DNA from: Pseudomonadota bacterium
GTDB lineage: Bacteria; Desulfobacterota; Anaeroferrophillalia; Anaeroferrophillales; Tharpellaceae
Reading direction: 5' to 3'
DNA: 64,000 nt
NCBI GenBank assembly: GCA_011049115.1
Contig: DSCM01000133.1
Coordinates: 6,849 to 70,848, forward strand
Every line of letters begins with the position of its first letter. Positions within the stretch are counted from its first letter, which is position 1. This document shows, in pieces, positions 1-64,000 of the stretch. Both the position numbers and the translations under genes were made by a program. The notes under the pieces are model-generated. The model did no database searches and was not told the DNA's origin. It was given only the letters and a program-made list of their open reading frames with translations.

Positions 1-1503
1 CCTGGGCCAGGGCGATGCCATCGCCTTCAACCACGATATCGAGATCGAGATTGGGCCGCCGCAGAAGAAGATCGCGCACCACCCCGCCGACCAGAAAGAT
101 ATTAAGCTGGAGCTCGTCGGCAAGGCTTCCGAGGCGGGACAGAATCGACAACAGCGCGGCCGGAAAACTTTCCTGCAGCAACCCCTTGACATTCTTCCGG
201 CGAAGTTTGCGCACCGCCTCAGGCTCCCCGGCAAAAAAACCGCCACGGTCTTCTTCCTGATCATACAAGGCCCGCAACAGGTCCTTGCGGGTAATCGCTC
301 CGATAATTCTGAGCTGCCCATCGACCACCGGCAGAAAACGCTGATTACGTTCAATAATCAGCTCCTTAATTCGATTAAGATCATCTCCCGGAGCGATGGG
401 TTCGTAATCGGTGGTCATATACTCACTGACCGCGAGCTGCTGTAAACCATGATACAGGGCCTTTTCCACCACCTGACGGGAAATAATTCCGGCCAGCCGG
501 GTACTTTTTTCATCGATCACCGGCAGAACATTGATATTGTAGCGGGTCAGCAACGATGCGGCTTCAGCCAGCGGGGTGGCTAATTTAATTGATAACACCG
601 GCGCAGTCATCAGATCGGCGGCGGTCAGCGGAGGCACCACCTCCACCTGCAAAAGCTCGATAAGTTTTTCGCGGCACTGAATCAAGGTCTGCTCACGGGT
701 CACGGCGGACGCCGCCGAATGGTGACCGCCGCCCCCGAAATGACTTAACAGACGCCCCATGTCCAGAGCCGGGCTGCGGCTGCGACCAATCAGATAAACC
801 TTGTCATCCAGCCGTAACAGGGCGATCACCACCTCCAGTCGTTCAATCTCTCTCAGCCGGTGAATAACCATGGCGACATCGGCCACGTAATGATCCCGCC
901 AGGCTTCGACCAGCACCACTTTCAGACCACGAGGATAGAGGGTTTTCCGGGAGAGAAGCAGATCGTTGAGCAGAGAAACCTGTTCCCGGTCCAGGGGACT
1001 GTTGACAACCTCGGCCACGGTTTCGAGGTCCCCCCCCTGTTCCAGCAACCAGGCGGCCGCGGCGAAATCGCGGGTCGTCGTATCACGAAAGGTCAGGGAA
1101 CCGGTGTCTTTATAAAGACCGATCATCATGACCGTCGCCTCGTCGGCCGGAAGCCGAATACCCTGTTGCCGTAATTTTTCAACCATCAGGGTGACCACCG
1201 CGCCAACCTCGGCCAGCTCCAGGCGGGCCGGGTTTTCAAGGTCGTCGGAGCTCGCGGGATGATGATCAAAAACCACCACCTCAACCCCAGGCCGGGCCGC
1301 GACCTCGGCAAAAGCCCCGATCCGGCCTTTTTGGCGGGTATCGACCACGATCAGTTTGCCGATCTGAGCCGGATCGATATCCTTGAGTTTTTTAAAGGGA
1401 TAGGCGTAACCGCAGGAATTGAGAAAAAAATCATGCAGACTGCGCTCGGGACTGCCGGACAGGACCATCACGGCTTCAGGAAAGAGATGCCGCGCGGCCA
1501 GCA
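1..1503 (-). CDS. DHH–DHHA1–CBS pair–poly(A) polymerase/CCA-type nucleotidyltransferase multidomain protein; N-terminal ~500 aa in window, gene continues upstream past position 1
   Basis: Manual minus-strand translation from ATG (rev-comp of cat at 1501-1503): MLAARHLFPEAV...VVFDHHP (DHH), GGGHHSAASA (DHHA1), two CBS-like segments, then LVGGVVRDLLL (GG-VRD head motif of poly(A) polymerase/CCA enzymes); open frame to window edge. Not in ORF track because it is truncated by the window. Confidence 0.7.
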
Positions 1504-1563
1504 TGGCGGCCAGACCGTCAAAATCGGTATTGATATGGGATGTGATCACGGTAAGCAAACTTT

Positions 1564-2493
1564 TTACCCTTCAGCCCGGGGATGATAGCGCCGATAGACC
1601 TCCTTGAGACGCTCGGCATCAACCTGAGTATAAATCTGGGTGGTGGAGAGATCGGCATGCCCCAGCAGAGTCTGGACAACCCTGAGATCGGCTCCGCCGG
1701 AAAGCAGATGGGTCGCGAAGGAATGGCGCAGCAAATGTGGATAAACCTTCTGACGAATGCCGGCTTTACGGGCATAGCGGCGAATATTTTTCCAGAAACC
1801 TTCACGACTCAGGGGCCGCCCTGAACGATTGAGAAAAACATAGGGTGAAAGCATGCCTTTAATCAGTTTTTCCCGGCCCTTATCGAGATAGACACGCAGA
1901 CTGGCGATAATCGGTTGCGGTAAGGGCACGATCCGTTCCTTGTCGCCCTTGCCCAGAATCGTCAGAAAACCGAGATTGAAATTAACCTGTTGCAACTCAA
2001 GAGCCACCAGTTCACTAACCCGCAGCCCGGCCCCGTAAAGCACCTCCAGCATCAGGCGGTCACGCTGCCCCAGAACCGTCGCTGAATCCGGGGCCGCCAG
2101 CAGCTTTTTGATCTCGACGACGCTCAGCACCTCGGGCAAATGCCGATCAATCGCAGGCAGGCTGAATCCGGCCAGCAGTTGCCGCGAAATCTCACCCCGG
2201 ACCAGAAGAAAACGAAAAAATGAATTCAGCGCCGAGAAACGTCGGCGAATCGTCCGTCGGGCATACGTCTGTCTGAGCAGGACCAGATATTCACTGATCT
2301 GGTAAGCGGACAGGTCCGCGACCGACGGAGCCGCGATCGACCCCAGATAAAGTCCGAAATGCTCCAGATCAACCCGGTAGGCGGCAATCGTCGGCGCCGC
2401 TAGGCCTCTTTCAAAAGCGATATGATCGAGAAATTTTTCGATTTGTTCGCGGTAAACCGATACCGCCTCGCTCTCCGCTGTCATGTCCGTCAA
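1564..2493 (-). CDS. xerD: Tyrosine site-specific recombinase XerD/XerC family
   Basis: 309 aa; N-terminal SAM-like domain, C-terminal catalytic residues (RHSFATHLL...LLGH...TQIYT) typical of Xer recombinases. Confidence 0.85.
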   Translation of the reverse strand: MTDMTAESEAVSVYREQIEKFLDHIAFERGLAAPTIAAYRVDLEHFGLYLGSIAAPSVADLSAYQISEYLVLLRQTYARRTIRRRFSALNSFFRFLLVRGEISRQLLAGFSLPAIDRHLPEVLSVVEIKKLLAAPDSATVLGQRDRLMLEVLYGAGLRVSELVALELQQVNFNLGFLTILGKGDKERIVPLPQPIIASLRVYLDKGREKLIKGMLSPYVFLNRSGRPLSREGFWKNIRRYARKAGIRQKVYPHLLRHSFATHLLSGGADLRVVQTLLGHADLSTTQIYTQVDAERLKEVYRRYHPRAEG

Positions 2494-2738
2494 TGTTTCT
2501 CCTCCCCAAAATCCCGCATGGCCGGAGCATCCTGCTCTGTCGGAGTCAGCATGGCGACCGCATGTTTGTAGATGAGATGGCTTGTGAAATCGTCATTTAA
2601 AATCAGACAATGGCCGTCAAAGCTGCTGATCCTTCCCTCACGGGCAGTGCCGTTTAAAAGTTCAATACTGACCCGGCATTTTTCGCGCCGCAGCCGGTTC
2701 AAAAACTGTTCCTGGACGTTTGCCTGATGTCGCGTCAT
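2490..2738 (-). CDS. hfq: RNA chaperone Hfq
   Basis: Sm1/Sm2 motifs: FLNRLRREKCRVSIELLNGTAREGRISSFDGHCLILND...YKHAV; likely start MTRHQ (ORF-track start 2759 is probably an upstream extension); stop overlaps xerD start by 4 nt. Confidence 0.8.
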   Translation of the reverse strand: MTRHQANVQEQFLNRLRREKCRVSIELLNGTAREGRISSFDGHCLILNDDFTSHLIYKHAVAMLTPTEQDAPAMRDFGEEKH

Positions 2739-2950
2739 GGTTCCCTCACTCGTCCGCAAAGGTAAGCGGAGGTTTATCTCCGTAAGTTTCAGTGCGACTA
2801 TCTAACACTGTGCTCGGCGTTTTAGCAAATAATTTAGTAACGGTTCCGCCATTTTTCCGTGTCGATGGTTCAGATGGTGTTCCGCAACGCCTCGCAAAAT
2901 TTCGTTGTTGAAGGTTACGTGATTCATACCTATTTTAAAAAACGACAGTG

Positions 2951-2970
2951 ACATTTTCAGCTGAAAATGT
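2951..2970. promoter_or_regulatory. Perfect 20-bp palindrome ACATTTTCAGCTGAAAATGT in hfq / moxR-like divergent intergenic region; candidate operator
   Basis: Read directly: acattttcag|ctgaaaatgt is its own reverse complement; located in a 417-bp noncoding region. Confidence 0.3.
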
Positions 2971-3176
2971 TAAATCAACCAGATCCCTCGGATTCGCGCC
3001 CCTGCGGGGGGCAAACCCCGTAGCCCCGGATCGAAGATTAGGGCCCAAAGCTGAAGGCTCTCCCGAGAATCGCAGCAAAGTACTCGCACCAGATCATGGC
3101 CCGTTTTTTTTAAACCGAAAATGACTTGTGAGTCGTCAATCAACTTCTAAACCTTACAGGGACCAGAGAAAAGCTC

Positions 3177-4037
3177 ATGCAAGATTTCAACCGTTATTCC
3201 GGAACCAGCGACTACATTGTCTCCGAAGACCTGCAAAATGATGTCAATGTGGCGATCGCCCTCGGCCGCCCGCTGCTGATCAAGGGCGAGCCCGGCACCG
3301 GGAAAACCCTGCTGGCGCAAAGCGTGGCCCGCGACCTGAAGCGCAACTTGTTGATCTGGAACATCAAATCGACGACCAAGGCCCAGGACGGTCTCTATCT
3401 CTATGATACCGTCCAGCGGCTTAACGATTCCCGTTTCGGCGGCAACGATGTTTCCAACATCGAAAACTATATCAAACTCGGCCGTCTGGGCGAGGCTTTT
3501 GCCGCGGATGAACCAGTAGTCGTACTGATCGATGAGATCGACAAGGCCGATATCGAGTTTCCCAACGACCTGCTGGCCGAACTCGACGAGATGCGTTTTT
3601 ATATTCCGGAAACCAAAAAAACCATCGCTGCCCGGCAGCGACCGGCAATCATCATCACCAGCAATTCGGAAAAAGAGTTGCCCGATGCCTTTCTGCGGCG
3701 TTGCGTTTTTCACTATATAGAATTTCCGCAGCCGGAATTGATGAGCCGCATCGTCCGCGTTCATTTTCCCGATCTTGAGCAACAACTCATCGAGGAGGCG
3801 ATGGCGGCCTTCTACCAGCTGCGCGGACTTGAGGGCCTGCGCAAAAAACCCTCGACCAGCGAACTGATCGACTGGCTTAAGGCCCTGCTGGCGGCCGGTC
3901 TCGGCGGCAAGACCGACCTACAGAAGGAGCTCCCCTTTCTCGGAGCCCTGCTTAAAAACGAGAATGATTACGAGGTCGCCGCCAGACAACGCAGCGCCTA
4001 CCAGCGACGCGGCGCCCTGGCCTCCTTGCGGCGCTGA
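3177..4037 (+). CDS. MoxR-family AAA+ ATPase (CoxD/AAA_5-like)
   Basis: 286 aa; Walker A GEPGTGKT, Walker B VVVLIDEIDKA; size and motifs typical of CoxD/MoxR chaperone ATPases. Confidence 0.75.
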   Translation: MQDFNRYSGTSDYIVSEDLQNDVNVAIALGRPLLIKGEPGTGKTLLAQSVARDLKRNLLIWNIKSTTKAQDGLYLYDTVQRLNDSRFGGNDVSNIENYIKLGRLGEAFAADEPVVVLIDEIDKADIEFPNDLLAELDEMRFYIPETKKTIAARQRPAIIITSNSEKELPDAFLRRCVFHYIEFPQPELMSRIVRVHFPDLEQQLIEEAMAAFYQLRGLEGLRKKPSTSELIDWLKALLAAGLGGKTDLQKELPFLGALLKNENDYEVAARQRSAYQRRGALASLRR

Positions 4038-4149
4038 AATCCGTCTCGACCAGCGCCCTACCATCATTCGGCCGGGCTTTGAGCCCGGATAAAACCCATC
4101 CTTTTTCAAGGGCAGGTGGACAGCGTCCGCCGCGCACCAGTGACACAGC

Positions 4150-5319
4150 ATGTTTACCGGTTTCTTTTTTTGCCTTCGAGCCCACAAAATCATGGTCACC
4201 CCGACGGAATGGCTGGCTCTGATGGAAGCCTTAAGCCGGGGTTTCGCCGGCTGCAGTCTGGTTTCATTTTACCACCTGAGCCGGGCCCTGCTGGTCAAAA
4301 GCGAAGCCCTGTTCGACCATTTCGATCTGGCTTTTCGCGAATTTTTCACCGGCCTCGAAGTTCCTCAGGAAATTTTTGCAGAACTCTGGCAATGGCTGGG
4401 GCAGGAAAATCTGAAACGAAAGCTTGCCCCCGACGCGCTCAAGGACCTGCCCCAATACAACTGGGAAACCGTTAAAAAGATGTTTGCCGAGCGGCTTCAG
4501 GAACAAAAGGAGGAACATCACGGTGGTAACCGCTGGATCGGCACCGGCGGCACTTCACCTTTCGGCCACGGCGGCTATCATCCCGGAGGGTTGCGGGTAG
4601 GAGGCGAAGCCGGCGGCGGCATGGCCATTAAAATTGCGGCCGAAAGACGTTTTCAGGGTTACCGCCGCGACGTCACCCTGGATATTCGCCAGATCAAGGT
4701 CGCCTTAAAGAAACTTCGTCACTTGCGCCGCACCGGCAACCGCTTTGAACTTGACGTGGATAAAACCATCGACCGGGCCTGCCGCAACGCCGGCGAGATT
4801 GATCTGGTCTTCAGCCCGGAGCACAAAAACGATGTCAAGCTCCTTTTGCTGATGGATGCCGGAGGTTCGATGTATCCTTACGCCAAGCTGGTGGACCGGC
4901 TCTTTTCGGCCGCCAACTCGGTCAACCATTTCGCCGAACTCAATCATTATTATTTCCATAATTCGATCTACGATTATCTCCGTCCTGAAATCGACAGCCG
5001 GGAACGGGTGCCGACCGCACACGTGCTCAAAGAGTTGAACCCCGATCACAAGGTTATTCTCGTCGGCGACGCCAGCATGGCTCCGTTTGAACTGTTCATG
5101 GAAAACGGAATTATCGACTATTACGACAGCAATCAGACGGCAGGGATTGTCTGGTTTGAAAGGATCGCGGCCCATTTTCGCCGCTGCGTCTGGCTCAACC
5201 CGATACCGCAACGCTACTGGGGCCATCCGACGATCAGCGCCATCGGCCGGGTTTTCCCGATGTTTCACCTCTCGCTGGAGGGGCTGGATGAAGCGATTCA
5301 GAAACTGACGGCTTTCTAA
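4150..5319 (+). CDS. VWA domain-containing protein (CoxE-like partner of MoxR ATPase)
   Basis: 389 aa; C-terminal VWA-like region (KVILVGDASMAP...); immediately downstream of MoxR-like ATPase, the classical MoxR–VWA pairing. Confidence 0.65.
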   Translation: MFTGFFFCLRAHKIMVTPTEWLALMEALSRGFAGCSLVSFYHLSRALLVKSEALFDHFDLAFREFFTGLEVPQEIFAELWQWLGQENLKRKLAPDALKDLPQYNWETVKKMFAERLQEQKEEHHGGNRWIGTGGTSPFGHGGYHPGGLRVGGEAGGGMAIKIAAERRFQGYRRDVTLDIRQIKVALKKLRHLRRTGNRFELDVDKTIDRACRNAGEIDLVFSPEHKNDVKLLLLMDAGGSMYPYAKLVDRLFSAANSVNHFAELNHYYFHNSIYDYLRPEIDSRERVPTAHVLKELNPDHKVILVGDASMAPFELFMENGIIDYYDSNQTAGIVWFERIAAHFRRCVWLNPIPQRYWGHPTISAIGRVFPMFHLSLEGLDEAIQKLTAF

Positions 5320-6071
5320 AGACCAGCTCCGCGCCGCAGCAGATTATCGATTAGGCTCATCAAACCGCGGATAATCCGCACTTCACGGCTGGTCATTGCC
5401 GCCCGTCCGAAAAGCCGGCGCAGATATTCAAGTAAATGATCGGGATTACTGCGATCAAGAAAACCGGCAGCACTTAAAGTCCGACGCAGATGCGCGTACA
5501 TCCCCTGCAATTCAGTATGCGCCGCCAGAGCGGCAACTGCGGACTCCGATCTTCCTGGCTGAGCTTCGAGGCGACTGAGCTCGTAACCGTACAGAAGTAC
5601 GGATTGCGCCAGGTTGAGTGAGGAAAATTCCGGATTGACCGGAATCGAAGAAAGCATATGACTGTGGCGGCGCTGTTCGCGGCCCAGACCGAAATCCTCC
5701 CGGCCAAACATGATGGCCACCGGCACTCGGGTCCCGAGTTCAGCAATCTTACCCGCCGTCTGCGCCGGAGTGAACACCGGACGACAATATTTGCCGAGGC
5801 GGGCGGTGGTCCCGACCACCAGTTTAAAACCGGCCAGGGCTTCTTCCAGATTATTAAAAACCCGGGCTGCTTCCAGGATGTCATCCGCTCCGCAGGAAAG
5901 CGCCCGAGACTTGTCGGACAGCGGGTCACAGCTCGGTGCCACCAGAAACAAACGCCCAAGATTGAAATTTTTCATGGCCCGGGCCACAGCCCCGACATTT
6001 AAATCAAGTTTCGGTTCGACCAGGACAACGGCCAGCTCCGGCCAGAAATTTTTCACGAGAAAATCAGACAT
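5316..6071 (-). CDS. trmJ: SpoU/TrmH-class tRNA 2'-O-methyltransferase, TrmJ-like
   Basis: LAVVLVEPKLDLNVGAVARAMKNFNLGRLFLVAP motif typical of TrmJ N-terminus; start trimmed to MSDFLV (cat at 6069-6071); the ORF-track start at 6185 gives an implausible Cys-rich leader. Confidence 0.7.
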   Translation of the reverse strand: MSDFLVKNFWPELAVVLVEPKLDLNVGAVARAMKNFNLGRLFLVAPSCDPLSDKSRALSCGADDILEAARVFNNLEEALAGFKLVVGTTARLGKYCRPVFTPAQTAGKIAELGTRVPVAIMFGREDFGLGREQRRHSHMLSSIPVNPEFSSLNLAQSVLLYGYELSRLEAQPGRSESAVAALAAHTELQGMYAHLRRTLSAAGFLDRSNPDHLLEYLRRLFGRAAMTSREVRIIRGLMSLIDNLLRRGAGL

Positions 6072-6211
6072 GGCAGACCTGGCGACGATTTTTGCCCCCT
6101 GAGCGTTCAGGGCCGGCGAAATAATTTTGCCGCGCCAGAGGCAGGAACAGAAAGATCTCGCCGTCAGCGACGGGAAAACAACCACCAGGCAACCCTTTCA
6201 CGGCCGAAAAC

Positions 6212-7003
6212 TCAGCTCGAAAAGGGCTCATTTTTAATCCGGCGGCAGCGCTTGATTTCAAACAGGGCGACTGCCGCAGCCACCCCGACATTAAGTGATT
6301 CACTCTCCCGGGACAACGGAATGGAGACTTGAAAATCGCAGGCCCGGTTAATGATCGGCCGCAGACCCTTGTCCTCCGAACCCAGCACCAGAACCAGCGA
6401 GGCCGCCCAGTCGACGGCATAAAGGTCGTCGCCGCCGGAAGCGGCGGCGCCATAGATCCAGAAACCAGCCGCTCGGCATTGCTGCAGGGCGTCGGCCAGA
6501 TTAACCACGCGACAAATGGGCAGTTTTTCCAGGGCTCCGGCCGCCGTCTTGGCGGCCGCCGGGGTTATCGCGGCGCTGCGGCGCTCGGGCAGCAGCAAAC
6601 CGGCGACTCCGGCGGCGACCGCGGTCCGAATGATAGCGCCGAGATTACGCGGGTCGGTTACCCCGTCCAGCGCCAGCAACAAAGCCCCCGATGGCGCTTG
6701 CGCGCAGGTTCTGAGCAGCTCGACCAGCGGCGTGAAAACAAACGGCGCCACCTGGGCCGCGACCCCTTGATGCCTGATTCCGCTCGCGAGGCGATCCAGA
6801 GCCTTTCCCGGAACTATCTTAACGCTGATGCCCTGATCACGGGCGCGTTCCCCAAGGTCCTTCAGCCGGCGGCCTCCTGTATCCAGCAGATACAGGGTCA
6901 AAATCCGCGATGACCGAGCCAGAAGTTCAGTTACGGCATTGATGCCGCAAACTAGATCTTGACCACCATCCGCCTTCGAGATAGCTGAAGCCATGAAGAT
7001 CAA
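6212..7003 (-). CDS. rlmB: 23S rRNA (guanosine-2'-O)-methyltransferase RlmB (SpoU family with N-terminal substrate-binding domain)
   Basis: 263 aa; LLLALDGVTDPRNLGAIIRTAVAAGV...LVLGSEDKGL...IPLSRESESLNVGVAAAVALFE SpoU motifs. Confidence 0.75.
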   Translation of the reverse strand: MIFMASAISKADGGQDLVCGINAVTELLARSSRILTLYLLDTGGRRLKDLGERARDQGISVKIVPGKALDRLASGIRHQGVAAQVAPFVFTPLVELLRTCAQAPSGALLLALDGVTDPRNLGAIIRTAVAAGVAGLLLPERRSAAITPAAAKTAAGALEKLPICRVVNLADALQQCRAAGFWIYGAAASGGDDLYAVDWAASLVLVLGSEDKGLRPIINRACDFQVSIPLSRESESLNVGVAAAVALFEIKRCRRIKNEPFSS

Positions 7004-7671
7004 TGGCCAAAGATTCGAAAGTTAATAATTTTCGACCACCCCGATTCGGTTTCAACCCCGGCTTCCGGCGCCACGATACAGGCTGTGCCGGATGAGGGGG
7101 CGGCGGTCAAAACCTTTGCCGGGGTGGACGGAGTCGACGAGGCGATCGGCAAAGACATGATCATTCGCGATTGCGGGCAAGCCTGAGGACAGGGCGGGCA
7201 AAGCAGCCGGCTGGACTGAAAATTTCGCGGTGCACTCCCGGCAATTTCCTCTTCCAGTTTTTTCTGTTCGGCCCCCAGGGATTCGACCAAACCATCAACC
7301 ACAGCTCGCAAATCCTGGTTGTCATTCAGTAAATCCTGCAAATCAAGCAGGTTCCTGACCGACGCGCCGATCTTCTGCACGCGCCGCTTCAGCCCCCAAA
7401 CCACCATTTCATCCTCCAGGGCCAGCAATCTTGTACCGGTTTCCGCCTCCGCCGCCTCCAGGGAGACAATTTTACGATTAACCTCAACCAGCTGTTTGCG
7501 AAGTTTCTGATAATCAAGAAAACCCAGCCCGGAGGCTACAACCAGCAGAAGAAAAACCGCTGTCGACACAAAAAGAAAGAGACCACCTTTCTTCTTCTGC
7601 ACGCCGCCATGATTTGCGACCACGGAGGCACCACCCAATTCTTTTTCGTTTTTTTCTTCCGTCACATTCAA
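7000..7671 (-). CDS. Hypothetical membrane-anchored coiled-coil protein
   Basis: 223 aa; one N-proximal hydrophobic helix (LFLFVSTAVFLLLVVASGLGFL) followed by heptad-like LEAAEAE.../QKKLEEE region; no recognisable enzymatic motif. Confidence 0.45.
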   Translation of the reverse strand: MNVTEEKNEKELGGASVVANHGGVQKKKGGLFLFVSTAVFLLLVVASGLGFLDYQKLRKQLVEVNRKIVSLEAAEAETGTRLLALEDEMVVWGLKRRVQKIGASVRNLLDLQDLLNDNQDLRAVVDGLVESLGAEQKKLEEEIAGSAPRNFQSSRLLCPPCPQACPQSRMIMSLPIASSTPSTPAKVLTAAPSSGTACIVAPEAGVETESGWSKIINFRIFGH

Positions 7672-7955
7672 TCTCCTGGAAATCGTTTACAGTCTCAGAA
7701 CCTTCGGTTTAAATTCCGGCCTTTCGGCAAAAAAGATGGCGATGAAAGCTGAATATAACCTTTCCCGGCGGCAGGGTCAAGCTTCAGGAGGCGACCGGCT
7801 CAAGCAAAGGATATATAAATCTTTTTCTCCGATTCGTGTTTTCGTGTCGGGCGCGGGCGCTCTTTTATTTCACATCAGTTAAGGTTCTCGGTCATGTCCA
7901 TGGCGGGGACAAAAACCGGCGCCCGGGTCTGGCTTTCAACCACTTCAAGCGCCGG

Positions 7956-9348
7956 TCAGGATTCGCCACCCGGGCCTTTTTCCTCCCGCAGCAAGGCCAG
8001 AATCGTCGCGGTCCGTTCCTCCAGCAGAGCCTGATTTCCCCGGCTCTCGACATTAAGGCGCAACAAAAACTCGGTATTGGAGGAACGCAGGTTAAAACGC
8101 CAGTCGGCAAATTCCAGGGTCAGACCGTCGACGCAAAAACTGCGCAGCACCTTTTCCCGCTCCCGGAAATACTTTTCAACCCTGGCGATTGCCGCCGCGG
8201 GATCGGCCGGAGAGCAGTTGATCTCGCCGCTGACCGGATAGAGCCTGATTCTTTCATCCACCAACTCAGACAGTCGCCGCCCGCTGCGAGAAAGCAGCTC
8301 CAGGACCAGCAACCAGGGAATCATGCCCGAGTCACAATAGGAAAATTCCCTGAAATAGTGGTGGGCGCTCATCTCTCCGCCATAAAGGGCGTCAAGTTCG
8401 CGCATGCGCTCCTTGATGAAAGCATGACCGGTTCGAGAAACCACGGCCTCGCCCCGCGACTTGCCGACCAGATCAATCGTATTCCAGGTCAGACGCGGGT
8501 CGTAAATGATTTTGGCGCCGGGATGCTGCTGCAGACGAAGCTGAGCCAGCAGACCAACGAGATAATAACCCTCAAGAAAACGACCCGTCTCATCAAAGAA
8601 AAAACAGCGGTCAAAATCACCATCCCAGGCCAGACCGATATCAGCCCCCGCTCTGATCACCGCCTGACTCGTCAGGGAACGATTTTCCGGCAGCAGAGGA
8701 TTGGGAATACCCTGCGGAAAAGTTCCGTCCGGCTCATTGAGCAGCTTGATAAAGGTAAAAGGCAGACGGCGTTCAAGCAGGTCCAGGACCGGCCCGGCGC
8801 AGCCGTTACCTGCATTGACGACGACTTTCAGGGGGGCTAAGCCGGGACAGATCGATATAACTAAGCAGATGCTCAATATAGTCATCGCGAAAAGTCAGGG
8901 ACCGGCGTTGCGCCGCCCGTGCCGCCCGCGCGGGAAAGTCCCCCCCCGCAACCAGTTCTCGAAGTTGAGGCAAACCGAAATCTCCATGTAAAGGGCGAGC
9001 TTGCGCGCAAACCAGTTTCATTCCGTTATAATCAGCAGGATTATGACTGGCGGTGACCATGATACCACCGTCAAGCCGATAATGGAAAGTCGCGAAATAA
9101 ACCTCTTCGGTGCCGCAAAGACCGAGCTCCAGGACCTCGACTCCGCCCTCGCTGAGCCCCCGGGCCAGCGCCTCGGCCAGAGCCGGACTGGAAAGTCGCA
9201 CATCCCGACCAACAGCAACCCGGACCGGTTTAAAGAATGCGGCGTAAGCCCGCCCCAGACGCCAGGCCAGTTCCTCGTTAAGCTCGTCCGGAACCCGCCC
9301 GCGAATATCATAAGCCTTGAAACAGGCCGTAGAGATGGTTTCAGTCAT
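7956..9348 (-). pseudogene. manB: Phosphomannomutase/phosphoglucomutase (alpha-D-phosphohexomutase family), interrupted by a +1 frameshift at a C6 (minus-strand) / G6 (plus, 8831-8836) homopolymer
   Basis: ORF 8806..9348 carries FKAYDIRG and TASHNP active-site serine motif; ORF 7956..8885 carries [10 protein letters not shown] and C-terminal domains; the two frames rejoin to ...[18 protein letters not shown] if one C of the run is removed. Confidence 0.8.
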
Positions 9349-9351
9349 CAG

Positions 9352-10431
9352 TCAAGTTCCTTTAAGATAACTCGCGTAGGCCGCATGAATCCCTTCCTTA
9401 AGTGTAAACCGCGGCCGCCAGCCGAAACCATGCAGACGACTGGAATCCAGCAACTTGCGCGGCATGCCGTCCGGATGGGTGGCGTCAAAAACAATCCCCC
9501 CGGTATAACCGACGATTTCCCGAACAATTTCCGCCAGTTCGCGAATAGAATGCTCAACCCCACTGCCGATGTTAAGCAGTTCTCGTGCTTCATACTCGTT
9601 CATCACAAAGAGCAGGGCCGAGGCCAGATCATCAACATATAAAAATTCCCGCCGCGGCTGCCCGCTACCCCAGAGCTCGACCGCCGTCGTCTTGGCAAGC
9701 GGCGCGTTGCCGACGGCGTCCCCCTCTCGAAAAGGGAGCCTGCGCCCATGCGCCGCGGCGATGCGCCGCAGATTGGCATAGAAAGCATCGGGAATCACCC
9801 CATATCGCCTTTCATCCGCCGCCAGGGCTGCGGCATTGCCGGCCGCCGCCAACTTCGCAAGATGAAACTTACGGATCAGGGCCGGTAAAACATGGGAACT
9901 CAAAAGATCGTAATTATCGTTGGGACCATACAGATTGGTCGGCATCACGGGGACGAAATTGGTTCCGTACTGCTGGTTAAAAGAGTTGCACATCTCTATG
10001 CCGGCAATCTTGGCGACCGCATAGGCGGAATTGGTCGGTTCCAGAGGACCGTTGAGCAGATATTCCTCTCGGATCGGCTGGGCCGCCAGACGCGGATAAA
10101 TACAGGAGCTGCCCAAAAAAATCAGTTTTTTGACCTGGTTGAGCGCCGCCGCCCGCAGCACATTGGTCTGAATCATCAGATTTTCGTAGATGAAATCAGC
10201 CGACTGGGTCAGGTTGGCATAGATTCCACCCACCTTGGCCGCGGCCAGAAAAACATAATCGGGTTTTTCCCGGGCGAAAAAAGTCTCCACCGCCGGCTGC
10301 CGGGTCAGGTCGAGCTCAGTCCGGGAAGGCAGCAGAAGGTTGTCGTAGCCCTCCCGCCGCAGGCCCGCGACCAGAGCCGAGCCCACCAGACCGCGATGTC
10401 CGGCGACATAGATCTTATCGTTTTTTTGCAT
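9352..10431 (-). CDS. fcl: GDP-L-fucose synthase (GDP-4-keto-6-deoxy-D-mannose 3,5-epimerase/4-reductase)
   Basis: 359 aa; KIYVAGHRGLVGSA, YLAAAKVGGI, FLGSSCIYP, PTNLYGPNDN motifs colinear with E. coli Fcl; contains a ~45-aa Ala/Arg-rich insertion between the FHLAK and WGSG segments. Confidence 0.85.
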   Translation of the reverse strand: MQKNDKIYVAGHRGLVGSALVAGLRREGYDNLLLPSRTELDLTRQPAVETFFAREKPDYVFLAAAKVGGIYANLTQSADFIYENLMIQTNVLRAAALNQVKKLIFLGSSCIYPRLAAQPIREEYLLNGPLEPTNSAYAVAKIAGIEMCNSFNQQYGTNFVPVMPTNLYGPNDNYDLLSSHVLPALIRKFHLAKLAAAGNAAALAADERRYGVIPDAFYANLRRIAAAHGRRLPFREGDAVGNAPLAKTTAVELWGSGQPRREFLYVDDLASALLFVMNEYEARELLNIGSGVEHSIRELAEIVREIVGYTGGIVFDATHPDGMPRKLLDSSRLHGFGWRPRFTLKEGIHAAYASYLKGT

Positions 10432-10690
10432 CTTTCAATCCTCGATTTAAACTTCGCCGACAACCCTTGGCCCAGCAGGAAAGAAACCGGCTCCCCGATA
10501 AAAACCGACAGGCCTAAAACAAAGGCCAGGCAAAAGGGCCTAAACCAAGGTTATTAACCTATTGCGGCGCTGCAGACAAGTAAGAAATGATAAAAACAAC
10601 AGAACAAATCCCCACGCGAAAATTTTTCGAGCAAGAAAAAGTTCTCTGGATTTACGGCCGCTACCCTGCTATACTCAAAACTTAGGGAAC

Positions 10691-10731
10691 AAAAAAAAGG
10701 CGCCCCATCAACCAGGATGGAAACGCCTTTA
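10691..10731 (-). terminator. Putative rho-independent terminator downstream of tRNA-Phe
   Basis: On minus strand: aaaggcg ... cgccttt stem followed by T8 (plus-strand A8 at 10691-10698). Confidence 0.4.
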
Positions 10732-10742
10732 ATTTGAATTGC

Positions 10743-10818
10743 TGGTGCCGGGGGACGGAATTGAACCGCCGACACGGGGATTTTCAGTCCCCTGCTCTAC
10801 CGACTGAGCTACCCCGGC
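10743..10818 (-). tRNA. tRNA-Phe (anticodon GAA)
   Basis: Reverse complement reads GCCGGGGTAGCTCAGTCGGTAGAGCAGGGGACTGAAAATCCCCGTGTCGGCGGTTCAATTCCGTCCCCCGGCACCA: canonical cloverleaf, anticodon loop CTGAAAA, encoded CCA. Confidence 0.9.
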
Positions 10819-10880
10819 TGACCAAGCGAGCGCCTAGATAGCTCAAAGAGCCGGTCTTTGTCAAGCGTATTTTTTAATCT

Positions 10881-11252
10881 GTGGGAGATATTTTCATGGT
10901 CAGCCGTCTTGATGCGTCCCTGAACGCCGTCCACAACCATCTTCAACGTCTGCAGACCAGCACGACCAACATTGCCAATCTCAATACCGACGGCTATCAA
11001 AGCCTGCGACTGACCATCAACGAGGGTCCGACCGGGACAACGACCACGACCCTCAGTACCGAGACCACTCCCGGCCCCTTACGCCAGGAATTAAACCAGG
11101 ATGGCGGCATGGTTGAAACCCCAGGCTCCAATGTCGACCTGGCCGGAGAATATGTCAAGATCATGACCTCGACCCAAGCCGTCAAAGCCAATCTCAAGGC
11201 CGCCGCAACCGTCAGCGAGCTTCTGGGTGAGGTTATCGACACCCTGGCCTGA
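10881..11252 (+). CDS. Small flagellar basal-body rod-like protein (FlgB/FlgC-type N- and C-terminal motifs) with Thr-rich linker; orphan
   Basis: N-terminal rod signature NIANLNTDGY and C-terminal VDLAGEYVKIMTSTQAVKAN match the Flg_bb_rod / rod C-terminal motifs; central GPTGTTTTTLSTETTPGP low-complexity segment; no other flagellar genes nearby. Confidence 0.55.
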   Translation: MGDIFMVSRLDASLNAVHNHLQRLQTSTTNIANLNTDGYQSLRLTINEGPTGTTTTTLSTETTPGPLRQELNQDGGMVETPGSNVDLAGEYVKIMTSTQAVKANLKAAATVSELLGEVIDTLA

Positions 11253-11307
11253 ACCGCGAACGCACGACAAGCAGACCGCCGAAACCTTTAGTGATTATCG
11301 ATTATCC

Positions 11308-11343
11308 GCCCGCCTGGGTTTAAACCCGCCGGCTATTTTTTTT
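11308..11343 (+). terminator. Putative terminator after rod-like gene (12-bp palindrome GGGTTTAAACCC plus GCCGGC, then T8)
   Basis: gggtttaaaccc at 11316-11327 is a perfect palindrome, followed by gccggctattttttttg; the T-run also encodes the Lys-rich C-terminus of the convergent ehr small-subunit gene. Confidence 0.4.
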
Positions 11344-12109
11344 GCCGGCCCTTGATTCTGCCGACCAGTCGCAACAGACCGTCCAGAATCGTCAGTGGAT
11401 GCGGCGGACAGCCGGGAATATACAGATCAACCGGCAAGAGGAAACCGGCGCCGTCATTAACCTGCTCATGCCCCCGGTAAGGCCCCCCACCAATCGCGCA
11501 GGCCCCGACCACAATCACGATTTTCGGCTCCGGCACCGCCTCCCAGGTTTTTTTCAGGGCCAGTTCCATGTTTTTCGTAACGGGGCCGGTAATCAGAAGG
11601 CCGTCGGCATGCCGGGGAGAGGCCACGAACTGAATCCCAAAACGCCCCAAATCCCAACCGATCGTACATAACACGTTCACATCCGCTTCGCAGGCGTTAC
11701 AACCACCCGCACTGACCTGGCGCAGTTTCAGGGAGCGGCCGAAAAGCTTTTTCAGACGCCGATCCAGCTCGGTCGCCAACCGGATTTCCATCTGTTCAGC
11801 CGTGACCTGCAAATCCTCGCGCCGACGAACCGCGAGTCGGTAATCCTCGGAAAAAGAGATGGCTTCCCGAGGACAGGCCGTCATGCAATCGGTGCAGAAA
11901 AGACATTTGCCCATATCCAGGCTTTTGTTTTCGACGTCGATCGCTCCCACCGGACAAACCTCCGCACAAATCCGACAGCCGGCCTCACATTTATCCAGGG
12001 CAAACAATAGGCGTCCGCGAAAATGCGGCGGCAGCAGCGGAGGCTTCCCTTCCGGAAACTTGATGGTACGATAGCCCTGTTTGAAACGGGAGACGAATTC
12101 CTGATACAT
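11333..12109 (-). CDS. Ehr/group-4-hydrogenase-type small subunit (NuoB/HycG-like) fused to an N-terminal 2x[4Fe-4S] ferredoxin (HycF-like) domain
   Basis: Two CxxCxxCxxxCP motifs (CEAGCRICAEVCP, CLFCTDCMTACP) then GGCNACEAD, VASPRHADGLLITGPVT, VGACAIGGGPY, IPGCPPHP (NuoB N2-cluster cysteines retained). Confidence 0.8.
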   Translation of the reverse strand: MYQEFVSRFKQGYRTIKFPEGKPPLLPPHFRGRLLFALDKCEAGCRICAEVCPVGAIDVENKSLDMGKCLFCTDCMTACPREAISFSEDYRLAVRRREDLQVTAEQMEIRLATELDRRLKKLFGRSLKLRQVSAGGCNACEADVNVLCTIGWDLGRFGIQFVASPRHADGLLITGPVTKNMELALKKTWEAVPEPKIVIVVGACAIGGGPYRGHEQVNDGAGFLLPVDLYIPGCPPHPLTILDGLLRLVGRIKGRQKK

Positions 12110-12127
12110 GTTTATATCCTTAAACTT

Positions 12128-13660
12128 TTAAAGATCATGCCCACAATAGGAAAGATTGAAACTCTTGTTGCACAAGGGAAAATCGGAAATTTCCTGCCGC
12201 CGCAAAACCTGAGCCAGAGCAAACCAGTTGTGAAAAGATGGATCGACGATCTTGTAGCGGGCGAAACTGCCGCCCGCATCGGTGATGCCGACATGGCAAA
12301 TTTCACCCCGCCAGCCTTCGCAGAGGGCCACCGCCAGGGAATCGGCCTGCAGCGGAGCGGAAGTAACCCTCACCTTGCCGGAGGGCAAATGTTTCAACTG
12401 TTCCTCGATAAAAGCAAGGGACTGCTGAATTTCCAGCCACCGAACATAGGCCCGCCCCAGAACATCCCCTGAGTCATAAGTGGAAATCGGAATCTGCGCG
12501 AAACGATAAATCCCCGTGGGATGGTCGTAGCGCACATCCCGCGGCAGACCACAGGCGCGCGCCGCCGGCCCGACAATTCCCAGGGCGACGGCGGTCTCCC
12601 GGGCCAGACGACCGGTGTCCTCAAAACGGGCCATCACCGACTGATTCTCCCATAAAAGATTAATCGCCTCGCTCGATTCCTTTTTCAGAATGCGCAGCCG
12701 GCGCAGTAATTCCTCGATCCCACTCTGGTCGACATCAAACCCCACTCCGCCCGGTTGAATCAGCCCCCGCCCGAAACGATTGCCGCAAAGATAGGCGGTC
12801 AGGTTTAAAAACTCACCCCGAATGCGACCGCAATAACTTGCGGTCGGCAAAAAACCGACATCTCCCGACAAGGCGCCGAGATCGCCCACATGATTGGCCA
12901 GCCGCTCAAATTCCAGAGCAATGCCCCGCAGGGCCTGGGCGCGCACCGGTTTTTGTATATGGGCAAAACCTTCAAACACCTGACAATAAGCCAGGCTGTG
13001 ACCGATCGTGGTATCGCCGGCCAGGGTTTCCATAAAATGCAGGGTTCTGGCATTCGGTCCACCGGGCAGAGCTTCTTCCACCCCACGATGCTGATAGCCC
13101 AGCGCGATCTCCAGATGAAAAACCTCTTCCCCATGACATTGAAAACGAAAATGCCCCGGTTCAATAACGCCGGCATGAACCGGACCGACCGCCACCTCAT
13201 GAACCTGGTCCCCGGCAATCCGGTAAAAATCACCGACCGCCGGCAATATCGGTTCACCCGCCGGCCGCTCCCAGGCATCCCGGCCCGTCCAGGATGGGCG
13301 GTAACGCACCGGCTTAAACCAGGGATGAGACCGGGCTTTGAGGCCGAACTGCTCGGCAATTTCCCGCTCAAAGAGCTGAACCTGGTGACAGTTCGAAGCC
13401 AGGGAGGGAAAACTCGTTTCCGTCACCTCGCTACGGCCGACATAGAGATGATTATCCTCATCATCGGCCAGGACAACGTACAGAATCGTGTTTGCTTCCG
13501 ACGGCGAAGGCGCAGCGAACAGGGCGCTCACCCTTTGGCCCCGCTCAACCGCGGCGCTGATGGTCTGCATAAAATCATCAACCGCCAAACCAGGGATATC
13601 CTTCAGAGAAACAACCCCACCGTTGGCGATGGTCGCAAGTTTGGTCGACATGGGCATCAT
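12128..13660 (-). CDS. Ehr/group-4-hydrogenase-type large subunit (fused NuoC–NuoD / HycE-like) lacking canonical [NiFe]-ligating CxxC motifs
   Basis: 510 aa with NuoC-like N-terminus and NuoD/HycE-like body; no CxxC pair anywhere; C-terminus ends NLSYCGHDL rather than a DPCxxCxxR-type motif. Confidence 0.8.
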   Translation of the reverse strand: MMPMSTKLATIANGGVVSLKDIPGLAVDDFMQTISAAVERGQRVSALFAAPSPSEANTILYVVLADDEDNHLYVGRSEVTETSFPSLASNCHQVQLFEREIAEQFGLKARSHPWFKPVRYRPSWTGRDAWERPAGEPILPAVGDFYRIAGDQVHEVAVGPVHAGVIEPGHFRFQCHGEEVFHLEIALGYQHRGVEEALPGGPNARTLHFMETLAGDTTIGHSLAYCQVFEGFAHIQKPVRAQALRGIALEFERLANHVGDLGALSGDVGFLPTASYCGRIRGEFLNLTAYLCGNRFGRGLIQPGGVGFDVDQSGIEELLRRLRILKKESSEAINLLWENQSVMARFEDTGRLARETAVALGIVGPAARACGLPRDVRYDHPTGIYRFAQIPISTYDSGDVLGRAYVRWLEIQQSLAFIEEQLKHLPSGKVRVTSAPLQADSLAVALCEGWRGEICHVGITDAGGSFARYKIVDPSFHNWFALAQVLRRQEISDFPLCNKSFNLSYCGHDL

Positions 13661-15090
13661 CCTCGATTCTCCAGAAAGCTGACGGCGTTATTGAGCATGG
13701 ATTGCAGAAATTCCGGAATGTACAGGCCCAGCAGCAAGACGATTGCCATAAAAGCCAACACCGGCGCCGCCGTCAGGAAAACATCCCGGTAACCGGAGCC
13801 GATCACATCCGTGGGAACTCGACCCTGCACCACGCGTAAAACCGTGATCCCCATGCCGATAAAGACCAGGAACAGAAATACCAGGAAGAGCCCTCCGGCC
13901 CAGAAACGCCCGGTGCTGAAAGCGGCGTCAAGAATCGAGAATTCACTGATAAAGGGAGCGAAGGGAGGCGATCCGGTAATCGCCAGGAAACCGGCCAGAA
14001 ACAAAGCCCCAGATAACGGCAGACGCCGGAGAGCGCCGCACACCTGATCGGTATTCTTGCTCGCGTAAGCCCGGTGAATATTGCCGGCCGAAAGAAACAA
14101 GACCCCCTTGGTCATGGCATTATTGATCATATGCAGCAGGGTTCCGAACAGGGCCGGGCCGCCGATTCCCAGGCCCAGAACCAGGATCCCCATATGCTCG
14201 ACGCTGGAATAGGCCAGCATGCGTTTGAAATCACGCTGGCTGAGCATGAAAATACCGGCGACCGCCATGGAAAACAGGCCCATGAAAACCAGCAGTTTCG
14301 CCATAAATTGCTGTTCCCCCGCGGCAAGACCGATCTGATAGATCCGCAGCAAAGCGAGAAAGGCGCCGCTGGTAATCCCGCCGGCAAAGATACAACCGAC
14401 CACGCCGGAAGCTTCACCATAGGCATCGGGTTTCCAGGTGTGCATGGGAGCCAGCCCCATCTTCGTCCCATAACCAACCAGAATCAGGATGAACGCGGCT
14501 CGCAACCAGGGTTTCGCCAAGCCCGGTCCGTTCTCAAGCAGCTCGGTAAAACCCAGAGTCGCTTCCATTCCTCCCTGCAGGGAGGAATAGGCCAGGAAAA
14601 AGGTTCCCAACAGGGCCAGCGCGATACCCACGGATCCGACCAGCAGATATTTCCAGGTGGCTTCGATACTGCGCGGGGTATGATTGAAATAGATCAGGGG
14701 AGCCGTAACCAGGGTGGTGCCCTCGATCGCCACCCATAAGAGTCCGAGATGGTGAGCCCAGGCAACCAGGGTTATCAGCCCGAGAAAAGCCAGCAGACAA
14801 GCAACAAAGATGCGATTGGGCCGTTCCTGTCTGAATTTAAGATAGCCCACCGTGTAAAAAGACGAGAACAGATACAGCAGGGTTATGGTCAGCAGAATGA
14901 TCGCTCCGACCGGATCCAGCACGAGCCAGGGCGTCCGGCTTCCCCACTGAGGGAAAATAAGCACCAAAACAGTACCGGCGGTATGCGCCAAGGCCGTCAC
15001 CGGCATGAGCCAGGGACGCCAGTAATTACTGGTCACCACCATGGCCAAAGCGGCCATGGCCAGAGGTAACAGAATCAGGGCCAGGGCCAT
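13657..15090 (-). CDS. NuoN/NuoM/HyfF-like proton-pumping antiporter subunit
   Basis: Polytopic membrane protein with GTKMGLAPMHTWKPDAYGEA (NuoN/M signature around conserved Lys/Glu); start trimmed to MALALILL to give 4-nt overlap with upstream gene. Confidence 0.7.
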   Translation of the reverse strand: MALALILLPLAMAALAMVVTSNYWRPWLMPVTALAHTAGTVLVLIFPQWGSRTPWLVLDPVGAIILLTITLLYLFSSFYTVGYLKFRQERPNRIFVACLLAFLGLITLVAWAHHLGLLWVAIEGTTLVTAPLIYFNHTPRSIEATWKYLLVGSVGIALALLGTFFLAYSSLQGGMEATLGFTELLENGPGLAKPWLRAAFILILVGYGTKMGLAPMHTWKPDAYGEASGVVGCIFAGGITSGAFLALLRIYQIGLAAGEQQFMAKLLVFMGLFSMAVAGIFMLSQRDFKRMLAYSSVEHMGILVLGLGIGGPALFGTLLHMINNAMTKGVLFLSAGNIHRAYASKNTDQVCGALRRLPLSGALFLAGFLAITGSPPFAPFISEFSILDAAFSTGRFWAGGLFLVFLFLVFIGMGITVLRVVQGRVPTDVIGSGYRDVFLTAAPVLAFMAIVLLLGLYIPEFLQSMLNNAVSFLENRG

Positions 15091-15094
15091 GAAA

Positions 15095-15736
15095 TTACTC
15101 CTTAAGAGAAGAAAGATGGCGCGTATCCAAAGAGGAAAACGTGCGATTGATTTGGTTGGTAATGATTGAAACAATGAAAATACTGACAAAAAGGTCGAGC
15201 AGCATCCCCATTTCCACGACCAGTGGAATCGCCTCCATCAGCAGCAGGCTGAACATATAGATGCCGTTTTCCAGCACCAGATAACCCAGCACCTGAGTCA
15301 ATGATTTCAGCCTGGTCGTCAACAGAATAAACCCCACCAGGACGACCGTGATCGCGGTTGGAATAATAAGCGACTCAGACTGTCCCGGCACCTGCCCGCG
15401 CCCGCAGATCAGAAATACCGCCGCCGTCACCAGGGCGCCGATGATCGTCGACGGCAGCAAACCGATAATGGGTTCAACTTCCCGTTTGATCTGCACATCG
15501 CGCAGAGCTTTGATCATAATTGCGGGAATAACGATCCCCTTCAGGGAAATGGCCGCCAGTGAAGCCAGAATTGTGGCAAAGGAGAGATGCGAATGGATGA
15601 ACAGAGGTAAAAACCCCATCAGCACCCCCTGTAAAGCCACGATGCGAATCACCGAAATGATGCTCGCGTTGCCGAGGGCAAAAAGATTAAGCGCCAGAAT
15701 GAGCATGAAAATCGCATTCATTAACTGATCCATCAA
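15095..15736 (-). CDS. HyfE-like small hydrophobic subunit of complex I / hydrogenase-4 type
   Basis: 213 aa, ~6 predicted TM helices; position and size match HyfE in hyf/ehr-type operons. Confidence 0.55.
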   Translation of the reverse strand: MMDQLMNAIFMLILALNLFALGNASIISVIRIVALQGVLMGFLPLFIHSHLSFATILASLAAISLKGIVIPAIMIKALRDVQIKREVEPIIGLLPSTIIGALVTAAVFLICGRGQVPGQSESLIIPTAITVVLVGFILLTTRLKSLTQVLGYLVLENGIYMFSLLLMEAIPLVVEMGMLLDLFVSIFIVSIITNQINRTFSSLDTRHLSSLKE

Positions 15737-15737
15737 A

Positions 15738-16649
15738 TCACCTCAACAAAACCACAAAGGCCGAACCGCATAAAAGAACGGAGACGATCAATAAGGACGG
15801 CACTCTCGACATCCGCAGGCGGGCCATGATCGATTCGATAACCCCGACCGAAACCGCAAGCCCAAGCAAACCGGTGATAAAGATCAGCCAGTCCAGCCAG
15901 ATTTTTCCGGAAGCTGCCGGCAGCACGAGATTAAGAAAAACGGAACCGAGAACCATGAACTTTAACGACGAGGCATATTCAATCAGGCCCAGCAGAGGCC
16001 CACTGTGATCAAGCACCATAACTTCATGGATCATGGTCAATTCAAGATGGGTATTGGGGTCATCCACCGGAATACGGCTGTTCTCGGCCAGGAAGACAAT
16101 ATAAAAACCCAGGGCGATCATGACGATTGAAGCCGCACTGCCCCGATGAAAAAGAGAAACCTCTGGATCGTGCAGCATGCCGGCAAGAGAAAGTGAGCCG
16201 GAAAGTTTGGCCAGCACCAAAAAAGCAAAAAACATCGCGGGCTCGGTCAGGACCGCGAACGTCACCTCACGGGAAGCCCCCATACCTTCAAAGGCTGAAC
16301 CGGTATCCAGGGCGGCGGCGGTCGTAAAAAACCGGGCCAGGCCGAAAAGGTAGGCAAACAGGAGAAAATCCCCGGTAAAGGAGACCAGGGCCGGAGAACT
16401 GCCGAGCGGAATCAGGACGGCGGCGGCCAGCACCGCGATCAGCGTGATAATCGGGCCGGCCTGAAAAACCCAGGTGGTGGTTCCGCTCAGAACCAAACCC
16501 TTACGCATAAGCTTGAAAAGATCATAGTAAAACTGAAAAAAAGGAGCGCCTTTACGTCCGGCCAAAAAAGCTTTAGTTTTATTGACCACTCCCAGTAAAA
16601 TTGGCGGTAAAACCAACAAGAGAAACAGATGCACCGGCAGATTGATCAT
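15738..16649 (-). CDS. NuoH/HycD/HyfC-like membrane subunit
   Basis: 303 aa polytopic protein; position and size typical of the NuoH homolog in group-4-type clusters. Confidence 0.7.
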   Translation of the reverse strand: MINLPVHLFLLLVLPPILLGVVNKTKAFLAGRKGAPFFQFYYDLFKLMRKGLVLSGTTTWVFQAGPIITLIAVLAAAVLIPLGSSPALVSFTGDFLLFAYLFGLARFFTTAAALDTGSAFEGMGASREVTFAVLTEPAMFFAFLVLAKLSGSLSLAGMLHDPEVSLFHRGSAASIVMIALGFYIVFLAENSRIPVDDPNTHLELTMIHEVMVLDHSGPLLGLIEYASSLKFMVLGSVFLNLVLPAASGKIWLDWLIFITGLLGLAVSVGVIESIMARLRMSRVPSLLIVSVLLCGSAFVVLLR

Positions 16650-18644
16650 AAACCACCTCCCACGCCGCCGAAGATAAAGAGGCCCAAAGTCATCAACAGG
16701 ACGTAGAGAACATAGATATGCGTCCAGCCATGCTGAAGGATGTAGATCTTGGGCACAACTCGACTTGCCATTTTAAATGCCGGCAAAACCAGTCTGTCCA
16801 AGACGGTGTCCGGCATGACTTCCTGAAATTCAGTTTTTTGCGGAAAAGGTGAAAAGGTCAGCGCGGGAAAACGAATCATGGGCCATAAGACAAAACCGAA
16901 AAGTTTGCTAAGCGGCTGGGTAAACGAAGTCCCCGTGTACTGCATTTTTGCCGCAGGTTGCGAATAACCACAATCCCAGGTCGGCCCCGAGCCCACTATT
17001 TTTTTCTTCCGCGCGCGCAGATACCAGGCCCCCGCCACAAGCAAAGCGATCAAACTTATACCGTTACAAGAGGCCAGTCCTGAAGGTGAGGCCAAAAGGG
17101 CAAGCTTCTGGGCCGGATCGAGCAGGGGCATCCAGCAACGCACGGCTTTCTCAAACAAAGGCGACACCGCCATCGGCAGCAGGCCGATGAAAAAACAACC
17201 GCCCGCCAATAAAAACATAGGCGCCAGCATGCTGATTTCGGGATCATGCGCCGCCGCGGAAGCCGACGAGCGTGGAACGCCCAGGAAAATGGCGCCATAG
17301 AGTTTGACAAAGGTGACGACCGCCGCCAGAGCGCCGATCGTGGCCAGGGCCACGGCACCGGCACCCGCCAGGGCCAAACTCGCTTCCGGCGTTTTCGTCG
17401 CGAGGGTTTTAAACAAACCCAGATAAATAAACCATTCGCCGACAAAACCGTTAAGCGGCGGCAAGGCGCAGATGGCCAGTGCCCCAACCAGAAAAAGAGC
17501 CGCGCTCACCGGCATTTTTTTAGCGCCCCCCATTTGTTCGAGATCGCGAGTGTGCCCGGCATGAATAATCGCCCCGGCATTGAAAAAGAGCAGGGCCTTG
17601 AACAATCCATGATTCCAGACATGGAGCAGGGCACCACTCATTCCCAGGAGCACCAGTCCCGGGCGGGCACAGGTCCGGCCCAGCAGGGCAGCCCCACCCC
17701 CATGGTTATAATACCGACGTTTTCAATGCTGCTGTAAGCCAGCGCCCTTTTCAGATCACGTTGACTTAAAGCGAAAACAATGGCGAATAAACCACTCAGC
17801 CCCCCGGTAACCAGCAACAGGATACCCCACCAGGAAGCGCCACAGGAAAACAGACTGGAGATTCGCAGCAGGCCGTAAATACCCATTTTCAGCATTACTC
17901 CGGACATCAGGGCCGACACATGACTGGGGGCGTTGGCATGGGCTTCCGGCAGCCAAACATGCAAGGGCATGAGACCGGCCTTACAGGCGAAACCCAGAAG
18001 CACCAGAACAAAAATCAAGCCCGCGCCGAACAACGGCACCGTCGCCGGGGCCACCAGCAGGGAAAATGAACCCGTGGCCTGGTGCCAGAGAGAAAACATG
18101 GCGATCAGTAACAAGGTGCCGACATGAGTGGCGACCAGATAAATCCGCCGGCCTGCCGAACCTCGAGAAGATCATCCTCAATCGTGGCGGCAAAATAGGC
18201 CGAAACGGCCATAACCTCCCAGACCAGCAGAAAAAGAACGCCATCCCGGGCAATCACGACCAAAGCCATGCTCCCGGCCAGCAAGCCGTAGAAGATCCCC
18301 AGTTTCTTTCCATTTTCCGGATGCTCAAGCTGTTTCCAGTAGCTCAGGCTATAGACTGAACCAAGTGCGGCAATCGTGAAAATCAAGCTCAGGAAGAAAG
18401 CGCTGAGCGCAGCGACGGCCACGGTAAAGCTTCCCCAGGGCAAACACCAGGGCAAGGACAGGACCGAAACCTCGGTACCGCACCAAGACCATCCCGTACT
18501 CAGGATGCCCAACAGGCTTCCGGTCAGCAGCAGACTCACTGTCAAACGCTGCCCCGCCGTCGGTCCGAGCGGCAACAGACTCGCCGGTAAACCGCTGAAA
18601 AGCAACAACCCCAGACCCCAAAACACCAACCCAAGCCCTTCCAT
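16646..18644 (-). pseudogene. HyfB/NuoL/MrpA-like antiporter subunit paralog, split in three ORFs by two -1 frameshifts
   Basis: ORFs 18105..18644, 17638..18114 and 16646..17653 align colinearly to N-terminal, middle (GLMPLHVWLPEAHANAPSHVSALMSGVMLKMGIYGL) and C-terminal parts of the intact downstream paralog; junction 1 near 18150-18160, junction 2 in a run at 17691-17705 (plus strand gccccaccccc, i.e. minus-strand G5-T-G4 atgggggtggggctg). Confidence 0.7.
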
Positions 18645-18812
18645 CTTTTTTTAAACCTCTCAACAAAATCTACAGAATTAACCAACCCCATGCAGGCCGG
18701 CTGACATTTTTTCTTTTGCTTACCCCAGGCGTCTGATGACCGTAAACCAAACGCAGAAAACCGGACACATTCGCGTCCGGCATAAAGAAAGCACCTATCT
18801 GATTCTTCGCTC

Positions 18813-20825
18813 TTAAAGCAGGCCGGCGAAGATCTCGGCAAAAGGAAGCAGGGTCGTCAGCATGAGTAAAACGGCCACGACGACATACAGAACATAGAGA
18901 CGCGTCTGTCCCTGCTGGAAACGATAAAACCAGCGCAGCTGCCTTTTGAGCCGACAGAAACCCGGAATCAGCGCCCGATCCAGAACCAGCTCGGCGACAT
19001 GGCTATGCAGACGGCTTCTCTCCGGCATTACGCCTCTGATTTCAGGCCCCCTGACTTCAGGTTTGAGAACCCAGACGAACAAGCCCAGTAAAGTCCGGGC
19101 AAACGATGAGGCCGTGTATTGCATCCTGGCCGTCGGCGCGGCGTAACCACAATCCCAGGTGACCACTTTGCGCCGCGACCACGGCTTGCGACAACGGCGA
19201 AAGCAAAGAACCGGAAGTAAAACCAGGCTCAGCAGAAGAAACGCCGACCAACTGATGGCGGAAAAGGGAATCAAGCCCGCCAGGGTCGGACTGTAGGTCG
19301 ACAACGAAACCGGCAACCAGGCGGCGATAGCCTGCTCAAGCACCGGAACCATCAGCCCCGGCGCCAGGCCCAGAACCAGACATAATCCGGCCAGAACCAG
19401 CATGGAAGCAAGCATGACGCCGGGCGCTTCAGGGGCCGACGCCGCCGCCGGACTGCGCGGCGTCCCCAGAAAAACCGCGCCATAGACCTTGACGAAACAA
19501 GCTATGGCCAAGGCCCCGATCATGGCCAGAACCGGAGCTGCGACCCCCACCATCAAACCAGAATTTCCCGGAACCATAAAGGTTTTAAAAACCCCCAGAT
19601 AAACAAAAAACTCACTGACAAAACCATTCAAAGGCGGCAGACCGCAGATAGCCACGGCCCCGATCAGAAAGAGAACCGCCGTCCAGGGCAGGCGTTGCGC
19701 AAGCCCCCCCAGCTGATCGATGCGGCGGGTATGAGTCGCGTGAACAATCGCTCCTGACCCCAGAAACAGCAACGATTTAAAAAGACTGTGGTTCCAGATG
19801 TGCAACAGACAGCCGGCCATTCCCAGCATAATCCATTCCGGCCGGCCATAGCTGCGGCCGAGCATGGCCAGTCCCAGACCCAGCAAGATAATGCCGATAT
19901 TTTCAACGCTGTGATACGCCAGCAGGCGCTTCAGGTCATGCTGAGCCAAGGCAAAGATAACCCCCAATAAACCGCTCAGGGCTCCGGCCGCCAGAATGAA
20001 CCAACCCCATAAGGCCGGAGGATCAGGCAGCAGGGAAAGGATGCGAATCAAGCCGTAAAGCCCGATTTTCAGCATGACTCCGGACAAGACCGCCGACACA
20101 TGACTGGGCGCGTTCGCGTGCGCACCGGGCAACCAGAAATGCAGCGGCATGATTCCAGCTTTCAGACCAAAACCGACAAAAGCCAGAAAAAACAGGATAT
20201 GGCTCTGCAACCTCGAGACGCTCCCGAGCGCCGGGGAAAAAAAAGCAAATGATCCAGTCAGATGTCGCCAGAAAATAAACAAGCCGAAAAGCACCAGGGT
20301 CCCGAAATGAGTGGCCAGCAGATAAACCAGGCCGCTCTTTCGACATTCTTCAAGCTCGTCTTCCGTCGTAACCAGAAAAAAGGCCGAAAGCGCCATCACC
20401 TCCCAGCCCAGCAGAAAAGCCAGAGCATGCGTACTGACCACCAACAAGGCCATCCCCGCCAGCAAAGTGCCCCAGAAGCAACGCAACCCGGAAGCGTTGT
20501 GTTGGTTTTTCTGCTGCGGCCAATACCCCAGACCAAAGACCGCTCCCAGAAAACCCATCACAAAAATCGGCACCAGGAAAAAGGCGCTCAGAGCGTCAAG
20601 CCCCAGACAGGAACCGCCGGCGGGCGGCCATGGGAAAGCGTGAGCGGTCGAAAAAGCCGACAGGAAAAAAACCCGACCGCTGCCGATCAAACCGGACAAG
20701 GCTCCAAGTCCCAGCAGGAAAACCGCGCTCCGCTCCCCCCAGACCGAAGTCCGCGGCAGAAAAAGCCCGGGCACCCCACTACCGGCCACCAGAATCAGGG
20801 CCAGATTCAGCAAAAAAAAATTCAC
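18813..20825 (-). CDS. HyfB/NuoL/MrpA-like antiporter subunit (intact)
   Basis: 670 aa; IMPLHFWLPGAHANAPSHVSAVLSGVMLKIGLYGLIRI signature of NuoL/MrpA family; first gene of the ehr-like operon. Confidence 0.75.
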   Translation of the reverse strand: MNFFLLNLALILVAGSGVPGLFLPRTSVWGERSAVFLLGLGALSGLIGSGRVFFLSAFSTAHAFPWPPAGGSCLGLDALSAFFLVPIFVMGFLGAVFGLGYWPQQKNQHNASGLRCFWGTLLAGMALLVVSTHALAFLLGWEVMALSAFFLVTTEDELEECRKSGLVYLLATHFGTLVLFGLFIFWRHLTGSFAFFSPALGSVSRLQSHILFFLAFVGFGLKAGIMPLHFWLPGAHANAPSHVSAVLSGVMLKIGLYGLIRILSLLPDPPALWGWFILAAGALSGLLGVIFALAQHDLKRLLAYHSVENIGIILLGLGLAMLGRSYGRPEWIMLGMAGCLLHIWNHSLFKSLLFLGSGAIVHATHTRRIDQLGGLAQRLPWTAVLFLIGAVAICGLPPLNGFVSEFFVYLGVFKTFMVPGNSGLMVGVAAPVLAMIGALAIACFVKVYGAVFLGTPRSPAAASAPEAPGVMLASMLVLAGLCLVLGLAPGLMVPVLEQAIAAWLPVSLSTYSPTLAGLIPFSAISWSAFLLLSLVLLPVLCFRRCRKPWSRRKVVTWDCGYAAPTARMQYTASSFARTLLGLFVWVLKPEVRGPEIRGVMPERSRLHSHVAELVLDRALIPGFCRLKRQLRWFYRFQQGQTRLYVLYVVVAVLLMLTTLLPFAEIFAGLL

Positions 20826-20848
20826 TCGCGGTTCCTTGGTCTATCGAT

Positions 20849-21538
20849 TCAATTTCGCGCTGGAATTTCACCTTCAATCAGAGTCAGCAGGGCCAGCAGC
20901 TCTTGTTGCGATGCTTTTTCATGTAAGGCATCCTGCAGACGTTGATTGTGTAAAACATAACTGATTCTTGACAATAAATGCAAATGAACTCGCGTCGTCG
21001 TACTGATCAGGGTAAACAGGACGTTTACGGGCTTTCCATCCAGAGCCTGGAAATCTATGGGTTTTTCTAAAAAACAAAGGGTTACCGAAGGCTTTGCGAC
21101 GTTCAAGACCACGGGATTGCGCACATGGGGGATGGCGACTCCCCCCCCGAAACCGGTTGAACCCAGACTTTCCCGCGCCAGAAGCACTTGATAAAGGAAC
21201 TCACGGTCGACCGTTTCGGGCAAATTTAGGAGGGCGACCATCGACCGCAGCACCGACGCCGAATCGTTGCCGGGCAGTTGATAGATTACGCCTCCGTGAC
21301 TAATCGCCTCCACCAAAGAGGGCAGAACCGTCGAACCGTTGCGTCCTTTCTCCAGAAAGCTATCCGGCGCCAACTTCATATGCCGGGCGTTGGCCCATTC
21401 CAGAATCTCGCTGCGCACAAAACGATATTGCTCGTTGATTTTGCGAGATGGAATGATTGACTTTTTAATCCACCGATGAATCGTGTCCTCGGAGACGTTA
21501 AGCAGTTGCGCGATGTCCTGAACCGACAAATTCATCAA
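20849..21538 (-). CDS. Transcriptional regulator: N-terminal excisionase/MerR-like HTH fused to PTS EIIA(Ntr)-type (PtsN-like) domain
   Basis: N-terminal LSVQDIAQLLNVSEDTIHRWIKKSIIPS (HTH_17-like), C-terminal GGGVAIPHVRN... (GIAIPH-type EIIA-2 phosphorylation-site motif); 23 nt upstream of ehr operon, same strand. Confidence 0.65.
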   Translation of the reverse strand: MMNLSVQDIAQLLNVSEDTIHRWIKKSIIPSRKINEQYRFVRSEILEWANARHMKLAPDSFLEKGRNGSTVLPSLVEAISHGGVIYQLPGNDSASVLRSMVALLNLPETVDREFLYQVLLARESLGSTGFGGGVAIPHVRNPVVLNVAKPSVTLCFLEKPIDFQALDGKPVNVLFTLISTTTRVHLHLLSRISYVLHNQRLQDALHEKASQQELLALLTLIEGEIPARN

Positions 21539-21603
21539 TGAAACTCCTTGAAAAAAATAACCATTTTTTTACTCCGCGGATATCGGGCAATAAAAATCAG
21601 CTC

Positions 21604-22815
21604 TTACTTCGGGGAACGGATATCAAAACGGGGAGCGGCCAGCATTCTGCCGATCTGCTCTTTCAAATCCGTCTGATCCGGGTTTTCACTAGCCTGTTCC
21701 TGCAACAGGTTAAACAAACGACTCTGCTCCAGCGGATGAGCATAGGCTTCCGGAGTGCCGTCCTTCAGTTGAATATGGGCGGCCCAGGGAACAAAATAGG
21801 TGGTTGCCGGAAACCCCTGATACTCGGAGATGTCTACGTTGAGACCCGCCACATAAAGCAGATTTTTATCGGCATACTCATTCCCCCGACGAATGGACTC
21901 CACCGTCCGGGCAAACTCAAGCTGGATATTGATCTTGGCCGCTCTCAACGCCGGGTTGGGAGCGGTGACGATCGTGGGCATGAACTCGATCAGAGATCTT
22001 TCCAGCAGGATAGACTCATCGGTTTCATGGAAAGCTTCCTGAAAAAAGAAAAGGTCATCATACAGATATTCACCGATCGCTTCCCCCTCTCCCCCCTTCC
22101 ACACATAACCTGCGATCTCAAGACGCCGGCGAAAGGATTCGGAAACCTCGTAAGTCTGGCTCGTGGAAAGGGCCGCTATCGGATTGATCCGACCGGCCGC
22201 GTCAATTCTGGCGATGTTCTCCAACCGCAGGACCAGGCCGCTTTTCACCGGATGCAAGGGGAAATCGACAAATGAATTCTTAACGGTTATCAGGTGCCGC
22301 CCCGCATCTTCCCGCCGGAGAAAGATGCGATTTCGGGCAAAATGATATTGTTCGAGATAGGGCGTGATCACATGCGTGATCTTGCCGCAGGAGTTGGAGC
22401 TGCACGAACCTTTCATTTTGGGGCGCACCCATTTTCCGTAAGCACCGGTATGCGGGTCATAGCCCACATGGCTGGCCTGCACGATCAATGAATCCTCGCC
22501 ATGATGGGCATGCGGACCATGGCGGTCAATCGCGACGATGCCGCCCACCCGGCCATGATTAAAAGGAAAGGTGCCGAAATGCTTGGTCAACAGAATAATC
22601 GGCCAGCCCTGATTTTCATCGGAGCAAAAGGCCCGGGAAGGCATGATGTAACCTTTCCTGAACCCCAGGGTCATGCAGAGGTTATAAAGCTTGGGAACGA
22701 ATTCGGCATAGGGAATAGCCAGACCATCCACCGCGAAAGGCGCCAAGGTTCTAACAATATATGGTTTCTGATAAAAATTCGGCATTGATTGAACCTCCGG
22801 TAAGCTAAACCGCAA
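21604..22815 (-). CDS. Conserved hypothetical Cys/His-rich protein
   Basis: 403 aa; segments FCSDENQGW, HGPHAHHGED, GSCSSNSCGKITH suggest metal binding; no confident family assignment from sequence alone. Confidence 0.5.
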   Translation of the reverse strand: MRFSLPEVQSMPNFYQKPYIVRTLAPFAVDGLAIPYAEFVPKLYNLCMTLGFRKGYIMPSRAFCSDENQGWPIILLTKHFGTFPFNHGRVGGIVAIDRHGPHAHHGEDSLIVQASHVGYDPHTGAYGKWVRPKMKGSCSSNSCGKITHVITPYLEQYHFARNRIFLRREDAGRHLITVKNSFVDFPLHPVKSGLVLRLENIARIDAAGRINPIAALSTSQTYEVSESFRRRLEIAGYVWKGGEGEAIGEYLYDDLFFFQEAFHETDESILLERSLIEFMPTIVTAPNPALRAAKINIQLEFARTVESIRRGNEYADKNLLYVAGLNVDISEYQGFPATTYFVPWAAHIQLKDGTPEAYAHPLEQSRLFNLLQEQASENPDQTDLKEQIGRMLAAPRFDIRSPK

Positions 22816-22875
22816 CCTGCCTTATCCATGCCTTTCCTTATCTTTCGCCGAGAAAGGCCATGTCCTCGCCTTTTC

Positions 22876-22922
22876 GCAAAAAAGCAAAGTGCCCCTTCTT
22901 AAAAGAGAGGGGCACTTTGCTT
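22876..22922 (-). terminator. Rho-independent terminator downstream of ssb
   Basis: Perfect 15-bp stem aagcaaagtgcccct / aggggcactttgctt with 10-nt loop; A6 on plus strand (T6 on minus transcript) immediately 3' of the stem. Confidence 0.6.
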
Positions 22923-23019
22923 GAGCAACCAGCTTATATAACCAGCCGTTCCTGCATGATCTTTTTCATATCACTCCGTGGCCGCCACTACCCGATTCGA
23001 AGTTCGTTCGGACTCTGAA

Positions 23020-23514
23020 TCAGAAAGGAATATCATCAGGACCGTTGTCGGGAATTGAAGAATGACCATAAGGTGCTGAATTTTCCGCACTCGACTGACC
23101 CCCGGAACCGAAACCACCGCTCCCGCCACCGGCAAAAGCTCCACCTTGGCCGCCACCGGCCGACTGACCGCCGTCCCGCCCCCCCAACATCTGCATGGTG
23201 CCGGCCACGATTTCCGTAGTCCAGCGTTTAACCCCATCCTGTTCCCAGGAACGGGTCTGTAATCTTCCTTCCAGATAAATCTGTTTACCTTTATGAAGCC
23301 ATTTGGCGCAGATTTCAGCCAGCTTGCCGAAAGCGATAATGCGGTGCCATTCGGTTCTTTCCTCCTTTTGCCCGTCCTTAACCCAGCTGTCGGTCGTAGC
23401 CAGGGTGAAAATCGTAAAGGGGTTACCGCTACTCCCATATTTCATTTCGGGATCACCGCCCAGATGCCCGACCAGAATAACCTTGTTTATTCCCGCCATC
23501 CTCTCGTCCTCCAT
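23020..23514 (-). CDS. ssb: Single-stranded DNA-binding protein
   Basis: 164 aa; OB-fold N-terminus ([15 protein letters not shown]...), Gly-rich tail ending DDIPF. Confidence 0.9.
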
Positions 23515-23965
23515 GTTGAGCGCTTAAATCCACGCTGATTTTTCAATGCCGACAGCTTGAAGAGTTTAAAACTCCTTCGAGACAAACCAACCTGGAATAT
23601 AATTTGCAGACCGCAGACGACACCATTTCAAAAGTATATTACCACATCGATAATATATCGATTTCAAGGAAGACATCCTCGAAACAATATTTTTATATAC
23701 ATACGACTTTTTTTCCCATTAATCAAGCCGGAAATTTCGGGCAAAATAATATTGTGTTTTTTTATTCATTCTGGTAAGCCTTCTTTGATTATGCAAGGTT
23801 AAACATGCGTTATAAAATCGCCGTCAACCGGGAAAATCGGCGGGAATAAATAAATAATGAAGTTCAACAACCCCCGCGCCGACTTCCGTTTCTAATAAAA
23901 AAACGGTTTTCCAGAGCCGGCGGGGATCAAATCAGCAACGAGGTTTGCCAAGGAGAAATCAGACC

Positions 23966-25096
23966 ATGAGTGAGATCAAAACCGTGGGCGTGGTTGGTTT
24001 CGGCGTCATGGGCGCCGCCATCGCCCTGAATGCCGCCGGAGCCGGCTATCAGGTTATTTACAAGGAACTCAATGATGAACTAGTCGCCGCCATGTTTGAG
24101 CGCTGGGTGACCAAACCATTGAGCAAGAGAGTGGCCCAAGGCAAGATGAGCCAGGGCGAGATGGATGAACTGAGTGGCCGGATAAGCGGCACCAGTCTTT
24201 ACTCGGGACTGCGGGAATGTGATCTTGTCATTGAAGCGGCAATCGAAAAAATGGATCTTAAAATCGAGGTTTTTACCGAGCTCTCCAAGGCCTGCCGCCA
24301 AGACGCCATCCTCGTCAGCAACACTTCAACCTTTCTGATTGAAAAGCTCATGGCCAAAGTCGACAATCCGGGTCGCACCGCCGGCCTGCATTATTTCTTT
24401 CCGGCCAATATCAACCGTTTAGTCGAAGTCATCCGACAGAAGAAAACCAGCGACGACACCTATCACGCCCTAATGGAATTTGCTCGCAGAAACCGTAAAG
24501 TGGCCATCACGGTTAAAGATTTTCCGGGATTTGCCGTCAATCCCGTTTTTATCGCCAGCTATGTCGTTCTCGACAGTTTCCATGGGGATAAATTCAATGC
24601 CATCAGCCTCGAAAGCATTTCCCAGGAAACTCTGGGGCTTAAATTCGGCATCATGTGGGTCCAGAACGGAGCGGGTCTCGGCACCTGCTACCATGCCGGT
24701 GTTTCCATGGCCGCATACCTGCGCGCGGCAGATACCGGCTATCCCGCGATGTGCCCCCAACTGAAGAGTCAGTTTGAAAGCGGTCGTCCCTGGGATATTG
24801 AATCCGGCGTGATCATCGAAGATTCGGCCGCCCGGACCGAGGTCAGGGAACGACTTCTGGGAGCCATTTTTGCCATTTCCACCCATTTGATTGAACACGA
24901 GGTGGTAAGCCCCGACGATCTGGAGCTCGGCATCATCACTTCTCTGGCCTGGCCCAAGGGTCCCCTGACCCTGATGAACGAGCTGGGCATGGAGGAAAGC
25001 TCCCGTCTGGTCAAACTCGCGGTCGCCGCCGGAGATTTCAATCTGCCCCAAAAGTTCGCGGACAACGACCTGAGTCCCTGGAAGTTAAAAAAATAA
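23966..25096 (+). CDS. 3-hydroxyacyl-CoA dehydrogenase (NAD-binding)
   Basis: VGVVGFGVMGAAIA Rossmann motif, C-terminal 3HCDH domain; start set at ATG 23966 preceded by AGGAGA RBS (23951-23956). Confidence 0.8.
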   Translation: MSEIKTVGVVGFGVMGAAIALNAAGAGYQVIYKELNDELVAAMFERWVTKPLSKRVAQGKMSQGEMDELSGRISGTSLYSGLRECDLVIEAAIEKMDLKIEVFTELSKACRQDAILVSNTSTFLIEKLMAKVDNPGRTAGLHYFFPANINRLVEVIRQKKTSDDTYHALMEFARRNRKVAITVKDFPGFAVNPVFIASYVVLDSFHGDKFNAISLESISQETLGLKFGIMWVQNGAGLGTCYHAGVSMAAYLRAADTGYPAMCPQLKSQFESGRPWDIESGVIIEDSAARTEVRERLLGAIFAISTHLIEHEVVSPDDLELGIITSLAWPKGPLTLMNELGMEESSRLVKLAVAAGDFNLPQKFADNDLSPWKLKK

Positions 25097-25117
25097 CCCC
25101 TAAAAGTGCCGTCTTTC

Positions 25118-25167
25118 TTAAAGAGCGTGAAGAATCTTTAAACAAAAGATTCTTCACGCTCTTTAAA
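25118..25167. terminator. Bidirectional terminator hairpin between convergent 3-hydroxyacyl-CoA dehydrogenase and PfkB-like genes
   Basis: ~20-bp perfect inverted repeat ttaaagagcgtgaagaatcttt / aaagattcttcacgctctttaa with short loop. Confidence 0.6.
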
Positions 25168-26884
25168 TTTTGGCGTCAAATCTTCCGGTCGCAGCAGCAC
25201 CGTCAGCCCTTTTCTTGCGGGCAACTATCTCTTGGGCCAGCCTGAGAATTTCAGCAAAAGGATGGTGAACCTGCGTGGTATTGATGGTGATAATCGTATC
25301 GGTAATCGTGCCGTACCGGGTCGGATCTCCACTCTCATGAAGATGATGGGAAATTATATCCCGCAATTCGGTTTCCGTGCCCATCATGATATGGCGTTCA
25401 TTCTCGGCGATCAGATCTTTGATGCGAGGCCTCTGCCGGGTGCGAATAAAGAACTGGGCTCCCAGGGTGGCGGCTCGCAGGGCATGCCCGCTGTCCCAGC
25501 CAATCGCTTTCAAGGCAATGAAAATTCCGGCGAAGGTATCCCCGGCGCCCAGGGTTGACACCAACTCATCGACAAAATCATCCCCGCAGATAATCCGGCG
25601 ATCGGCATAACGCATGCGAAAAATCGTGTCTTCAGGCATGCGGGCCTTCCGCCAATAAAGCTGAGCCCGTGCCGGAGTCAGGCGCTCGGTATAACGAACC
25701 CCTTTGCTACCCTCGGTCAACAGCAAACGACCGCCCTTATTATTCTCTCCCTTTTTACCTTGATTCATCTGGCGCACAAGTTGACTGCAGGTCAAATCAA
25801 TCCCTCGCCGCCGAACCACGCTGTCCATAAGCAACAATTCATCGGTATTTAAAATCAGGTACTGAATAAATGGAATTATCGCATCATGAATAAGTTCCTC
25901 ACGGCTGTTGAAAAAACGTTCCTGACGCGAAGTATAGTAACGCGAAGCAACCAGCTCGTCCATGCAGCGGAACAAAGTTTTGGTCGGGCAGAAATACGTC
26001 TGTACGGCGCTGGCATACGCCGTATGCAGAAGTCTGCAGACCAGACGCAGTTCCTCCGGGTTGGTCAGCGAATTAACAATCAGATTGGTGTCGACGAACT
26101 CACTGTCTTTGCGCAGCTTATACTCAAGATCAAAATAACGTTGCGCCAGTCGTTCAACCGGAATGATCTCTTCGTTGGTCTGGTTAGAGAGCACGATGCG
26201 ATCCAGAGTCTTGCCCTCATCGTTCTCGATCGTTAAAACATAGCTCGTTCTGGGCACCAGATTTTCAACATGCATTTCCGGAATATCGCCGATCTTAACC
26301 TGATTATCCTGATAAAAGTTTTTCACAAGCTTGAACATGGGATTCTTGACATCAAAGAAAAACAGATGTTCGAACTCAATCGCCGAACTCTCGGCTTTAA
26401 GCTCAGCCGAGTTGTAAAGACAGCGAATTGCATCAATCAGGTTACGATTATTGCCCCCCAACTGCACCTTGGCCTTGCGCTTGACCAAAACCTTGTGCAG
26501 ATCCTTTTCCGTCCGAATAACGTCAGGATAAACAGCGTTAAGCCCCTTGAGCAGGGACGGCAGATCCGAAACCCGCAGATCGGCTGACTTGCGTTCCCCA
26601 TGCTTACCACCAAAAGCCATGGTATAGTATAATTTTTCATTAACCTTCTGCACTTCGCAGGCCGCCAGAGGGTTGACTATCAGCATTGCTTCGCGGCCAT
26701 CGACCTGACAACAGAAAACCGTTCCCAAAGGCAACAGTATCTTATCGTCAATCATGATAATATCATTATTGACGGCCGCCCGAATCTCCTCCAAAGAAGG
26801 TTCGATCATGTAATCGAAAACCGGAATTCCCCCTAAAAAAACAAAGCGACTTTGCGTTTTTTTATCAGCCATGACAATCCTCAT
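25163..26884 (-). CDS. Atypical PfkB-family kinase-domain protein with extra N- and C-terminal regions; low-GC gene
   Basis: 573 aa; PfkB anion-hole motif LGAGDTFAGIF near residue ~450; visibly AT-richer than flanking DNA. Confidence 0.55.
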   Translation of the reverse strand: MRIVMADKKTQSRFVFLGGIPVFDYMIEPSLEEIRAAVNNDIIMIDDKILLPLGTVFCCQVDGREAMLIVNPLAACEVQKVNEKLYYTMAFGGKHGERKSADLRVSDLPSLLKGLNAVYPDVIRTEKDLHKVLVKRKAKVQLGGNNRNLIDAIRCLYNSAELKAESSAIEFEHLFFFDVKNPMFKLVKNFYQDNQVKIGDIPEMHVENLVPRTSYVLTIENDEGKTLDRIVLSNQTNEEIIPVERLAQRYFDLEYKLRKDSEFVDTNLIVNSLTNPEELRLVCRLLHTAYASAVQTYFCPTKTLFRCMDELVASRYYTSRQERFFNSREELIHDAIIPFIQYLILNTDELLLMDSVVRRRGIDLTCSQLVRQMNQGKKGENNKGGRLLLTEGSKGVRYTERLTPARAQLYWRKARMPEDTIFRMRYADRRIICGDDFVDELVSTLGAGDTFAGIFIALKAIGWDSGHALRAATLGAQFFIRTRQRPRIKDLIAENERHIMMGTETELRDIISHHLHESGDPTRYGTITDTIITINTTQVHHPFAEILRLAQEIVARKKRADGAAATGRFDAKI

Positions 26885-27026
26885 CTAAATCATACTTGAT
26901 TTTCATTGTTGATTCGTGCTAAAGGGCACAGCCTCACTGAGGCTTTAACTAAACAGAGAGCATCGTTGCGCTTGAGGTTCTCTTAATATTTACGATAAAC
27001 CAGCCAATTCGACGGAGTATTTAAAG

Positions 27027-27212
27027 ATGGCCAGAGTCTGTGATATCTGCGGTAAAAAACCGCTTGTCGGCAATAACGTTAGTCATGCTCACAATAAAAC
27101 CAAAAAAGTCTGGCGGCCCAATCTGCAGGAAGTCAGGGCCACGATTGACGGACAGAGCCGCAAGATTAAAGCCTGCACCCGTTGTATCCGCTCCGGCGCG
27201 ATCACTAAATAA
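27027..27212 (+). CDS. rpmB: 50S ribosomal protein L28
   Basis: 61 aa [34 protein letters not shown] matches L28 N-terminal consensus (R-V-C-x-x-x-G-K...GNN-SHA-N-TKR). Confidence 0.85.
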
Positions 27213-27236
27213 TCCAAGCCTTATTTCGACCTCTGC

Positions 27237-27271
27237 AAAACCGGTACCGGATATCCGGTACCGGTTTTTTT
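27237..27271. terminator. Bidirectional rho-independent terminator between rpmB and relA
   Basis: aaaaccggtaccgg atat ccggtaccggttttttt: perfect stem flanked by A4 and T7. Confidence 0.7.
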
Positions 27272-27307
27272 GGGTTTATCCCGGGTTGCCGGCCACCGCG
27301 GCAACCG

Positions 27308-29458
27308 CTAACTGATCCGCACCACCTGATAAACCCCCTTCACGGCCCGCAGCGCCTGCTTGACCTTTTTGAGATGTTCCAGATCCCTGACCTTGACCTC
27401 AAAAAGACAAATGGCCTTCTGATCGATACTGGTTTTCAGAGAACCGCTGGCGATATTGGCCTCCTGACTACTGATCGCGGTTCCCAGAGCCACCAGCATG
27501 CCCTTGAGGTCCTCACACATGATTCGAATCTTGACTGAATGATAAGAAGCGCGCTCCAGATTCCAGTCAACCTCCATGTAGCGCTCCGAATCACCCTGAT
27601 GCACATGCCGGCAATTGCGCCGATGAATGGTCAGGCCTCGCCCTCGCGTAATAAAACCAACCACGTCATCACCCGGCAGAGGATTGCAGCATTTGGCAAA
27701 ACGCACCATCACATCATCGATATCCTTGATGGAGATTCCATCGCGAACGTTTTTCTTGGCGTTCTCCGTCTCTACTTTTTTGCTTTTAGGCTCAGGCTTG
27801 TCGCGCAAATCCGGAAAGATCCGATTCGCCACCTGTTTTGCCGAAATCTTACCGCGCCCCACCGCCGCCAGCAGTCCCTCGGCATGCCCCAGAGAGAACT
27901 CCGTGGCCACAGCCTGCATTCTGCCGCTCTTTAAAGCCTGATTCAAGGACAACTTGTCGCGGGAGAAGGCTTTTTCACAAAGTTCTCGACCCAGTTCTAT
28001 ACTGCGCCTCTCCTCCTCCTTTTTAACCCATTGTTTAATCTTGGCCCGCGCCTTGCCGGTTTTGGCAAAAGCCAGCCAATCCTTACTGGGATGCTGGCGC
28101 TTGGAGGTGACAATCTCGACCATCTCGCCATTTTTCAGCTGATAGCGCAAAGGGACAAGCTTGCCGTTAACCTTGGCGCCGCTGCATTGATCGCCAAGAT
28201 TACTGTGGATACTATAGGCCAGATCAATCGGAGTTGAACCGCTCGGCAGCTCCTTGACCTCCCCGGCGGGAGTGAACACATAAACAGCCTCGGAAAAAAG
28301 ATCAATCTTAACCGAATCAAGAAACTCTCCGGGATTATTAACATCCTGCTGCCACTCAATCATCTGTCGCAGCCAATCCATCTGTTTACGATCCTGATCC
28401 TCAAGCTGGTAGCCTTCTTTATAATGCCAGTGCGCGGCGATTCCCATTTCCGCGATCTGATGCATTTCATGCGTCCGAATCTGAAATTCGACATGGCGTC
28501 CTTCGGGACCGATTACCGTAGTATGAAGAGACTGGTACATATTGGCCTTGGGCATACTGATAAAATCTTTAAAGCGGCTCGGCACCGGCCGCCAGAGAGA
28601 ATGAATAATGCCCAGAACATTATAACATTCCGCCTTATCGTCAACCAGGACCCGAAAAGCAATGGTATCGTAAATCTGCTCAAAAGCAATATTACGCTGC
28701 ACCATTTTTCGATAAATACCGAACAGGTGTTTAAGCCGACCCGAAACCTGGTTCTGAACCCCATGATAATCCAGGTTACGCTGCAGCAACTTAATCACCC
28801 GATCGATAAAATCCCTGCTTTCCAGCTCCTTACGGGCGACCTTTTCCTCGAGTTCGCGATAGATTTCCGGCTGCAGATAACGCAGCGAGAGATCTTCAAG
28901 CTCCAGCTTCATCCAGGAAATTCCCAGGCGATTGGCCAGCGGCGCATAGATATCGAGAGTTTCCTGAGCGATAACCTCCTGTCGGGCCGGTTTCTGAAAT
29001 TCGAGGGTCCGCATATTATGAATACGGTCAACCAGCTTAATAATCAGCACCCGGATATCCTTGACCATGGCAAGGATCATCTTCCGATAGTTCTCGGCCT
29101 GGTGCTCACGGGAACTTTTAAATTTAATCTTGCTGATCTTGGTCAGGCCTTCAATCAGCGAGGTAATCTCGTCGCCGAAACGCAGGCTGAGTTCTTCAAC
29201 CGAGGTCAAGGGATCATCTTCGAGGGTGTCATGAAGCAGGCCGGCTGCGATACTGGCCACATCCATTTTCATATCGGCCAGTATGCTGGCGACCTCTATG
29301 GGATGAATCATATAGGGTTCACCGGAGAGGCGAAGCTGATTACGGTGGGCGTAGGCGCTGTATGCGTAAGCTTTGCGAATGGTATCGAAATCTGCCGCCG
29401 GATAATAGTCGGCTACCTTCTCAATAATATCATTCGCTCTGATCATACTGTCCGGCAA
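27308..29458 (-). CDS. relA: Bifunctional (p)ppGpp synthetase/hydrolase RelA/SpoT
   Basis: 716 aa; HD hydrolase domain (HPIEVASILA...HDTLED), synthetase domain (RLKHLFGIYRKM), TGS and ACT regions. Confidence 0.9.
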   Translation of the reverse strand: MPDSMIRANDIIEKVADYYPAADFDTIRKAYAYSAYAHRNQLRLSGEPYMIHPIEVASILADMKMDVASIAAGLLHDTLEDDPLTSVEELSLRFGDEITSLIEGLTKISKIKFKSSREHQAENYRKMILAMVKDIRVLIIKLVDRIHNMRTLEFQKPARQEVIAQETLDIYAPLANRLGISWMKLELEDLSLRYLQPEIYRELEEKVARKELESRDFIDRVIKLLQRNLDYHGVQNQVSGRLKHLFGIYRKMVQRNIAFEQIYDTIAFRVLVDDKAECYNVLGIIHSLWRPVPSRFKDFISMPKANMYQSLHTTVIGPEGRHVEFQIRTHEMHQIAEMGIAAHWHYKEGYQLEDQDRKQMDWLRQMIEWQQDVNNPGEFLDSVKIDLFSEAVYVFTPAGEVKELPSGSTPIDLAYSIHSNLGDQCSGAKVNGKLVPLRYQLKNGEMVEIVTSKRQHPSKDWLAFAKTGKARAKIKQWVKKEEERRSIELGRELCEKAFSRDKLSLNQALKSGRMQAVATEFSLGHAEGLLAAVGRGKISAKQVANRIFPDLRDKPEPKSKKVETENAKKNVRDGISIKDIDDVMVRFAKCCNPLPGDDVVGFITRGRGLTIHRRNCRHVHQGDSERYMEVDWNLERASYHSVKIRIMCEDLKGMLVALGTAISSQEANIASGSLKTSIDQKAICLFEVKVRDLEHLKKVKQALRAVKGVYQVVRIS

Positions 29459-29482
29459 AAAGATTATTGATTATTACTACAG

Positions 29483-30511
29483 TTACGGGGAGGAAACCAG
29501 TCGGGCATCATTAAAGCCGGCAGCCCTGATCCGATCAAGAACCTTCGGCAAATCGTCTTGAGACCGAAGAGGGTCAAGCGCCAGGACGGTCTGCGGCAAC
29601 ATCAAATTTTCCTTGCGGACCTGGGGATTTAATCCGGCGTCATGATACATATTTTCCCAAGCCACCACACTGCTCTGCAGATAAAATGAACCGACGACCA
29701 CCAGATAGGTCCCTTTTTCCATTTCAAGAAAAGGGTTGTCTCCAAGCTTGCGGGCCGCCGCCATCATCCGGAGCGCCTGCTGCCGCTCGCCAAACGGGCC
29801 CAGATAAATTCTCGTCATCGGGGTCTGACATTTCCGCCTGAAGCTTCTCACTGTAAAACCGAGTTTTTCAAGCTCAGATCGGGCTTTATCCGCAGATTCT
29901 GGCAAAACATAACTGCCGGCTTCAATGACCTGGAGCGGCCGCTCCGGAACGCCATCGCCTGCCGGCAAAGAGACCGACGAAGGCGTGGTGGAGGCGGCCG
30001 GCGGCGCCGGTGGAGTCTTTGTCCCGGCCGCAACCTCGACCTTCGGCAACACCGGGCAACCGGCTTCGACAGGATCCTGATCCACGACAATTGGAACCGC
30101 GGAGTCAACCGTCATGACGCTTGCCAGCCCAGACCTGGCTTCCGAAACCGCCCCAACCCCGGTTTCCGTTTTTGGCGCCGCCGGCTCCAGCGCCGAGCTA
30201 GCTGGAAGGACAGGCGACTCGACTTCCGTTTGAGCCTTCAAATCAACCCGGGAATCGACCGGCACCGCAACCGACCCGTCAGGCCCAGGCATGGGCGAAG
30301 GCTTCACACCCTGATTTATTGTCGGCAGCGCGGCCAAGGCCATCTGCGGACTGCGAATCGGCTTTTTCGGCATTCGCACCGGAGAAAACGAAAGAAAATA
30401 ATAAAGGCCGATCAAGACAAAAAGAACCACCACGATTTCAAAACGCAGAAGATTCTCCAGCCAGTGGTCCAAACCTCTTGCGGCCTGTTGCTTTTTTTTA
30501 CTTTTTACCAT
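29483..30511 (-). CDS. Membrane-anchored SPOR-domain (peptidoglycan-binding) protein with Pro/Ala-rich linker
   Basis: 342 aa; N-terminal TM helix, low-complexity P/A/T-rich middle, two C-terminal SPOR-like repeats. Confidence 0.5.
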   Translation of the reverse strand: MVKSKKKQQAARGLDHWLENLLRFEIVVVLFVLIGLYYFLSFSPVRMPKKPIRSPQMALAALPTINQGVKPSPMPGPDGSVAVPVDSRVDLKAQTEVESPVLPASSALEPAAPKTETGVGAVSEARSGLASVMTVDSAVPIVVDQDPVEAGCPVLPKVEVAAGTKTPPAPPAASTTPSSVSLPAGDGVPERPLQVIEAGSYVLPESADKARSELEKLGFTVRSFRRKCQTPMTRIYLGPFGERQQALRMMAAARKLGDNPFLEMEKGTYLVVVGSFYLQSSVVAWENMYHDAGLNPQVRKENLMLPQTVLALDPLRSQDDLPKVLDRIRAAGFNDARLVSSP

Positions 30512-30523
30512 CTCGATTCACGA

Positions 30524-32611
30524 TCAGTGCTCTTCCTTAAGATGTTTGGCTTCCTCGACAATCTTAGCCGTCAGATGACTAGGCAGTTCTTCATAATGAG
30601 AGAATTCCATGGTGAACATCCCCCGCCCGCCGGTCATGGAACGCAGATCCGGGGCATATTTCAAAACCTCCGACATCGGCACCTGGGCTTTGATCAGCTG
30701 GCTGTTGGCCATGGGTTCCACCCCATTGACCTTACCCCGGCGGCTGTTCAGATCACCGATGATATCCCCCATGTATTCATTGGGAACATTGATCTCCATC
30801 AGCATGATAGGCTCCAGTAGAACCGGTTTGGCCTCGGCCACCCCTTTTTTAAAGGCCATAGACCCGGCGATCTTAAAGGCCATCTCCGAGGAATCAACCG
30901 TATGGTAGGATCCGTCATAAAGAGAAACCTTGACGTCAACCACCGGATAACCGGCCAGCACCCCTCCGGCCATAGCCTCCTGCACCCCTTTTTCAACCGC
31001 CGGAATATACTGCCGCGGGACCACGCCCCCGACGATATCGTTGGAAAACTCAAATCCTCCCCCTTTGGGCAAGGGTTCAATCTTAAGCCAGACATCGCCG
31101 AACTGTCCCCGACCACCGGACTGTTTTTTATGGCGACCCTGCAGCGAAACCGTGCCGCGAATGGTTTCCTTATAGGGAACCCTGGGAGCATCCAGTTCCA
31201 CGTCAACCCCGAATTTACGCTTGATGCGGTCAACCGTCACCTCAATGTGAACCTGACCCATTCCGGAGATTACGAGCTCTTTCGTCTGGTCGTTACGTTC
31301 GAGATGAATCGTGGGGTCCTCAGCCATCAGCCGTTGCAGGGCGCTGCCCAGTTTTCCTTCATCGCCCTTACTTTTCGGCCGTAGGGAAAAAGAAATCACT
31401 GGGGCCGGGAGGGCCAGTCCTTTCAGGCGCAGCGGGAATTTTTCGCTGCACAAGGTATCCCAGGTTGAAGTTTCCTTCAATTTGGCCACCGCGACGATAT
31501 CACCGGGAATACATTTTTCGATCGGAACCTGTTTATTGCCCTCAAGTTTAAGCAGCTGTCCAATACGTTCCCGACGATCATGCGTACTGTTGAGACAGCT
31601 CGAATCGGACGCCAGGGTTCCACTGTAAACCCTGAAAACAGACAACTGCCCGGTAAAGGGATCGACGATGGTTTTAAAAACCAGGGCGACGAAAGGAGCC
31701 TCAGGACTCGGCACCAGATCCTCGGCGGATCCGCTGACCAGATTCTCCGCGATCTGGGTCGGCCGTTCCAGAGGAGAAGGCAGACAGCTGCAAATCAAAT
31801 CCAGCAGCGGCTGGACACCGATATTCTTCATCGCCGAGCCACAGACCACCGGAACGAATTTACCCGTCATGGCACCTTCGTGAGTTGCTCGACGGATATC
31901 TTCTTCTTTTATTTCTTCCCCTCCGAGATATTTTTCCATAAGCTCATCATCGGCTTCAACGGCCCGTTCTATCATCTCTTCACGCGCCGCTTCGGCCGAT
32001 TGCCGAAGATGCTCAGGGATTTCCTCAACCGTATATTTACCGCTTTGATCGTTACTGTAACGCAAAGCCTTCATGGTAACCAGATCAACCACGCCGACAA
32101 ATTCTTCTTCCTTGCCGAGAGGCAGCTGCAGAACCAAAGGGTGGCATTTGAAAACCGCTTCCATTTCGCCCACGGCCCGAGCAAAATCGGCCCGCTCACG
32201 ATCCAGCTTATTGATAAAAACCACGCGTGGAACCTCAAATTCGTCCGCGTATTTCCACACCGCCTCAGTCTGCACCTTGACTCCGGAAATCGCGCTGACA
32301 ATCACCACCGCCCCGCCTGAGATTCTCAGGCAAGCCTTGGTATCGACGATAAAATTGGCATAACCGGGCGTATCGATAACATTGACATGGCAACGCTGCC
32401 AATCCAGATGATGAACGGCGCTGCTCAGGGTTATTTTCCGTTTTATTTCCTCCGGTTCGGAATCAAGCACCGACGTACCATTATCAACACTCCCCAGACG
32501 AGCCGTGCTGCCACTGTTAAACAGCATGGCCTCAGCCAAAGAGGTCTTACCGGCACCACCATGAGCGATAATTGCGACATTCCTCAAATTTTCACTTGTA
32601 TATGGCTTCAT
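30524..32611 (-). CDS. Elongation factor G paralog (EF-G2-like translational GTPase)
   Basis: G1 motif AHGGAGKTS, DTPGYANF, NKLD; domains II–V colinear with EF-G; start trimmed to MKPYTS (ORF-track start adds 25 aa). Confidence 0.85.
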   Translation of the reverse strand: MKPYTSENLRNVAIIAHGGAGKTSLAEAMLFNSGSTARLGSVDNGTSVLDSEPEEIKRKITLSSAVHHLDWQRCHVNVIDTPGYANFIVDTKACLRISGGAVVIVSAISGVKVQTEAVWKYADEFEVPRVVFINKLDRERADFARAVGEMEAVFKCHPLVLQLPLGKEEEFVGVVDLVTMKALRYSNDQSGKYTVEEIPEHLRQSAEAAREEMIERAVEADDELMEKYLGGEEIKEEDIRRATHEGAMTGKFVPVVCGSAMKNIGVQPLLDLICSCLPSPLERPTQIAENLVSGSAEDLVPSPEAPFVALVFKTIVDPFTGQLSVFRVYSGTLASDSSCLNSTHDRRERIGQLLKLEGNKQVPIEKCIPGDIVAVAKLKETSTWDTLCSEKFPLRLKGLALPAPVISFSLRPKSKGDEGKLGSALQRLMAEDPTIHLERNDQTKELVISGMGQVHIEVTVDRIKRKFGVDVELDAPRVPYKETIRGTVSLQGRHKKQSGGRGQFGDVWLKIEPLPKGGGFEFSNDIVGGVVPRQYIPAVEKGVQEAMAGGVLAGYPVVDVKVSLYDGSYHTVDSSEMAFKIAGSMAFKKGVAEAKPVLLEPIMLMEINVPNEYMGDIIGDLNSRRGKVNGVEPMANSQLIKAQVPMSEVLKYAPDLRSMTGGRGMFTMEFSHYEELPSHLTAKIVEEAKHLKEEH

Positions 32612-33080
32612 TGCTCTATTCCTTGCCTGCAATCTAATTGAAGTTAACAGATAAAAAGAGCTTGCCCCATGTTCCCGAGAGTCCAAGACCTCGAAAGCAA
32701 AGGCCTGAAAGATGCAAATCCCTACTGTAAATCACCACTCATTGTCAAGCCTTTAGTAAATCTCCGTACTCCCAAGTCGACAAATCACCCAAAGCCCTGT
32801 AAAAGTCTTCAAGGGATGATCGCTTACGAATGCGGGTTCGGGCCCCGCATTCCGCAACCGGCGAGATTGTTTTTCAAACCGATAACAATTTGCTAAAGGT
32901 TCTAAGGCTCAGCGTGAAAAACAAAAAAGATCCGTTTTGCAGCCAATCCGCTTGTAATCAGGCCTGAAATATTGTAATGAACCTCTACGAAGGTAAAAGA
33001 ATTTTCCGAAGCCTCCTGACAAGCTCAAACAGCTATTTATTTCCCACAATTTTCACGAAGGCAAGTTTGGAGAACCAACC

Positions 33081-33377
33081 ATGAAAGTCAACCAGCAAGA
33101 TGACCAGGTCACAATCTTACTGTCCGGCGACTTGACCAGTGAAACCCTGAATGATCTCAGGGCAATCCTGCGCGAGAAGATAGACGCCGGCAATCGCTCC
33201 TTTAACATTGACTTTAAAAACACGCTGATCATCGATTCGATGGGGATCGGCTGTCTGGTGGCCACCTATAATACCCTCAAAATAAATGGCGGCTCATTGC
33301 AGTTAAGCAATGTCAGCGAAAATCTTAGAGAGATTTTCCAGATCATGCGTCTCGACCGTATTTTGACCATTGTCTGA
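33081..33377 (+). CDS. STAS-domain anti-sigma-factor antagonist-like protein
   Basis: 98 aa; SpoIIAA-like pattern; conserved phospho-Ser context DSMGIGCLV. Confidence 0.75.
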   Translation: MKVNQQDDQVTILLSGDLTSETLNDLRAILREKIDAGNRSFNIDFKNTLIIDSMGIGCLVATYNTLKINGGSLQLSNVSENLREIFQIMRLDRILTIV

Positions 33378-33412
33378 GACCGGCCAGAAGCCCGGAGCCC
33401 CATTAACCGACG

Positions 33413-36400
33413 TTGAGGAACCCCATGTCAATTTCAAATTTTATCGACGATGAAACCTTACAGGAATATATCAGCGAAAGCCTTGAACATCTTGCCGATA
33501 TCGAACAAGATCTTCTGACCCTTGAAGAAGGCGGTGCCGATATCGATGAAGAGGTTGTCAACCGGGTTTTCCGGGCGGCTCATTCCCTGAAAGGCGGCGC
33601 TGGTTTCCTGGCTCTGGAGACCATCAAGGAACTGGCGCATAAGATTGAGAACGTTCTCGACATGATGCGTAACCGGGAGATCGTCCCAAATCCGGAAACC
33701 ATCAACATCCTGCTGAATGCATTTGATAAACTGCGTGATCTGATTAACAATTCGACCACCAGCAACGAGGAAAACGTCGATGCATTCATCGCGGCTCTGA
33801 TCAACCTGACGACGGAGCATCTGGCTCCGGGTCAACAACAAAGCCTCTCCAACCTGATCCCGATCCGCAAGAGCGACGGCACGCTGATCTTTGAAGTTCC
33901 CGAAATCGACCTGGCTCAGGCGAAAAAAAATGCCCAGACCCTTTATCTGCTGGAATACGACCTGATTCACGATGTTTACCAGCATGGCAAAACCCCGATG
34001 GAAATCATCAAAAACGCCATGAACCTGGGCACCATCATCGAAAGCCTGATCGACATCGAACAGGTCGGAACCCTTGACGACGCTCCCATCAATAGCATTC
34101 CTTTTTACATGCTCATCAGTACAATCATCGAACCGGTGGTCGCGCCGGACTTCCTCGAGCTGCCTGAAAACAAGGTTCTTCTGATCGGCAATGACGGCAT
34201 GGAAATTAAACCCAGCCTCAAGATACCGACAGAGAAACCAGGCCCACCAAGCGCAGCCCAAGCCAGCCCTCTGACGTCGACGGCAACGCCAAAACTTCCC
34301 ACAGCGCCTCCGGCGCCATCCCGCGGCACGCTGACCGAACCCCCTGCGCCGGCAAATGCGGTCCGGCGCAGCGAACCTGATGCGATCTCAAAAGTGCCCC
34401 CTGCGTCCGAAAATTCTCGGGAAAACGCCGCTCAGACTAAGAATGAAACCACTTCAAGTCTGCGGGTCAATGTGGCCCTTCTCGAAAGCCTTATGACCCT
34501 GGCCGGCGAAATGGTGCTCTCCCGCAACCAGTTACTTCAGGCCATCAATCAGCAGGATCAGCACGGAATCAAACTTTCCGGGCAGCGCATCAATCTGGTC
34601 ACTTCCGAACTGCAGGAAGCCATCATGATGACCCGCATGCAGCCGATCGGCAGTATTCTCAACAAATTCCCACGCGTGGTCCGTGATATCGCCCAGAAAC
34701 TCGGCAAAGAGATCAACCTGTTAATCACCGGCAAAGAGGTTGAACTCGACAAAACCATTGTCGAAGGGCTTAATGATCCCTTAACCCACCTGATCAGGAA
34801 CTCAGCTGACCATGGCATTGAAAAACCGGAAGTCCGAGCCGCCCTCGGCAAACCCAGAGCCGGCAGGATTGAACTGAAAGCCTATCATGAGGCCGGCCAG
34901 GTCAATCTTGAAATTACCGATGACGGCAGCGGGCTCGATGCGGAAAAGATTGCCAACAAGGCCCTCGAAAAAGGAATGATTACGCCCGAGCAGCATAAAT
35001 CGATGTCCCGCAAAGAGAAGATGTCTCTGATTCTGCTTCCAAGCCTTTCCACCGCCGAGAAAATAACCGATGTTTCCGGACGCGGGGTCGGCATGGATGT
35101 CGTTAAATCAAACATCAGTCAACTGGGCGGACAGATTGAGATTGACTCGGAACCAGGCCGGAGCACAACCATCCGGATTAAGCTGCCGTTGACGCTGGCT
35201 ATTATCCCGAGCCTGTTGGTTACCGTTGGCCATGAACGCTTTGCCGTACCTCAGGTCAATGTCAGCGAGTTAGTCCGCATCGGAGCCGCCCAGGTGAAGG
35301 AGAGAATCGAAAGAGTCGGCGATTCAGAGGTCATGCCTTTGCGCGGGGAACTGATTCCGTTGATCCGTCTGGCCGCTGTGCTCGGTATCGAATCCCGAAT
35401 ACTTAACCCGGTCACGGCAGAAGAAATCACCGATCGCAGAAAACTTATCGCCGACCGGCGTTCGAAGGCCAGCTCCCTGGAGGGGGAAACCATACATCCC
35501 GGACCCAAAGACCAACCTCATATGCGCTCCGGTCAGGACCGTCGCTACAGGGCCGGAAGCGATCTCAACATTGTCGTGGTCTCCGCCGGTTCCTTTAAAT
35601 ACGGTCTGGTGGTTGATGAGCTGCACGACTCTATCGAAATCGTCGTCAAACCTCTCGACCGCCACCTCAAGCACCTGACCAGCTACGCCGGCGCCACCAT
35701 CATGGGAGACGGCCGCGTGGCTTTGATTCTTGATGTCGCCGGTATCGCCAGAATGGCGGAGCTGACTTCCATGGCCGGCAGCCAGCGGGCTCAGGAATTG
35801 GCCGAAAACGCCCAGGGCAGCCACGACAAGGATCGCCAGGCCTTACTGCTCTTTGGCAACGGGCCCGAAGAACCCTGCGCGGTTCCGCTCGACATCGTGG
35901 AAAGGGTTGAACAAATCGACTTCAAAGACATCGAAATCAAGAGCGGCCAGAAGGTCATCAAGTATCGCGGGGGCAGTCTCCCGCTCTTCACCTTAAATGA
36001 TGTCGCAAAAGTCAAGCAGCTTGATGCCGAAATGGATCTGGTGGTAATTGTCTTTACCGTCGCCGAACGTGAAATCGGCCTGCTGGCGTCGCAACCGGTG
36101 GATACGGTTGAAATCCGGGCGGCCATCGACCACGATACCCTGCGGGCCACGGGAATCATGGGCTCGGCCATCATCAAGGAGCAGGCCACGCTGATCATCG
36201 ATATTTACGAGCTGGTCGAAACCCTGAAGCCGGACTGGTTCAAACGGCTGCTGAAAAAAGAAAAACGCCATCAGGAAGTTCGGCGACAGGCTGAATCCGG
36301 GCACCAATCAAAATCCGCCCCCGCTATAAAACGAATTTTACTGGTTGAAGATTCTGATTTCTTTCGTTCACAGTTACAGAAATATATCGAGGATGAAGAG

Positions 36401-36691
36401 CGCCAGTGCGTCACGGCCGCCGATGGTTTGATCGCCTGGAACTGGCTTCAGGCAAATCCGGAAGAGGTCTCACTGATCATCACCGACATAGAAATGCCCA
36501 ATATGGATGGATTTGAGCTCTGTCGACGCATCCGCGATGATAGTCGTTTTGACCACCTCAAGATTATCGCGGTCACCTCCCTGGCGGCGGACGAACATCA
36601 GGCCAGAGGCAAAGAGGTCGGCATAGATGACTACCAGATCAAGCTGGACAAGGAAAAACTACTGGCCAGCATTGACGAAAACATCCTCTAA
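33413..36691 (+). CDS. cheA: CheA-type hybrid histidine kinase (Hpt–dimerisation–HATPase–2x CheW-like–REC)
   Basis: Hpt HSLKGGAGFLAL; HATPase LIRNSADHGIE...DDGSGLD; two CheW-like segments; C-terminal receiver KRILLVEDSDFFRS...TDIEMPNMDGFEL. Confidence 0.85.
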   Translation: MRNPMSISNFIDDETLQEYISESLEHLADIEQDLLTLEEGGADIDEEVVNRVFRAAHSLKGGAGFLALETIKELAHKIENVLDMMRNREIVPNPETINILLNAFDKLRDLINNSTTSNEENVDAFIAALINLTTEHLAPGQQQSLSNLIPIRKSDGTLIFEVPEIDLAQAKKNAQTLYLLEYDLIHDVYQHGKTPMEIIKNAMNLGTIIESLIDIEQVGTLDDAPINSIPFYMLISTIIEPVVAPDFLELPENKVLLIGNDGMEIKPSLKIPTEKPGPPSAAQASPLTSTATPKLPTAPPAPSRGTLTEPPAPANAVRRSEPDAISKVPPASENSRENAAQTKNETTSSLRVNVALLESLMTLAGEMVLSRNQLLQAINQQDQHGIKLSGQRINLVTSELQEAIMMTRMQPIGSILNKFPRVVRDIAQKLGKEINLLITGKEVELDKTIVEGLNDPLTHLIRNSADHGIEKPEVRAALGKPRAGRIELKAYHEAGQVNLEITDDGSGLDAEKIANKALEKGMITPEQHKSMSRKEKMSLILLPSLSTAEKITDVSGRGVGMDVVKSNISQLGGQIEIDSEPGRSTTIRIKLPLTLAIIPSLLVTVGHERFAVPQVNVSELVRIGAAQVKERIERVGDSEVMPLRGELIPLIRLAAVLGIESRILNPVTAEEITDRRKLIADRRSKASSLEGETIHPGPKDQPHMRSGQDRRYRAGSDLNIVVVSAGSFKYGLVVDELHDSIEIVVKPLDRHLKHLTSYAGATIMGDGRVALILDVAGIARMAELTSMAGSQRAQELAENAQGSHDKDRQALLLFGNGPEEPCAVPLDIVERVEQIDFKDIEIKSGQKVIKYRGGSLPLFTLNDVAKVKQLDAEMDLVVIVFTVAEREIGLLASQPVDTVEIRAAIDHDTLRATGIMGSAIIKEQATLIIDIYELVETLKPDWFKRLLKKEKRHQEVRRQAESGHQSKSAPAIKRILLVEDSDFFRSQLQKYIEDEERQCVTAADGLIAWNWLQANPEEVSLIITDIEMPNMDGFELCRRIRDDSRFDHLKIIAVTSLAADEHQARGKEVGIDDYQIKLDKEKLLASIDENIL

Positions 36692-36771
36692 AACAAAGCC
36701 GAGTCCCGCAAACCCAGAGGCGCGACCTTTTGCGACCTGCATCCCTAGACTGAATCCGGAGAACCCTGAAA

Positions 36772-37218
36772 ATGGCTGATACAACCCTGCAATTATGTTC
36801 CTTTCAACTAGCCGATGCGCTTTTTGGGCTCGATACTATGCTGGTCCAGGAAATCATTAAGGTTCCGGAGATCACCCGGGTTTACAAAGCGCCCGAAGAG
36901 ATTACCGGAATTATCAACCTGCGCGGTAAAATCGTCACCATCGTCGATCTCGCCATCAAGCTCAATCTGCCTACGAAAATGGAAACCGCCGGCCGCCGCA
37001 TTATTATCGTCGAATTCCAGAATGAACCCTTCGGCCTGATGGTTGATCGAATCAATGACGTCATCCATATCGACAGAGAAGCCTTGGGGCCGGCACCGGC
37101 CAACGTCCGCAGCCATCAGGGAAGATTTATCACCGGGGTCTTTCGCGACGATGAACAGCTGATCGCGATTCTCGACCTCGAAGGAATCGTCAACCAGGCC
37201 GAAAAGAAACTTGACTAG
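36772..37218 (+). CDS. cheW: Chemotaxis coupling protein CheW
   Basis: 148 aa single CheW domain. Confidence 0.85.
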   Translation: MADTTLQLCSFQLADALFGLDTMLVQEIIKVPEITRVYKAPEEITGIINLRGKIVTIVDLAIKLNLPTKMETAGRRIIIVEFQNEPFGLMVDRINDVIHIDREALGPAPANVRSHQGRFITGVFRDDEQLIAILDLEGIVNQAEKKLD

Positions 37219-37249
37219 CACCCACTGAAAAACCAGGTATGGAGACAAA

Positions 37250-38368
37250 ATGCCCATCAAGGTTCTCATCGTCGATGACACCATTCTTTACCGCAAGGTT
37301 ATTGGAGACATCCTTAAGAACGAAGCAGATATTGAAGTGATTGGTACGGCCAACAACGGCAAAACCGCAATTTCCCGAATCGAAAGTCTAAAGCCTGACC
37401 TGCTGACCCTCGACATTGAGATGCCGGTCTGCAACGGGCTTGAAGTTCTAGAATATCTGCGTGAACATCGCCTTTCCACCGGCGTCATCATGCTCAGCAG
37501 CCTGACTCGCAAAGGCGGGGAGCTGACCATGAAATCCCTGGAGCTCGGAGCTTTTGACTTCATTCCCAAACCTGAAGGCAGCAGTCTGGCCGAAAACCAG
37601 GCTTTCATCAAGGAAAACCTGCCTCCCAAAATCAAGGCCTACGCCCGCCGCCAGGCTTTCAGAAAAAGCCTGAACCGAACGCCGCAACCGGATCGGGGAA
37701 AAGATGAAACTCCGACAACCATGCCCGAAACCAGCCGGCAGCCATGGCCGCAAAAGACCGCTCCCCTCCCCCCACGGCGCCTTTTGCCATCAAGCATTAT
37801 CGCGATCGGCATCTCTACCGGAGGCCCTAACGCTTTAACCCGAATGCTGCCGATGCTGACCGCCCCGATCGGGGCTCCGATCGTCATCGTGCAACACATG
37901 CCGCCCCTTTTCACGAAGTCTCTGGCTGCCAGCCTTGACCACAAATGCTCGCTTCAGGTCAAGGAAGGTGAAGATGGAGAAACCCTGAAAAATGATGTCG
38001 TCTACATAGCCCCGGGCGGCAAGCAGATGAAAATCGTAGCCGATGCCAGCGGCCCCCACGGAAAAATCCGGCTCACCGACGATGCGCCGGAAAACAACTG
38101 CAAGCCTTCGGCCGACTACCTCTTTCGTTCCGTCGCCAGCCTTTATCGGGAACGGGTCACCGGCGTAATCATGACCGGCATGGGCAGTGACGGCTGTAAC
38201 GGGTTACGTCTGATCAAACGACATGGAGCCCCGGTAATCGCTCAGGACGAGGAAAGCTGCGTGGTTTATGGAATGCCGAGGGAAGCGGTCAACGCCGGGA
38301 TTGTCGACATTTCTCTGCCGCTTGACCTCATCGCCGCCGAAATCATGAAAACCCTCAGCAAACCTTGA
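37250..38368 (+). CDS. cheB: Protein-glutamate methylesterase CheB (REC + methylesterase) with extended Pro-rich linker
   Basis: N-terminal REC (VLIVDDTILYRK...LDIEMPVCNGLE), C-terminal CheB_methylest (GISTGGPNAL, HMPP, GMGSDG). Confidence 0.85.
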   Translation: MPIKVLIVDDTILYRKVIGDILKNEADIEVIGTANNGKTAISRIESLKPDLLTLDIEMPVCNGLEVLEYLREHRLSTGVIMLSSLTRKGGELTMKSLELGAFDFIPKPEGSSLAENQAFIKENLPPKIKAYARRQAFRKSLNRTPQPDRGKDETPTTMPETSRQPWPQKTAPLPPRRLLPSSIIAIGISTGGPNALTRMLPMLTAPIGAPIVIVQHMPPLFTKSLAASLDHKCSLQVKEGEDGETLKNDVVYIAPGGKQMKIVADASGPHGKIRLTDDAPENNCKPSADYLFRSVASLYRERVTGVIMTGMGSDGCNGLRLIKRHGAPVIAQDEESCVVYGMPREAVNAGIVDISLPLDLIAAEIMKTLSKP

Positions 38369-38469
38369 TGCCCCCAGATAAATTAATAAAGCAGGAAAAA
38401 CATCATCAATTTCAGACGGCTTACAGTCCCAGATAGTCATTACAAAAAACCGGGAAAACCATAACCGAC

Positions 38470-39309
38470 ATGATAAAAGTCTCTACCCAGGAATTTCAGA
38501 TCTACTGCAAATATGTGTACGATATCTGCGGTATCAACCTGGCCTCCAATCAAAGCTACCTGATCGAAACCAGGCTCGCTCCTCTGCTGAAAAAATTCTC
38601 CTGCAACAGCTTTACCGAGCTTTATAACCAAGCCCGCGGCGACCGCCTGAAAAAAATCGAGCAGGAAATTATTGACGCGATCACCACCAATGAAACCTAT
38701 TTTTTTCGCGACAAATCGCCCTTTGATTTGCTGCAATTTAAAATCATCCCCGACCTGATTGATAAGCGTTCAGGCCGTTCCGGTCTTCCGCCAAGCCTCA
38801 GGATCTGGAGCGCTGCCTGTTCTTTCGGTCAGGAAGTCTACAGCCTTGCCATCACCCTGCGCGAGCTGCTCGGCAACGATCTCGGGAAATTCCGGATTTC
38901 CATTATCGGAACCGACATCTCCGACGAGGCGATTTCACGTTCAAGTTACGGCCTTTATAACCAGTTCGAGATTGAAAGAGGCCTGCCCCCCGAGAAACTC
39001 AGGCTTTATTTCAACCCGGTGGATAATGGATGGCGCATCAAGGATGAGCTGCGGTCACTGGTTTCCTTTCGCAAGCTAAACCTTTTGCAACCATTTACGG
39101 CCTTGGGCAAATTCGACATCATCTTGTGCCGCAATGTGGCGATCTATTTCCCCCTGCCCGACAAGGTTAAACTTTATGAAAAGATTGCCTCATCCCTGGT
39201 TCCCGATGGTTACCTGATGATCGGAGCGCAGGAGAGCCTGACCGGCATCACCAGCCTCTTTGAACCCAAACGTTATCTACGCTCAATTTTCTATCAGCTG
39301 AAAAATTAA
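38470..39309 (+). CDS. cheR: Chemotaxis protein methyltransferase CheR
   Basis: 279 aa; CheR N-terminal all-alpha and SAM-MTase domains (ETYFFRD, IWSAACSFGQEVYSLA, DIILCRNVAIYF). Confidence 0.85.
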   Translation: MIKVSTQEFQIYCKYVYDICGINLASNQSYLIETRLAPLLKKFSCNSFTELYNQARGDRLKKIEQEIIDAITTNETYFFRDKSPFDLLQFKIIPDLIDKRSGRSGLPPSLRIWSAACSFGQEVYSLAITLRELLGNDLGKFRISIIGTDISDEAISRSSYGLYNQFEIERGLPPEKLRLYFNPVDNGWRIKDELRSLVSFRKLNLLQPFTALGKFDIILCRNVAIYFPLPDKVKLYEKIASSLVPDGYLMIGAQESLTGITSLFEPKRYLRSIFYQLKN

Positions 39310-39323
39310 ACTTGGACTTCGCA

Positions 39324-39360
39324 CAAAAAAAGGAGGCGCTGAGTAAGCACCTCCTTTTTT
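39324..39360. terminator. Bidirectional terminator between cheR and convergent HEAT-REC gene
   Basis: A7-aggaggcgc-loop-gcacctcct-T6 (stem with one C·A mismatch). Confidence 0.5.
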
Positions 39361-39385
39361 CGCACAATAGATTCCCCGCGATTTT

Positions 39386-41020
39386 TCAACCCAAATAACG
39401 GGCCAGGGCCACACCGATACTTTCCTGGGTAAACGGTTTATGCAGAATTTCATTGACCCCGGCCTCTTTTGCCGCCTCGTTATCATGATTGTCATTCTGC
39501 GTGGTCACCATCAGGATCGGCAATTCACTTTTGCTGAACGTTCGGCGTAAACGACGGGTCACTTCAATCCCGGTAATCCCTGGCATGTTAAGATCGGTCA
39601 GAACGGCATCGGGTTTGAGCCGGCAGACTTCCACCACCGCGCTTTCCGGATCCATAAAGACATAGGGCTCGTAGCCAAGGACATGAAGCATACTTCGGTA
39701 AATCCCCAAAATCATCTTGGAATCATCAATCGCCACAACCTTCTTTACGGTTTTGCCGGCGGCAATCCCAGGAGAAACATTTCCGAGTTCTTCCGCTTCA
39801 CTGACATAGCCATTAGCTTGAAGGACATTACGAAAGAATTCCAGCGTATCGGCATGAGCCTTTTGCGTAAGGTAGCGAAAGGCCTGCTCACGGAAAAAAT
39901 CAAGTTCGAGAAGATCAAGAAAGATGTTGCCGCTCTGCGTCGTGATAATCGTTTGCACAAGTCCCTGGGCTTCCCGATCCCCGGGCCTGACCATATTTTT
40001 AAGCCCGGCGGCAAGAATTTCATTATAGTTTCGGTCAATCGCGGCAGCCGCCGCCGAACGCACATTGGCAACCGGATCATGCAGACCTGAAGCCAGGGCG
40101 TACGCCCCTTTGGTCAAGGGCAGACGACCAAGGGTTTCGTAAGCGGCAAAGCGAACATTGGCATCCTGCGGCTGCTGATGAAGAAGTTTACGAATCGGGG
40201 CAATCGCCCCTTCATCCCCTATCTCACCCAGAACATTGAGCGTGTGAATAAGCAGATCGGGATCATTATAACGCAGATTTTCAGAAAGCAGCGGCACGAC
40301 CTTGCTCCCCAGCGCGACCAGTTTTTCCTTGCCCGCCGAGCGGATATGGGCGTACTGGGAAGTCAGGGTTTTATTGAGTTTTTCAAGCGCCTCCCGGCTT
40401 TGCACCGCAGAGAAAACCTCGAGAATGGCTGAATCAAATCTTTTTTCCCGACCCAGCTTTTCATCAAGACGCTGCATCGCGGTGGATGAGCCCAAACGTC
40501 CCAAAGCCTGAATGGCGGTTTCCACCAGAACATCATCCTCGGTGTAGAGCAGCTCGGCAATGTTGGAGACCGCGCCCACATCTCCGATATCACCCAAAGC
40601 CCTGACCACCCTTTCGATAATATCGTGATCCTTTTCGTTGACGAGCATAGCCATCAGAACCTGATAAGCATCATCAAACCCCATTTCCCCGGCCAGATCA
40701 ATCAGAAACCCGCGACAATTTACTCGAGAATCCTGAAGAAACTCAAGGTAGATTGCCGGAACCTCGAGAATCCTGGCGACCAGGAGCTCCTTGAACTCGG
40801 GTAAAGAATCCGTCAGATAGGGGAAACGATCAAGAACCAGGGCCAGCAGAGGAATTGCGAACTCAGCCGAACTCAGCCGGAAGAGCTCAAGAGCCTGTTT
40901 TTGCACCTCCAAGTCCATCTCGGCAAGATGAGAAAGAACAACGGCGGCTTTTACGGCATCGTTTTCAGCGATATTATTCCTGATTTCAGTTATAAACGCC
41001 GCAGGTTTGATCTTCGCCAA
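39386..41020 (-). CDS. HEAT-repeat (PBS-lyase-like) protein with C-terminal response-regulator receiver domain
   Basis: 544 aa; repeated ~30-aa alpha-helical HEAT-like units; C-terminal REC VVAIDDSKMILG...TDLNMPGITGIEV...KP. Confidence 0.7.
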   Translation of the reverse strand: MAKIKPAAFITEIRNNIAENDAVKAAVVLSHLAEMDLEVQKQALELFRLSSAEFAIPLLALVLDRFPYLTDSLPEFKELLVARILEVPAIYLEFLQDSRVNCRGFLIDLAGEMGFDDAYQVLMAMLVNEKDHDIIERVVRALGDIGDVGAVSNIAELLYTEDDVLVETAIQALGRLGSSTAMQRLDEKLGREKRFDSAILEVFSAVQSREALEKLNKTLTSQYAHIRSAGKEKLVALGSKVVPLLSENLRYNDPDLLIHTLNVLGEIGDEGAIAPIRKLLHQQPQDANVRFAAYETLGRLPLTKGAYALASGLHDPVANVRSAAAAAIDRNYNEILAAGLKNMVRPGDREAQGLVQTIITTQSGNIFLDLLELDFFREQAFRYLTQKAHADTLEFFRNVLQANGYVSEAEELGNVSPGIAAGKTVKKVVAIDDSKMILGIYRSMLHVLGYEPYVFMDPESAVVEVCRLKPDAVLTDLNMPGITGIEVTRRLRRTFSKSELPILMVTTQNDNHDNEAAKEAGVNEILHKPFTQESIGVALARYLG

Positions 41021-41133
41021 CCCAGAGCTCCTTCTTCAATCTACTGTAAAAGCCTTCGGACCCCATCACGGCAAAGCCTGCAACCGGGACGGTTCCGTTT
41101 ACAATTTTTCTGCAAGGATTTTCTCCGCAGGCT

Positions 41134-41316
41134 TCAGTCTTCATAGTAGCCGACATACCTTTTTTCAATCCACATGCCGACCAGCACCATCACGCCGCCG
41201 ACCCCGATCAAGAGGCTTGCCCAAAAATAGGAATTATGAATCAGCCACAGCGCGATGCCGCAGATAACCAGAAAGAAACCCAGCATTTCCAGCAGAGGTA
41301 TAAAAATTTTGTTCAT
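41134..41316 (-). CDS. Hypothetical small membrane protein (2 TM)
   Basis: 60 aa ORF with two hydrophobic helices; no homology recognised. Confidence 0.3.
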   Translation of the reverse strand: MNKIFIPLLEMLGFFLVICGIALWLIHNSYFWASLLIGVGGVMVLVGMWIEKRYVGYYED

Positions 41317-41408
41317 CGCTACATATAACCCCTTATGTGCATTAAAAAAATGAAGCTATCCCCGAAAAGCACTTTCTCGGTCCCTCTGCGACGAAGGTTC
41401 TGCGTCCG

Positions 41409-42149
41409 CTAACCGGTCTGAGGCAGCCACAGGTTAAGATAACGGGAAAAGATGGAGAGATAGTCGAAAACGAGCAGCAGACCAATGACAATCAGAAAAA
41501 TGCCGCTGACCAGGCTGACTACCCGCAGGTAACGGTTAAAACGGGAAAAGTAAGCAAGAAAACTATTAAAAGCCAGCGCCGAAACCAAAAAAGGCAGGCC
41601 TAAACCCAAGGAATATGCCGCCAGCAGAAAAATCCCGCCGGCAACATTTCCCGAAGTCCCGGCATACAACAGAATACTGGCCAGAATCGGCCCGATACAT
41701 GGCGTCCAGCCTGCGGCAAAAGCGATACCGACCAGGACCGAGCCCAAGTAGCCCAAGGGCTTGTCATTGAATTCAAAACGTTTTTCGCGCTCAAGCAACC
41801 TCAACTTGACCAGCCCGGTTATATGAATCCCGAGAAAAATAACAATCACTCCGCCAACCCGGCGAATCAACTCCTGATTGGTCTGAAAGAAACTCCCGAC
41901 AAAGGTCGCCGAAGCCCCGAGGGAGACAAAAATCAGAGTAAAACCGAGAATGAAAAAAAGAGAGTGCAGGATTGTCCGCTGGCGCACCGCGCGACTCCGG
42001 TTATCATCGACCAACTCATCAAAAGAGATTCCGGTGATATAAGTCAGATAGGAAGGGATCAGGGGAAGAACACAAGGCGAAACAAAAGAGAAAATACCGG
42101 CCGTAAAGGCAATCAGCAGAGATACGTTTGAACTCGAAGTTTCCATCAT
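41409..42149 (-). CDS. ccdA: Cytochrome c-type biogenesis / thiol-disulfide transmembrane electron transporter CcdA (DsbD core)
   Basis: 246 aa; FSFVSPCVLPLIP and GWTPCIGP cysteine-containing TM motifs. Confidence 0.75.
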   Translation of the reverse strand: MMETSSSNVSLLIAFTAGIFSFVSPCVLPLIPSYLTYITGISFDELVDDNRSRAVRQRTILHSLFFILGFTLIFVSLGASATFVGSFFQTNQELIRRVGGVIVIFLGIHITGLVKLRLLEREKRFEFNDKPLGYLGSVLVGIAFAAGWTPCIGPILASILLYAGTSGNVAGGIFLLAAYSLGLGLPFLVSALAFNSFLAYFSRFNRYLRVVSLVSGIFLIVIGLLLVFDYLSIFSRYLNLWLPQTG

Positions 42150-42256
42150 ATACTCAATGATTTAAAAGGGTTTCGTAACTATTCACCAACCCGAAACGCT
42201 GGGAACACGACCCCCCGATTTCTTGTTTTTCACGTCTCAATACAGGCTGAAATCAA

Positions 42257-43372
42257 CTACGCTGAATAAGTTACAGGTTTTTTACATCTGAGCAACTGTT
42301 CCCGCAACAGGCCGACATCGACCTTGTCCTCCAGATAAGGATCTCCAAGGCCGTGCAGAAGTATCATCGAAAGCGTCTCTCCCGCCTTTTTGTCTCGACG
42401 CATCAAGGCAATCAGTTCATCAACATCCGCATCTTCCGGAATCTGCATCGGCAGACCGTAGAGTTCAACCAAGCGCAGAGCTCGGGAAAGTGAAGTTTCA
42501 GGCAGGAACCTCATGGCGAAAGAAAGCGACAAGGCGCAAACCAAACCGACGGCCACCGCCTCACCGTGCGCCATCCCCCGGTAGTCATACATCTTCTCGA
42601 GAGCATGACCGACGGTATGTCCGAGATTGAGCGCCGCGCGCACGCCAAGCAGATCGAATTCATCACGAACCACGTAATCGGCTTTTATGCGACTGCAAAA
42701 ATGGGCCATGATCGCCAGACTGCGTGGATTGCGGGCCAGGATTTCAGCGCGGTTCATCTCCAGAAAGGAAATAAAATCATCGCCGGCCAGCAGGCCGTAC
42801 TTGACCACCTCGCCCAAACCGGACAAGACTTCGCGCTCGGGCAGGCTCTTGATAAAATCAACCTCCGAAATAACCACTCGAGGTTGATAGGTTGTTCCGA
42901 TCAGATTCTTGCCGACCTCCAGATTAAAACCGTTTTTACCTCCGATAGAACTGTCAACCTGAGCCAGGATGGTGGTCGGCAACTGAATTAAATCAAGGCC
43001 CCGCATATAGGTCGCGGCGGCAAAACCAGCCAGATCACCAACCACCCCTCCACCCAAAGCGCAGATAAAACCATTCCGCTGCAGACCGGCGGCATAAAGA
43101 TTCTGATACAAACGCAGAAGCACGGCGTGGTTCTTATACTCCTCACCGTCCGGCAAGACAATCGCGCTGCTTTTGTAACCCGCATCCGCAAGCCATGCCT
43201 GCACCTGACTAAGATAAAGCGGGGCAACGGTTTCATTGGTAACCACCACACCCTGGTGACCACGCAGCCGCGGCAACAAAAGGCTGTCGCCGCCGGACTT
43301 GATCAACCCGGAACCGATATGAATCGAATAACTCCTGGATTCAAGAGCAACCGTCAGTTTGTAAGCCACCAT
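42257..43372 (-). CDS. aroB: 3-dehydroquinate synthase
   Basis: 371 aa; GGGVVGDLAGFAAATYMRG, DSSIGGKNG, HTVGHALE metal-binding motifs. Confidence 0.85.
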   Translation of the reverse strand: MVAYKLTVALESRSYSIHIGSGLIKSGGDSLLLPRLRGHQGVVVTNETVAPLYLSQVQAWLADAGYKSSAIVLPDGEEYKNHAVLLRLYQNLYAAGLQRNGFICALGGGVVGDLAGFAAATYMRGLDLIQLPTTILAQVDSSIGGKNGFNLEVGKNLIGTTYQPRVVISEVDFIKSLPEREVLSGLGEVVKYGLLAGDDFISFLEMNRAEILARNPRSLAIMAHFCSRIKADYVVRDEFDLLGVRAALNLGHTVGHALEKMYDYRGMAHGEAVAVGLVCALSLSFAMRFLPETSLSRALRLVELYGLPMQIPEDADVDELIALMRRDKKAGETLSMILLHGLGDPYLEDKVDVGLLREQLLRCKKPVTYSA

Positions 43373-43375
43373 ACC

Positions 43376-44086
43376 CTAGAAATCACCACAAACCCGGCGA
43401 GAAATCTCAAGATAAGCTTCCTCAACCTTACCCAGATCTTGGCGGAAACGATCTTTATCAAGCTTTTCCAGGGTATGTTTGTCCCAGAGCCTGCAGGTAT
43501 CGGGACAAATCTCATCCGCCAGCAGTATCCCGCCCTGCCAGGAACCGAATTCAAGTTTGAAATCCACCAACAGAAGATCCCGGCTCAGCAGATAATCACT
43601 GAGAATGCGGTTAACCTTGAGTGCGGTCTCACGAATCTGGTCAATCTGCGCCGCGGTAGTCAGGCCAAAGACCAAAATATGATCGCGGTTGATCATGGGA
43701 TCGTTGAGGGCGTCATCCTTATAGTAAAACTCCACTATCGGCTGAGGCAGCCGCTCGCCCTCTTTCCGGCCCATTCTTTTCGCCAGGCTGCCGGCGACAT
43801 AATTACGAATAACAACTTCCACCGGAACGATATCAACCTTGCGCGCCAGCATTTCACGATCGGAAAACCGGCTGATAAAATGACTCTGGACGCCGTTTTC
43901 GGCAAGCAGGGTAAACAGTTTCGCTGAAACCCGGTTATTGATTACACCCTTGTCAAGAATGGTTCCCTTCTTGGCGCCGTTAAAAGCCGTCGCATCATCC
44001 TTGAAATAAAGAATATTCTTATCCGGATCATCCGTCGCATAGATGATCTTGGCCTTGCCTTCATATAGTTTTTCCCGCCGTTCCAT
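43376..44086 (-). CDS. purC: Phosphoribosylaminoimidazole-succinocarboxamide (SAICAR) synthase
   Basis: Near-colinear with E. coli PurC: LYEGKAK, VPVEVVIRN, LVDFKLEFG, RLWDKHTLEKLDKDRFRQ; start trimmed to MERREK. Confidence 0.9.
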   Translation of the reverse strand: MERREKLYEGKAKIIYATDDPDKNILYFKDDATAFNGAKKGTILDKGVINNRVSAKLFTLLAENGVQSHFISRFSDREMLARKVDIVPVEVVIRNYVAGSLAKRMGRKEGERLPQPIVEFYYKDDALNDPMINRDHILVFGLTTAAQIDQIRETALKVNRILSDYLLSRDLLLVDFKLEFGSWQGGILLADEICPDTCRLWDKHTLEKLDKDRFRQDLGKVEEAYLEISRRVCGDF

Positions 44087-44116
44087 AGACGCAATACCCT
44101 TTCCCGACAATTATCA

Positions 44117-45412
44117 TTAAGCCTCGAAAACCCGGGCAAAAATTTTTCCCACCTGGCGCAACTGATGTTCCAGGCTGAACCTTTCTTCTATTGCAGAGGG
44201 CTGCAGATAAAGCGCGATATCTTTATCCCTGAGCAGGTACTCCTTAAAGGAACCACCATCATTAAAGGCCTGCATGGCGTTACGCTGCACCCAGCGGTAA
44301 GCGTCCTCACGAACCACCCCGGCCCGGGCCAGGGCCAGAAGAATCCCCTGTGAATAGATCGTCCCGCCGGTTAATTCAAGATTATGAAGCATCCGTTCCG
44401 GATAAACCACTAGTTTTTCCATCATCGCGGCAAAACGATGAAGCATAAAATCAAGCAGGATCGTCGCATCCGGGGCGATTACCCGTTCAACCGAGGAATG
44501 ACTGATATCGCGTTCGTGCCAGAGTGCAACGTTCTCCATCGCCGCCAGCGCCTGCGCCCGCACCAGCCGGGCCAACCCGCAAAGATTTTCGGAAAGCACG
44601 GGATTGCGTTTATGCGGCATGGCCGACGAGCCCTTCTGCCCGGCATGAAAGAATTCCTCCGCCTCGCCGACCTCGGTTCTCTGCAGATGACGAATCTCGG
44701 TCGCAAATTTTTCAATTGAAGCGGCCACCAGCGCCAAGGTTGTGAAGAAAAAGGCGTGTCGATCACGCTGCACGATCTGGCTTGAAGCCGGGGCCGGCTG
44801 CAAGCCCAGACGCCGGCAGACCGCTTCCTCAATTTCCGGCTCGATATTGGCGAAGGTTCCGACCGCGCCGGAAATCTTGCCGACCGCGATATCAGTGAGC
44901 GCCGCTTCCAGACGGCGCCGCTGGCGCTGCATTTCATCATACCAGATGGCAAACTTGAGCCCAACCGTTATCGGTTCAGCGTGAATTCCGTGCGAGCGCC
45001 CGATCATGGGACAATCCTTGAATTCAAAGGCTCTTTTCCTGAGCGCTGCCATAACTTTAGCCAGACCTGCAAGCAGCAGTTCCCCGGCCTCTTTCAGCTG
45101 TAGGGCCAGGGCTGTATCCAGGACATCGGACGAGGTCAACCCTAAATGAATAAAGCGCGAGGCCGGGCCGACATGCTCGGCCACCGAGGTCAGAAAAGCG
45201 ATGACATCATGACGAACCTCGGTTTCAATCTGGTTGATTCGAGAAATATCAAAAGCCGCCTTCGCCTTGATTTCCTGCCACGACGCGGCTGGAATCTCGC
45301 CATTATCGGCAAAAACCTCGCACACCGCCAGCTCCACTTTAAGCCAGCTGCTGAACTTATTTTCTTCACTCCAGATTCGACACATTTCCGGACGTGAGTA
45401 ACGTTCAATCAT
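44117..45412 (-). CDS. purB: Adenylosuccinate lyase
   Basis: Fumarate-lyase signature GSSAMPHKRNP; N-terminal IERYSRPEM; start trimmed to MIERY. Confidence 0.85.
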   Translation of the reverse strand: MIERYSRPEMCRIWSEENKFSSWLKVELAVCEVFADNGEIPAASWQEIKAKAAFDISRINQIETEVRHDVIAFLTSVAEHVGPASRFIHLGLTSSDVLDTALALQLKEAGELLLAGLAKVMAALRKRAFEFKDCPMIGRSHGIHAEPITVGLKFAIWYDEMQRQRRRLEAALTDIAVGKISGAVGTFANIEPEIEEAVCRRLGLQPAPASSQIVQRDRHAFFFTTLALVAASIEKFATEIRHLQRTEVGEAEEFFHAGQKGSSAMPHKRNPVLSENLCGLARLVRAQALAAMENVALWHERDISHSSVERVIAPDATILLDFMLHRFAAMMEKLVVYPERMLHNLELTGGTIYSQGILLALARAGVVREDAYRWVQRNAMQAFNDGGSFKEYLLRDKDIALYLQPSAIEERFSLEHQLRQVGKIFARVFEA

Positions 45413-45469
45413 AATCAATAATCCTGATCCGGCCGCACCGGAACCCAAAAATCTAAAAAATAACCGCTC

Positions 45470-45967
45470 TCAAACAGAAGCGGTGGAGGCTTCTGCCAAA
45501 GGCTTACGACCACGTACCACCATCACTGAACAGCTGGAATTTTTAACCACGCTGTCAGCGACACTACCCATCAGAAACTTTTTAATCCCGGACCAGCCGT
45601 GCGAACCGACAAAAACCGCATCGAACCCGCCCTGTTCGGATTCATCGACGATCATCGAGGCGGGATGGCCCTCGATGATCCGACCCGTGACCTGAAAACC
45701 ACGCTTTTGCAGGCTGTCGATCAGCCCCGCCAGCTTATCTTGCAGAGCTCTCCGGCGTGAATCGTTAAAGCTCTGAATGGTTGCCAGATCATCAAAAGGC
45801 AGACTCATGCCGTCAAGACCTGACAAGGCGTAACCTTCTTCAAGAACGTTGATAAGCTGAAGCTCAGCCCCATAATTTTCCGCAAAGCGGGAGGCGACCG
45901 CGACCACATCGTCCGTCGCTGAAGAGAAATCAATCGCCACCAGGATTTTTTTAAAGCGTTCTGCCAT
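45470..45967 (-). CDS. Universal stress protein (UspA family)
   Basis: ~166 aa; KKILVAIDFS...GSHGWSGIKKFLMGSVA Usp motifs. Confidence 0.75.
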   Translation of the reverse strand: MAERFKKILVAIDFSSATDDVVAVASRFAENYGAELQLINVLEEGYALSGLDGMSLPFDDLATIQSFNDSRRRALQDKLAGLIDSLQKRGFQVTGRIIEGHPASMIVDESEQGGFDAVFVGSHGWSGIKKFLMGSVADSVVKNSSCSVMVVRGRKPLAEASTASV

Positions 45968-46039
45968 AGAACCTCCTCCTCGCAAGCCGCCTCCATTTTT
46001 TGGAGAAGCGGGTTCTCTACCATTGCACCAGGACGATTG

Positions 46040-48595
46040 TCAAGTTTTAAGCTGCAACCGGCTAAAATCCAGATCGCGGTAAACTCGTTTTCGCGTGTCA
46101 GGCCCGAGCTTTTGCGCCATCTCGCCAAGGTATTCTTCCCGGGTCGGAAGACGGCCGTAAAGAGCGCTCACCGCCGCCAGTTCGGCCGATCCCAGATAGA
46201 CCCTGGCGTCCTTGCCCAGACGATTGTCGAAGTTACGGGTTGAGGTCGAAAAGACCACGGCACCGTCGGCAACCCGAGCCTGGTTACCCATGCAGAGACT
46301 GCAACCGGGAATTTCAATCCGGGCGCCAGCCTTGCCGAAAATGGCATAGTAGCCTTCTTTTCTCAGGGCTTCGGCATCCATGCGCGTCGGCGGAGCCAGC
46401 CACAACCGCACCGGCACCTGTCCGGCATGCCGCAGGATTTCACCCGCCGCGCGGAAATGCCCGATATTGGTCATGCAGCTGCCGATAAAAACCTCGTCAA
46501 TCTCGCGCGGGCACTGAGCCTGTCCCAGCACCTGACTTAACGTGGCGACATCGTCGGGATCATTGGGGCAAGCCAGAATCGGTTCCCGCACCGAATCCAG
46601 ATCGATATCAATCTCCGCCGCGTATTCGGCGTCGGCATCGCCCCGCAACAGATGGGGATGCGCAAGCCACTCCCGCATGGCCTGGGACCGCCGGGCCAGG
46701 GTGGCGGGCGCGCCGTAACCTTCGGCCAACAGACGTTCAATCAAAGCCACGTTGGAGTTCAGGAATTTTTTGACCGGCTCAAGACCGAGCTGCACCGTAC
46801 AGGCGGCGGCGCTGCGCTCGGCCGAAGCGTCGGAAAGTTCAAAAGCCTGTTCGCAGGAAAGCTCTTCCAATCCTTGAATTTCCAGAATTCTCCCGGCAAA
46901 GATATTCCTTTTATTCTCCTTGGCCACCGTCAGCAAACCCATTTCCAGGGCGCGTAACGGAATTGCATTAACCAGATCGCGCAGAGTGATGCCGGGCTGT
47001 AATTGCCCGTGAAAGCGAACCAGAACACTCTCCGGCATATCCAGCGGCATCATCCCGGCCACGGCGGCAAAAGCCACCAATCCGGAACCGGCGGGAAATG
47101 AAAGCCCCAGAGGAAAACGGGTATGCGAATCCGCCCCGGTACCCAGGGTATCGGGCAACAGCAGGCGGTTAAGCCAGGAATGAATCACCCCGTCCCCGGG
47201 TCTCAGGGAAAACCCGGCCCGTTCCTCGATAAAAACCGGCAGGGTGCGCTGCGTTTCGACATCGACCGGCTGAGGGTAGGCGGCGGTATGACAGAACGAC
47301 TGCATGACCAGGTCGGCGGAAAAATTAAGCGCCGCCAGTGCCTTGATCTCATCGCGGGTCATCGGCCCGGTCGTATCCTGGCTGCCGACCGTGGTTACCT
47401 TGGGTTCGACATAGCTGCCCGGTCGCACCCCCTCACAATCACAGGCCCGACCGACAATCTTCTGCGCCAAGGTAAAACCGGCGGTTGACGGCGGCGGGGT
47501 CAGTGGGCGGGCAAAAAAATCAGCCACGTTCAAACCGAGAACCCGACGCGCCCGGGCTGTCAATTCCCGACCCAGCAATAACGGAATCCGTCCTCCGGCC
47601 CGATATTCGTCAGCCAGAGTATTGGGCTGCAGGGAAAAACGGCTGATCACCCGACCATTTTTAATAATTTCTCCGGCATCAGGACGCAGACTGATCAGAT
47701 CGCCGTCAGCCAGTCCGGTAACCGGCGCCACGATGGGTAAAGCCCCGGAATCCTGGGCGGTATTAAAAAAAATCGGCGCGATAATACCGCCGATCACAAT
47801 GCCGCCGCCGCGTTTGTTGGGTACACCGGGCAGATCGTGCCCCAGATGCCACTGCAATGAATTAATCGCTGATTTACGGCTGCTGCCGGTACCGACGACA
47901 TCACCGACGTAAACCAGCGGATAACCTAGTTCCCGCAGTGCAGCCATGCGGGCCAGAGGCTTTTCCATGCGGGCGGCGAGCATGGCCAGGGCATGCAAGG
48001 GAATATCACTGCGGCTGGCGGCTTCCGCAGCCGGTGACAGGTCATCGGTGTTGGTCTCGCCGGGAACCTTGAAAACGGTCAGTTTGATTTCCTCCGCCAG
48101 GGCCGGACGTGCATAAAACCACTCCGCTCGGGCCCAGGACTGCAACAGCTGCTCCGCGCCGGCGTGAGATTGCTTGAATTTCTCGACCACCCAGGCAAAG
48201 GCGTCATAGATCAGCAAGGTATGTTTCAGGGCGAAAATCGCCGCCGCCGCGACCTCGGCTCGTTCATCTTCGAGGGCCTCCAGCAGGGGCGTGATATTGT
48301 AACCGCCGCGCATCATGCCCAGCCATTGCACCGCTGTGACGGCGTCAATGCCGCAATCTGGAGCCCGTCCGGCGATGACCTCGGCCAGGAAGTCGGCCTT
48401 GACTCCCGCCGCTTCATCAACTCCGGGATTAACTCGTTCCCGCAACCAATAATACATTTCCCGCCGTTCGCCGTCAGAGCTGCCCGGCAAGCATTTAATT
48501 ATCGCTTTCACCTCTGCGGCGCTTAAGGGCAACGGCGGAATCCCTAATTGCTGCCGCGCCGCCGCCGCCTTTCGATAGGCTTCGAGAATCTCCAT
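46040..48595 (-). CDS. acnB: Aconitate hydratase B / 2-methylisocitrate dehydratase
   Basis: 851 aa colinear with E. coli AcnB (MEILEAYRK..., GETNTDDLSPA, GDVVGTGSSRKSA, SQDTTGPMTRDE, CSLCMGNQARV). Confidence 0.9.
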   Translation of the reverse strand: MEILEAYRKAAAARQQLGIPPLPLSAAEVKAIIKCLPGSSDGERREMYYWLRERVNPGVDEAAGVKADFLAEVIAGRAPDCGIDAVTAVQWLGMMRGGYNITPLLEALEDERAEVAAAAIFALKHTLLIYDAFAWVVEKFKQSHAGAEQLLQSWARAEWFYARPALAEEIKLTVFKVPGETNTDDLSPAAEAASRSDIPLHALAMLAARMEKPLARMAALRELGYPLVYVGDVVGTGSSRKSAINSLQWHLGHDLPGVPNKRGGGIVIGGIIAPIFFNTAQDSGALPIVAPVTGLADGDLISLRPDAGEIIKNGRVISRFSLQPNTLADEYRAGGRIPLLLGRELTARARRVLGLNVADFFARPLTPPPSTAGFTLAQKIVGRACDCEGVRPGSYVEPKVTTVGSQDTTGPMTRDEIKALAALNFSADLVMQSFCHTAAYPQPVDVETQRTLPVFIEERAGFSLRPGDGVIHSWLNRLLLPDTLGTGADSHTRFPLGLSFPAGSGLVAFAAVAGMMPLDMPESVLVRFHGQLQPGITLRDLVNAIPLRALEMGLLTVAKENKRNIFAGRILEIQGLEELSCEQAFELSDASAERSAAACTVQLGLEPVKKFLNSNVALIERLLAEGYGAPATLARRSQAMREWLAHPHLLRGDADAEYAAEIDIDLDSVREPILACPNDPDDVATLSQVLGQAQCPREIDEVFIGSCMTNIGHFRAAGEILRHAGQVPVRLWLAPPTRMDAEALRKEGYYAIFGKAGARIEIPGCSLCMGNQARVADGAVVFSTSTRNFDNRLGKDARVYLGSAELAAVSALYGRLPTREEYLGEMAQKLGPDTRKRVYRDLDFSRLQLKT

Positions 48596-48639
48596 GAAAA
48601 TTTTCTCCCTGAATCCTGCAATTAAACGTTCCCCTAAAA

Positions 48640-51600
48640 CTATTTGATTTTAATCTCAACCTCTCGACCGGCAACCGTTTCCGCCTCCGCAGCCGGCAAT
48701 TGCGGTTCCAGCAGAAAAAGGCGGCGGTTCTCAACCGGTCCCCGCTCCGCCAGATACGACATTACCGCCCGCGCCCGATGTTGCGCCAGCAAGAGCAGAT
48801 CGGCATCACTGACCTTGACAAAATCACGCAGTCGGGCTTCCTGCAGAAGCGCTTCAATCTTTTTGACCAGTCCCAGAAGATTCTTCTCCTTGACGAAAGG
48901 AGCGGTCTTGTAGGCCCGCCAGAGATAATGCTCGAATTCGGATTCAGTCACCACCACCTCCGCGAGCTCTGAAGCGCCCCCTCCACTGCCGCCTTTTTCC
49001 TTGAATTTTTCGGCTTTGAGCAGATGCTGAAAACGTTCCTCAGATAAAACCTGACGATCACTTACAGACGCAGCCCGGCCTTGAATCTCAACCTTGAGAG
49101 CGGGCCGCTGAAAAAGAACCGCGGCCAGCTTGTCTAGACGACTGCGGGCCATTTCGTCAAGTTCAAAGCGACCGGGCGCAAATTCAACCCGGTTAAGTTC
49201 CTCGCTATCCCCCACCAGGGCCCCCAGCAAAGAAAAGGGGGAGGTTACCGCCTTGGTCACCAGATTGACGAAAATCTTGAAAACCACCCCGCCCAAACTG
49301 AATTTCGGGTCATCCAGATCACCGCGAACCGGGACCCGCAGATGAATTTCCCCCTGCCGATCACGAAGCAGGGCGACCGCCAGGGTGACCGGCAGATTCA
49401 GAGACTGAGAGCTTTCCACCGCCTCGCCGAAAGCAAACTGATCCAGAAAAATCCGGTTGTTGGAGAACAGGTTACGATCTTCAAGCTTGATTTCTAGATC
49501 AAGCGACAGTTTCCCCTTGCCGATGGTCTGGCCGAGATACCTGCCCGAATAAGGAGTAAGTTCGGTCATGCCGAAATCCTGACAGCTGATTTTCAGATCG
49601 GCGAAGAGCTCTCGTCCCAGAGGATCAAGCTCGCCGGTAATCTTAAGCGGGGAATGATGATTCAGGCGACCGCTGAAATTCACGGTGGCCTCTTTTTCTT
49701 CCAGCGAATTCAAACCCTGCACCCTGCCGTTTAATTCATCCAGGACAAGTTCATAGTGCGGTTCCAGAGTACGGTCAAGGTAAAATAACGCGCTGTCCGT
49801 CAGGACTAATTCTTTGAGCTTAAACAAGGCTTCGTGGTTCTGTTCCTGTATCTCATCCTCAACCACCATGGGATTCGCGGCGGCCTTTTTCGATCGCAGA
49901 ACCAGCGCCAGAGAGTTGCTGCCATCCGGCTCTTTGACCAGGCTGGCCTTCAGAGCCTGAATCGACACCCGCTCCAGCTGCACCGCCAAAGGCTGGGACC
50001 TAAGGCTCAGGCCATCACAAGTCAACTTTTCAAGTTTAACGAATTCCTGCGCCTGGGAACCGGCAAGGGCTTGCAGATCGCGCAGTCCGGCGCCGCCGGA
50101 GAACGAGATTTCCGGACCGCTCTCAAGCCGTCGTAAACTCAGATGACCTTTCAACCCGGCCACGCCCCGAGTCAACAAAAGATCAAAATATCCCTGCAGA
50201 TAGGGTTGCAGCGAAGACAACGCCAGATTCTCCAGCCGCAAATCTAACTCAGCCCCGAGGGGATCGAGAACCAGCGGTCCCTGCGCTTTGAGAGTCCCTC
50301 CTGCGCCCAGCTGCAGAAACAGACGGGCGAAGCCTGAGGAAGGTTTCGCGCCAAAACCGACCTTTTCGAGCTCAAGATCCAGCTGTTTGACTTTCAAGGT
50401 GGCCCCGGCGGCCGGCATCAGGTCTTTGAAAACAGCGGTAAATTTATGCAGACCGGCCTTTTCCAGATAAACCTGCCAGGGCTCAGTCGCCCGGGAACCG
50501 TCAGCGACCGTCGGCGCCGAGGAAGTAACCGGAGGCAGCAACCCGGACCAGTCCAGTTCGCCATCACCATTCCGCAACAAATCCAGTTTTCCCCCGACGG
50601 CCTTGAGCGAATCAATCCGGACGGCTTTTTGCCGAAAATCAATCCGCCCTCCGGCAAGTTCGAATTCCGGCAGAGCAAAAACCTCACGGCCGGCTTCCGC
50701 GCGCAGCTGCAGATCCTTCATGCGCACGGCCAAGTCATTGAGCGACAACTCCTTTTCCGCGGCCGAAAAAAACAGGCCGCCGCCCAGATCAATCCGGCCG
50801 TCGACAAAATGCCCCCGAAAATAGTCATGATAATAAGCCCGATAACGCTCCGGCGACAGATTGCCGCAGGCAAAATCAAGCCGGAGCGCCAGTGGTTCAC
50901 TGTCCAGTTCTCCAGCCGCCACCAGGGTTTCCCCGGCACCACTGGTCAACTTGAGGTGATACTTGGCGGTCCGCTCCAATCCACTGGCGAAATTCTGCAG
51001 AGAAAAGTCAAGGTCATTAAATACGGCTGTAAAACCCGGGCTGACCCGCTCATCCCGAAGGTTAACCCGACCATGTTCAATCCACAGTCGGTCCAGAGTA
51101 AAAACCGGGACAGATTTATTATCCCGGTCATTTTGCCGGCCGGTTTCCGGGGTCCGCACCGCAGCCGGAGCCGCAGATTCACCGCCGGACATCGGTGCAA
51201 CGGAACCCTCACCACCTCCCGCCGCGCCGGAAGCCTTATCAACCAGCTGTAAGGAAGGCAACCGAAGTTCGCCATTAGCCTGAAGGCACAGATTCAGCTC
51301 CGGTTCTTTAAAACGCACTTCCCCGAGAAAAATCTCCCCGGCCAGGAGGTTTCCCGGCGCGATCCCGACGACGACTTCCGGCAATAAAAAGAAGCGCTGG
51401 TCTTGATTCTCTCCCAGCCCCCCCAAACTGAGTTCTTGCAAAATAACCGTGCCCTCCAGGCTGAGCCTGGCCGACTGGTTTTCAGACTGATTGAAGATCA
51501 GTTCCAGCCGGCTGGACAAGCGCCCCTGATGCAAAACGAAGTTCCGGGAACCCGGCAGATAAGCCAGATAATGCGGCAGATCAAGATTGTCGATATCGAT

Positions 51601-52290
51601 CTGAAAACGGGTTGCAAGCGAATCGGCGAAGGGTTTGATGGTGCCGCTCAAAACGAAAGGTGTGCCGTTAACCACCGCAGCGAAAGTAGGCTCCACATGG
51701 GTTTCAAGATGAATCGGCAAGTTGGAAATCCGCGGCAGATTGAGGTTGATCTGCTCGGCCCGATGCACAACCCCATGAAAATCGTCGCTGAATTCGATCG
51801 CCGCACCACTCAACCTAATATTATTTAAGGAGAAATGGAAAACGTCTTTGGCTCCGTTTTCCGGCGCCAAAGGTTGGAAGAATAGGGGGAAATCGGCAAA
51901 ATTATAACTGGCATCCTGATTTCTGACTATCCGCAGAAAGGCTCCCGCAACCGTCACCTCTTCCATGACCAGAGCCCGGTTGGCCAAGGACAGAAAACCA
52001 GCCAGATCAAATCTGAGTTGCTCAAACCTGGCCAACGGAATTTCCCCCTGCCGGGCCTCGATCTGCAACCCCTCGAGCTCAAGCAATAACGTAAAAGGAT
52101 TGAATTTTACCTTTTCGATCTTCGTTGAACGATCCAGTTGCAAGGTAAATTCCTTTTCCAGACGTGCATCGATCAGATGCGGCAGCAAGAAAAATCCCAG
52201 CAGGCTGTAAAGCGCGAGCAGAACGACCACGAGCCCGCCGAACCTGCGCCCGAAGAAGGTAATTTTATCTCGTTTTTTTGCCTCAGACAT
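48640..52290 (-). CDS. Giant AsmA/TamB-like (DUF748-type) envelope protein with N-terminal membrane anchor
   Basis: 1216 aa; single N-terminal TM helix then long beta-rich repetitive body typical of AsmA-like lipid-transfer proteins; family assignment is from architecture, not motif certainty. Confidence 0.5.
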   Translation of the reverse strand: MSEAKKRDKITFFGRRFGGLVVVLLALYSLLGFFLLPHLIDARLEKEFTLQLDRSTKIEKVKFNPFTLLLELEGLQIEARQGEIPLARFEQLRFDLAGFLSLANRALVMEEVTVAGAFLRIVRNQDASYNFADFPLFFQPLAPENGAKDVFHFSLNNIRLSGAAIEFSDDFHGVVHRAEQINLNLPRISNLPIHLETHVEPTFAAVVNGTPFVLSGTIKPFADSLATRFQIDIDNLDLPHYLAYLPGSRNFVLHQGRLSSRLELIFNQSENQSARLSLEGTVILQELSLGGLGENQDQRFFLLPEVVVGIAPGNLLAGEIFLGEVRFKEPELNLCLQANGELRLPSLQLVDKASGAAGGGEGSVAPMSGGESAAPAAVRTPETGRQNDRDNKSVPVFTLDRLWIEHGRVNLRDERVSPGFTAVFNDLDFSLQNFASGLERTAKYHLKLTSGAGETLVAAGELDSEPLALRLDFACGNLSPERYRAYYHDYFRGHFVDGRIDLGGGLFFSAAEKELSLNDLAVRMKDLQLRAEAGREVFALPEFELAGGRIDFRQKAVRIDSLKAVGGKLDLLRNGDGELDWSGLLPPVTSSAPTVADGSRATEPWQVYLEKAGLHKFTAVFKDLMPAAGATLKVKQLDLELEKVGFGAKPSSGFARLFLQLGAGGTLKAQGPLVLDPLGAELDLRLENLALSSLQPYLQGYFDLLLTRGVAGLKGHLSLRRLESGPEISFSGGAGLRDLQALAGSQAQEFVKLEKLTCDGLSLRSQPLAVQLERVSIQALKASLVKEPDGSNSLALVLRSKKAAANPMVVEDEIQEQNHEALFKLKELVLTDSALFYLDRTLEPHYELVLDELNGRVQGLNSLEEKEATVNFSGRLNHHSPLKITGELDPLGRELFADLKISCQDFGMTELTPYSGRYLGQTIGKGKLSLDLEIKLEDRNLFSNNRIFLDQFAFGEAVESSQSLNLPVTLAVALLRDRQGEIHLRVPVRGDLDDPKFSLGGVVFKIFVNLVTKAVTSPFSLLGALVGDSEELNRVEFAPGRFELDEMARSRLDKLAAVLFQRPALKVEIQGRAASVSDRQVLSEERFQHLLKAEKFKEKGGSGGGASELAEVVVTESEFEHYLWRAYKTAPFVKEKNLLGLVKKIEALLQEARLRDFVKVSDADLLLLAQHRARAVMSYLAERGPVENRRLFLLEPQLPAAEAETVAGREVEIKIK

Positions 52291-52513
52291 TAGACATTTT
52301 TCAACCTCCCTTCCTCTTAAATTAACTCCGGCAGATCACCAGCCCGTTTAACTCTCACAACTGAAATCGACAAAATTGATCAGACGCCCAGACCCACAGC
52401 CATCCTGCCAGACTGTCGTCTTGGCTTGGCCAAAAAAATTTGTTTCAAAACCGTTTTCAAGCATAACAATTAAACCCGGCAATGGCAACCTTTCTCACAG
52501 CTAAACCACATTA

Positions 52514-52547
52514 TAAATCATGGGCCCAGATAAATCATGGGCCCAGA
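52514..52547. repeat. Tandem direct repeat, 2 x 17 nt (TAAATCATGGGCCCAGA), in promoter region upstream of yfcH-like gene
   Basis: ataaatcatgggcccaga taaatcatgggcccaga read directly; each unit contains the GGGCCC palindrome. Confidence 0.5.
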
Positions 52548-52719
52548 GAGGAATACGGCCCTGCGCCAGAGACTTAAAAAAACCGCCTCGGCAAACATGC
52601 CAAACCGTTACTATTCAGATAAAAAAATATTCAAAGAATACAATTTGTAGTACTGAGATAGGTTATCGGGCCCGCCCAGCCAATATAAAGTGTAAGGTCT
52701 TGAGCAAGAGGAGAATGAT

Positions 52720-53649
52720 ATGAAGATTTTCATTACCGGGGGAAGCGGATTTGTGGGCCGGCACCTGACCCGCGAACTCTCCGCCAGACATCATCAGGTG
52801 ACGATTCTGACCCGAAGGCCGGAATCAGGACGGGGACTGCCTTTCGGAGTCGACTACTGCATCGGAGATCCCAATCTGCCGGGTCCTTGGCAGGAAAGTT
52901 TGAGTCGGCATGAGCTGGTTATCAATCTTGCCGGAGCTTCGATTTTTTCCCGCTGGACCGACAGTAAAAAAGCTGAAATCCGCGACAGTCGTATCCGCAC
53001 CACCCGCCATCTGGTTGACGGCATTGAAATGGCGACCGCCGCAAACCACAAGATCGCCCTGTTAAGCACCTCGGCCGTCGGCTACTACGGCAACCGCGGC
53101 GACGCAAAAGTCGAGGAAAACGACCCGGCGGGCGTCGACTTTCTCGCCCAAGTGGCAAGCGCATGGGAAAGAGAGGCTTTGCGGGCGGAAAACTTCGGGG
53201 CCAGGGTTGTACTCTGCCGTTTTGGTATCGTTCTGGGCCCCGACGGTGGGGCTCTGAGTAAAATGCTGCCCCTTTTCAGATGGGGGCTCGGCAGCCATGT
53301 GGCCAGCGGCCGACAGTGGTTCCCCTGGATTCACCAAAGCGAACTTTCGCGGATTTTCACTTTTCTTGTCGAGCAGACCAATTTAAGCGGAGTTTTTAAC
53401 TGCGTTACCCCAGAACCCGTTACCAACGCAGAATTTTCCCGACAACTGGCCGCCGCTCTACAACGCTGGACCTTGCCGCTGGGCGTTCCGGAGCTGTTCC
53501 TGAAACTGACCCTGGGCGAGATGGCCTCGGTTCTGCTCGGCGGCCAGCGCGTCAGCCCGACCCGTCTGCTGGCCGCCGGGTATAAATTCAGTTTTCCCAA
53601 CCTGAAGGAAGCCCTGGCCGACCTGCTCAGAGATCAATCGTTTAGATAA
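52720..53649 (+). CDS. TIGR01777/YfcH-family NAD-dependent epimerase/dehydratase-like protein (SDR39U1)
   Basis: MKIFITGGSGFVGRHL Rossmann motif; C-terminal DUF1731-like region; 309 aa. Confidence 0.75.
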   Translation: MKIFITGGSGFVGRHLTRELSARHHQVTILTRRPESGRGLPFGVDYCIGDPNLPGPWQESLSRHELVINLAGASIFSRWTDSKKAEIRDSRIRTTRHLVDGIEMATAANHKIALLSTSAVGYYGNRGDAKVEENDPAGVDFLAQVASAWEREALRAENFGARVVLCRFGIVLGPDGGALSKMLPLFRWGLGSHVASGRQWFPWIHQSELSRIFTFLVEQTNLSGVFNCVTPEPVTNAEFSRQLAAALQRWTLPLGVPELFLKLTLGEMASVLLGGQRVSPTRLLAAGYKFSFPNLKEALADLLRDQSFR

Positions 53650-55721
53650 AAAAAAGGCGCTTCCGGCTTCCCGGCCAGGGAAAAGGAAAACGTCTTTTCA
53701 GCGGCGACCACGCCCCGGAAATCAAGTTTTCGGCCGACGCTGTAATAGCGTCCGCGAGCCTGAAGCTCCGGACCGGCGCCGTTGATTTTAAAATCATTCA
53801 GGGACCAGACCTGTTTGCGCACGGAAAACCCTCCGGAACAGGAAGAAAACTCCTTCTTCAGAGCGCTCAGACCGGAGTCCTCGAGAAAACGGTTACCGGC
53901 CAGCCAGAGCGGCACTGCGGCAATCCGCCCCCGGCGCAGCTGCCATTTGCCGTTAAGATCCAGATTATCGTCAATCACGCCTCGCAACGGCAAGCGCCCC
54001 CCGCCGACCATGGCGACGTCCAAGATTCCGCTCAACGGCAAATCCGCTAAAAATTTATCCACTTCTATATTTTTACAAACCAGGGACGTGCGCCAGCGCG
54101 GTTCATGCAACAGCTCATCCAAAAGCAACGAAATGCGCAGTTCTCCCTGGCCAGCGCAGTAGACAATCAGACGTTCAATCTCAAGCTGGGCCAAGTCCTT
54201 GCGGCCGACCAGATTAAATTCGGAAAAGTCATGACCGGAAAGATGCAGCCGCCTGATGCTGCAGTTGCCATCCAGAAACCACCTCCAGCCCGCAGCCTGT
54301 TCCAGCAGCGTCGCGGCCGCCGTCAGATAATCCCTGCCGGAAAAAGGTGCGGCGGCAACCCCGCCCATCGGTTCCGGGTCTGTTTCTGAATTTTTCGCGC
54401 CGGAGCCAACCGGGTTTGCGGTCGAATCCTCTGTTGTGAGCTGTTCCTGATGCCGGTGCAGCGTGAGCGACTCGGAACTGAGCTCCACTTTCAGAACCGG
54501 AGTTTCAAAGGGATTGCCCACCAGTTTGCATTCCCCGGTCAGGGCACCCTGCAGGGAATAAGGCGCCAGACTGCGGCTCGGAACCCGAGCCAAAACCTGA
54601 GCCAGGCTTTCAACCCTGAAACTGCTGACCAGATCGACGAAAAAAGGTTCCCGAAAACGAATCAGTCCCCGAGTAAAAAAAGCCGCCGCACCGGGATAGG
54701 CAAAAGCCGCATTTTTCAGATTAAGATAACCTTCACGGCGCTGAAAGAAACCGGCAAAACCCACATTACAGGAACCGCTGGACCATATTTCTCCAGAGTC
54801 GGTTGCCGCCGGAGCAACAATCTGATGCTCCGCGGCGCGACAGTGACTATTAAAACGCAGGCCCGCCCGCGGGTCTCCGCTCAGATCAAACTCCAAATCG
54901 GCTTCGCTGAAATCCGCGCGCCAGAGCCCTGACTGAGTCGAATCCTCCCGGGAACTCAGGCCAAGGCTCACAGCCTGCGGCAGAGTGAGCTTATGCAGGC
55001 GGCAACTAACCTCCAAATGTTCATTCCCTTCCGCAGGTTGCGATGTTTCTGCAGACGACATCGCCTCCCCCAAGCGATAACGTATCAGTTTAAAGCTGCC
55101 CCGGCCACCCAGAAGAGCAGCGGTCGCATCGAGATTGACACTCTGATTACCAGGCCGCAAGTTCCAGCTGCCGGCACATTCGCTAAGCGTCAAAGGAAAG
55201 GTGAAACCGGGAATATCAGGCAGGCGAACCATCAGGTCATGCCACGACAAACGCAGAGGATCGCGGCCAAAATTCAGCTCTGCGGCGGAAAATAACTCAG
55301 CCATCCGCTCGAAGACGGTATCCGGCTCACTTCCGGCACCGTCGGCACCGTCTTCCGCGCCCCGCAGGGCTGCCCAGCAGACCTCGGCGACCCCATTTTC
55401 AAGGCTGATTTCTGAAAACCTGGGCGCCAGAGCCAAAAGGGAGGGCCAGGAGAAGTAAAACCTGAGAGAGTTGATTCTGAGATTGGAACCGTTGTTCGCC
55501 GCAGTACTTAAACCTTGTGCCAAGATCGCGGGACGCGGCAAAAGCGCAAGCCTTACCGACTCTAGGTGACAAGGCTGTCGCAAGCCTTGAGCCAGATCAT
55601 CGCTCAGAGAGCGACGCCAACCCTCCTGTGGAAACAAGGGGACGAGCAAGACCGCTCCCAGCAGCAGCGCCGGCAAACTCACCCACCCAGAGCGACGAAC
55701 CAAGAATTTGCCCCAGAACAT
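53634..55721 (-). CDS. AsmA-family protein (membrane-anchored, large periplasmic domain)
   Basis: 695 aa; N-terminal TM helix, beta-rich body; C-terminal segment resembling AsmA C-terminal region; assignment tentative. Confidence 0.45.
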   Translation of the reverse strand: MFWGKFLVRRSGWVSLPALLLGAVLLVPLFPQEGWRRSLSDDLAQGLRQPCHLESVRLALLPRPAILAQGLSTAANNGSNLRINSLRFYFSWPSLLALAPRFSEISLENGVAEVCWAALRGAEDGADGAGSEPDTVFERMAELFSAAELNFGRDPLRLSWHDLMVRLPDIPGFTFPLTLSECAGSWNLRPGNQSVNLDATAALLGGRGSFKLIRYRLGEAMSSAETSQPAEGNEHLEVSCRLHKLTLPQAVSLGLSSREDSTQSGLWRADFSEADLEFDLSGDPRAGLRFNSHCRAAEHQIVAPAATDSGEIWSSGSCNVGFAGFFQRREGYLNLKNAAFAYPGAAAFFTRGLIRFREPFFVDLVSSFRVESLAQVLARVPSRSLAPYSLQGALTGECKLVGNPFETPVLKVELSSESLTLHRHQEQLTTEDSTANPVGSGAKNSETDPEPMGGVAAAPFSGRDYLTAAATLLEQAAGWRWFLDGNCSIRRLHLSGHDFSEFNLVGRKDLAQLEIERLIVYCAGQGELRISLLLDELLHEPRWRTSLVCKNIEVDKFLADLPLSGILDVAMVGGGRLPLRGVIDDNLDLNGKWQLRRGRIAAVPLWLAGNRFLEDSGLSALKKEFSSCSGGFSVRKQVWSLNDFKINGAGPELQARGRYYSVGRKLDFRGVVAAEKTFSFSLAGKPEAPFFYLND

Positions 55722-56650
55722 CAGATTTTCAGTCTGTCAAGCAAAGCCTGAATCCCTAGCTGAGCCTTATCAAGGGCAGCCCGCTCCCGGGAATCAAGCT
55801 GCAACTCGATGATGCTTTCGCAGCCTTGGGCCCCCAGTTTCACCGGAACCCCAAAAACACAGTCCGAAATACCATATTCGCCCTGCAACAGAATCGTCGC
55901 CGGCAGAATCCTTTTACGATCCTTGATGATGGCTTCGACCATGCGACCAATAGCGGCGGCCGGGGCATAAAAGGCGCTGCCGGTTTTCAGGAAAGAAACA
56001 ATTTCGGCTCCGCCGTTACGGGTGCGTTCAACTATCGCGTCAATTCTTTCCTGGCTCATCAGGTTCGGCAGGGGGATTCCCGAAACCGTTACATAGCGGG
56101 GCAGGGGAACCAGGTTTTCACCCTGTCCACCCAAAACACAAGCCGTGACATCAGCAACCGAAACCTGAAGCTCTGCGGCAATAAAAGAACTCATTCGGGC
56201 GGCATCGAGAACACCCGCCATGCCCAGAACCCGATGGCGGGGAAGGCCACTCACCTGAGTGGCCACATAGACCATGGCCTCCAGGGGGTTGGTGACCACC
56301 AGCAGAAAAGCGTTGGGTGAATATTTGACGATCCTCTGGGTTACAAAAGAGATGATGGAACTGTTTTTTTTAAGCAGGTCATCACGGCTCATCCCCGGCT
56401 TGCGCGCCAGACCGGCAGTAACGATAACGACATCGGAGTCCGCCGTGTCGGCATAGCTGTTGGTGCCGGTGATCGAGACATCATACCCGTCCAGAGGAGA
56501 AGCCTCCGCCAGATCCAGGGCTTTACCCTGAGGCAGTCCATCAACCACATCATAAAGAACAATATCTCCCAGCTCGCGGGAGATCAGCCAGAGAGCGCAA
56601 GCGGCTCCGACATTGCCGGCACCGACGATAGTTATTTTTTTCCTATTCAC
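55721..56650 (-). CDS. Malate/L-lactate dehydrogenase-family protein (LDH-like MDH homolog) with substituted catalytic dyad
   Basis: 309 aa; ITIVGAGNVGAA NAD motif, GLARKPGMSRDDL substrate loop; but VVTNPLEAM (Asp to Glu) and VLGGQGENLVPL (His to Gln) at the Asp168/His195 positions. Confidence 0.8.
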   Translation of the reverse strand: MNRKKITIVGAGNVGAACALWLISRELGDIVLYDVVDGLPQGKALDLAEASPLDGYDVSITGTNSYADTADSDVVIVTAGLARKPGMSRDDLLKKNSSIISFVTQRIVKYSPNAFLLVVTNPLEAMVYVATQVSGLPRHRVLGMAGVLDAARMSSFIAAELQVSVADVTACVLGGQGENLVPLPRYVTVSGIPLPNLMSQERIDAIVERTRNGGAEIVSFLKTGSAFYAPAAAIGRMVEAIIKDRKRILPATILLQGEYGISDCVFGVPVKLGAQGCESIIELQLDSRERAALDKAQLGIQALLDRLKI

Positions 56651-56686
56651 CAGAGTCCCGTTCCCGATTCAGGCAAGATTCACCAG

Positions 56687-57163
56687 CTAAAACAATGCCG
56701 CCAGCCGCACATTGGCCTGGCGCAGACGCAGGAGCTGCAAAAAAGCCATTCCCCGCCACAAACGCGCGGCGGTTTCCGGAAAAGCAACTTCTAACGCCGC
56801 CGCCCCGACGCCATCCAGGGTCAACAGCCCGGCATCCGTAACCGCCCGCAAGGTGGTTGAATGACAACTTTCATCGGCAAAAACAAGTTCCCCAATCGTG
56901 GCCCCATCAGCAAATTCCGCCATGATTATCGGTTTATCCCACCCCGGGGTTTTTTTGACCGCCTCCAGCCGCCCATTGATGACACAAATCAACAGACTGC
57001 TCTTCTGACCCTCTTCCCAGAGAGTTTCACCGGCGGAAACATTTTGCCGGCTTGCGAACCCGGCGAAATTTTCCCAGTCAGGCAGCGTACAGAATCTGAA
57101 CAGAGGAGAAACCTGCCAGGCAAAAACGGAAACCAATCCTGCAACCACTTGAACCTCAGCCAT
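56687..57163 (-). CDS. Cyclic nucleotide-binding domain protein
   Basis: cNMP-binding-like beta-roll with GETLWEEGQ...GATIGELVF; start trimmed to MAEVQV. Confidence 0.5.
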   Translation of the reverse strand: MAEVQVVAGLVSVFAWQVSPLFRFCTLPDWENFAGFASRQNVSAGETLWEEGQKSSLLICVINGRLEAVKKTPGWDKPIIMAEFADGATIGELVFADESCHSTTLRAVTDAGLLTLDGVGAAALEVAFPETAARLWRGMAFLQLLRLRQANVRLAALF

Positions 57164-57785
57164 CACTGTCTTTTTCGTTTGCGGCAAGCTTTTCTTCCAT
57201 CTGGGCAACCAGGCCGGCAAAGCCCTTCTTTTTCACAATCGGAGCAAACTGACTGCGATAATTACGCACCAGGCTGACATTTTCAATGATGACATCATAC
57301 ACCAGCCAGCGGCCGGCAGTCCCCAATTGCAGTTTGTAACTCAAAGGAATTTCCCGGCCATTGCCGATGACCAGGGTCAGCACCTCGGCCTTTTCCCCGT
57401 CAACTATCTCCTTGACATAGACAACTTCTTCGTTGGCATAGCTGTCAATGGTTGCAATATAGCTTTTTTCCAGCAGTTTCCGGTAAAGCTCAATAAAATT
57501 ACGGCATTCATTCTCATGCAAATCATTCCAGTCACGCCCCAGCGAAAGCTTAGCCATGCGCGGCAGATCAAACTGAGTAAACACCACCTCGGTAATCCGC
57601 TGGCGACGGAGGACCAGGTTCTCGTCTCCCTTCAGAGCTTGATCCCGCAAAACCTCAAGGAGCAGGTTGATACTGGCCTCTAGCTGGCGCCGGGGACCGA
57701 CCTCTTCCCCGCCGAGCAGCGACTGCGGCAGAACAAAAGCCATCAAGCATAAAACCATGCCTAGAAAACGAACGCGGGCCATCAA
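57156..57785 (-). CDS. mlaC: Phospholipid-binding periplasmic protein MlaC (Ttg2D family)
   Basis: 209 aa with signal peptide; Ttg2D/MlaC-like core (FDLPRMAKLSLGRDW...ELYRKLLEKSY). Confidence 0.75.
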   Translation of the reverse strand: MMARVRFLGMVLCLMAFVLPQSLLGGEEVGPRRQLEASINLLLEVLRDQALKGDENLVLRRQRITEVVFTQFDLPRMAKLSLGRDWNDLHENECRNFIELYRKLLEKSYIATIDSYANEEVVYVKEIVDGEKAEVLTLVIGNGREIPLSYKLQLGTAGRWLVYDVIIENVSLVRNYRSQFAPIVKKKGFAGLVAQMEEKLAANEKDSDG

Positions 57786-57816
57786 AAAAACTCCGTAGGA
57801 TTTAAGACGTTAACGA

Positions 57817-58545
57817 TTACGGCAGAATTTCACGCCGATGTTGCTGAAAGGCATCGCGCACCGCAAGATACGGATCAAGCGCGCCACTGAGCATTTTCTC
57901 ATATTCACCCAAGCGGAACGAGGTCCGGTTGATGGCATTGGAACCCTGCACCGCGACCGCACTCACGGGGTTCTGGTAGAGGGCATAAAAAAGCGGCGAG
58001 GCCAGAGTATCTCCACCCAGACCAAGGATGCCGCGAAAATCATGCGGTCCCCAAAAAGGCAGGACCAGATAGGGACCGCTACCCATCCCGTAGGTCGCGA
58101 GGGTCGAGGCAAACTGATATTCATGGGATTTCAGGCCGTCATAGGAGGCTGGATCCATCAGTCCGCCGACCCCCACGGTACTATTCAGCATAAACCGTAA
58201 AAACGACTCTTCCGCGGCTTTGAAGCGACCCTGAAGCAGACAATTGATAACCCGGGTGGGTTCCAGCAGATTACTGAAAAAGTTGAGCAGGCCGGTACGG
58301 AACAAACTCGGGGTTACGATTTTATAGCCCCGGGCAACCGGTTCCAGAACCCAGAGCTGCAGACGATCATTAAAAACAAAGAACACCCGGTTTAAAACTT
58401 CAAGTGGATCTTTGACGGAAACCGCCTCGCCGTCATATTCAGCGAACTCATCCGTCTCTAGCCCCGGCGGTTGCGAAAATCCGGGAGTCATATTCCAGAA
58501 CAATAAAGCGACCGCCAAAAAAATCACCAGTATTTGCCGAGACAT
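57817..58545 (-). CDS. mlaA: Outer-membrane lipoprotein MlaA/VacJ
   Basis: 242 aa; VacJ signature LEVLNRVFFVFND...VARGYK...LNSTVGVGGLMD. Confidence 0.75.
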   Translation of the reverse strand: MSRQILVIFLAVALLFWNMTPGFSQPPGLETDEFAEYDGEAVSVKDPLEVLNRVFFVFNDRLQLWVLEPVARGYKIVTPSLFRTGLLNFFSNLLEPTRVINCLLQGRFKAAEESFLRFMLNSTVGVGGLMDPASYDGLKSHEYQFASTLATYGMGSGPYLVLPFWGPHDFRGILGLGGDTLASPLFYALYQNPVSAVAVQGSNAINRTSFRLGEYEKMLSGALDPYLAVRDAFQQHRREILP

Positions 58546-58557
58546 GTAAATCCCCTG

Positions 58558-59001
58558 TTACTCAACTTTACCAAAAACATATTTGCTGATCAAAGCCTCC
58601 AGATCGACGGCAGATTCGGTTTCGGTTATTTTACCGCCGTCCGGCAGAAAATCCTCCTCGGCTCCGGGTGTCAACTGCACGTACTTATCTCCGATTATAC
58701 CCTGGGTTTTAATGGAAGCAAAAACATCGCTGCCGATTTTTACTTCAGGCTTCACCAGCAGTGCGACCCGGGCTCGATCCTCATGCAGCGAGATACTTGC
58801 GACCTTACCGACTTCAACCCCGGCGATTTCAACCCGGGCTCCGCTTTTAAGGCCACTGACCGAGATAAAATCAGCATAAACACGATAATAATTTCCGCCG
58901 AAAAATTCAAGGCCGCCAAGATTAAGGGTCAGATAGGCGATCGCGAGCAGACCGACGAGCATGAAAGCCCCGACCGTTATCTCCAGATTAAATCTTTTCA
59001 T
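58558..59001 (-). CDS. mlaD: MCE-domain protein MlaD
   Basis: 147 aa; N-terminal TM anchor then MCE domain (YYRVYADFISVSGLKSGARVEIAGVEVGKV). Confidence 0.8.
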   Translation of the reverse strand: MKRFNLEITVGAFMLVGLLAIAYLTLNLGGLEFFGGNYYRVYADFISVSGLKSGARVEIAGVEVGKVASISLHEDRARVALLVKPEVKIGSDVFASIKTQGIIGDKYVQLTPGAEEDFLPDGGKITETESAVDLEALISKYVFGKVE

Positions 59002-59806
59002 ATGCTTCTTTCTCTGAATTCATAGAAGGATCAAACAGCTCATCCGCGGAACTGTACGCAGCCCCCATCACTCTCAGGATAAAGGCCCGTACAAAGGGGT
59101 CACGACTGCGCTGCAAGTCTTCCGGTGACAGACAGGCCAGGACTTTCCCCTCATGGAGAATGGCGATTCTGTCCGCCAGATTAAAAATTTTGGGAATATC
59201 GTGACTGACAATGACACAGGTGTAACCCAGTTGCTTTTGGGTTTCAAAAAACAAACGATAAACATCGTGACTTTTGACCGGATCCAGACCGGTGGTCGGC
59301 TCGTCAAAAAGCAGGATATCGGGTTCCAGTTGCAGGGCCCGGGCCAGTCCGACCCGTTTTTTCATCCCACCGCTCAACTGCGATGGGTACTTGTCGGCAC
59401 TGCCTTCCAGATCCATCTGGGCCAGGGCGGTGGCCACCCTCTCCTGAACGATTTTCTCCGGCAGCCGACTGCGTTCCCGCAGAGGCAGCGCGACATTATC
59501 AAAAACCGTCATCGAATCAAACAGGGCCACCCCTTGAAAAAGCACTCCGAAACGGGTGCGCATTCGACTCAGGGCCGCGCCGCGCAAAGCACAGATATCG
59601 GTGCCGTCGATCAGCACCTGCCCCCGGTCGGGATGGATCAGGCCGAGAATATGTTTAAGCAGAACACTCTTGCCCTGACCGCTCTCACCACAGATCACGG
59701 TGGTCGCGCCGCGCTCAATCTCGAGATTCACTCCACGCAGAACCGGCTGCGTCCCGAAACTTTTATGAATATCAATCAGCCTGATACAGGCATTGCCGCT
59801 TGCCAT
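58988..59806 (-). CDS. mlaF: ABC transporter ATP-binding protein MlaF
   Basis: Walker A GESGQGKS, ABC signature LSGGMKKRVGLARAL, Walker B ILLFDEPTTGLD; start trimmed to MASGNA just downstream of mlaE stop. Confidence 0.85.
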   Translation of the reverse strand: MASGNACIRLIDIHKSFGTQPVLRGVNLEIERGATTVICGESGQGKSVLLKHILGLIHPDRGQVLIDGTDICALRGAALSRMRTRFGVLFQGVALFDSMTVFDNVALPLRERSRLPEKIVQERVATALAQMDLEGSADKYPSQLSGGMKKRVGLARALQLEPDILLFDEPTTGLDPVKSHDVYRLFFETQKQLGYTCVIVSHDIPKIFNLADRIAILHEGKVLACLSPEDLQRSRDPFVRAFILRVMGAAYSSADELFDPSMNSEKEAYEKI

Positions 59807-59811
59807 GAGCT

Positions 59812-60597
59812 CTACATCATCAAAGAGGTGATCACATAATCGGCCACCAGAACAGCCACGGAAGAAACCACTACCGCCGAAGTTGTGGCCCGACTCACCC
59901 CCTCGGCGCCAAAGCCCCAAGCCCGGCGGGTAACCCAGAATCCATGCTCGGCACAGATCCAGACCAGAAGAAAAGCGAAACATAGCGATTTGACAAAACA
60001 CATTTTCAGATCAAGTGCGGTCACGCTGCCCTGCATGCTGGCCATGTAAGCCCCGCCATTGCCGTGCAGCAGGACCACCCCAACCATATAACCACCGAAA
60101 ACCCCAACCACATTGAAAATCGCGGTCAAAAGCGGCACCGAAAGCAGACCGGCGAACAACTTGGGGGCCACCAGAAAACGGTACGGATTGATAGCCATAC
60201 AATCCAGCGCGTCAATCTGCTCCGAAATCCGCATAATTCCCAGCTCAGCACACATCGCCGAACCGGTTCGGCCGATCACCATCAAAGCTGTCAGCACCGG
60301 ACCCAGCTCCCGAATCAAACTTAGAGCCACCGCCGCCCCCAAGGCGCTGGCCGAACCGTATTTACTCAAGGTATAATGCCCCTGCAGGCCGAGAACCATG
60401 CCGACAAAAGCTCCGGTAAAAAAGATCACCAGAAACGAGCCTGAACCGATCACCTTGATCTGGTACAACAGCGGCCTGATTTTATACGGCGGCTGAAAGC
60501 CGCCGGCCAGGGTCATGAGCAGAAAAAGGGCTGAGCGCCCCATACTTTCCAGACTCCCCAACCCCCAACGGCCAAATCTCTGCAAACTGTCAAACAA
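59812..60597 (-). CDS. mlaE: ABC transporter permease MlaE
   Basis: 261 aa; MlaE-family permease (GIMRISEQIDALDCMAINPYRFLVAPKL). Confidence 0.85.
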   Translation of the reverse strand: MFDSLQRFGRWGLGSLESMGRSALFLLMTLAGGFQPPYKIRPLLYQIKVIGSGSFLVIFFTGAFVGMVLGLQGHYTLSKYGSASALGAAVALSLIRELGPVLTALMVIGRTGSAMCAELGIMRISEQIDALDCMAINPYRFLVAPKLFAGLLSVPLLTAIFNVVGVFGGYMVGVVLLHGNGGAYMASMQGSVTALDLKMCFVKSLCFAFLLVWICAEHGFWVTRRAWGFGAEGVSRATTSAVVVSSVAVLVADYVITSLMM

Positions 60598-60861
60598 AAA
60601 TCAGCTCCCTTACGCCCTTCACCGGAATCGATAACCTTTCACGCCAAACAAATCCGCCTTATTTTCAAGTCCTGGCCCGCGGTAAACCACAAGACAACAA
60701 ATAGCTCTAAGATGACCGCCTGGCGCGAAAAAGGACTGATTTTAGTGCCCTCACACCGCCATCTCGACAACTCCGGCAGGCCGAAAATAAAACAACCCCT
60801 GCTGTTTTTTGAAGATCCGCCCCCTAGGGATATACTAATTTCTCTATATAGTCAATCAATT

Positions 60862-61821
60862 TTAAGCCCGATCTTCGTCCGCAAAGACGTCAGGATGCAG
60901 CCGCTGAAGCAGACTGCGGGAACGGCTCAACAATTCTGTCAGAGGGGCATCGGGCGTCAACGATAAAGTTGCCGCGGATTTCGGCTCAGGCAGTTCCAGG
61001 AGTTGCCGGCCATTGCGCGTCGCTATTTGAAAAATTTCCGCAGCCGGAATTCCGGCTGCGGAAAAAAGCTCCATCTCCCGTAAAAAGGCACTGCCGTGAG
61101 GCACGTTATAAGAACCGGAATCGGTGCCGATAGTCAAGCTGACCCCTTCTGCAAAGGCCAGTCCGATCATCTCCAGATGTCTTTTGTAGTTACGCTCGAT
61201 GATCCCAAGCTGAGTTTGCGAAAAACGTCGGTCCGGGTCTTTCAGCTGATTGGCCATGGCCGCCACCGTCGGAGCCCAGAAGACACCTTTTTCGGCCATG
61301 ATTTTCAAGGTCTCCGGAGCAATGAAATAGGCGTGTTCCAGACTATGCACACCGGCCGCCACCGCTTCACGACAGGCGTTGGCGGAATTGACATGAACCA
61401 TGACTTTTTTACCGACCGCCGCCGCCAGCCGGACGATTTCGCAAAGTTCGTCGAAACTCCACTGCTGCGGCCCGACTCGGCCATATTCATCAAAGGAAAC
61501 CATTCCGGTCAGGATCACCTTTACAAAAGCGGATGGCGTCCGGGCGATCTTTTCCGCCAAGGTGAAATCACGATTTTCTCCGAGAAAGGCACCGTACATA
61601 CCTTTTTTGAACAACGCCGGTCCGGTCCTGATTACCCGCAGAGCCTCGGGCAGGGATGCGCTTTCAAGCAGACCGTCCCTGTCCCCGGCATCGCGGACCA
61701 CGGCGATGCCGGCCGCCAGCTGGCGCCGGGCGTTATCCTCGGGGCTACCGCCCAGGCTCAAATGAACATGAGTATCCACCGGCAGCGGCAAGACCATTTT
61801 TTCATTTTGTTTTTTATTCAT
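60862..61821 (-). CDS. Amidohydrolase-family metal-dependent hydrolase
   Basis: VDTHVHL metal-binding His pair near N-terminus, later HVNS...SLEHAY and TDSG segments typical of amidohydrolase TIM-barrel; start trimmed to MNKKQN. Confidence 0.6.
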   Translation of the reverse strand: MNKKQNEKMVLPLPVDTHVHLSLGGSPEDNARRQLAAGIAVVRDAGDRDGLLESASLPEALRVIRTGPALFKKGMYGAFLGENRDFTLAEKIARTPSAFVKVILTGMVSFDEYGRVGPQQWSFDELCEIVRLAAAVGKKVMVHVNSANACREAVAAGVHSLEHAYFIAPETLKIMAEKGVFWAPTVAAMANQLKDPDRRFSQTQLGIIERNYKRHLEMIGLAFAEGVSLTIGTDSGSYNVPHGSAFLREMELFSAAGIPAAEIFQIATRNGRQLLELPEPKSAATLSLTPDAPLTELLSRSRSLLQRLHPDVFADEDRA

Positions 61822-61979
61822 AAGATACCACTCCGAGCCGGGTCGGGTCGGACCCGGCGGGCCGTTAAGTATGATTTTACACTTGAGCCGCGCCGGCAAC
61901 TGTGCTAACAGAGAACATTATATTCCGGACGCGGACCCGCGACAACTCTGTAACCATAAAAATCAGAAGGAACAAGACC

Positions 61980-62786
61980 ATGAGCTACGAATTTATGAAT
62001 CTGAAAACCAACAACGGTGTCGGCATTATCAGTCTGAACCGGCCGCCGGCAAACTCCCTGAATGTCGCTATCGTGGCGGAACTGGAGCGGGCCTTTGATG
62101 AAATGGCCGCGGCCGAAGCCGTCAAGGTTGTGGTTATCGTCAGTGAAATCCCCGGCTTCTTCGTCGCCGGCGCGGACATTAAAATGTTTAACAACATGAA
62201 CGCTTACGAAGCCTGGGAGATCTCCGGCGACCTCCAGAGAGTCAACCAGAAGCTGGAAGACATGCCGAAGCTGACCATTGCCGCGATCGGCGGTTACGCC
62301 CTCGGCGGCGGACTGGAGCTTGCTCTGGCCTGCGATTTCCGTTTCATGGCTGAAAGCGTTATCATCAAGGACAAGGAAAAGATTCCGACCGTCGGCCTGC
62401 CGGAAACCACCCTCGGCATTCTTCCCGGAGCCGGCGGCACCCAGCGCCTGGCCCGTCTCATCGGCGCCAAACGGGCTCTGTATTATATCGCCACCGCCAA
62501 GAATATCGGTCCCAAGGAAGCCCTCGAGTTGGGGATCGTCCAGGAACTAATGCCCGGAAACGAACTCAATGAAAAAACCATCGCCTTCGCCGAAAGCATG
62601 GCGACCAAGGCGGTCATCGGCATCGCCCAGGCCAAAAAGGCTATTTATCAGGGCTACAACCAGGAAAACGCCGTGGCCATGCAGATTGAGCAGGATGCCT
62701 TCATGAAGGCTTTCGCCAGCGAAGACGCGAGCGAAGGCCTGAAAGCTTTTGTCGAAAAGAGAGCGGCCGTTTTTCAGGGTAAATAA
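61980..62786 (+). CDS. Enoyl-CoA hydratase/isomerase (crotonase family)
   Basis: GFFVAGADIKMF and ALGGGLELALACDFR oxyanion-hole motifs; start at ATG 61980 (MSYEF) with upstream AGGAAC. Confidence 0.8.
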   Translation: MSYEFMNLKTNNGVGIISLNRPPANSLNVAIVAELERAFDEMAAAEAVKVVVIVSEIPGFFVAGADIKMFNNMNAYEAWEISGDLQRVNQKLEDMPKLTIAAIGGYALGGGLELALACDFRFMAESVIIKDKEKIPTVGLPETTLGILPGAGGTQRLARLIGAKRALYYIATAKNIGPKEALELGIVQELMPGNELNEKTIAFAESMATKAVIGIAQAKKAIYQGYNQENAVAMQIEQDAFMKAFASEDASEGLKAFVEKRAAVFQGK

Positions 62787-62870
62787 ATCTTCCCCTGCAA
62801 ACTCGCACCGTAAATAAAAAATCCCGGACTCGAGCGCTGAAACCGGCCCCACGAGGACCCGGGACTTTTT

Positions 62871-63620
62871 TTATTTACGGTTGATCAGGCCGGCCAGGTA
62901 GGCGGCGCCGAAACCGTTATCGATGTTGACCACCCCCACCCCGCCGGCACAGGAATTCAGCATGCCCAACAGGGCTGCCACTCCGCCAAAGGCCGCGCCG
63001 TAACCGACACTAGTCGGCACCGCGATCACCGGTCTTTCGACCAGTCCCGCCACCACACTGGGCAGCGCGCCCTCCATTCCGGCGATAACGATCAGAACCT
63101 CGGCCGCCATGAGTTTTTCCCGATAAGCCAACAACCGGTGAATCCCGGCAACCCCGACATCCACCAGCAGCTCACTTTTCTGGCCCAGCAGGCGCAGGGT
63201 GATTTCGGCCTCATAAGCCACCCGCAGATCCGAGGTTCCGGCGGTGACGATCATGACCGTTCCCCGCCCCCGATCGCAATCATGCCGCGCCAGCTTGAAC
63301 AGATAGCGGCCCCCGGCATGATACTCAAACTGGGGAAAACGCCGCCGCAAAACCGCGGCCTTTTCCAGATCCAGACGAGTCACCAGAATATTCTGCTCAT
63401 GTTCCAGAAGACCATCCAGAATGATCTCCAGATCGACGACCTCCTTGCCCAGGGCAAAGACCACCTCCCCCATCAGGGCGCGCAGACCGCGATGGGTATC
63501 GAGATGGGCGATGCCAAGATCACGAAAGGGCAGATGGCCGAGCATTTCAACCACCTCATCCACCTGAACACAGCCCTTTTGCAGCGAGATCAGAATTTCC
63601 TTTAACTGTGCCCGATCCAT
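62871..63620 (-). CDS. larB: PurE-like nickel-pincer cofactor biosynthesis protein LarB (pyridinium-3,5-biscarboxylic acid mononucleotide synthase)
   Basis: 249 aa; C-terminal AIR-carboxylase (PurE)-like fold (VMIVTAGTSDLRVAYEA...VLIVIAGMEGALPSVVAGL...PVIAVPTSVGYG). Confidence 0.6.
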   Translation of the reverse strand: MDRAQLKEILISLQKGCVQVDEVVEMLGHLPFRDLGIAHLDTHRGLRALMGEVVFALGKEVVDLEIILDGLLEHEQNILVTRLDLEKAAVLRRRFPQFEYHAGGRYLFKLARHDCDRGRGTVMIVTAGTSDLRVAYEAEITLRLLGQKSELLVDVGVAGIHRLLAYREKLMAAEVLIVIAGMEGALPSVVAGLVERPVIAVPTSVGYGAAFGGVAALLGMLNSCAGGVGVVNIDNGFGAAYLAGLINRK

Positions 63621-63670
63621 TTCACACCCAACTCAAATTACTACCGTAACCCTTTGTTTAAGACAAGTAA

Positions 63671-64000
63671 TCAAGGCAAAGGCCAGCCCCGCTCAACGAC
63701 CAGACAAGCCCGGGCCGCTTGGTTCCAGGCCTGCAGTCCGGCGTTGCGGGCCGCCTCGCGAATCATGGTCTTGCTCCAAGCACAGAGTCGCAACGGACTG
63801 ATGATCTCAAGTTCGTTCAGAGCTTGCATTCCGGGGCGACGTTTTGGCACATCGTCGGCATGAGTGCCGTCACAAAGGCTGATTCCCGGCCCGGCCAATC
63901 CTCGCAAGCGACTGAAAAGATGATGCTTACAACGATAACAGCGCCGCTCCGGGTTTCCGGCCCAGACCCGGGACATTTCAGCGACCGAGAAATCAATGAT
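63671..64000 (-). CDS. larE: PP-loop ATP-pyrophosphatase-family protein, probable LarE (C-terminal part; gene continues beyond window end)
   Basis: C-terminal segment with CYRCKHHLFSRL cysteine motif; reading frame stays open upstream of the ORF-track Met to position 64000; assignment supported mainly by adjacency to larB. Confidence 0.4.
   Translation of the reverse strand: MIDFSVAEMSRVWAGNPERRCYRCKHHLFSRLRGLAGPGISLCDGTHADDVPKRRPGMQALNELEIISPLRLCAWSKTMIREAARNAGLQAWNQAARACLVVERGWPLP

Follow-up and report, generated by a model that had tools for sequence, protein, structure and literature searches.

A malate dehydrogenase ortholog without its catalytic histidine, under purifying selection at the resident locus and paralleled in independent lineages

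The 64-kb stretch of DNA analysed here (the window) encodes a resident, single-locus malate dehydrogenase (MDH) ortholog which lacks the catalytic His195, yet is constrained as tightly as its active sisters, and unrelated lineages repeat the same combination of H195Q and M199L, usually with a change at position 143. The explanation we lean towards, tentatively and with slightly less than even confidence, is that this is a redox-crippled MDH ortholog maintained for some ligand-binding-dependent function. Residues of the window protein are given in its own numbering alongside the LDH position.

Results

A type 3 malate dehydrogenase with glutamine at position 195

An earlier, sequence-only reading of this DNA had pointed to an MDH-like gene at 55721..56650, and the open reading frame was confirmed there, on the minus strand and with 309 amino acids; its GTG start is the same in 7/7 clade loci examined, and it is the sole MDH-like gene in the 64-kb window. 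The proposal that it encodes a colinear, LDH-like MDH homologue also stood, as the protein contains the Ldh_1_N and Ldh_1_C domains (PF00056 at 1.2e-41, PF02866 at 3e-26), scores 453.4 bits with TIGR01763, above the curated cutoff of 351.85, and aligns without gaps to the Chloroflexus and Thermaerobacter MDH structures at 55-57% identity. Its score with the L-lactate dehydrogenase family model TIGR01771 was 224.6 bits, below the cutoff of 303.55, and the L-lactate dehydrogenase signature of Q102, D/E199 and T246 is absent, these residues being R83, L180 and A226. An AlphaFold2 model (pLDDT 91.6, pTM 0.91) gave 7AOB and 4CL3 as its best Foldseek matches (TM 0.95-0.96, rmsd 1.5-1.6 A). By domains, family score and predicted fold, the protein is an LDH-like (type 3) MalDH homologue. 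The type 3 signature is R102, M199 and A or S246 (PMC9486893), and the window protein has the Arg102 (R83) and the Ala/Ser246 (A226), with Leu (L180) in place of Met199. The gene and its active-site features are:

55721..56650, minus strand, MDH-like gene, 309 aa; stop codon overlapping the downstream gene's ATG (TGATG)
56549..56623, minus strand, NAD-binding region, GAGNVG (G10, G12, G15) and Asp34 (=Asp53, NAD specificity); intact
56375..56413, minus strand, active-site loop GLARKPGMSRDDL, carrying Arg83 (=R102) and Arg89 (=R109); intact
56288..56290, minus strand, Asn121 (=Asn140); retained
56279..56281, minus strand, Glu124 codon GAG, position 143 of the N140-P-x-D143 motif, in NPLEAM
56204..56206, minus strand, Asp149 codon GAT, the true Asp168 dyad partner, in GVLDAAR; retained
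56195..56197, minus strand, Arg152 (=Arg171), substrate C1 carboxylate binding; retained, with a synonymous difference between two alleles
56123..56125, minus strand, Gln176 codon CAG, LDH position 195
56111..56113, minus strand, Leu180 codon CTG, position 199, where type 3 MalDHs have their first-shell signature Met

His195 is regarded as invariant and essential throughout the LDH/MDH superfamily, a textbook model of enzyme mechanism and evolution. It is present in 237/237 canonical relatives compared, which read GGHGD(T/S)MVPL where the window protein reads GGQGENLVPL, and the earlier call of His195 to Gln is borne out by the CAG codon of Q176 in a gapless alignment. The lineage-specific changes of the window protein (E124, C171, Q176, L180, R245, T252, A296 and I300) include no replacement His. 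A compensating His elsewhere was rejected, as none was gained and H139 is not conserved even in the second allele described below; the sequence-only reading had named an alignment placing a His elsewhere in the active site, or active homologues with the same Q/E pair, as grounds for abandoning its view, and we found neither such a His nor any characterised Q-type homologue. The accepted mechanism, as set out in PMC11461317 and PMC9486893, relies on His195 (E. coli His177) to accept and donate the proton. With this residue lost and no His gained, canonical acid/base catalysis should, judging from the sequence, be impaired, in line with the abolished or changed oxidoreduction proposed before, and a pseudo-enzyme or an altered chemistry were the right classes of candidate given the loss of the proton-shuttling residue.

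Only one half of the catalytic dyad has changed, although the sequence-only reading took both residues to be replaced. The Glu which it numbered as 168, in NPLEAM, is residue 124 and LDH position 143, whilst Asp168 is kept as D149, which is invariant across a 70-sequence alignment (A1). The dyad Asp was located by its spacing of 27 residues to the His and of 3 to Arg171, both of which it precedes, as given by His177-Asp150-Arg153 in E. coli (PMC11461317) and by the Leu167/Asp168/Arg171 arrangement (PMC4109310), and the gapless alignments put it at the same residue. The neighbouring Asp to Glu and Thr to Asn changes are real, but D197E/T198N was rejected as part of the anomaly because E/N after position 195 is normal for the clade, whose His-bearing sisters read GHGE[NS]M. 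The first-shell change of Met199 to Leu (L180) had been overlooked; this position is Met in 236/237 canonical relatives. The glycine motif for NAD (GAGNVG) and the substrate loop are both present, as had been claimed, and besides positions 143, 195 and 199 all first-shell and NAD-binding residues are retained, the rest of the pocket being identical to that of malate/oxaloacetate-specific MDHs (R102, A246).

The substitution is authentic and the gene is under purifying selection

It is highly improbable that the His codon is a mistake of sequencing or assembly, or that the gene is a newly inactivated allele on its way to becoming a pseudogene. Each of the H to Q and D to E replacements needs one third-position change, and the window contains apparent frameshifts, in a split PGM (7956-9348) and a split antiporter subunit (16646-18644), so the assembly is not flawless. 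Against an artefact, the identical protein was found on four contigs from different assemblies and sources (NCBI, Logan, ENA, JGI), and a second allele, from another MAG and 96% identical with 76 nucleotide differences, has the same CAG, GAG and CTG codons. Against a pseudogene, the frame is intact and the two alleles differ by 62 synonymous and 14 nonsynonymous changes, a dN/dS of 0.064 at dS 0.32 that is the lowest among 7 operon genes; for a pair of canonical-His sisters the ratio is 0.056 (dS 0.28). In the 16 first-shell codons the alleles differ by 5 synonymous and 0 nonsynonymous changes, where neutrality predicts 10.9 nonsynonymous changes (P(0) = 1.8e-5). Multiple assemblies, the second allele and dN/dS effectively refute error and decay: the gene is under purifying selection and its binding site is still under selection. 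Faster evolution on the Q branch was also rejected, as NJ root-to-tip distances of 0.30-0.31 against 0.25-0.36 for the clade show no marked acceleration. Homology with a lost catalytic residue, together with purifying selection, makes the window protein a putative pseudoenzyme on sequence grounds.

Constraint equal to that of active sisters, with every catalytic residue but the His kept, is however a pattern equally expected of a working enzyme. Our main rival explanation, which we regard as possible but on the doubtful side, is that the protein still functions physiologically as an oxidoreductase, be it an MDH or an oxaloacetate reductase biased in direction, in which Gln195 would polarise the carbonyl, the proton would come from water or the retained Asp168, and M199L and D143E/N would be compensatory changes making a His-free active site workable. 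The dN/dS on par with active sisters and the conservation of all other catalytic, loop and cofactor residues speak for it, as does the strongly exergonic reduction of oxaloacetate (PMC11461317). Against it, the accepted mechanism has His195 donating and accepting the proton directly, and Gln is without a usable pKa.

Positional orthology with canonical MDHs in an Mla-linked operon

The MDH-like gene lies in the same orientation as the genes around it:

53634..55721, minus strand, 695-aa gene, downstream of the MDH-like gene and apparently translationally coupled
56687..57163, minus strand, cyclic-nucleotide-binding protein gene, upstream; single domain, 158 aa; a neighbour conserved throughout the clade
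57156..60597, minus strand, mlaE-F-D-A-C genes, upstream, same orientation as the MDH-like gene

The downstream 695-aa protein had no Pfam match, and its sister orthologs gave merely weak or faint matches to DUF748/YhdP (AsmA-like). The mlaE-F-D-A-C block is kept at every clade locus whose contig extends far enough upstream, and the order MlaEFDAC, cNMP-binding, MDH, AsmA-like is conserved and shared by canonical-His sisters, the gene neighbourhood being the same for the His and Gln forms of the clade. By its place in this operon the window gene is an ortholog of canonical MDHs; this synteny and the single MDH-like gene in the window led us to reject an extra paralog at the locus, and with it the suggestion of a regulatory paralog. 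The Mla-linked clade has an excess of active-site-region substitutions (N140D, D143Y/N/E, H195Q) over other MDHs, by a rough count of 5 events in about 30 clade sequences against 4 in about 210 others (p = 0.002). Among RNA genes, the 64-kb window holds a tRNA-Phe only, and no rRNA was found in it.

Two further lineages have lost the histidine at the resident locus

A pattern scan of 185,579 species genomes returned 55 loci, 54 of them chance matches and one an MDH, and a metagenome scan returned 65 loci, two of them MDH-like; neither collection includes the window lineage. From these scans we recovered two further His-less lineages, a Planctomycetales MAG protein (P0123, locus L037) and a deeper gammaproteobacterial-type clade (L085/P0243-P0246/P0261), which share 56% and 45% identity with the window protein respectively. 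These identities, and the nesting of each among His-bearing relatives, indicate independent origins. All three lineages pair H195Q with M199L (Fisher p = 1.8e-6), and position 143 is usually changed too (N in P0123, E in P0244-P0246 and P0261); we infer a structural rationale for the coupling of positions 143, 195 and 199. Both further lineages, like the window protein, occupy the resident mdh locus, and they keep the Arg triad, Asp168 and the NAD motif. Their gene neighbours are ferritin/YHS in one and a 5'-3' exonuclease in the other, without the Mla-operon link, and since that link is common to canonical-His sisters and absent from these two lineages it does not explain the loss of the His. 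The proteins are uncharacterised and are annotated simply as 'malate dehydrogenase'.

The gammaproteobacterial-type clade differs from the window protein in being older and in carrying extra pocket and loop changes. It keeps GxGxxG, D53, R102, R109, D168 and R171, whilst other pocket residues drift, with changes at L112, N140, G236, A246, P250 and in the loop, a shared pocket remodelling (F112, S/T140, L/I250) and, in some members, Ser or Cys at position 195; within the clade 14 synonymous differences were counted against 1 nonsynonymous.

The recurrence bears on each reading of the window protein. Of about 4 independent His losses at least 3 led to Gln, against 2/9 of the single-base routes from His. 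This preference, the repeated Q and L pair and the fact that in all three independent lineages the protein occupies the resident mdh locus, apparently the only one, favour a working oxidoreductase. The locus also weighs against the binding role that we prefer: where it is the sole mdh seen, in three lineages, a loss of activity would have to be covered by another enzyme, for instance Mqo, malic enzyme or an additional MDH. Recurrent Gln with Leu could also mean that catalysis has been preserved through compensation, instead of binding alone being left. A fuller form of this idea, which we hold to be conceivable though rather unlikely, is that Gln195/Leu199 (with Glu/Asn143) is a recurrent, selected alternative active site without the His-Asp proton relay. 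On the LDH/MDH scaffold it would support the transfer of hydride to oxaloacetate, or some related C4 dicarboxylate reaction, and it would have been reached at least three times, each time at a resident mdh locus. Two observations oppose continued oxidoreduction: the variant is very rare, with its one MDH match in the 185,579 species genomes, and the Ser/Cys at position 195 and the changed N140, G236, A246 and P250 of the older clade look like an abandonment of canonical chemistry.

The same remodelled clade bears on a distinctly unlikely alternative, a neofunctionalised enzyme in which the MDH scaffold and Arg triad serve a reaction needing carbonyl polarisation but no acid/base His, for example oxaloacetate decarboxylation, keto-enol tautomerisation or the conversion of a different 2-oxo/hydroxy-dicarboxylate. 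The pocket is under selection with a specific Gln/Leu pair, and in the deeper clade it has been remodelled non-randomly (F112, S/T140, L/I250) with the arginines and Asp168 staying in place. The window pocket is otherwise that of malate/oxaloacetate-specific MDHs, down to R102 and A246, however, the neighbourhood is unchanged between His and Gln forms, and our literature searches found no precedent.

Discussion

In the ligand-binding explanation that we favour, an intact and selectively maintained type 3 MDH ortholog has changed His195 to Gln, Met199 to Leu and Asp143 to Glu, and has retained Asp168, R102, R109, R171 and Asn140, along with the other first-shell residues, the mobile loop and the NAD(H)-binding site. 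The fold would stay MDH-like, and NAD(H) and oxaloacetate/malate would probably still be bound. Gln195 may mimic the hydrogen bond of the His to the C2 oxygen, yet it would not shuttle a proton, and redox turnover would for that reason be strongly reduced. The retained function would then depend on ligand binding and the oligomeric scaffold, candidate roles being the sensing or sequestration of a metabolite or NADH, or a structural or moonlighting partnership with the envelope-lipid operon, and the protein would not act as the main TCA-cycle MDH of the cell. In its favour we count the His lost without replacement, the selection on the gene and on its binding site, the predicted MDH fold, the positional orthology, the recurrence at resident mdh loci, the excess of active-site-region substitutions in the Mla-linked clade and the plastid precedent described below.

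Should the His-less proteins be active, the accepted requirement for a proton relay would have to be revised; should they be inactive, they would offer a clean natural case in which a core metabolic enzyme has repeatedly become a ligand-binding pseudoenzyme with no gene duplication involved. All are automatically annotated as 'malate dehydrogenase', and metabolic reconstructions from the MAGs concerned may thus wrongly credit a complete TCA cycle.

Comparison with known systems

Our literature searches found no data on a natural or engineered H195Q MDH or LDH, and no published description of His-less MDH homologues. The MDHs of Chloroflexus aurantiacus (1GUY/4CL3) and Thermaerobacter marianensis (7AOB) resemble the window protein in sequence, at the identity given above, and in having the same two Pfam domains, and type 3 MDHs share with it GxGxxG, Asp53, R102, R109, N140, D168, R171 and A246. 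It departs from them at His195 (Gln), Met199 (Leu) and Asp143 (Glu), changes which make its MDH activity mechanistically doubtful.

That an MDH scaffold can stay selected for a non-redox function is illustrated by plastid NAD-MDH: according to PMC8564385, citing Schreier 2018, the mutant can be rescued by a non-functional variant, which acts non-enzymatically in the envelope FtsH12-FtsHi complex. The essential role without catalysis and the tie to an envelope membrane machine are the points of likeness. The plastid enzyme, however, is naturally competent and its inactive form was engineered, unlike the window protein, which for its part is tied to Mla and AsmA-like proteins by gene order only. 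A second parallel is ADLP of Thermus thermophilus, an alanine-dehydrogenase-like protein by which a CoA transferase is regulated (bioRxiv 10.1101/2025.10.31.685773): it too is a dehydrogenase homologue with a lost catalytic residue, and it has kept NAD(H) binding and acts as a regulator. ADLP belongs to a different fold family and, as an accessory paralog, has a gene of its own close to that of its target, whereas in the window it is the resident ortholog itself that has changed.

Identity and active site of the malate dehydrogenase homologue

The only MDH-like gene within the 64-kb window has a GTG start, which is kept in all seven of the clade loci translated (7/7).

55721-56650, minus strand: MDH-like open-reading frame (309 aa, GTG start)
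56123-56125, minus strand: CAG codon of Gln176, LDH position 195

Both LDH/MDH Pfam domains were found in the protein. It passed the cutoff of 352 bits for TIGR01763, the NCBIfam equivalog 'malate dehydrogenase', with a score of 453, fell below the cutoffs of the LDH family profiles, and aligned without gaps to the solved LDH-like MDHs 7AOB and 1UXI/1GUY at about 55-57% identity. An AlphaFold2 model made from a 70-sequence alignment (pLDDT 91.6, pTM 0.91) superposed on solved MDH structures with a TM of 0.95-0.96, showing that the protein, as modelled, adopts the MDH fold. By descent and fold class it is a type 3 MalDH.

Position 195 is His in 237/237 canonical relatives compared, which read GGHGD(T/S)MVPL, whilst the window protein reads GGQGENLVPL, with Q176 at this position. 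The loss of the catalytic histidine reported by the sequence-only reading is therefore borne out, but its further claim, that both dyad residues are replaced through Asp168 to Glu, came from a numbering error. The Glu of NPLEAM is residue 124, which is position 143 and not 168, because it lies three residues past Asn121 (Asn140). The dyad Asp precedes the His by 27 residues and Arg171 by three, as E. coli MDH pairs His177 with Asp150, with Arg153 (PMC11461317), and Leu167, Asp168 and Arg171 appear in the first-shell list of PMC4109310; here it is kept as D149 in GVLD149AAR152 and is invariant across the alignment. The neighbouring E178 and N179 are present as described, but they are usual in this clade, with GHGE[NS]M in the His-bearing sisters. 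Overlooked was L180, a Leu at first-shell position 199, which is Met in 236/237 canonical relatives and belongs to the published type 3 MalDH signature R102/M199/A-S246 (PMC9486893). All remaining first-shell residues (R102, R109, L112, N140, L167, D168, R171, G236, G237, S245, A246 and P250) are kept; the NAD-binding residues (GxGxxG, Asp53) and the mobile loop are likewise unchanged. The lineage-specific changes in columns at least 90% conserved (E124, C171, Q176, L180, R245, T252, A296 and I300) include no gained replacement His. Judged from these residues, all NAD(H)- and C4-dicarboxylate-binding positions are intact and the proton shuttle alone is lost. Among the EC 1.1.1.37 class features, His195 and Met199 are both missing, so classing the protein as an established EC 1.1.1.37 enzyme would be unwarranted; all His-less proteins described here carry the database label 'malate dehydrogenase'.

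Genomic context and selection

The gene belongs to a conserved operon, and its stop codon and the start codon of the next gene overlap in the sequence TGATG.

53634-60597, minus strand: conserved envelope-lipid operon (mlaE-F-D-A-C, small cNMP-binding protein, MDH, 695-aa AsmA/DUF748-like protein)
48640-52290: second DUF748/YhdP/AsmA protein (1216 aa), just downstream of the operon
46040-48595: aconitase B, just downstream of the operon

The order of cNMP-binding protein, MDH and downstream gene is common to every clade locus examined, including the window, a second allele (P0001) and six sisters (P0004, P0005, P0008, P0013, P0017 and P0029) that are 68-76% identical to the window protein and all carry His, and mlaEFDAC is present on every clade contig extending far enough upstream. 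An intact downstream gene of 674-695 aa is present in all clade loci but P0029, on a long-read contig, where only short fragments of it occur. As the gene order matches that of the His-bearing sisters, the window gene is an in-situ descendant of a canonical MDH, a positional ortholog and not the regulatory paralog previously suggested.

An artefact or a decaying gene is a very improbable explanation of the Gln codon. Against an artefact, the identical protein occurs on four contigs, with records in NCBI (HDS17245.1), Logan, ENA and JGI, and P0001 (GCA_016936995.1, another MAG) shares CAG, GAG and CTG at positions 195, 143 and 199 despite differing at 76/930 nucleotides. Against decay, these differences comprise 62 synonymous and 14 nonsynonymous changes (dS 0.32, dN/dS 0.064), the lowest dN/dS among seven shared operon genes (others 0.094 to 0.385); the canonical-His control pair P0004/P0005, of similar divergence (dS 0.28), gave 0.056, so selection is not relaxed and constraint equals that on the canonical-His sisters. 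Between the alleles, five synonymous and 0 nonsynonymous differences fall in the 16 first-shell codons, against a neutral expectation of ~10.9 nonsynonymous changes (P(0) = 1.8e-5), thus selection continues to act on the ligand pocket with Gln in place. In an NJ tree the Gln lineage is nested within its own clade, on a branch without marked acceleration.

Recurrence of histidine loss

A scan of 185,579 species-representative genomes with a codon-degenerate pattern for G-G-Q-G-[D/E]-x-hydrophobic-V-P-hydrophobic-x-R matched 55 loci, exactly one of them an MDH homologue (L037, from a Planctomycetales MAG), and a metagenome-contig scan with the Q195 pattern gave two further MDH-like matches, L085 and L082.

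4502-5449, plus strand: L037 MDH ortholog (contig CAYXTR010000003.1)
721-1644, plus strand: L085, His-less MDH-like
1219-1862, plus strand: L082, His-less MDH-like
260-1183: L127, His-less MDH-like, deeper clade
254-1174: L129, His-less MDH-like, deeper clade

L037 reads GGQGDELVPLPRY and SNPLNAM, equivalent to H195Q, M199L and D143N, with further changes G244E/S245G. Its closest relatives (n=119, 65-74% identical) have His in 119/119 and Met199 in 118/119, those inspected read SNPLD, and the canonical relative P0135 shares its FtsY / NusB / RibH / x / ferritin / MDH / YHS neighbourhood.

The deeper, gammaproteobacterial-type clade (L085, P0243-P0246 and P0261), to which both metagenome matches belong, carries Q, S or C at position 195 and L or Q at 199. 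It keeps GxGxxG, D53, R102, R109, D168 and R171, and is changed over most of the loop and at L112, N140, G236, A246 and P250, with L112F, N140S/T and P250L/I common across the clade. P0251 has R at position 195, probably a further independent His loss. These genes occupy the resident mdh locus, adjoining a 5'-3' exonuclease, pseudouridine synthase and fructosamine kinase, as does canonical P0249, and L085 and L082 differ by 14 synonymous and 1 nonsynonymous changes, so the clade is under purifying selection.

Across three independent lineages L199 always accompanies Q195, yet it occurs in 1/237 His sequences (Fisher p = 1.8e-6), and position 143 is altered, at least in part, in all three. What emerges is a rare form of the resident MDH without His195 that recurs and is maintained by selection, together with a correlated M199L and usually a change at 143 too. 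His-bearing members of the Mla-linked clade also vary, with N140D (VVTDPLD) in P0025/P0029 (L134, 5001-5930), D143Y in P0013 (L004, 8001-8930), D143N in P0015 and D143E in P0023. With H195Q included, a rough count of active-site-region substitution events gave 5 in ~30 Mla-linked clade sequences vs 4 in ~210 elsewhere (p = 0.002), an unusually high frequency; the substitutions in the His-bearing members suggest that catalytic constraint has loosened across this whole clade.

A252T, S296A and V300I, at positions at least 95% conserved, are common to the window lineage and the unrelated L085, through either additional convergence or coincidence.

Other features of the window

1564-2493, minus strand: tyrosine recombinase (Phage_integrase family, XerC/D-like)
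7956-9348, minus strand: phosphoglucomutase/phosphomannomutase gene, split in two overlapping ORFs
10743-10818, minus strand: tRNA-Phe(GAA), the sole RNA gene
11333-20825, minus strand: complex-I / group-4-hydrogenase-like membrane module
21604-22815, minus strand: 403-aa ORF, sub-threshold Pfam match to LCIB_C_CA (beta-carbonic-anhydrase-like, E = 8.5e-4)
25163-26884, minus strand: 573-aa ORF, sub-threshold Pfam match to PfkB (E = 3e-4)
33413-41020: chemotaxis cluster (CheA-CheW-receiver hybrid of 1092 aa, CheB, CheR, HEAT-repeat response regulator)

In the split mutase, the ORF at 8806-9348 encodes domain I and that at 7956-8885 domains II-IV; a C-run (GCCCCCCTG) lies at the junction, so the gene is either a pseudogene broken by a frameshift or was misassembled at the homopolymer. 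The membrane module holds an Oxidored_q6+Fer4 subunit, NADHdh, several Proton_antipo_M subunits and a 49-kDa subunit whose N-terminus gives a weak 30-kDa match below threshold. One antiporter-type subunit apparently spans three adjacent overlapping ORFs (16646-17653, 17638-18114 and 18105-18644); the profile coordinates run on from the first of these to the second, which suggests splitting by frameshifts. GC is ~0.51 over 20-44 kb, down from ~0.55-0.56 on both flanks. No rRNA for taxonomic placement lies within the window.

Possible functions

A literature search found no description of natural MDH/LDH homologs lacking His195 and no kinetics for H195Q. Gln195 may stand in for the histidine in hydrogen-bonding the C2 oxygen of the substrate, and perhaps Asp168 as well, but would be unable to give or take a proton, so that turnover would be expected to fall by orders of magnitude. 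The earlier interpretation was broadly reasonable in outline, though it wrongly cast the protein as a paralog whose dyad was destroyed. Our preferred reading, held tentatively, is of a redox-crippled MDH kept for a function that relies on the binding of ligands and on its oligomeric scaffold; it might sense or sequester NADH or oxaloacetate/malate, serve structurally, or act as a moonlighting protein. The main rival, which we consider rather unlikely, is that the Gln/Leu/Glu trio forms a compensated catalytic solution still reducing oxaloacetate; in its favour, constraint is undiminished, the gene sits at the sole mdh locus observed, and Gln recurs as the replacement. A new reaction using the same pocket seems improbable.

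A redox-crippled MDH kept for another function would have two precedents. According to PMC8564385, the essential role of plastid NAD-MDH in an envelope FtsH complex persists after enzyme inactivation, and pseudo-dehydrogenases that sense NAD serve as regulators (bioRxiv 10.1101/2025.10.31.685773).
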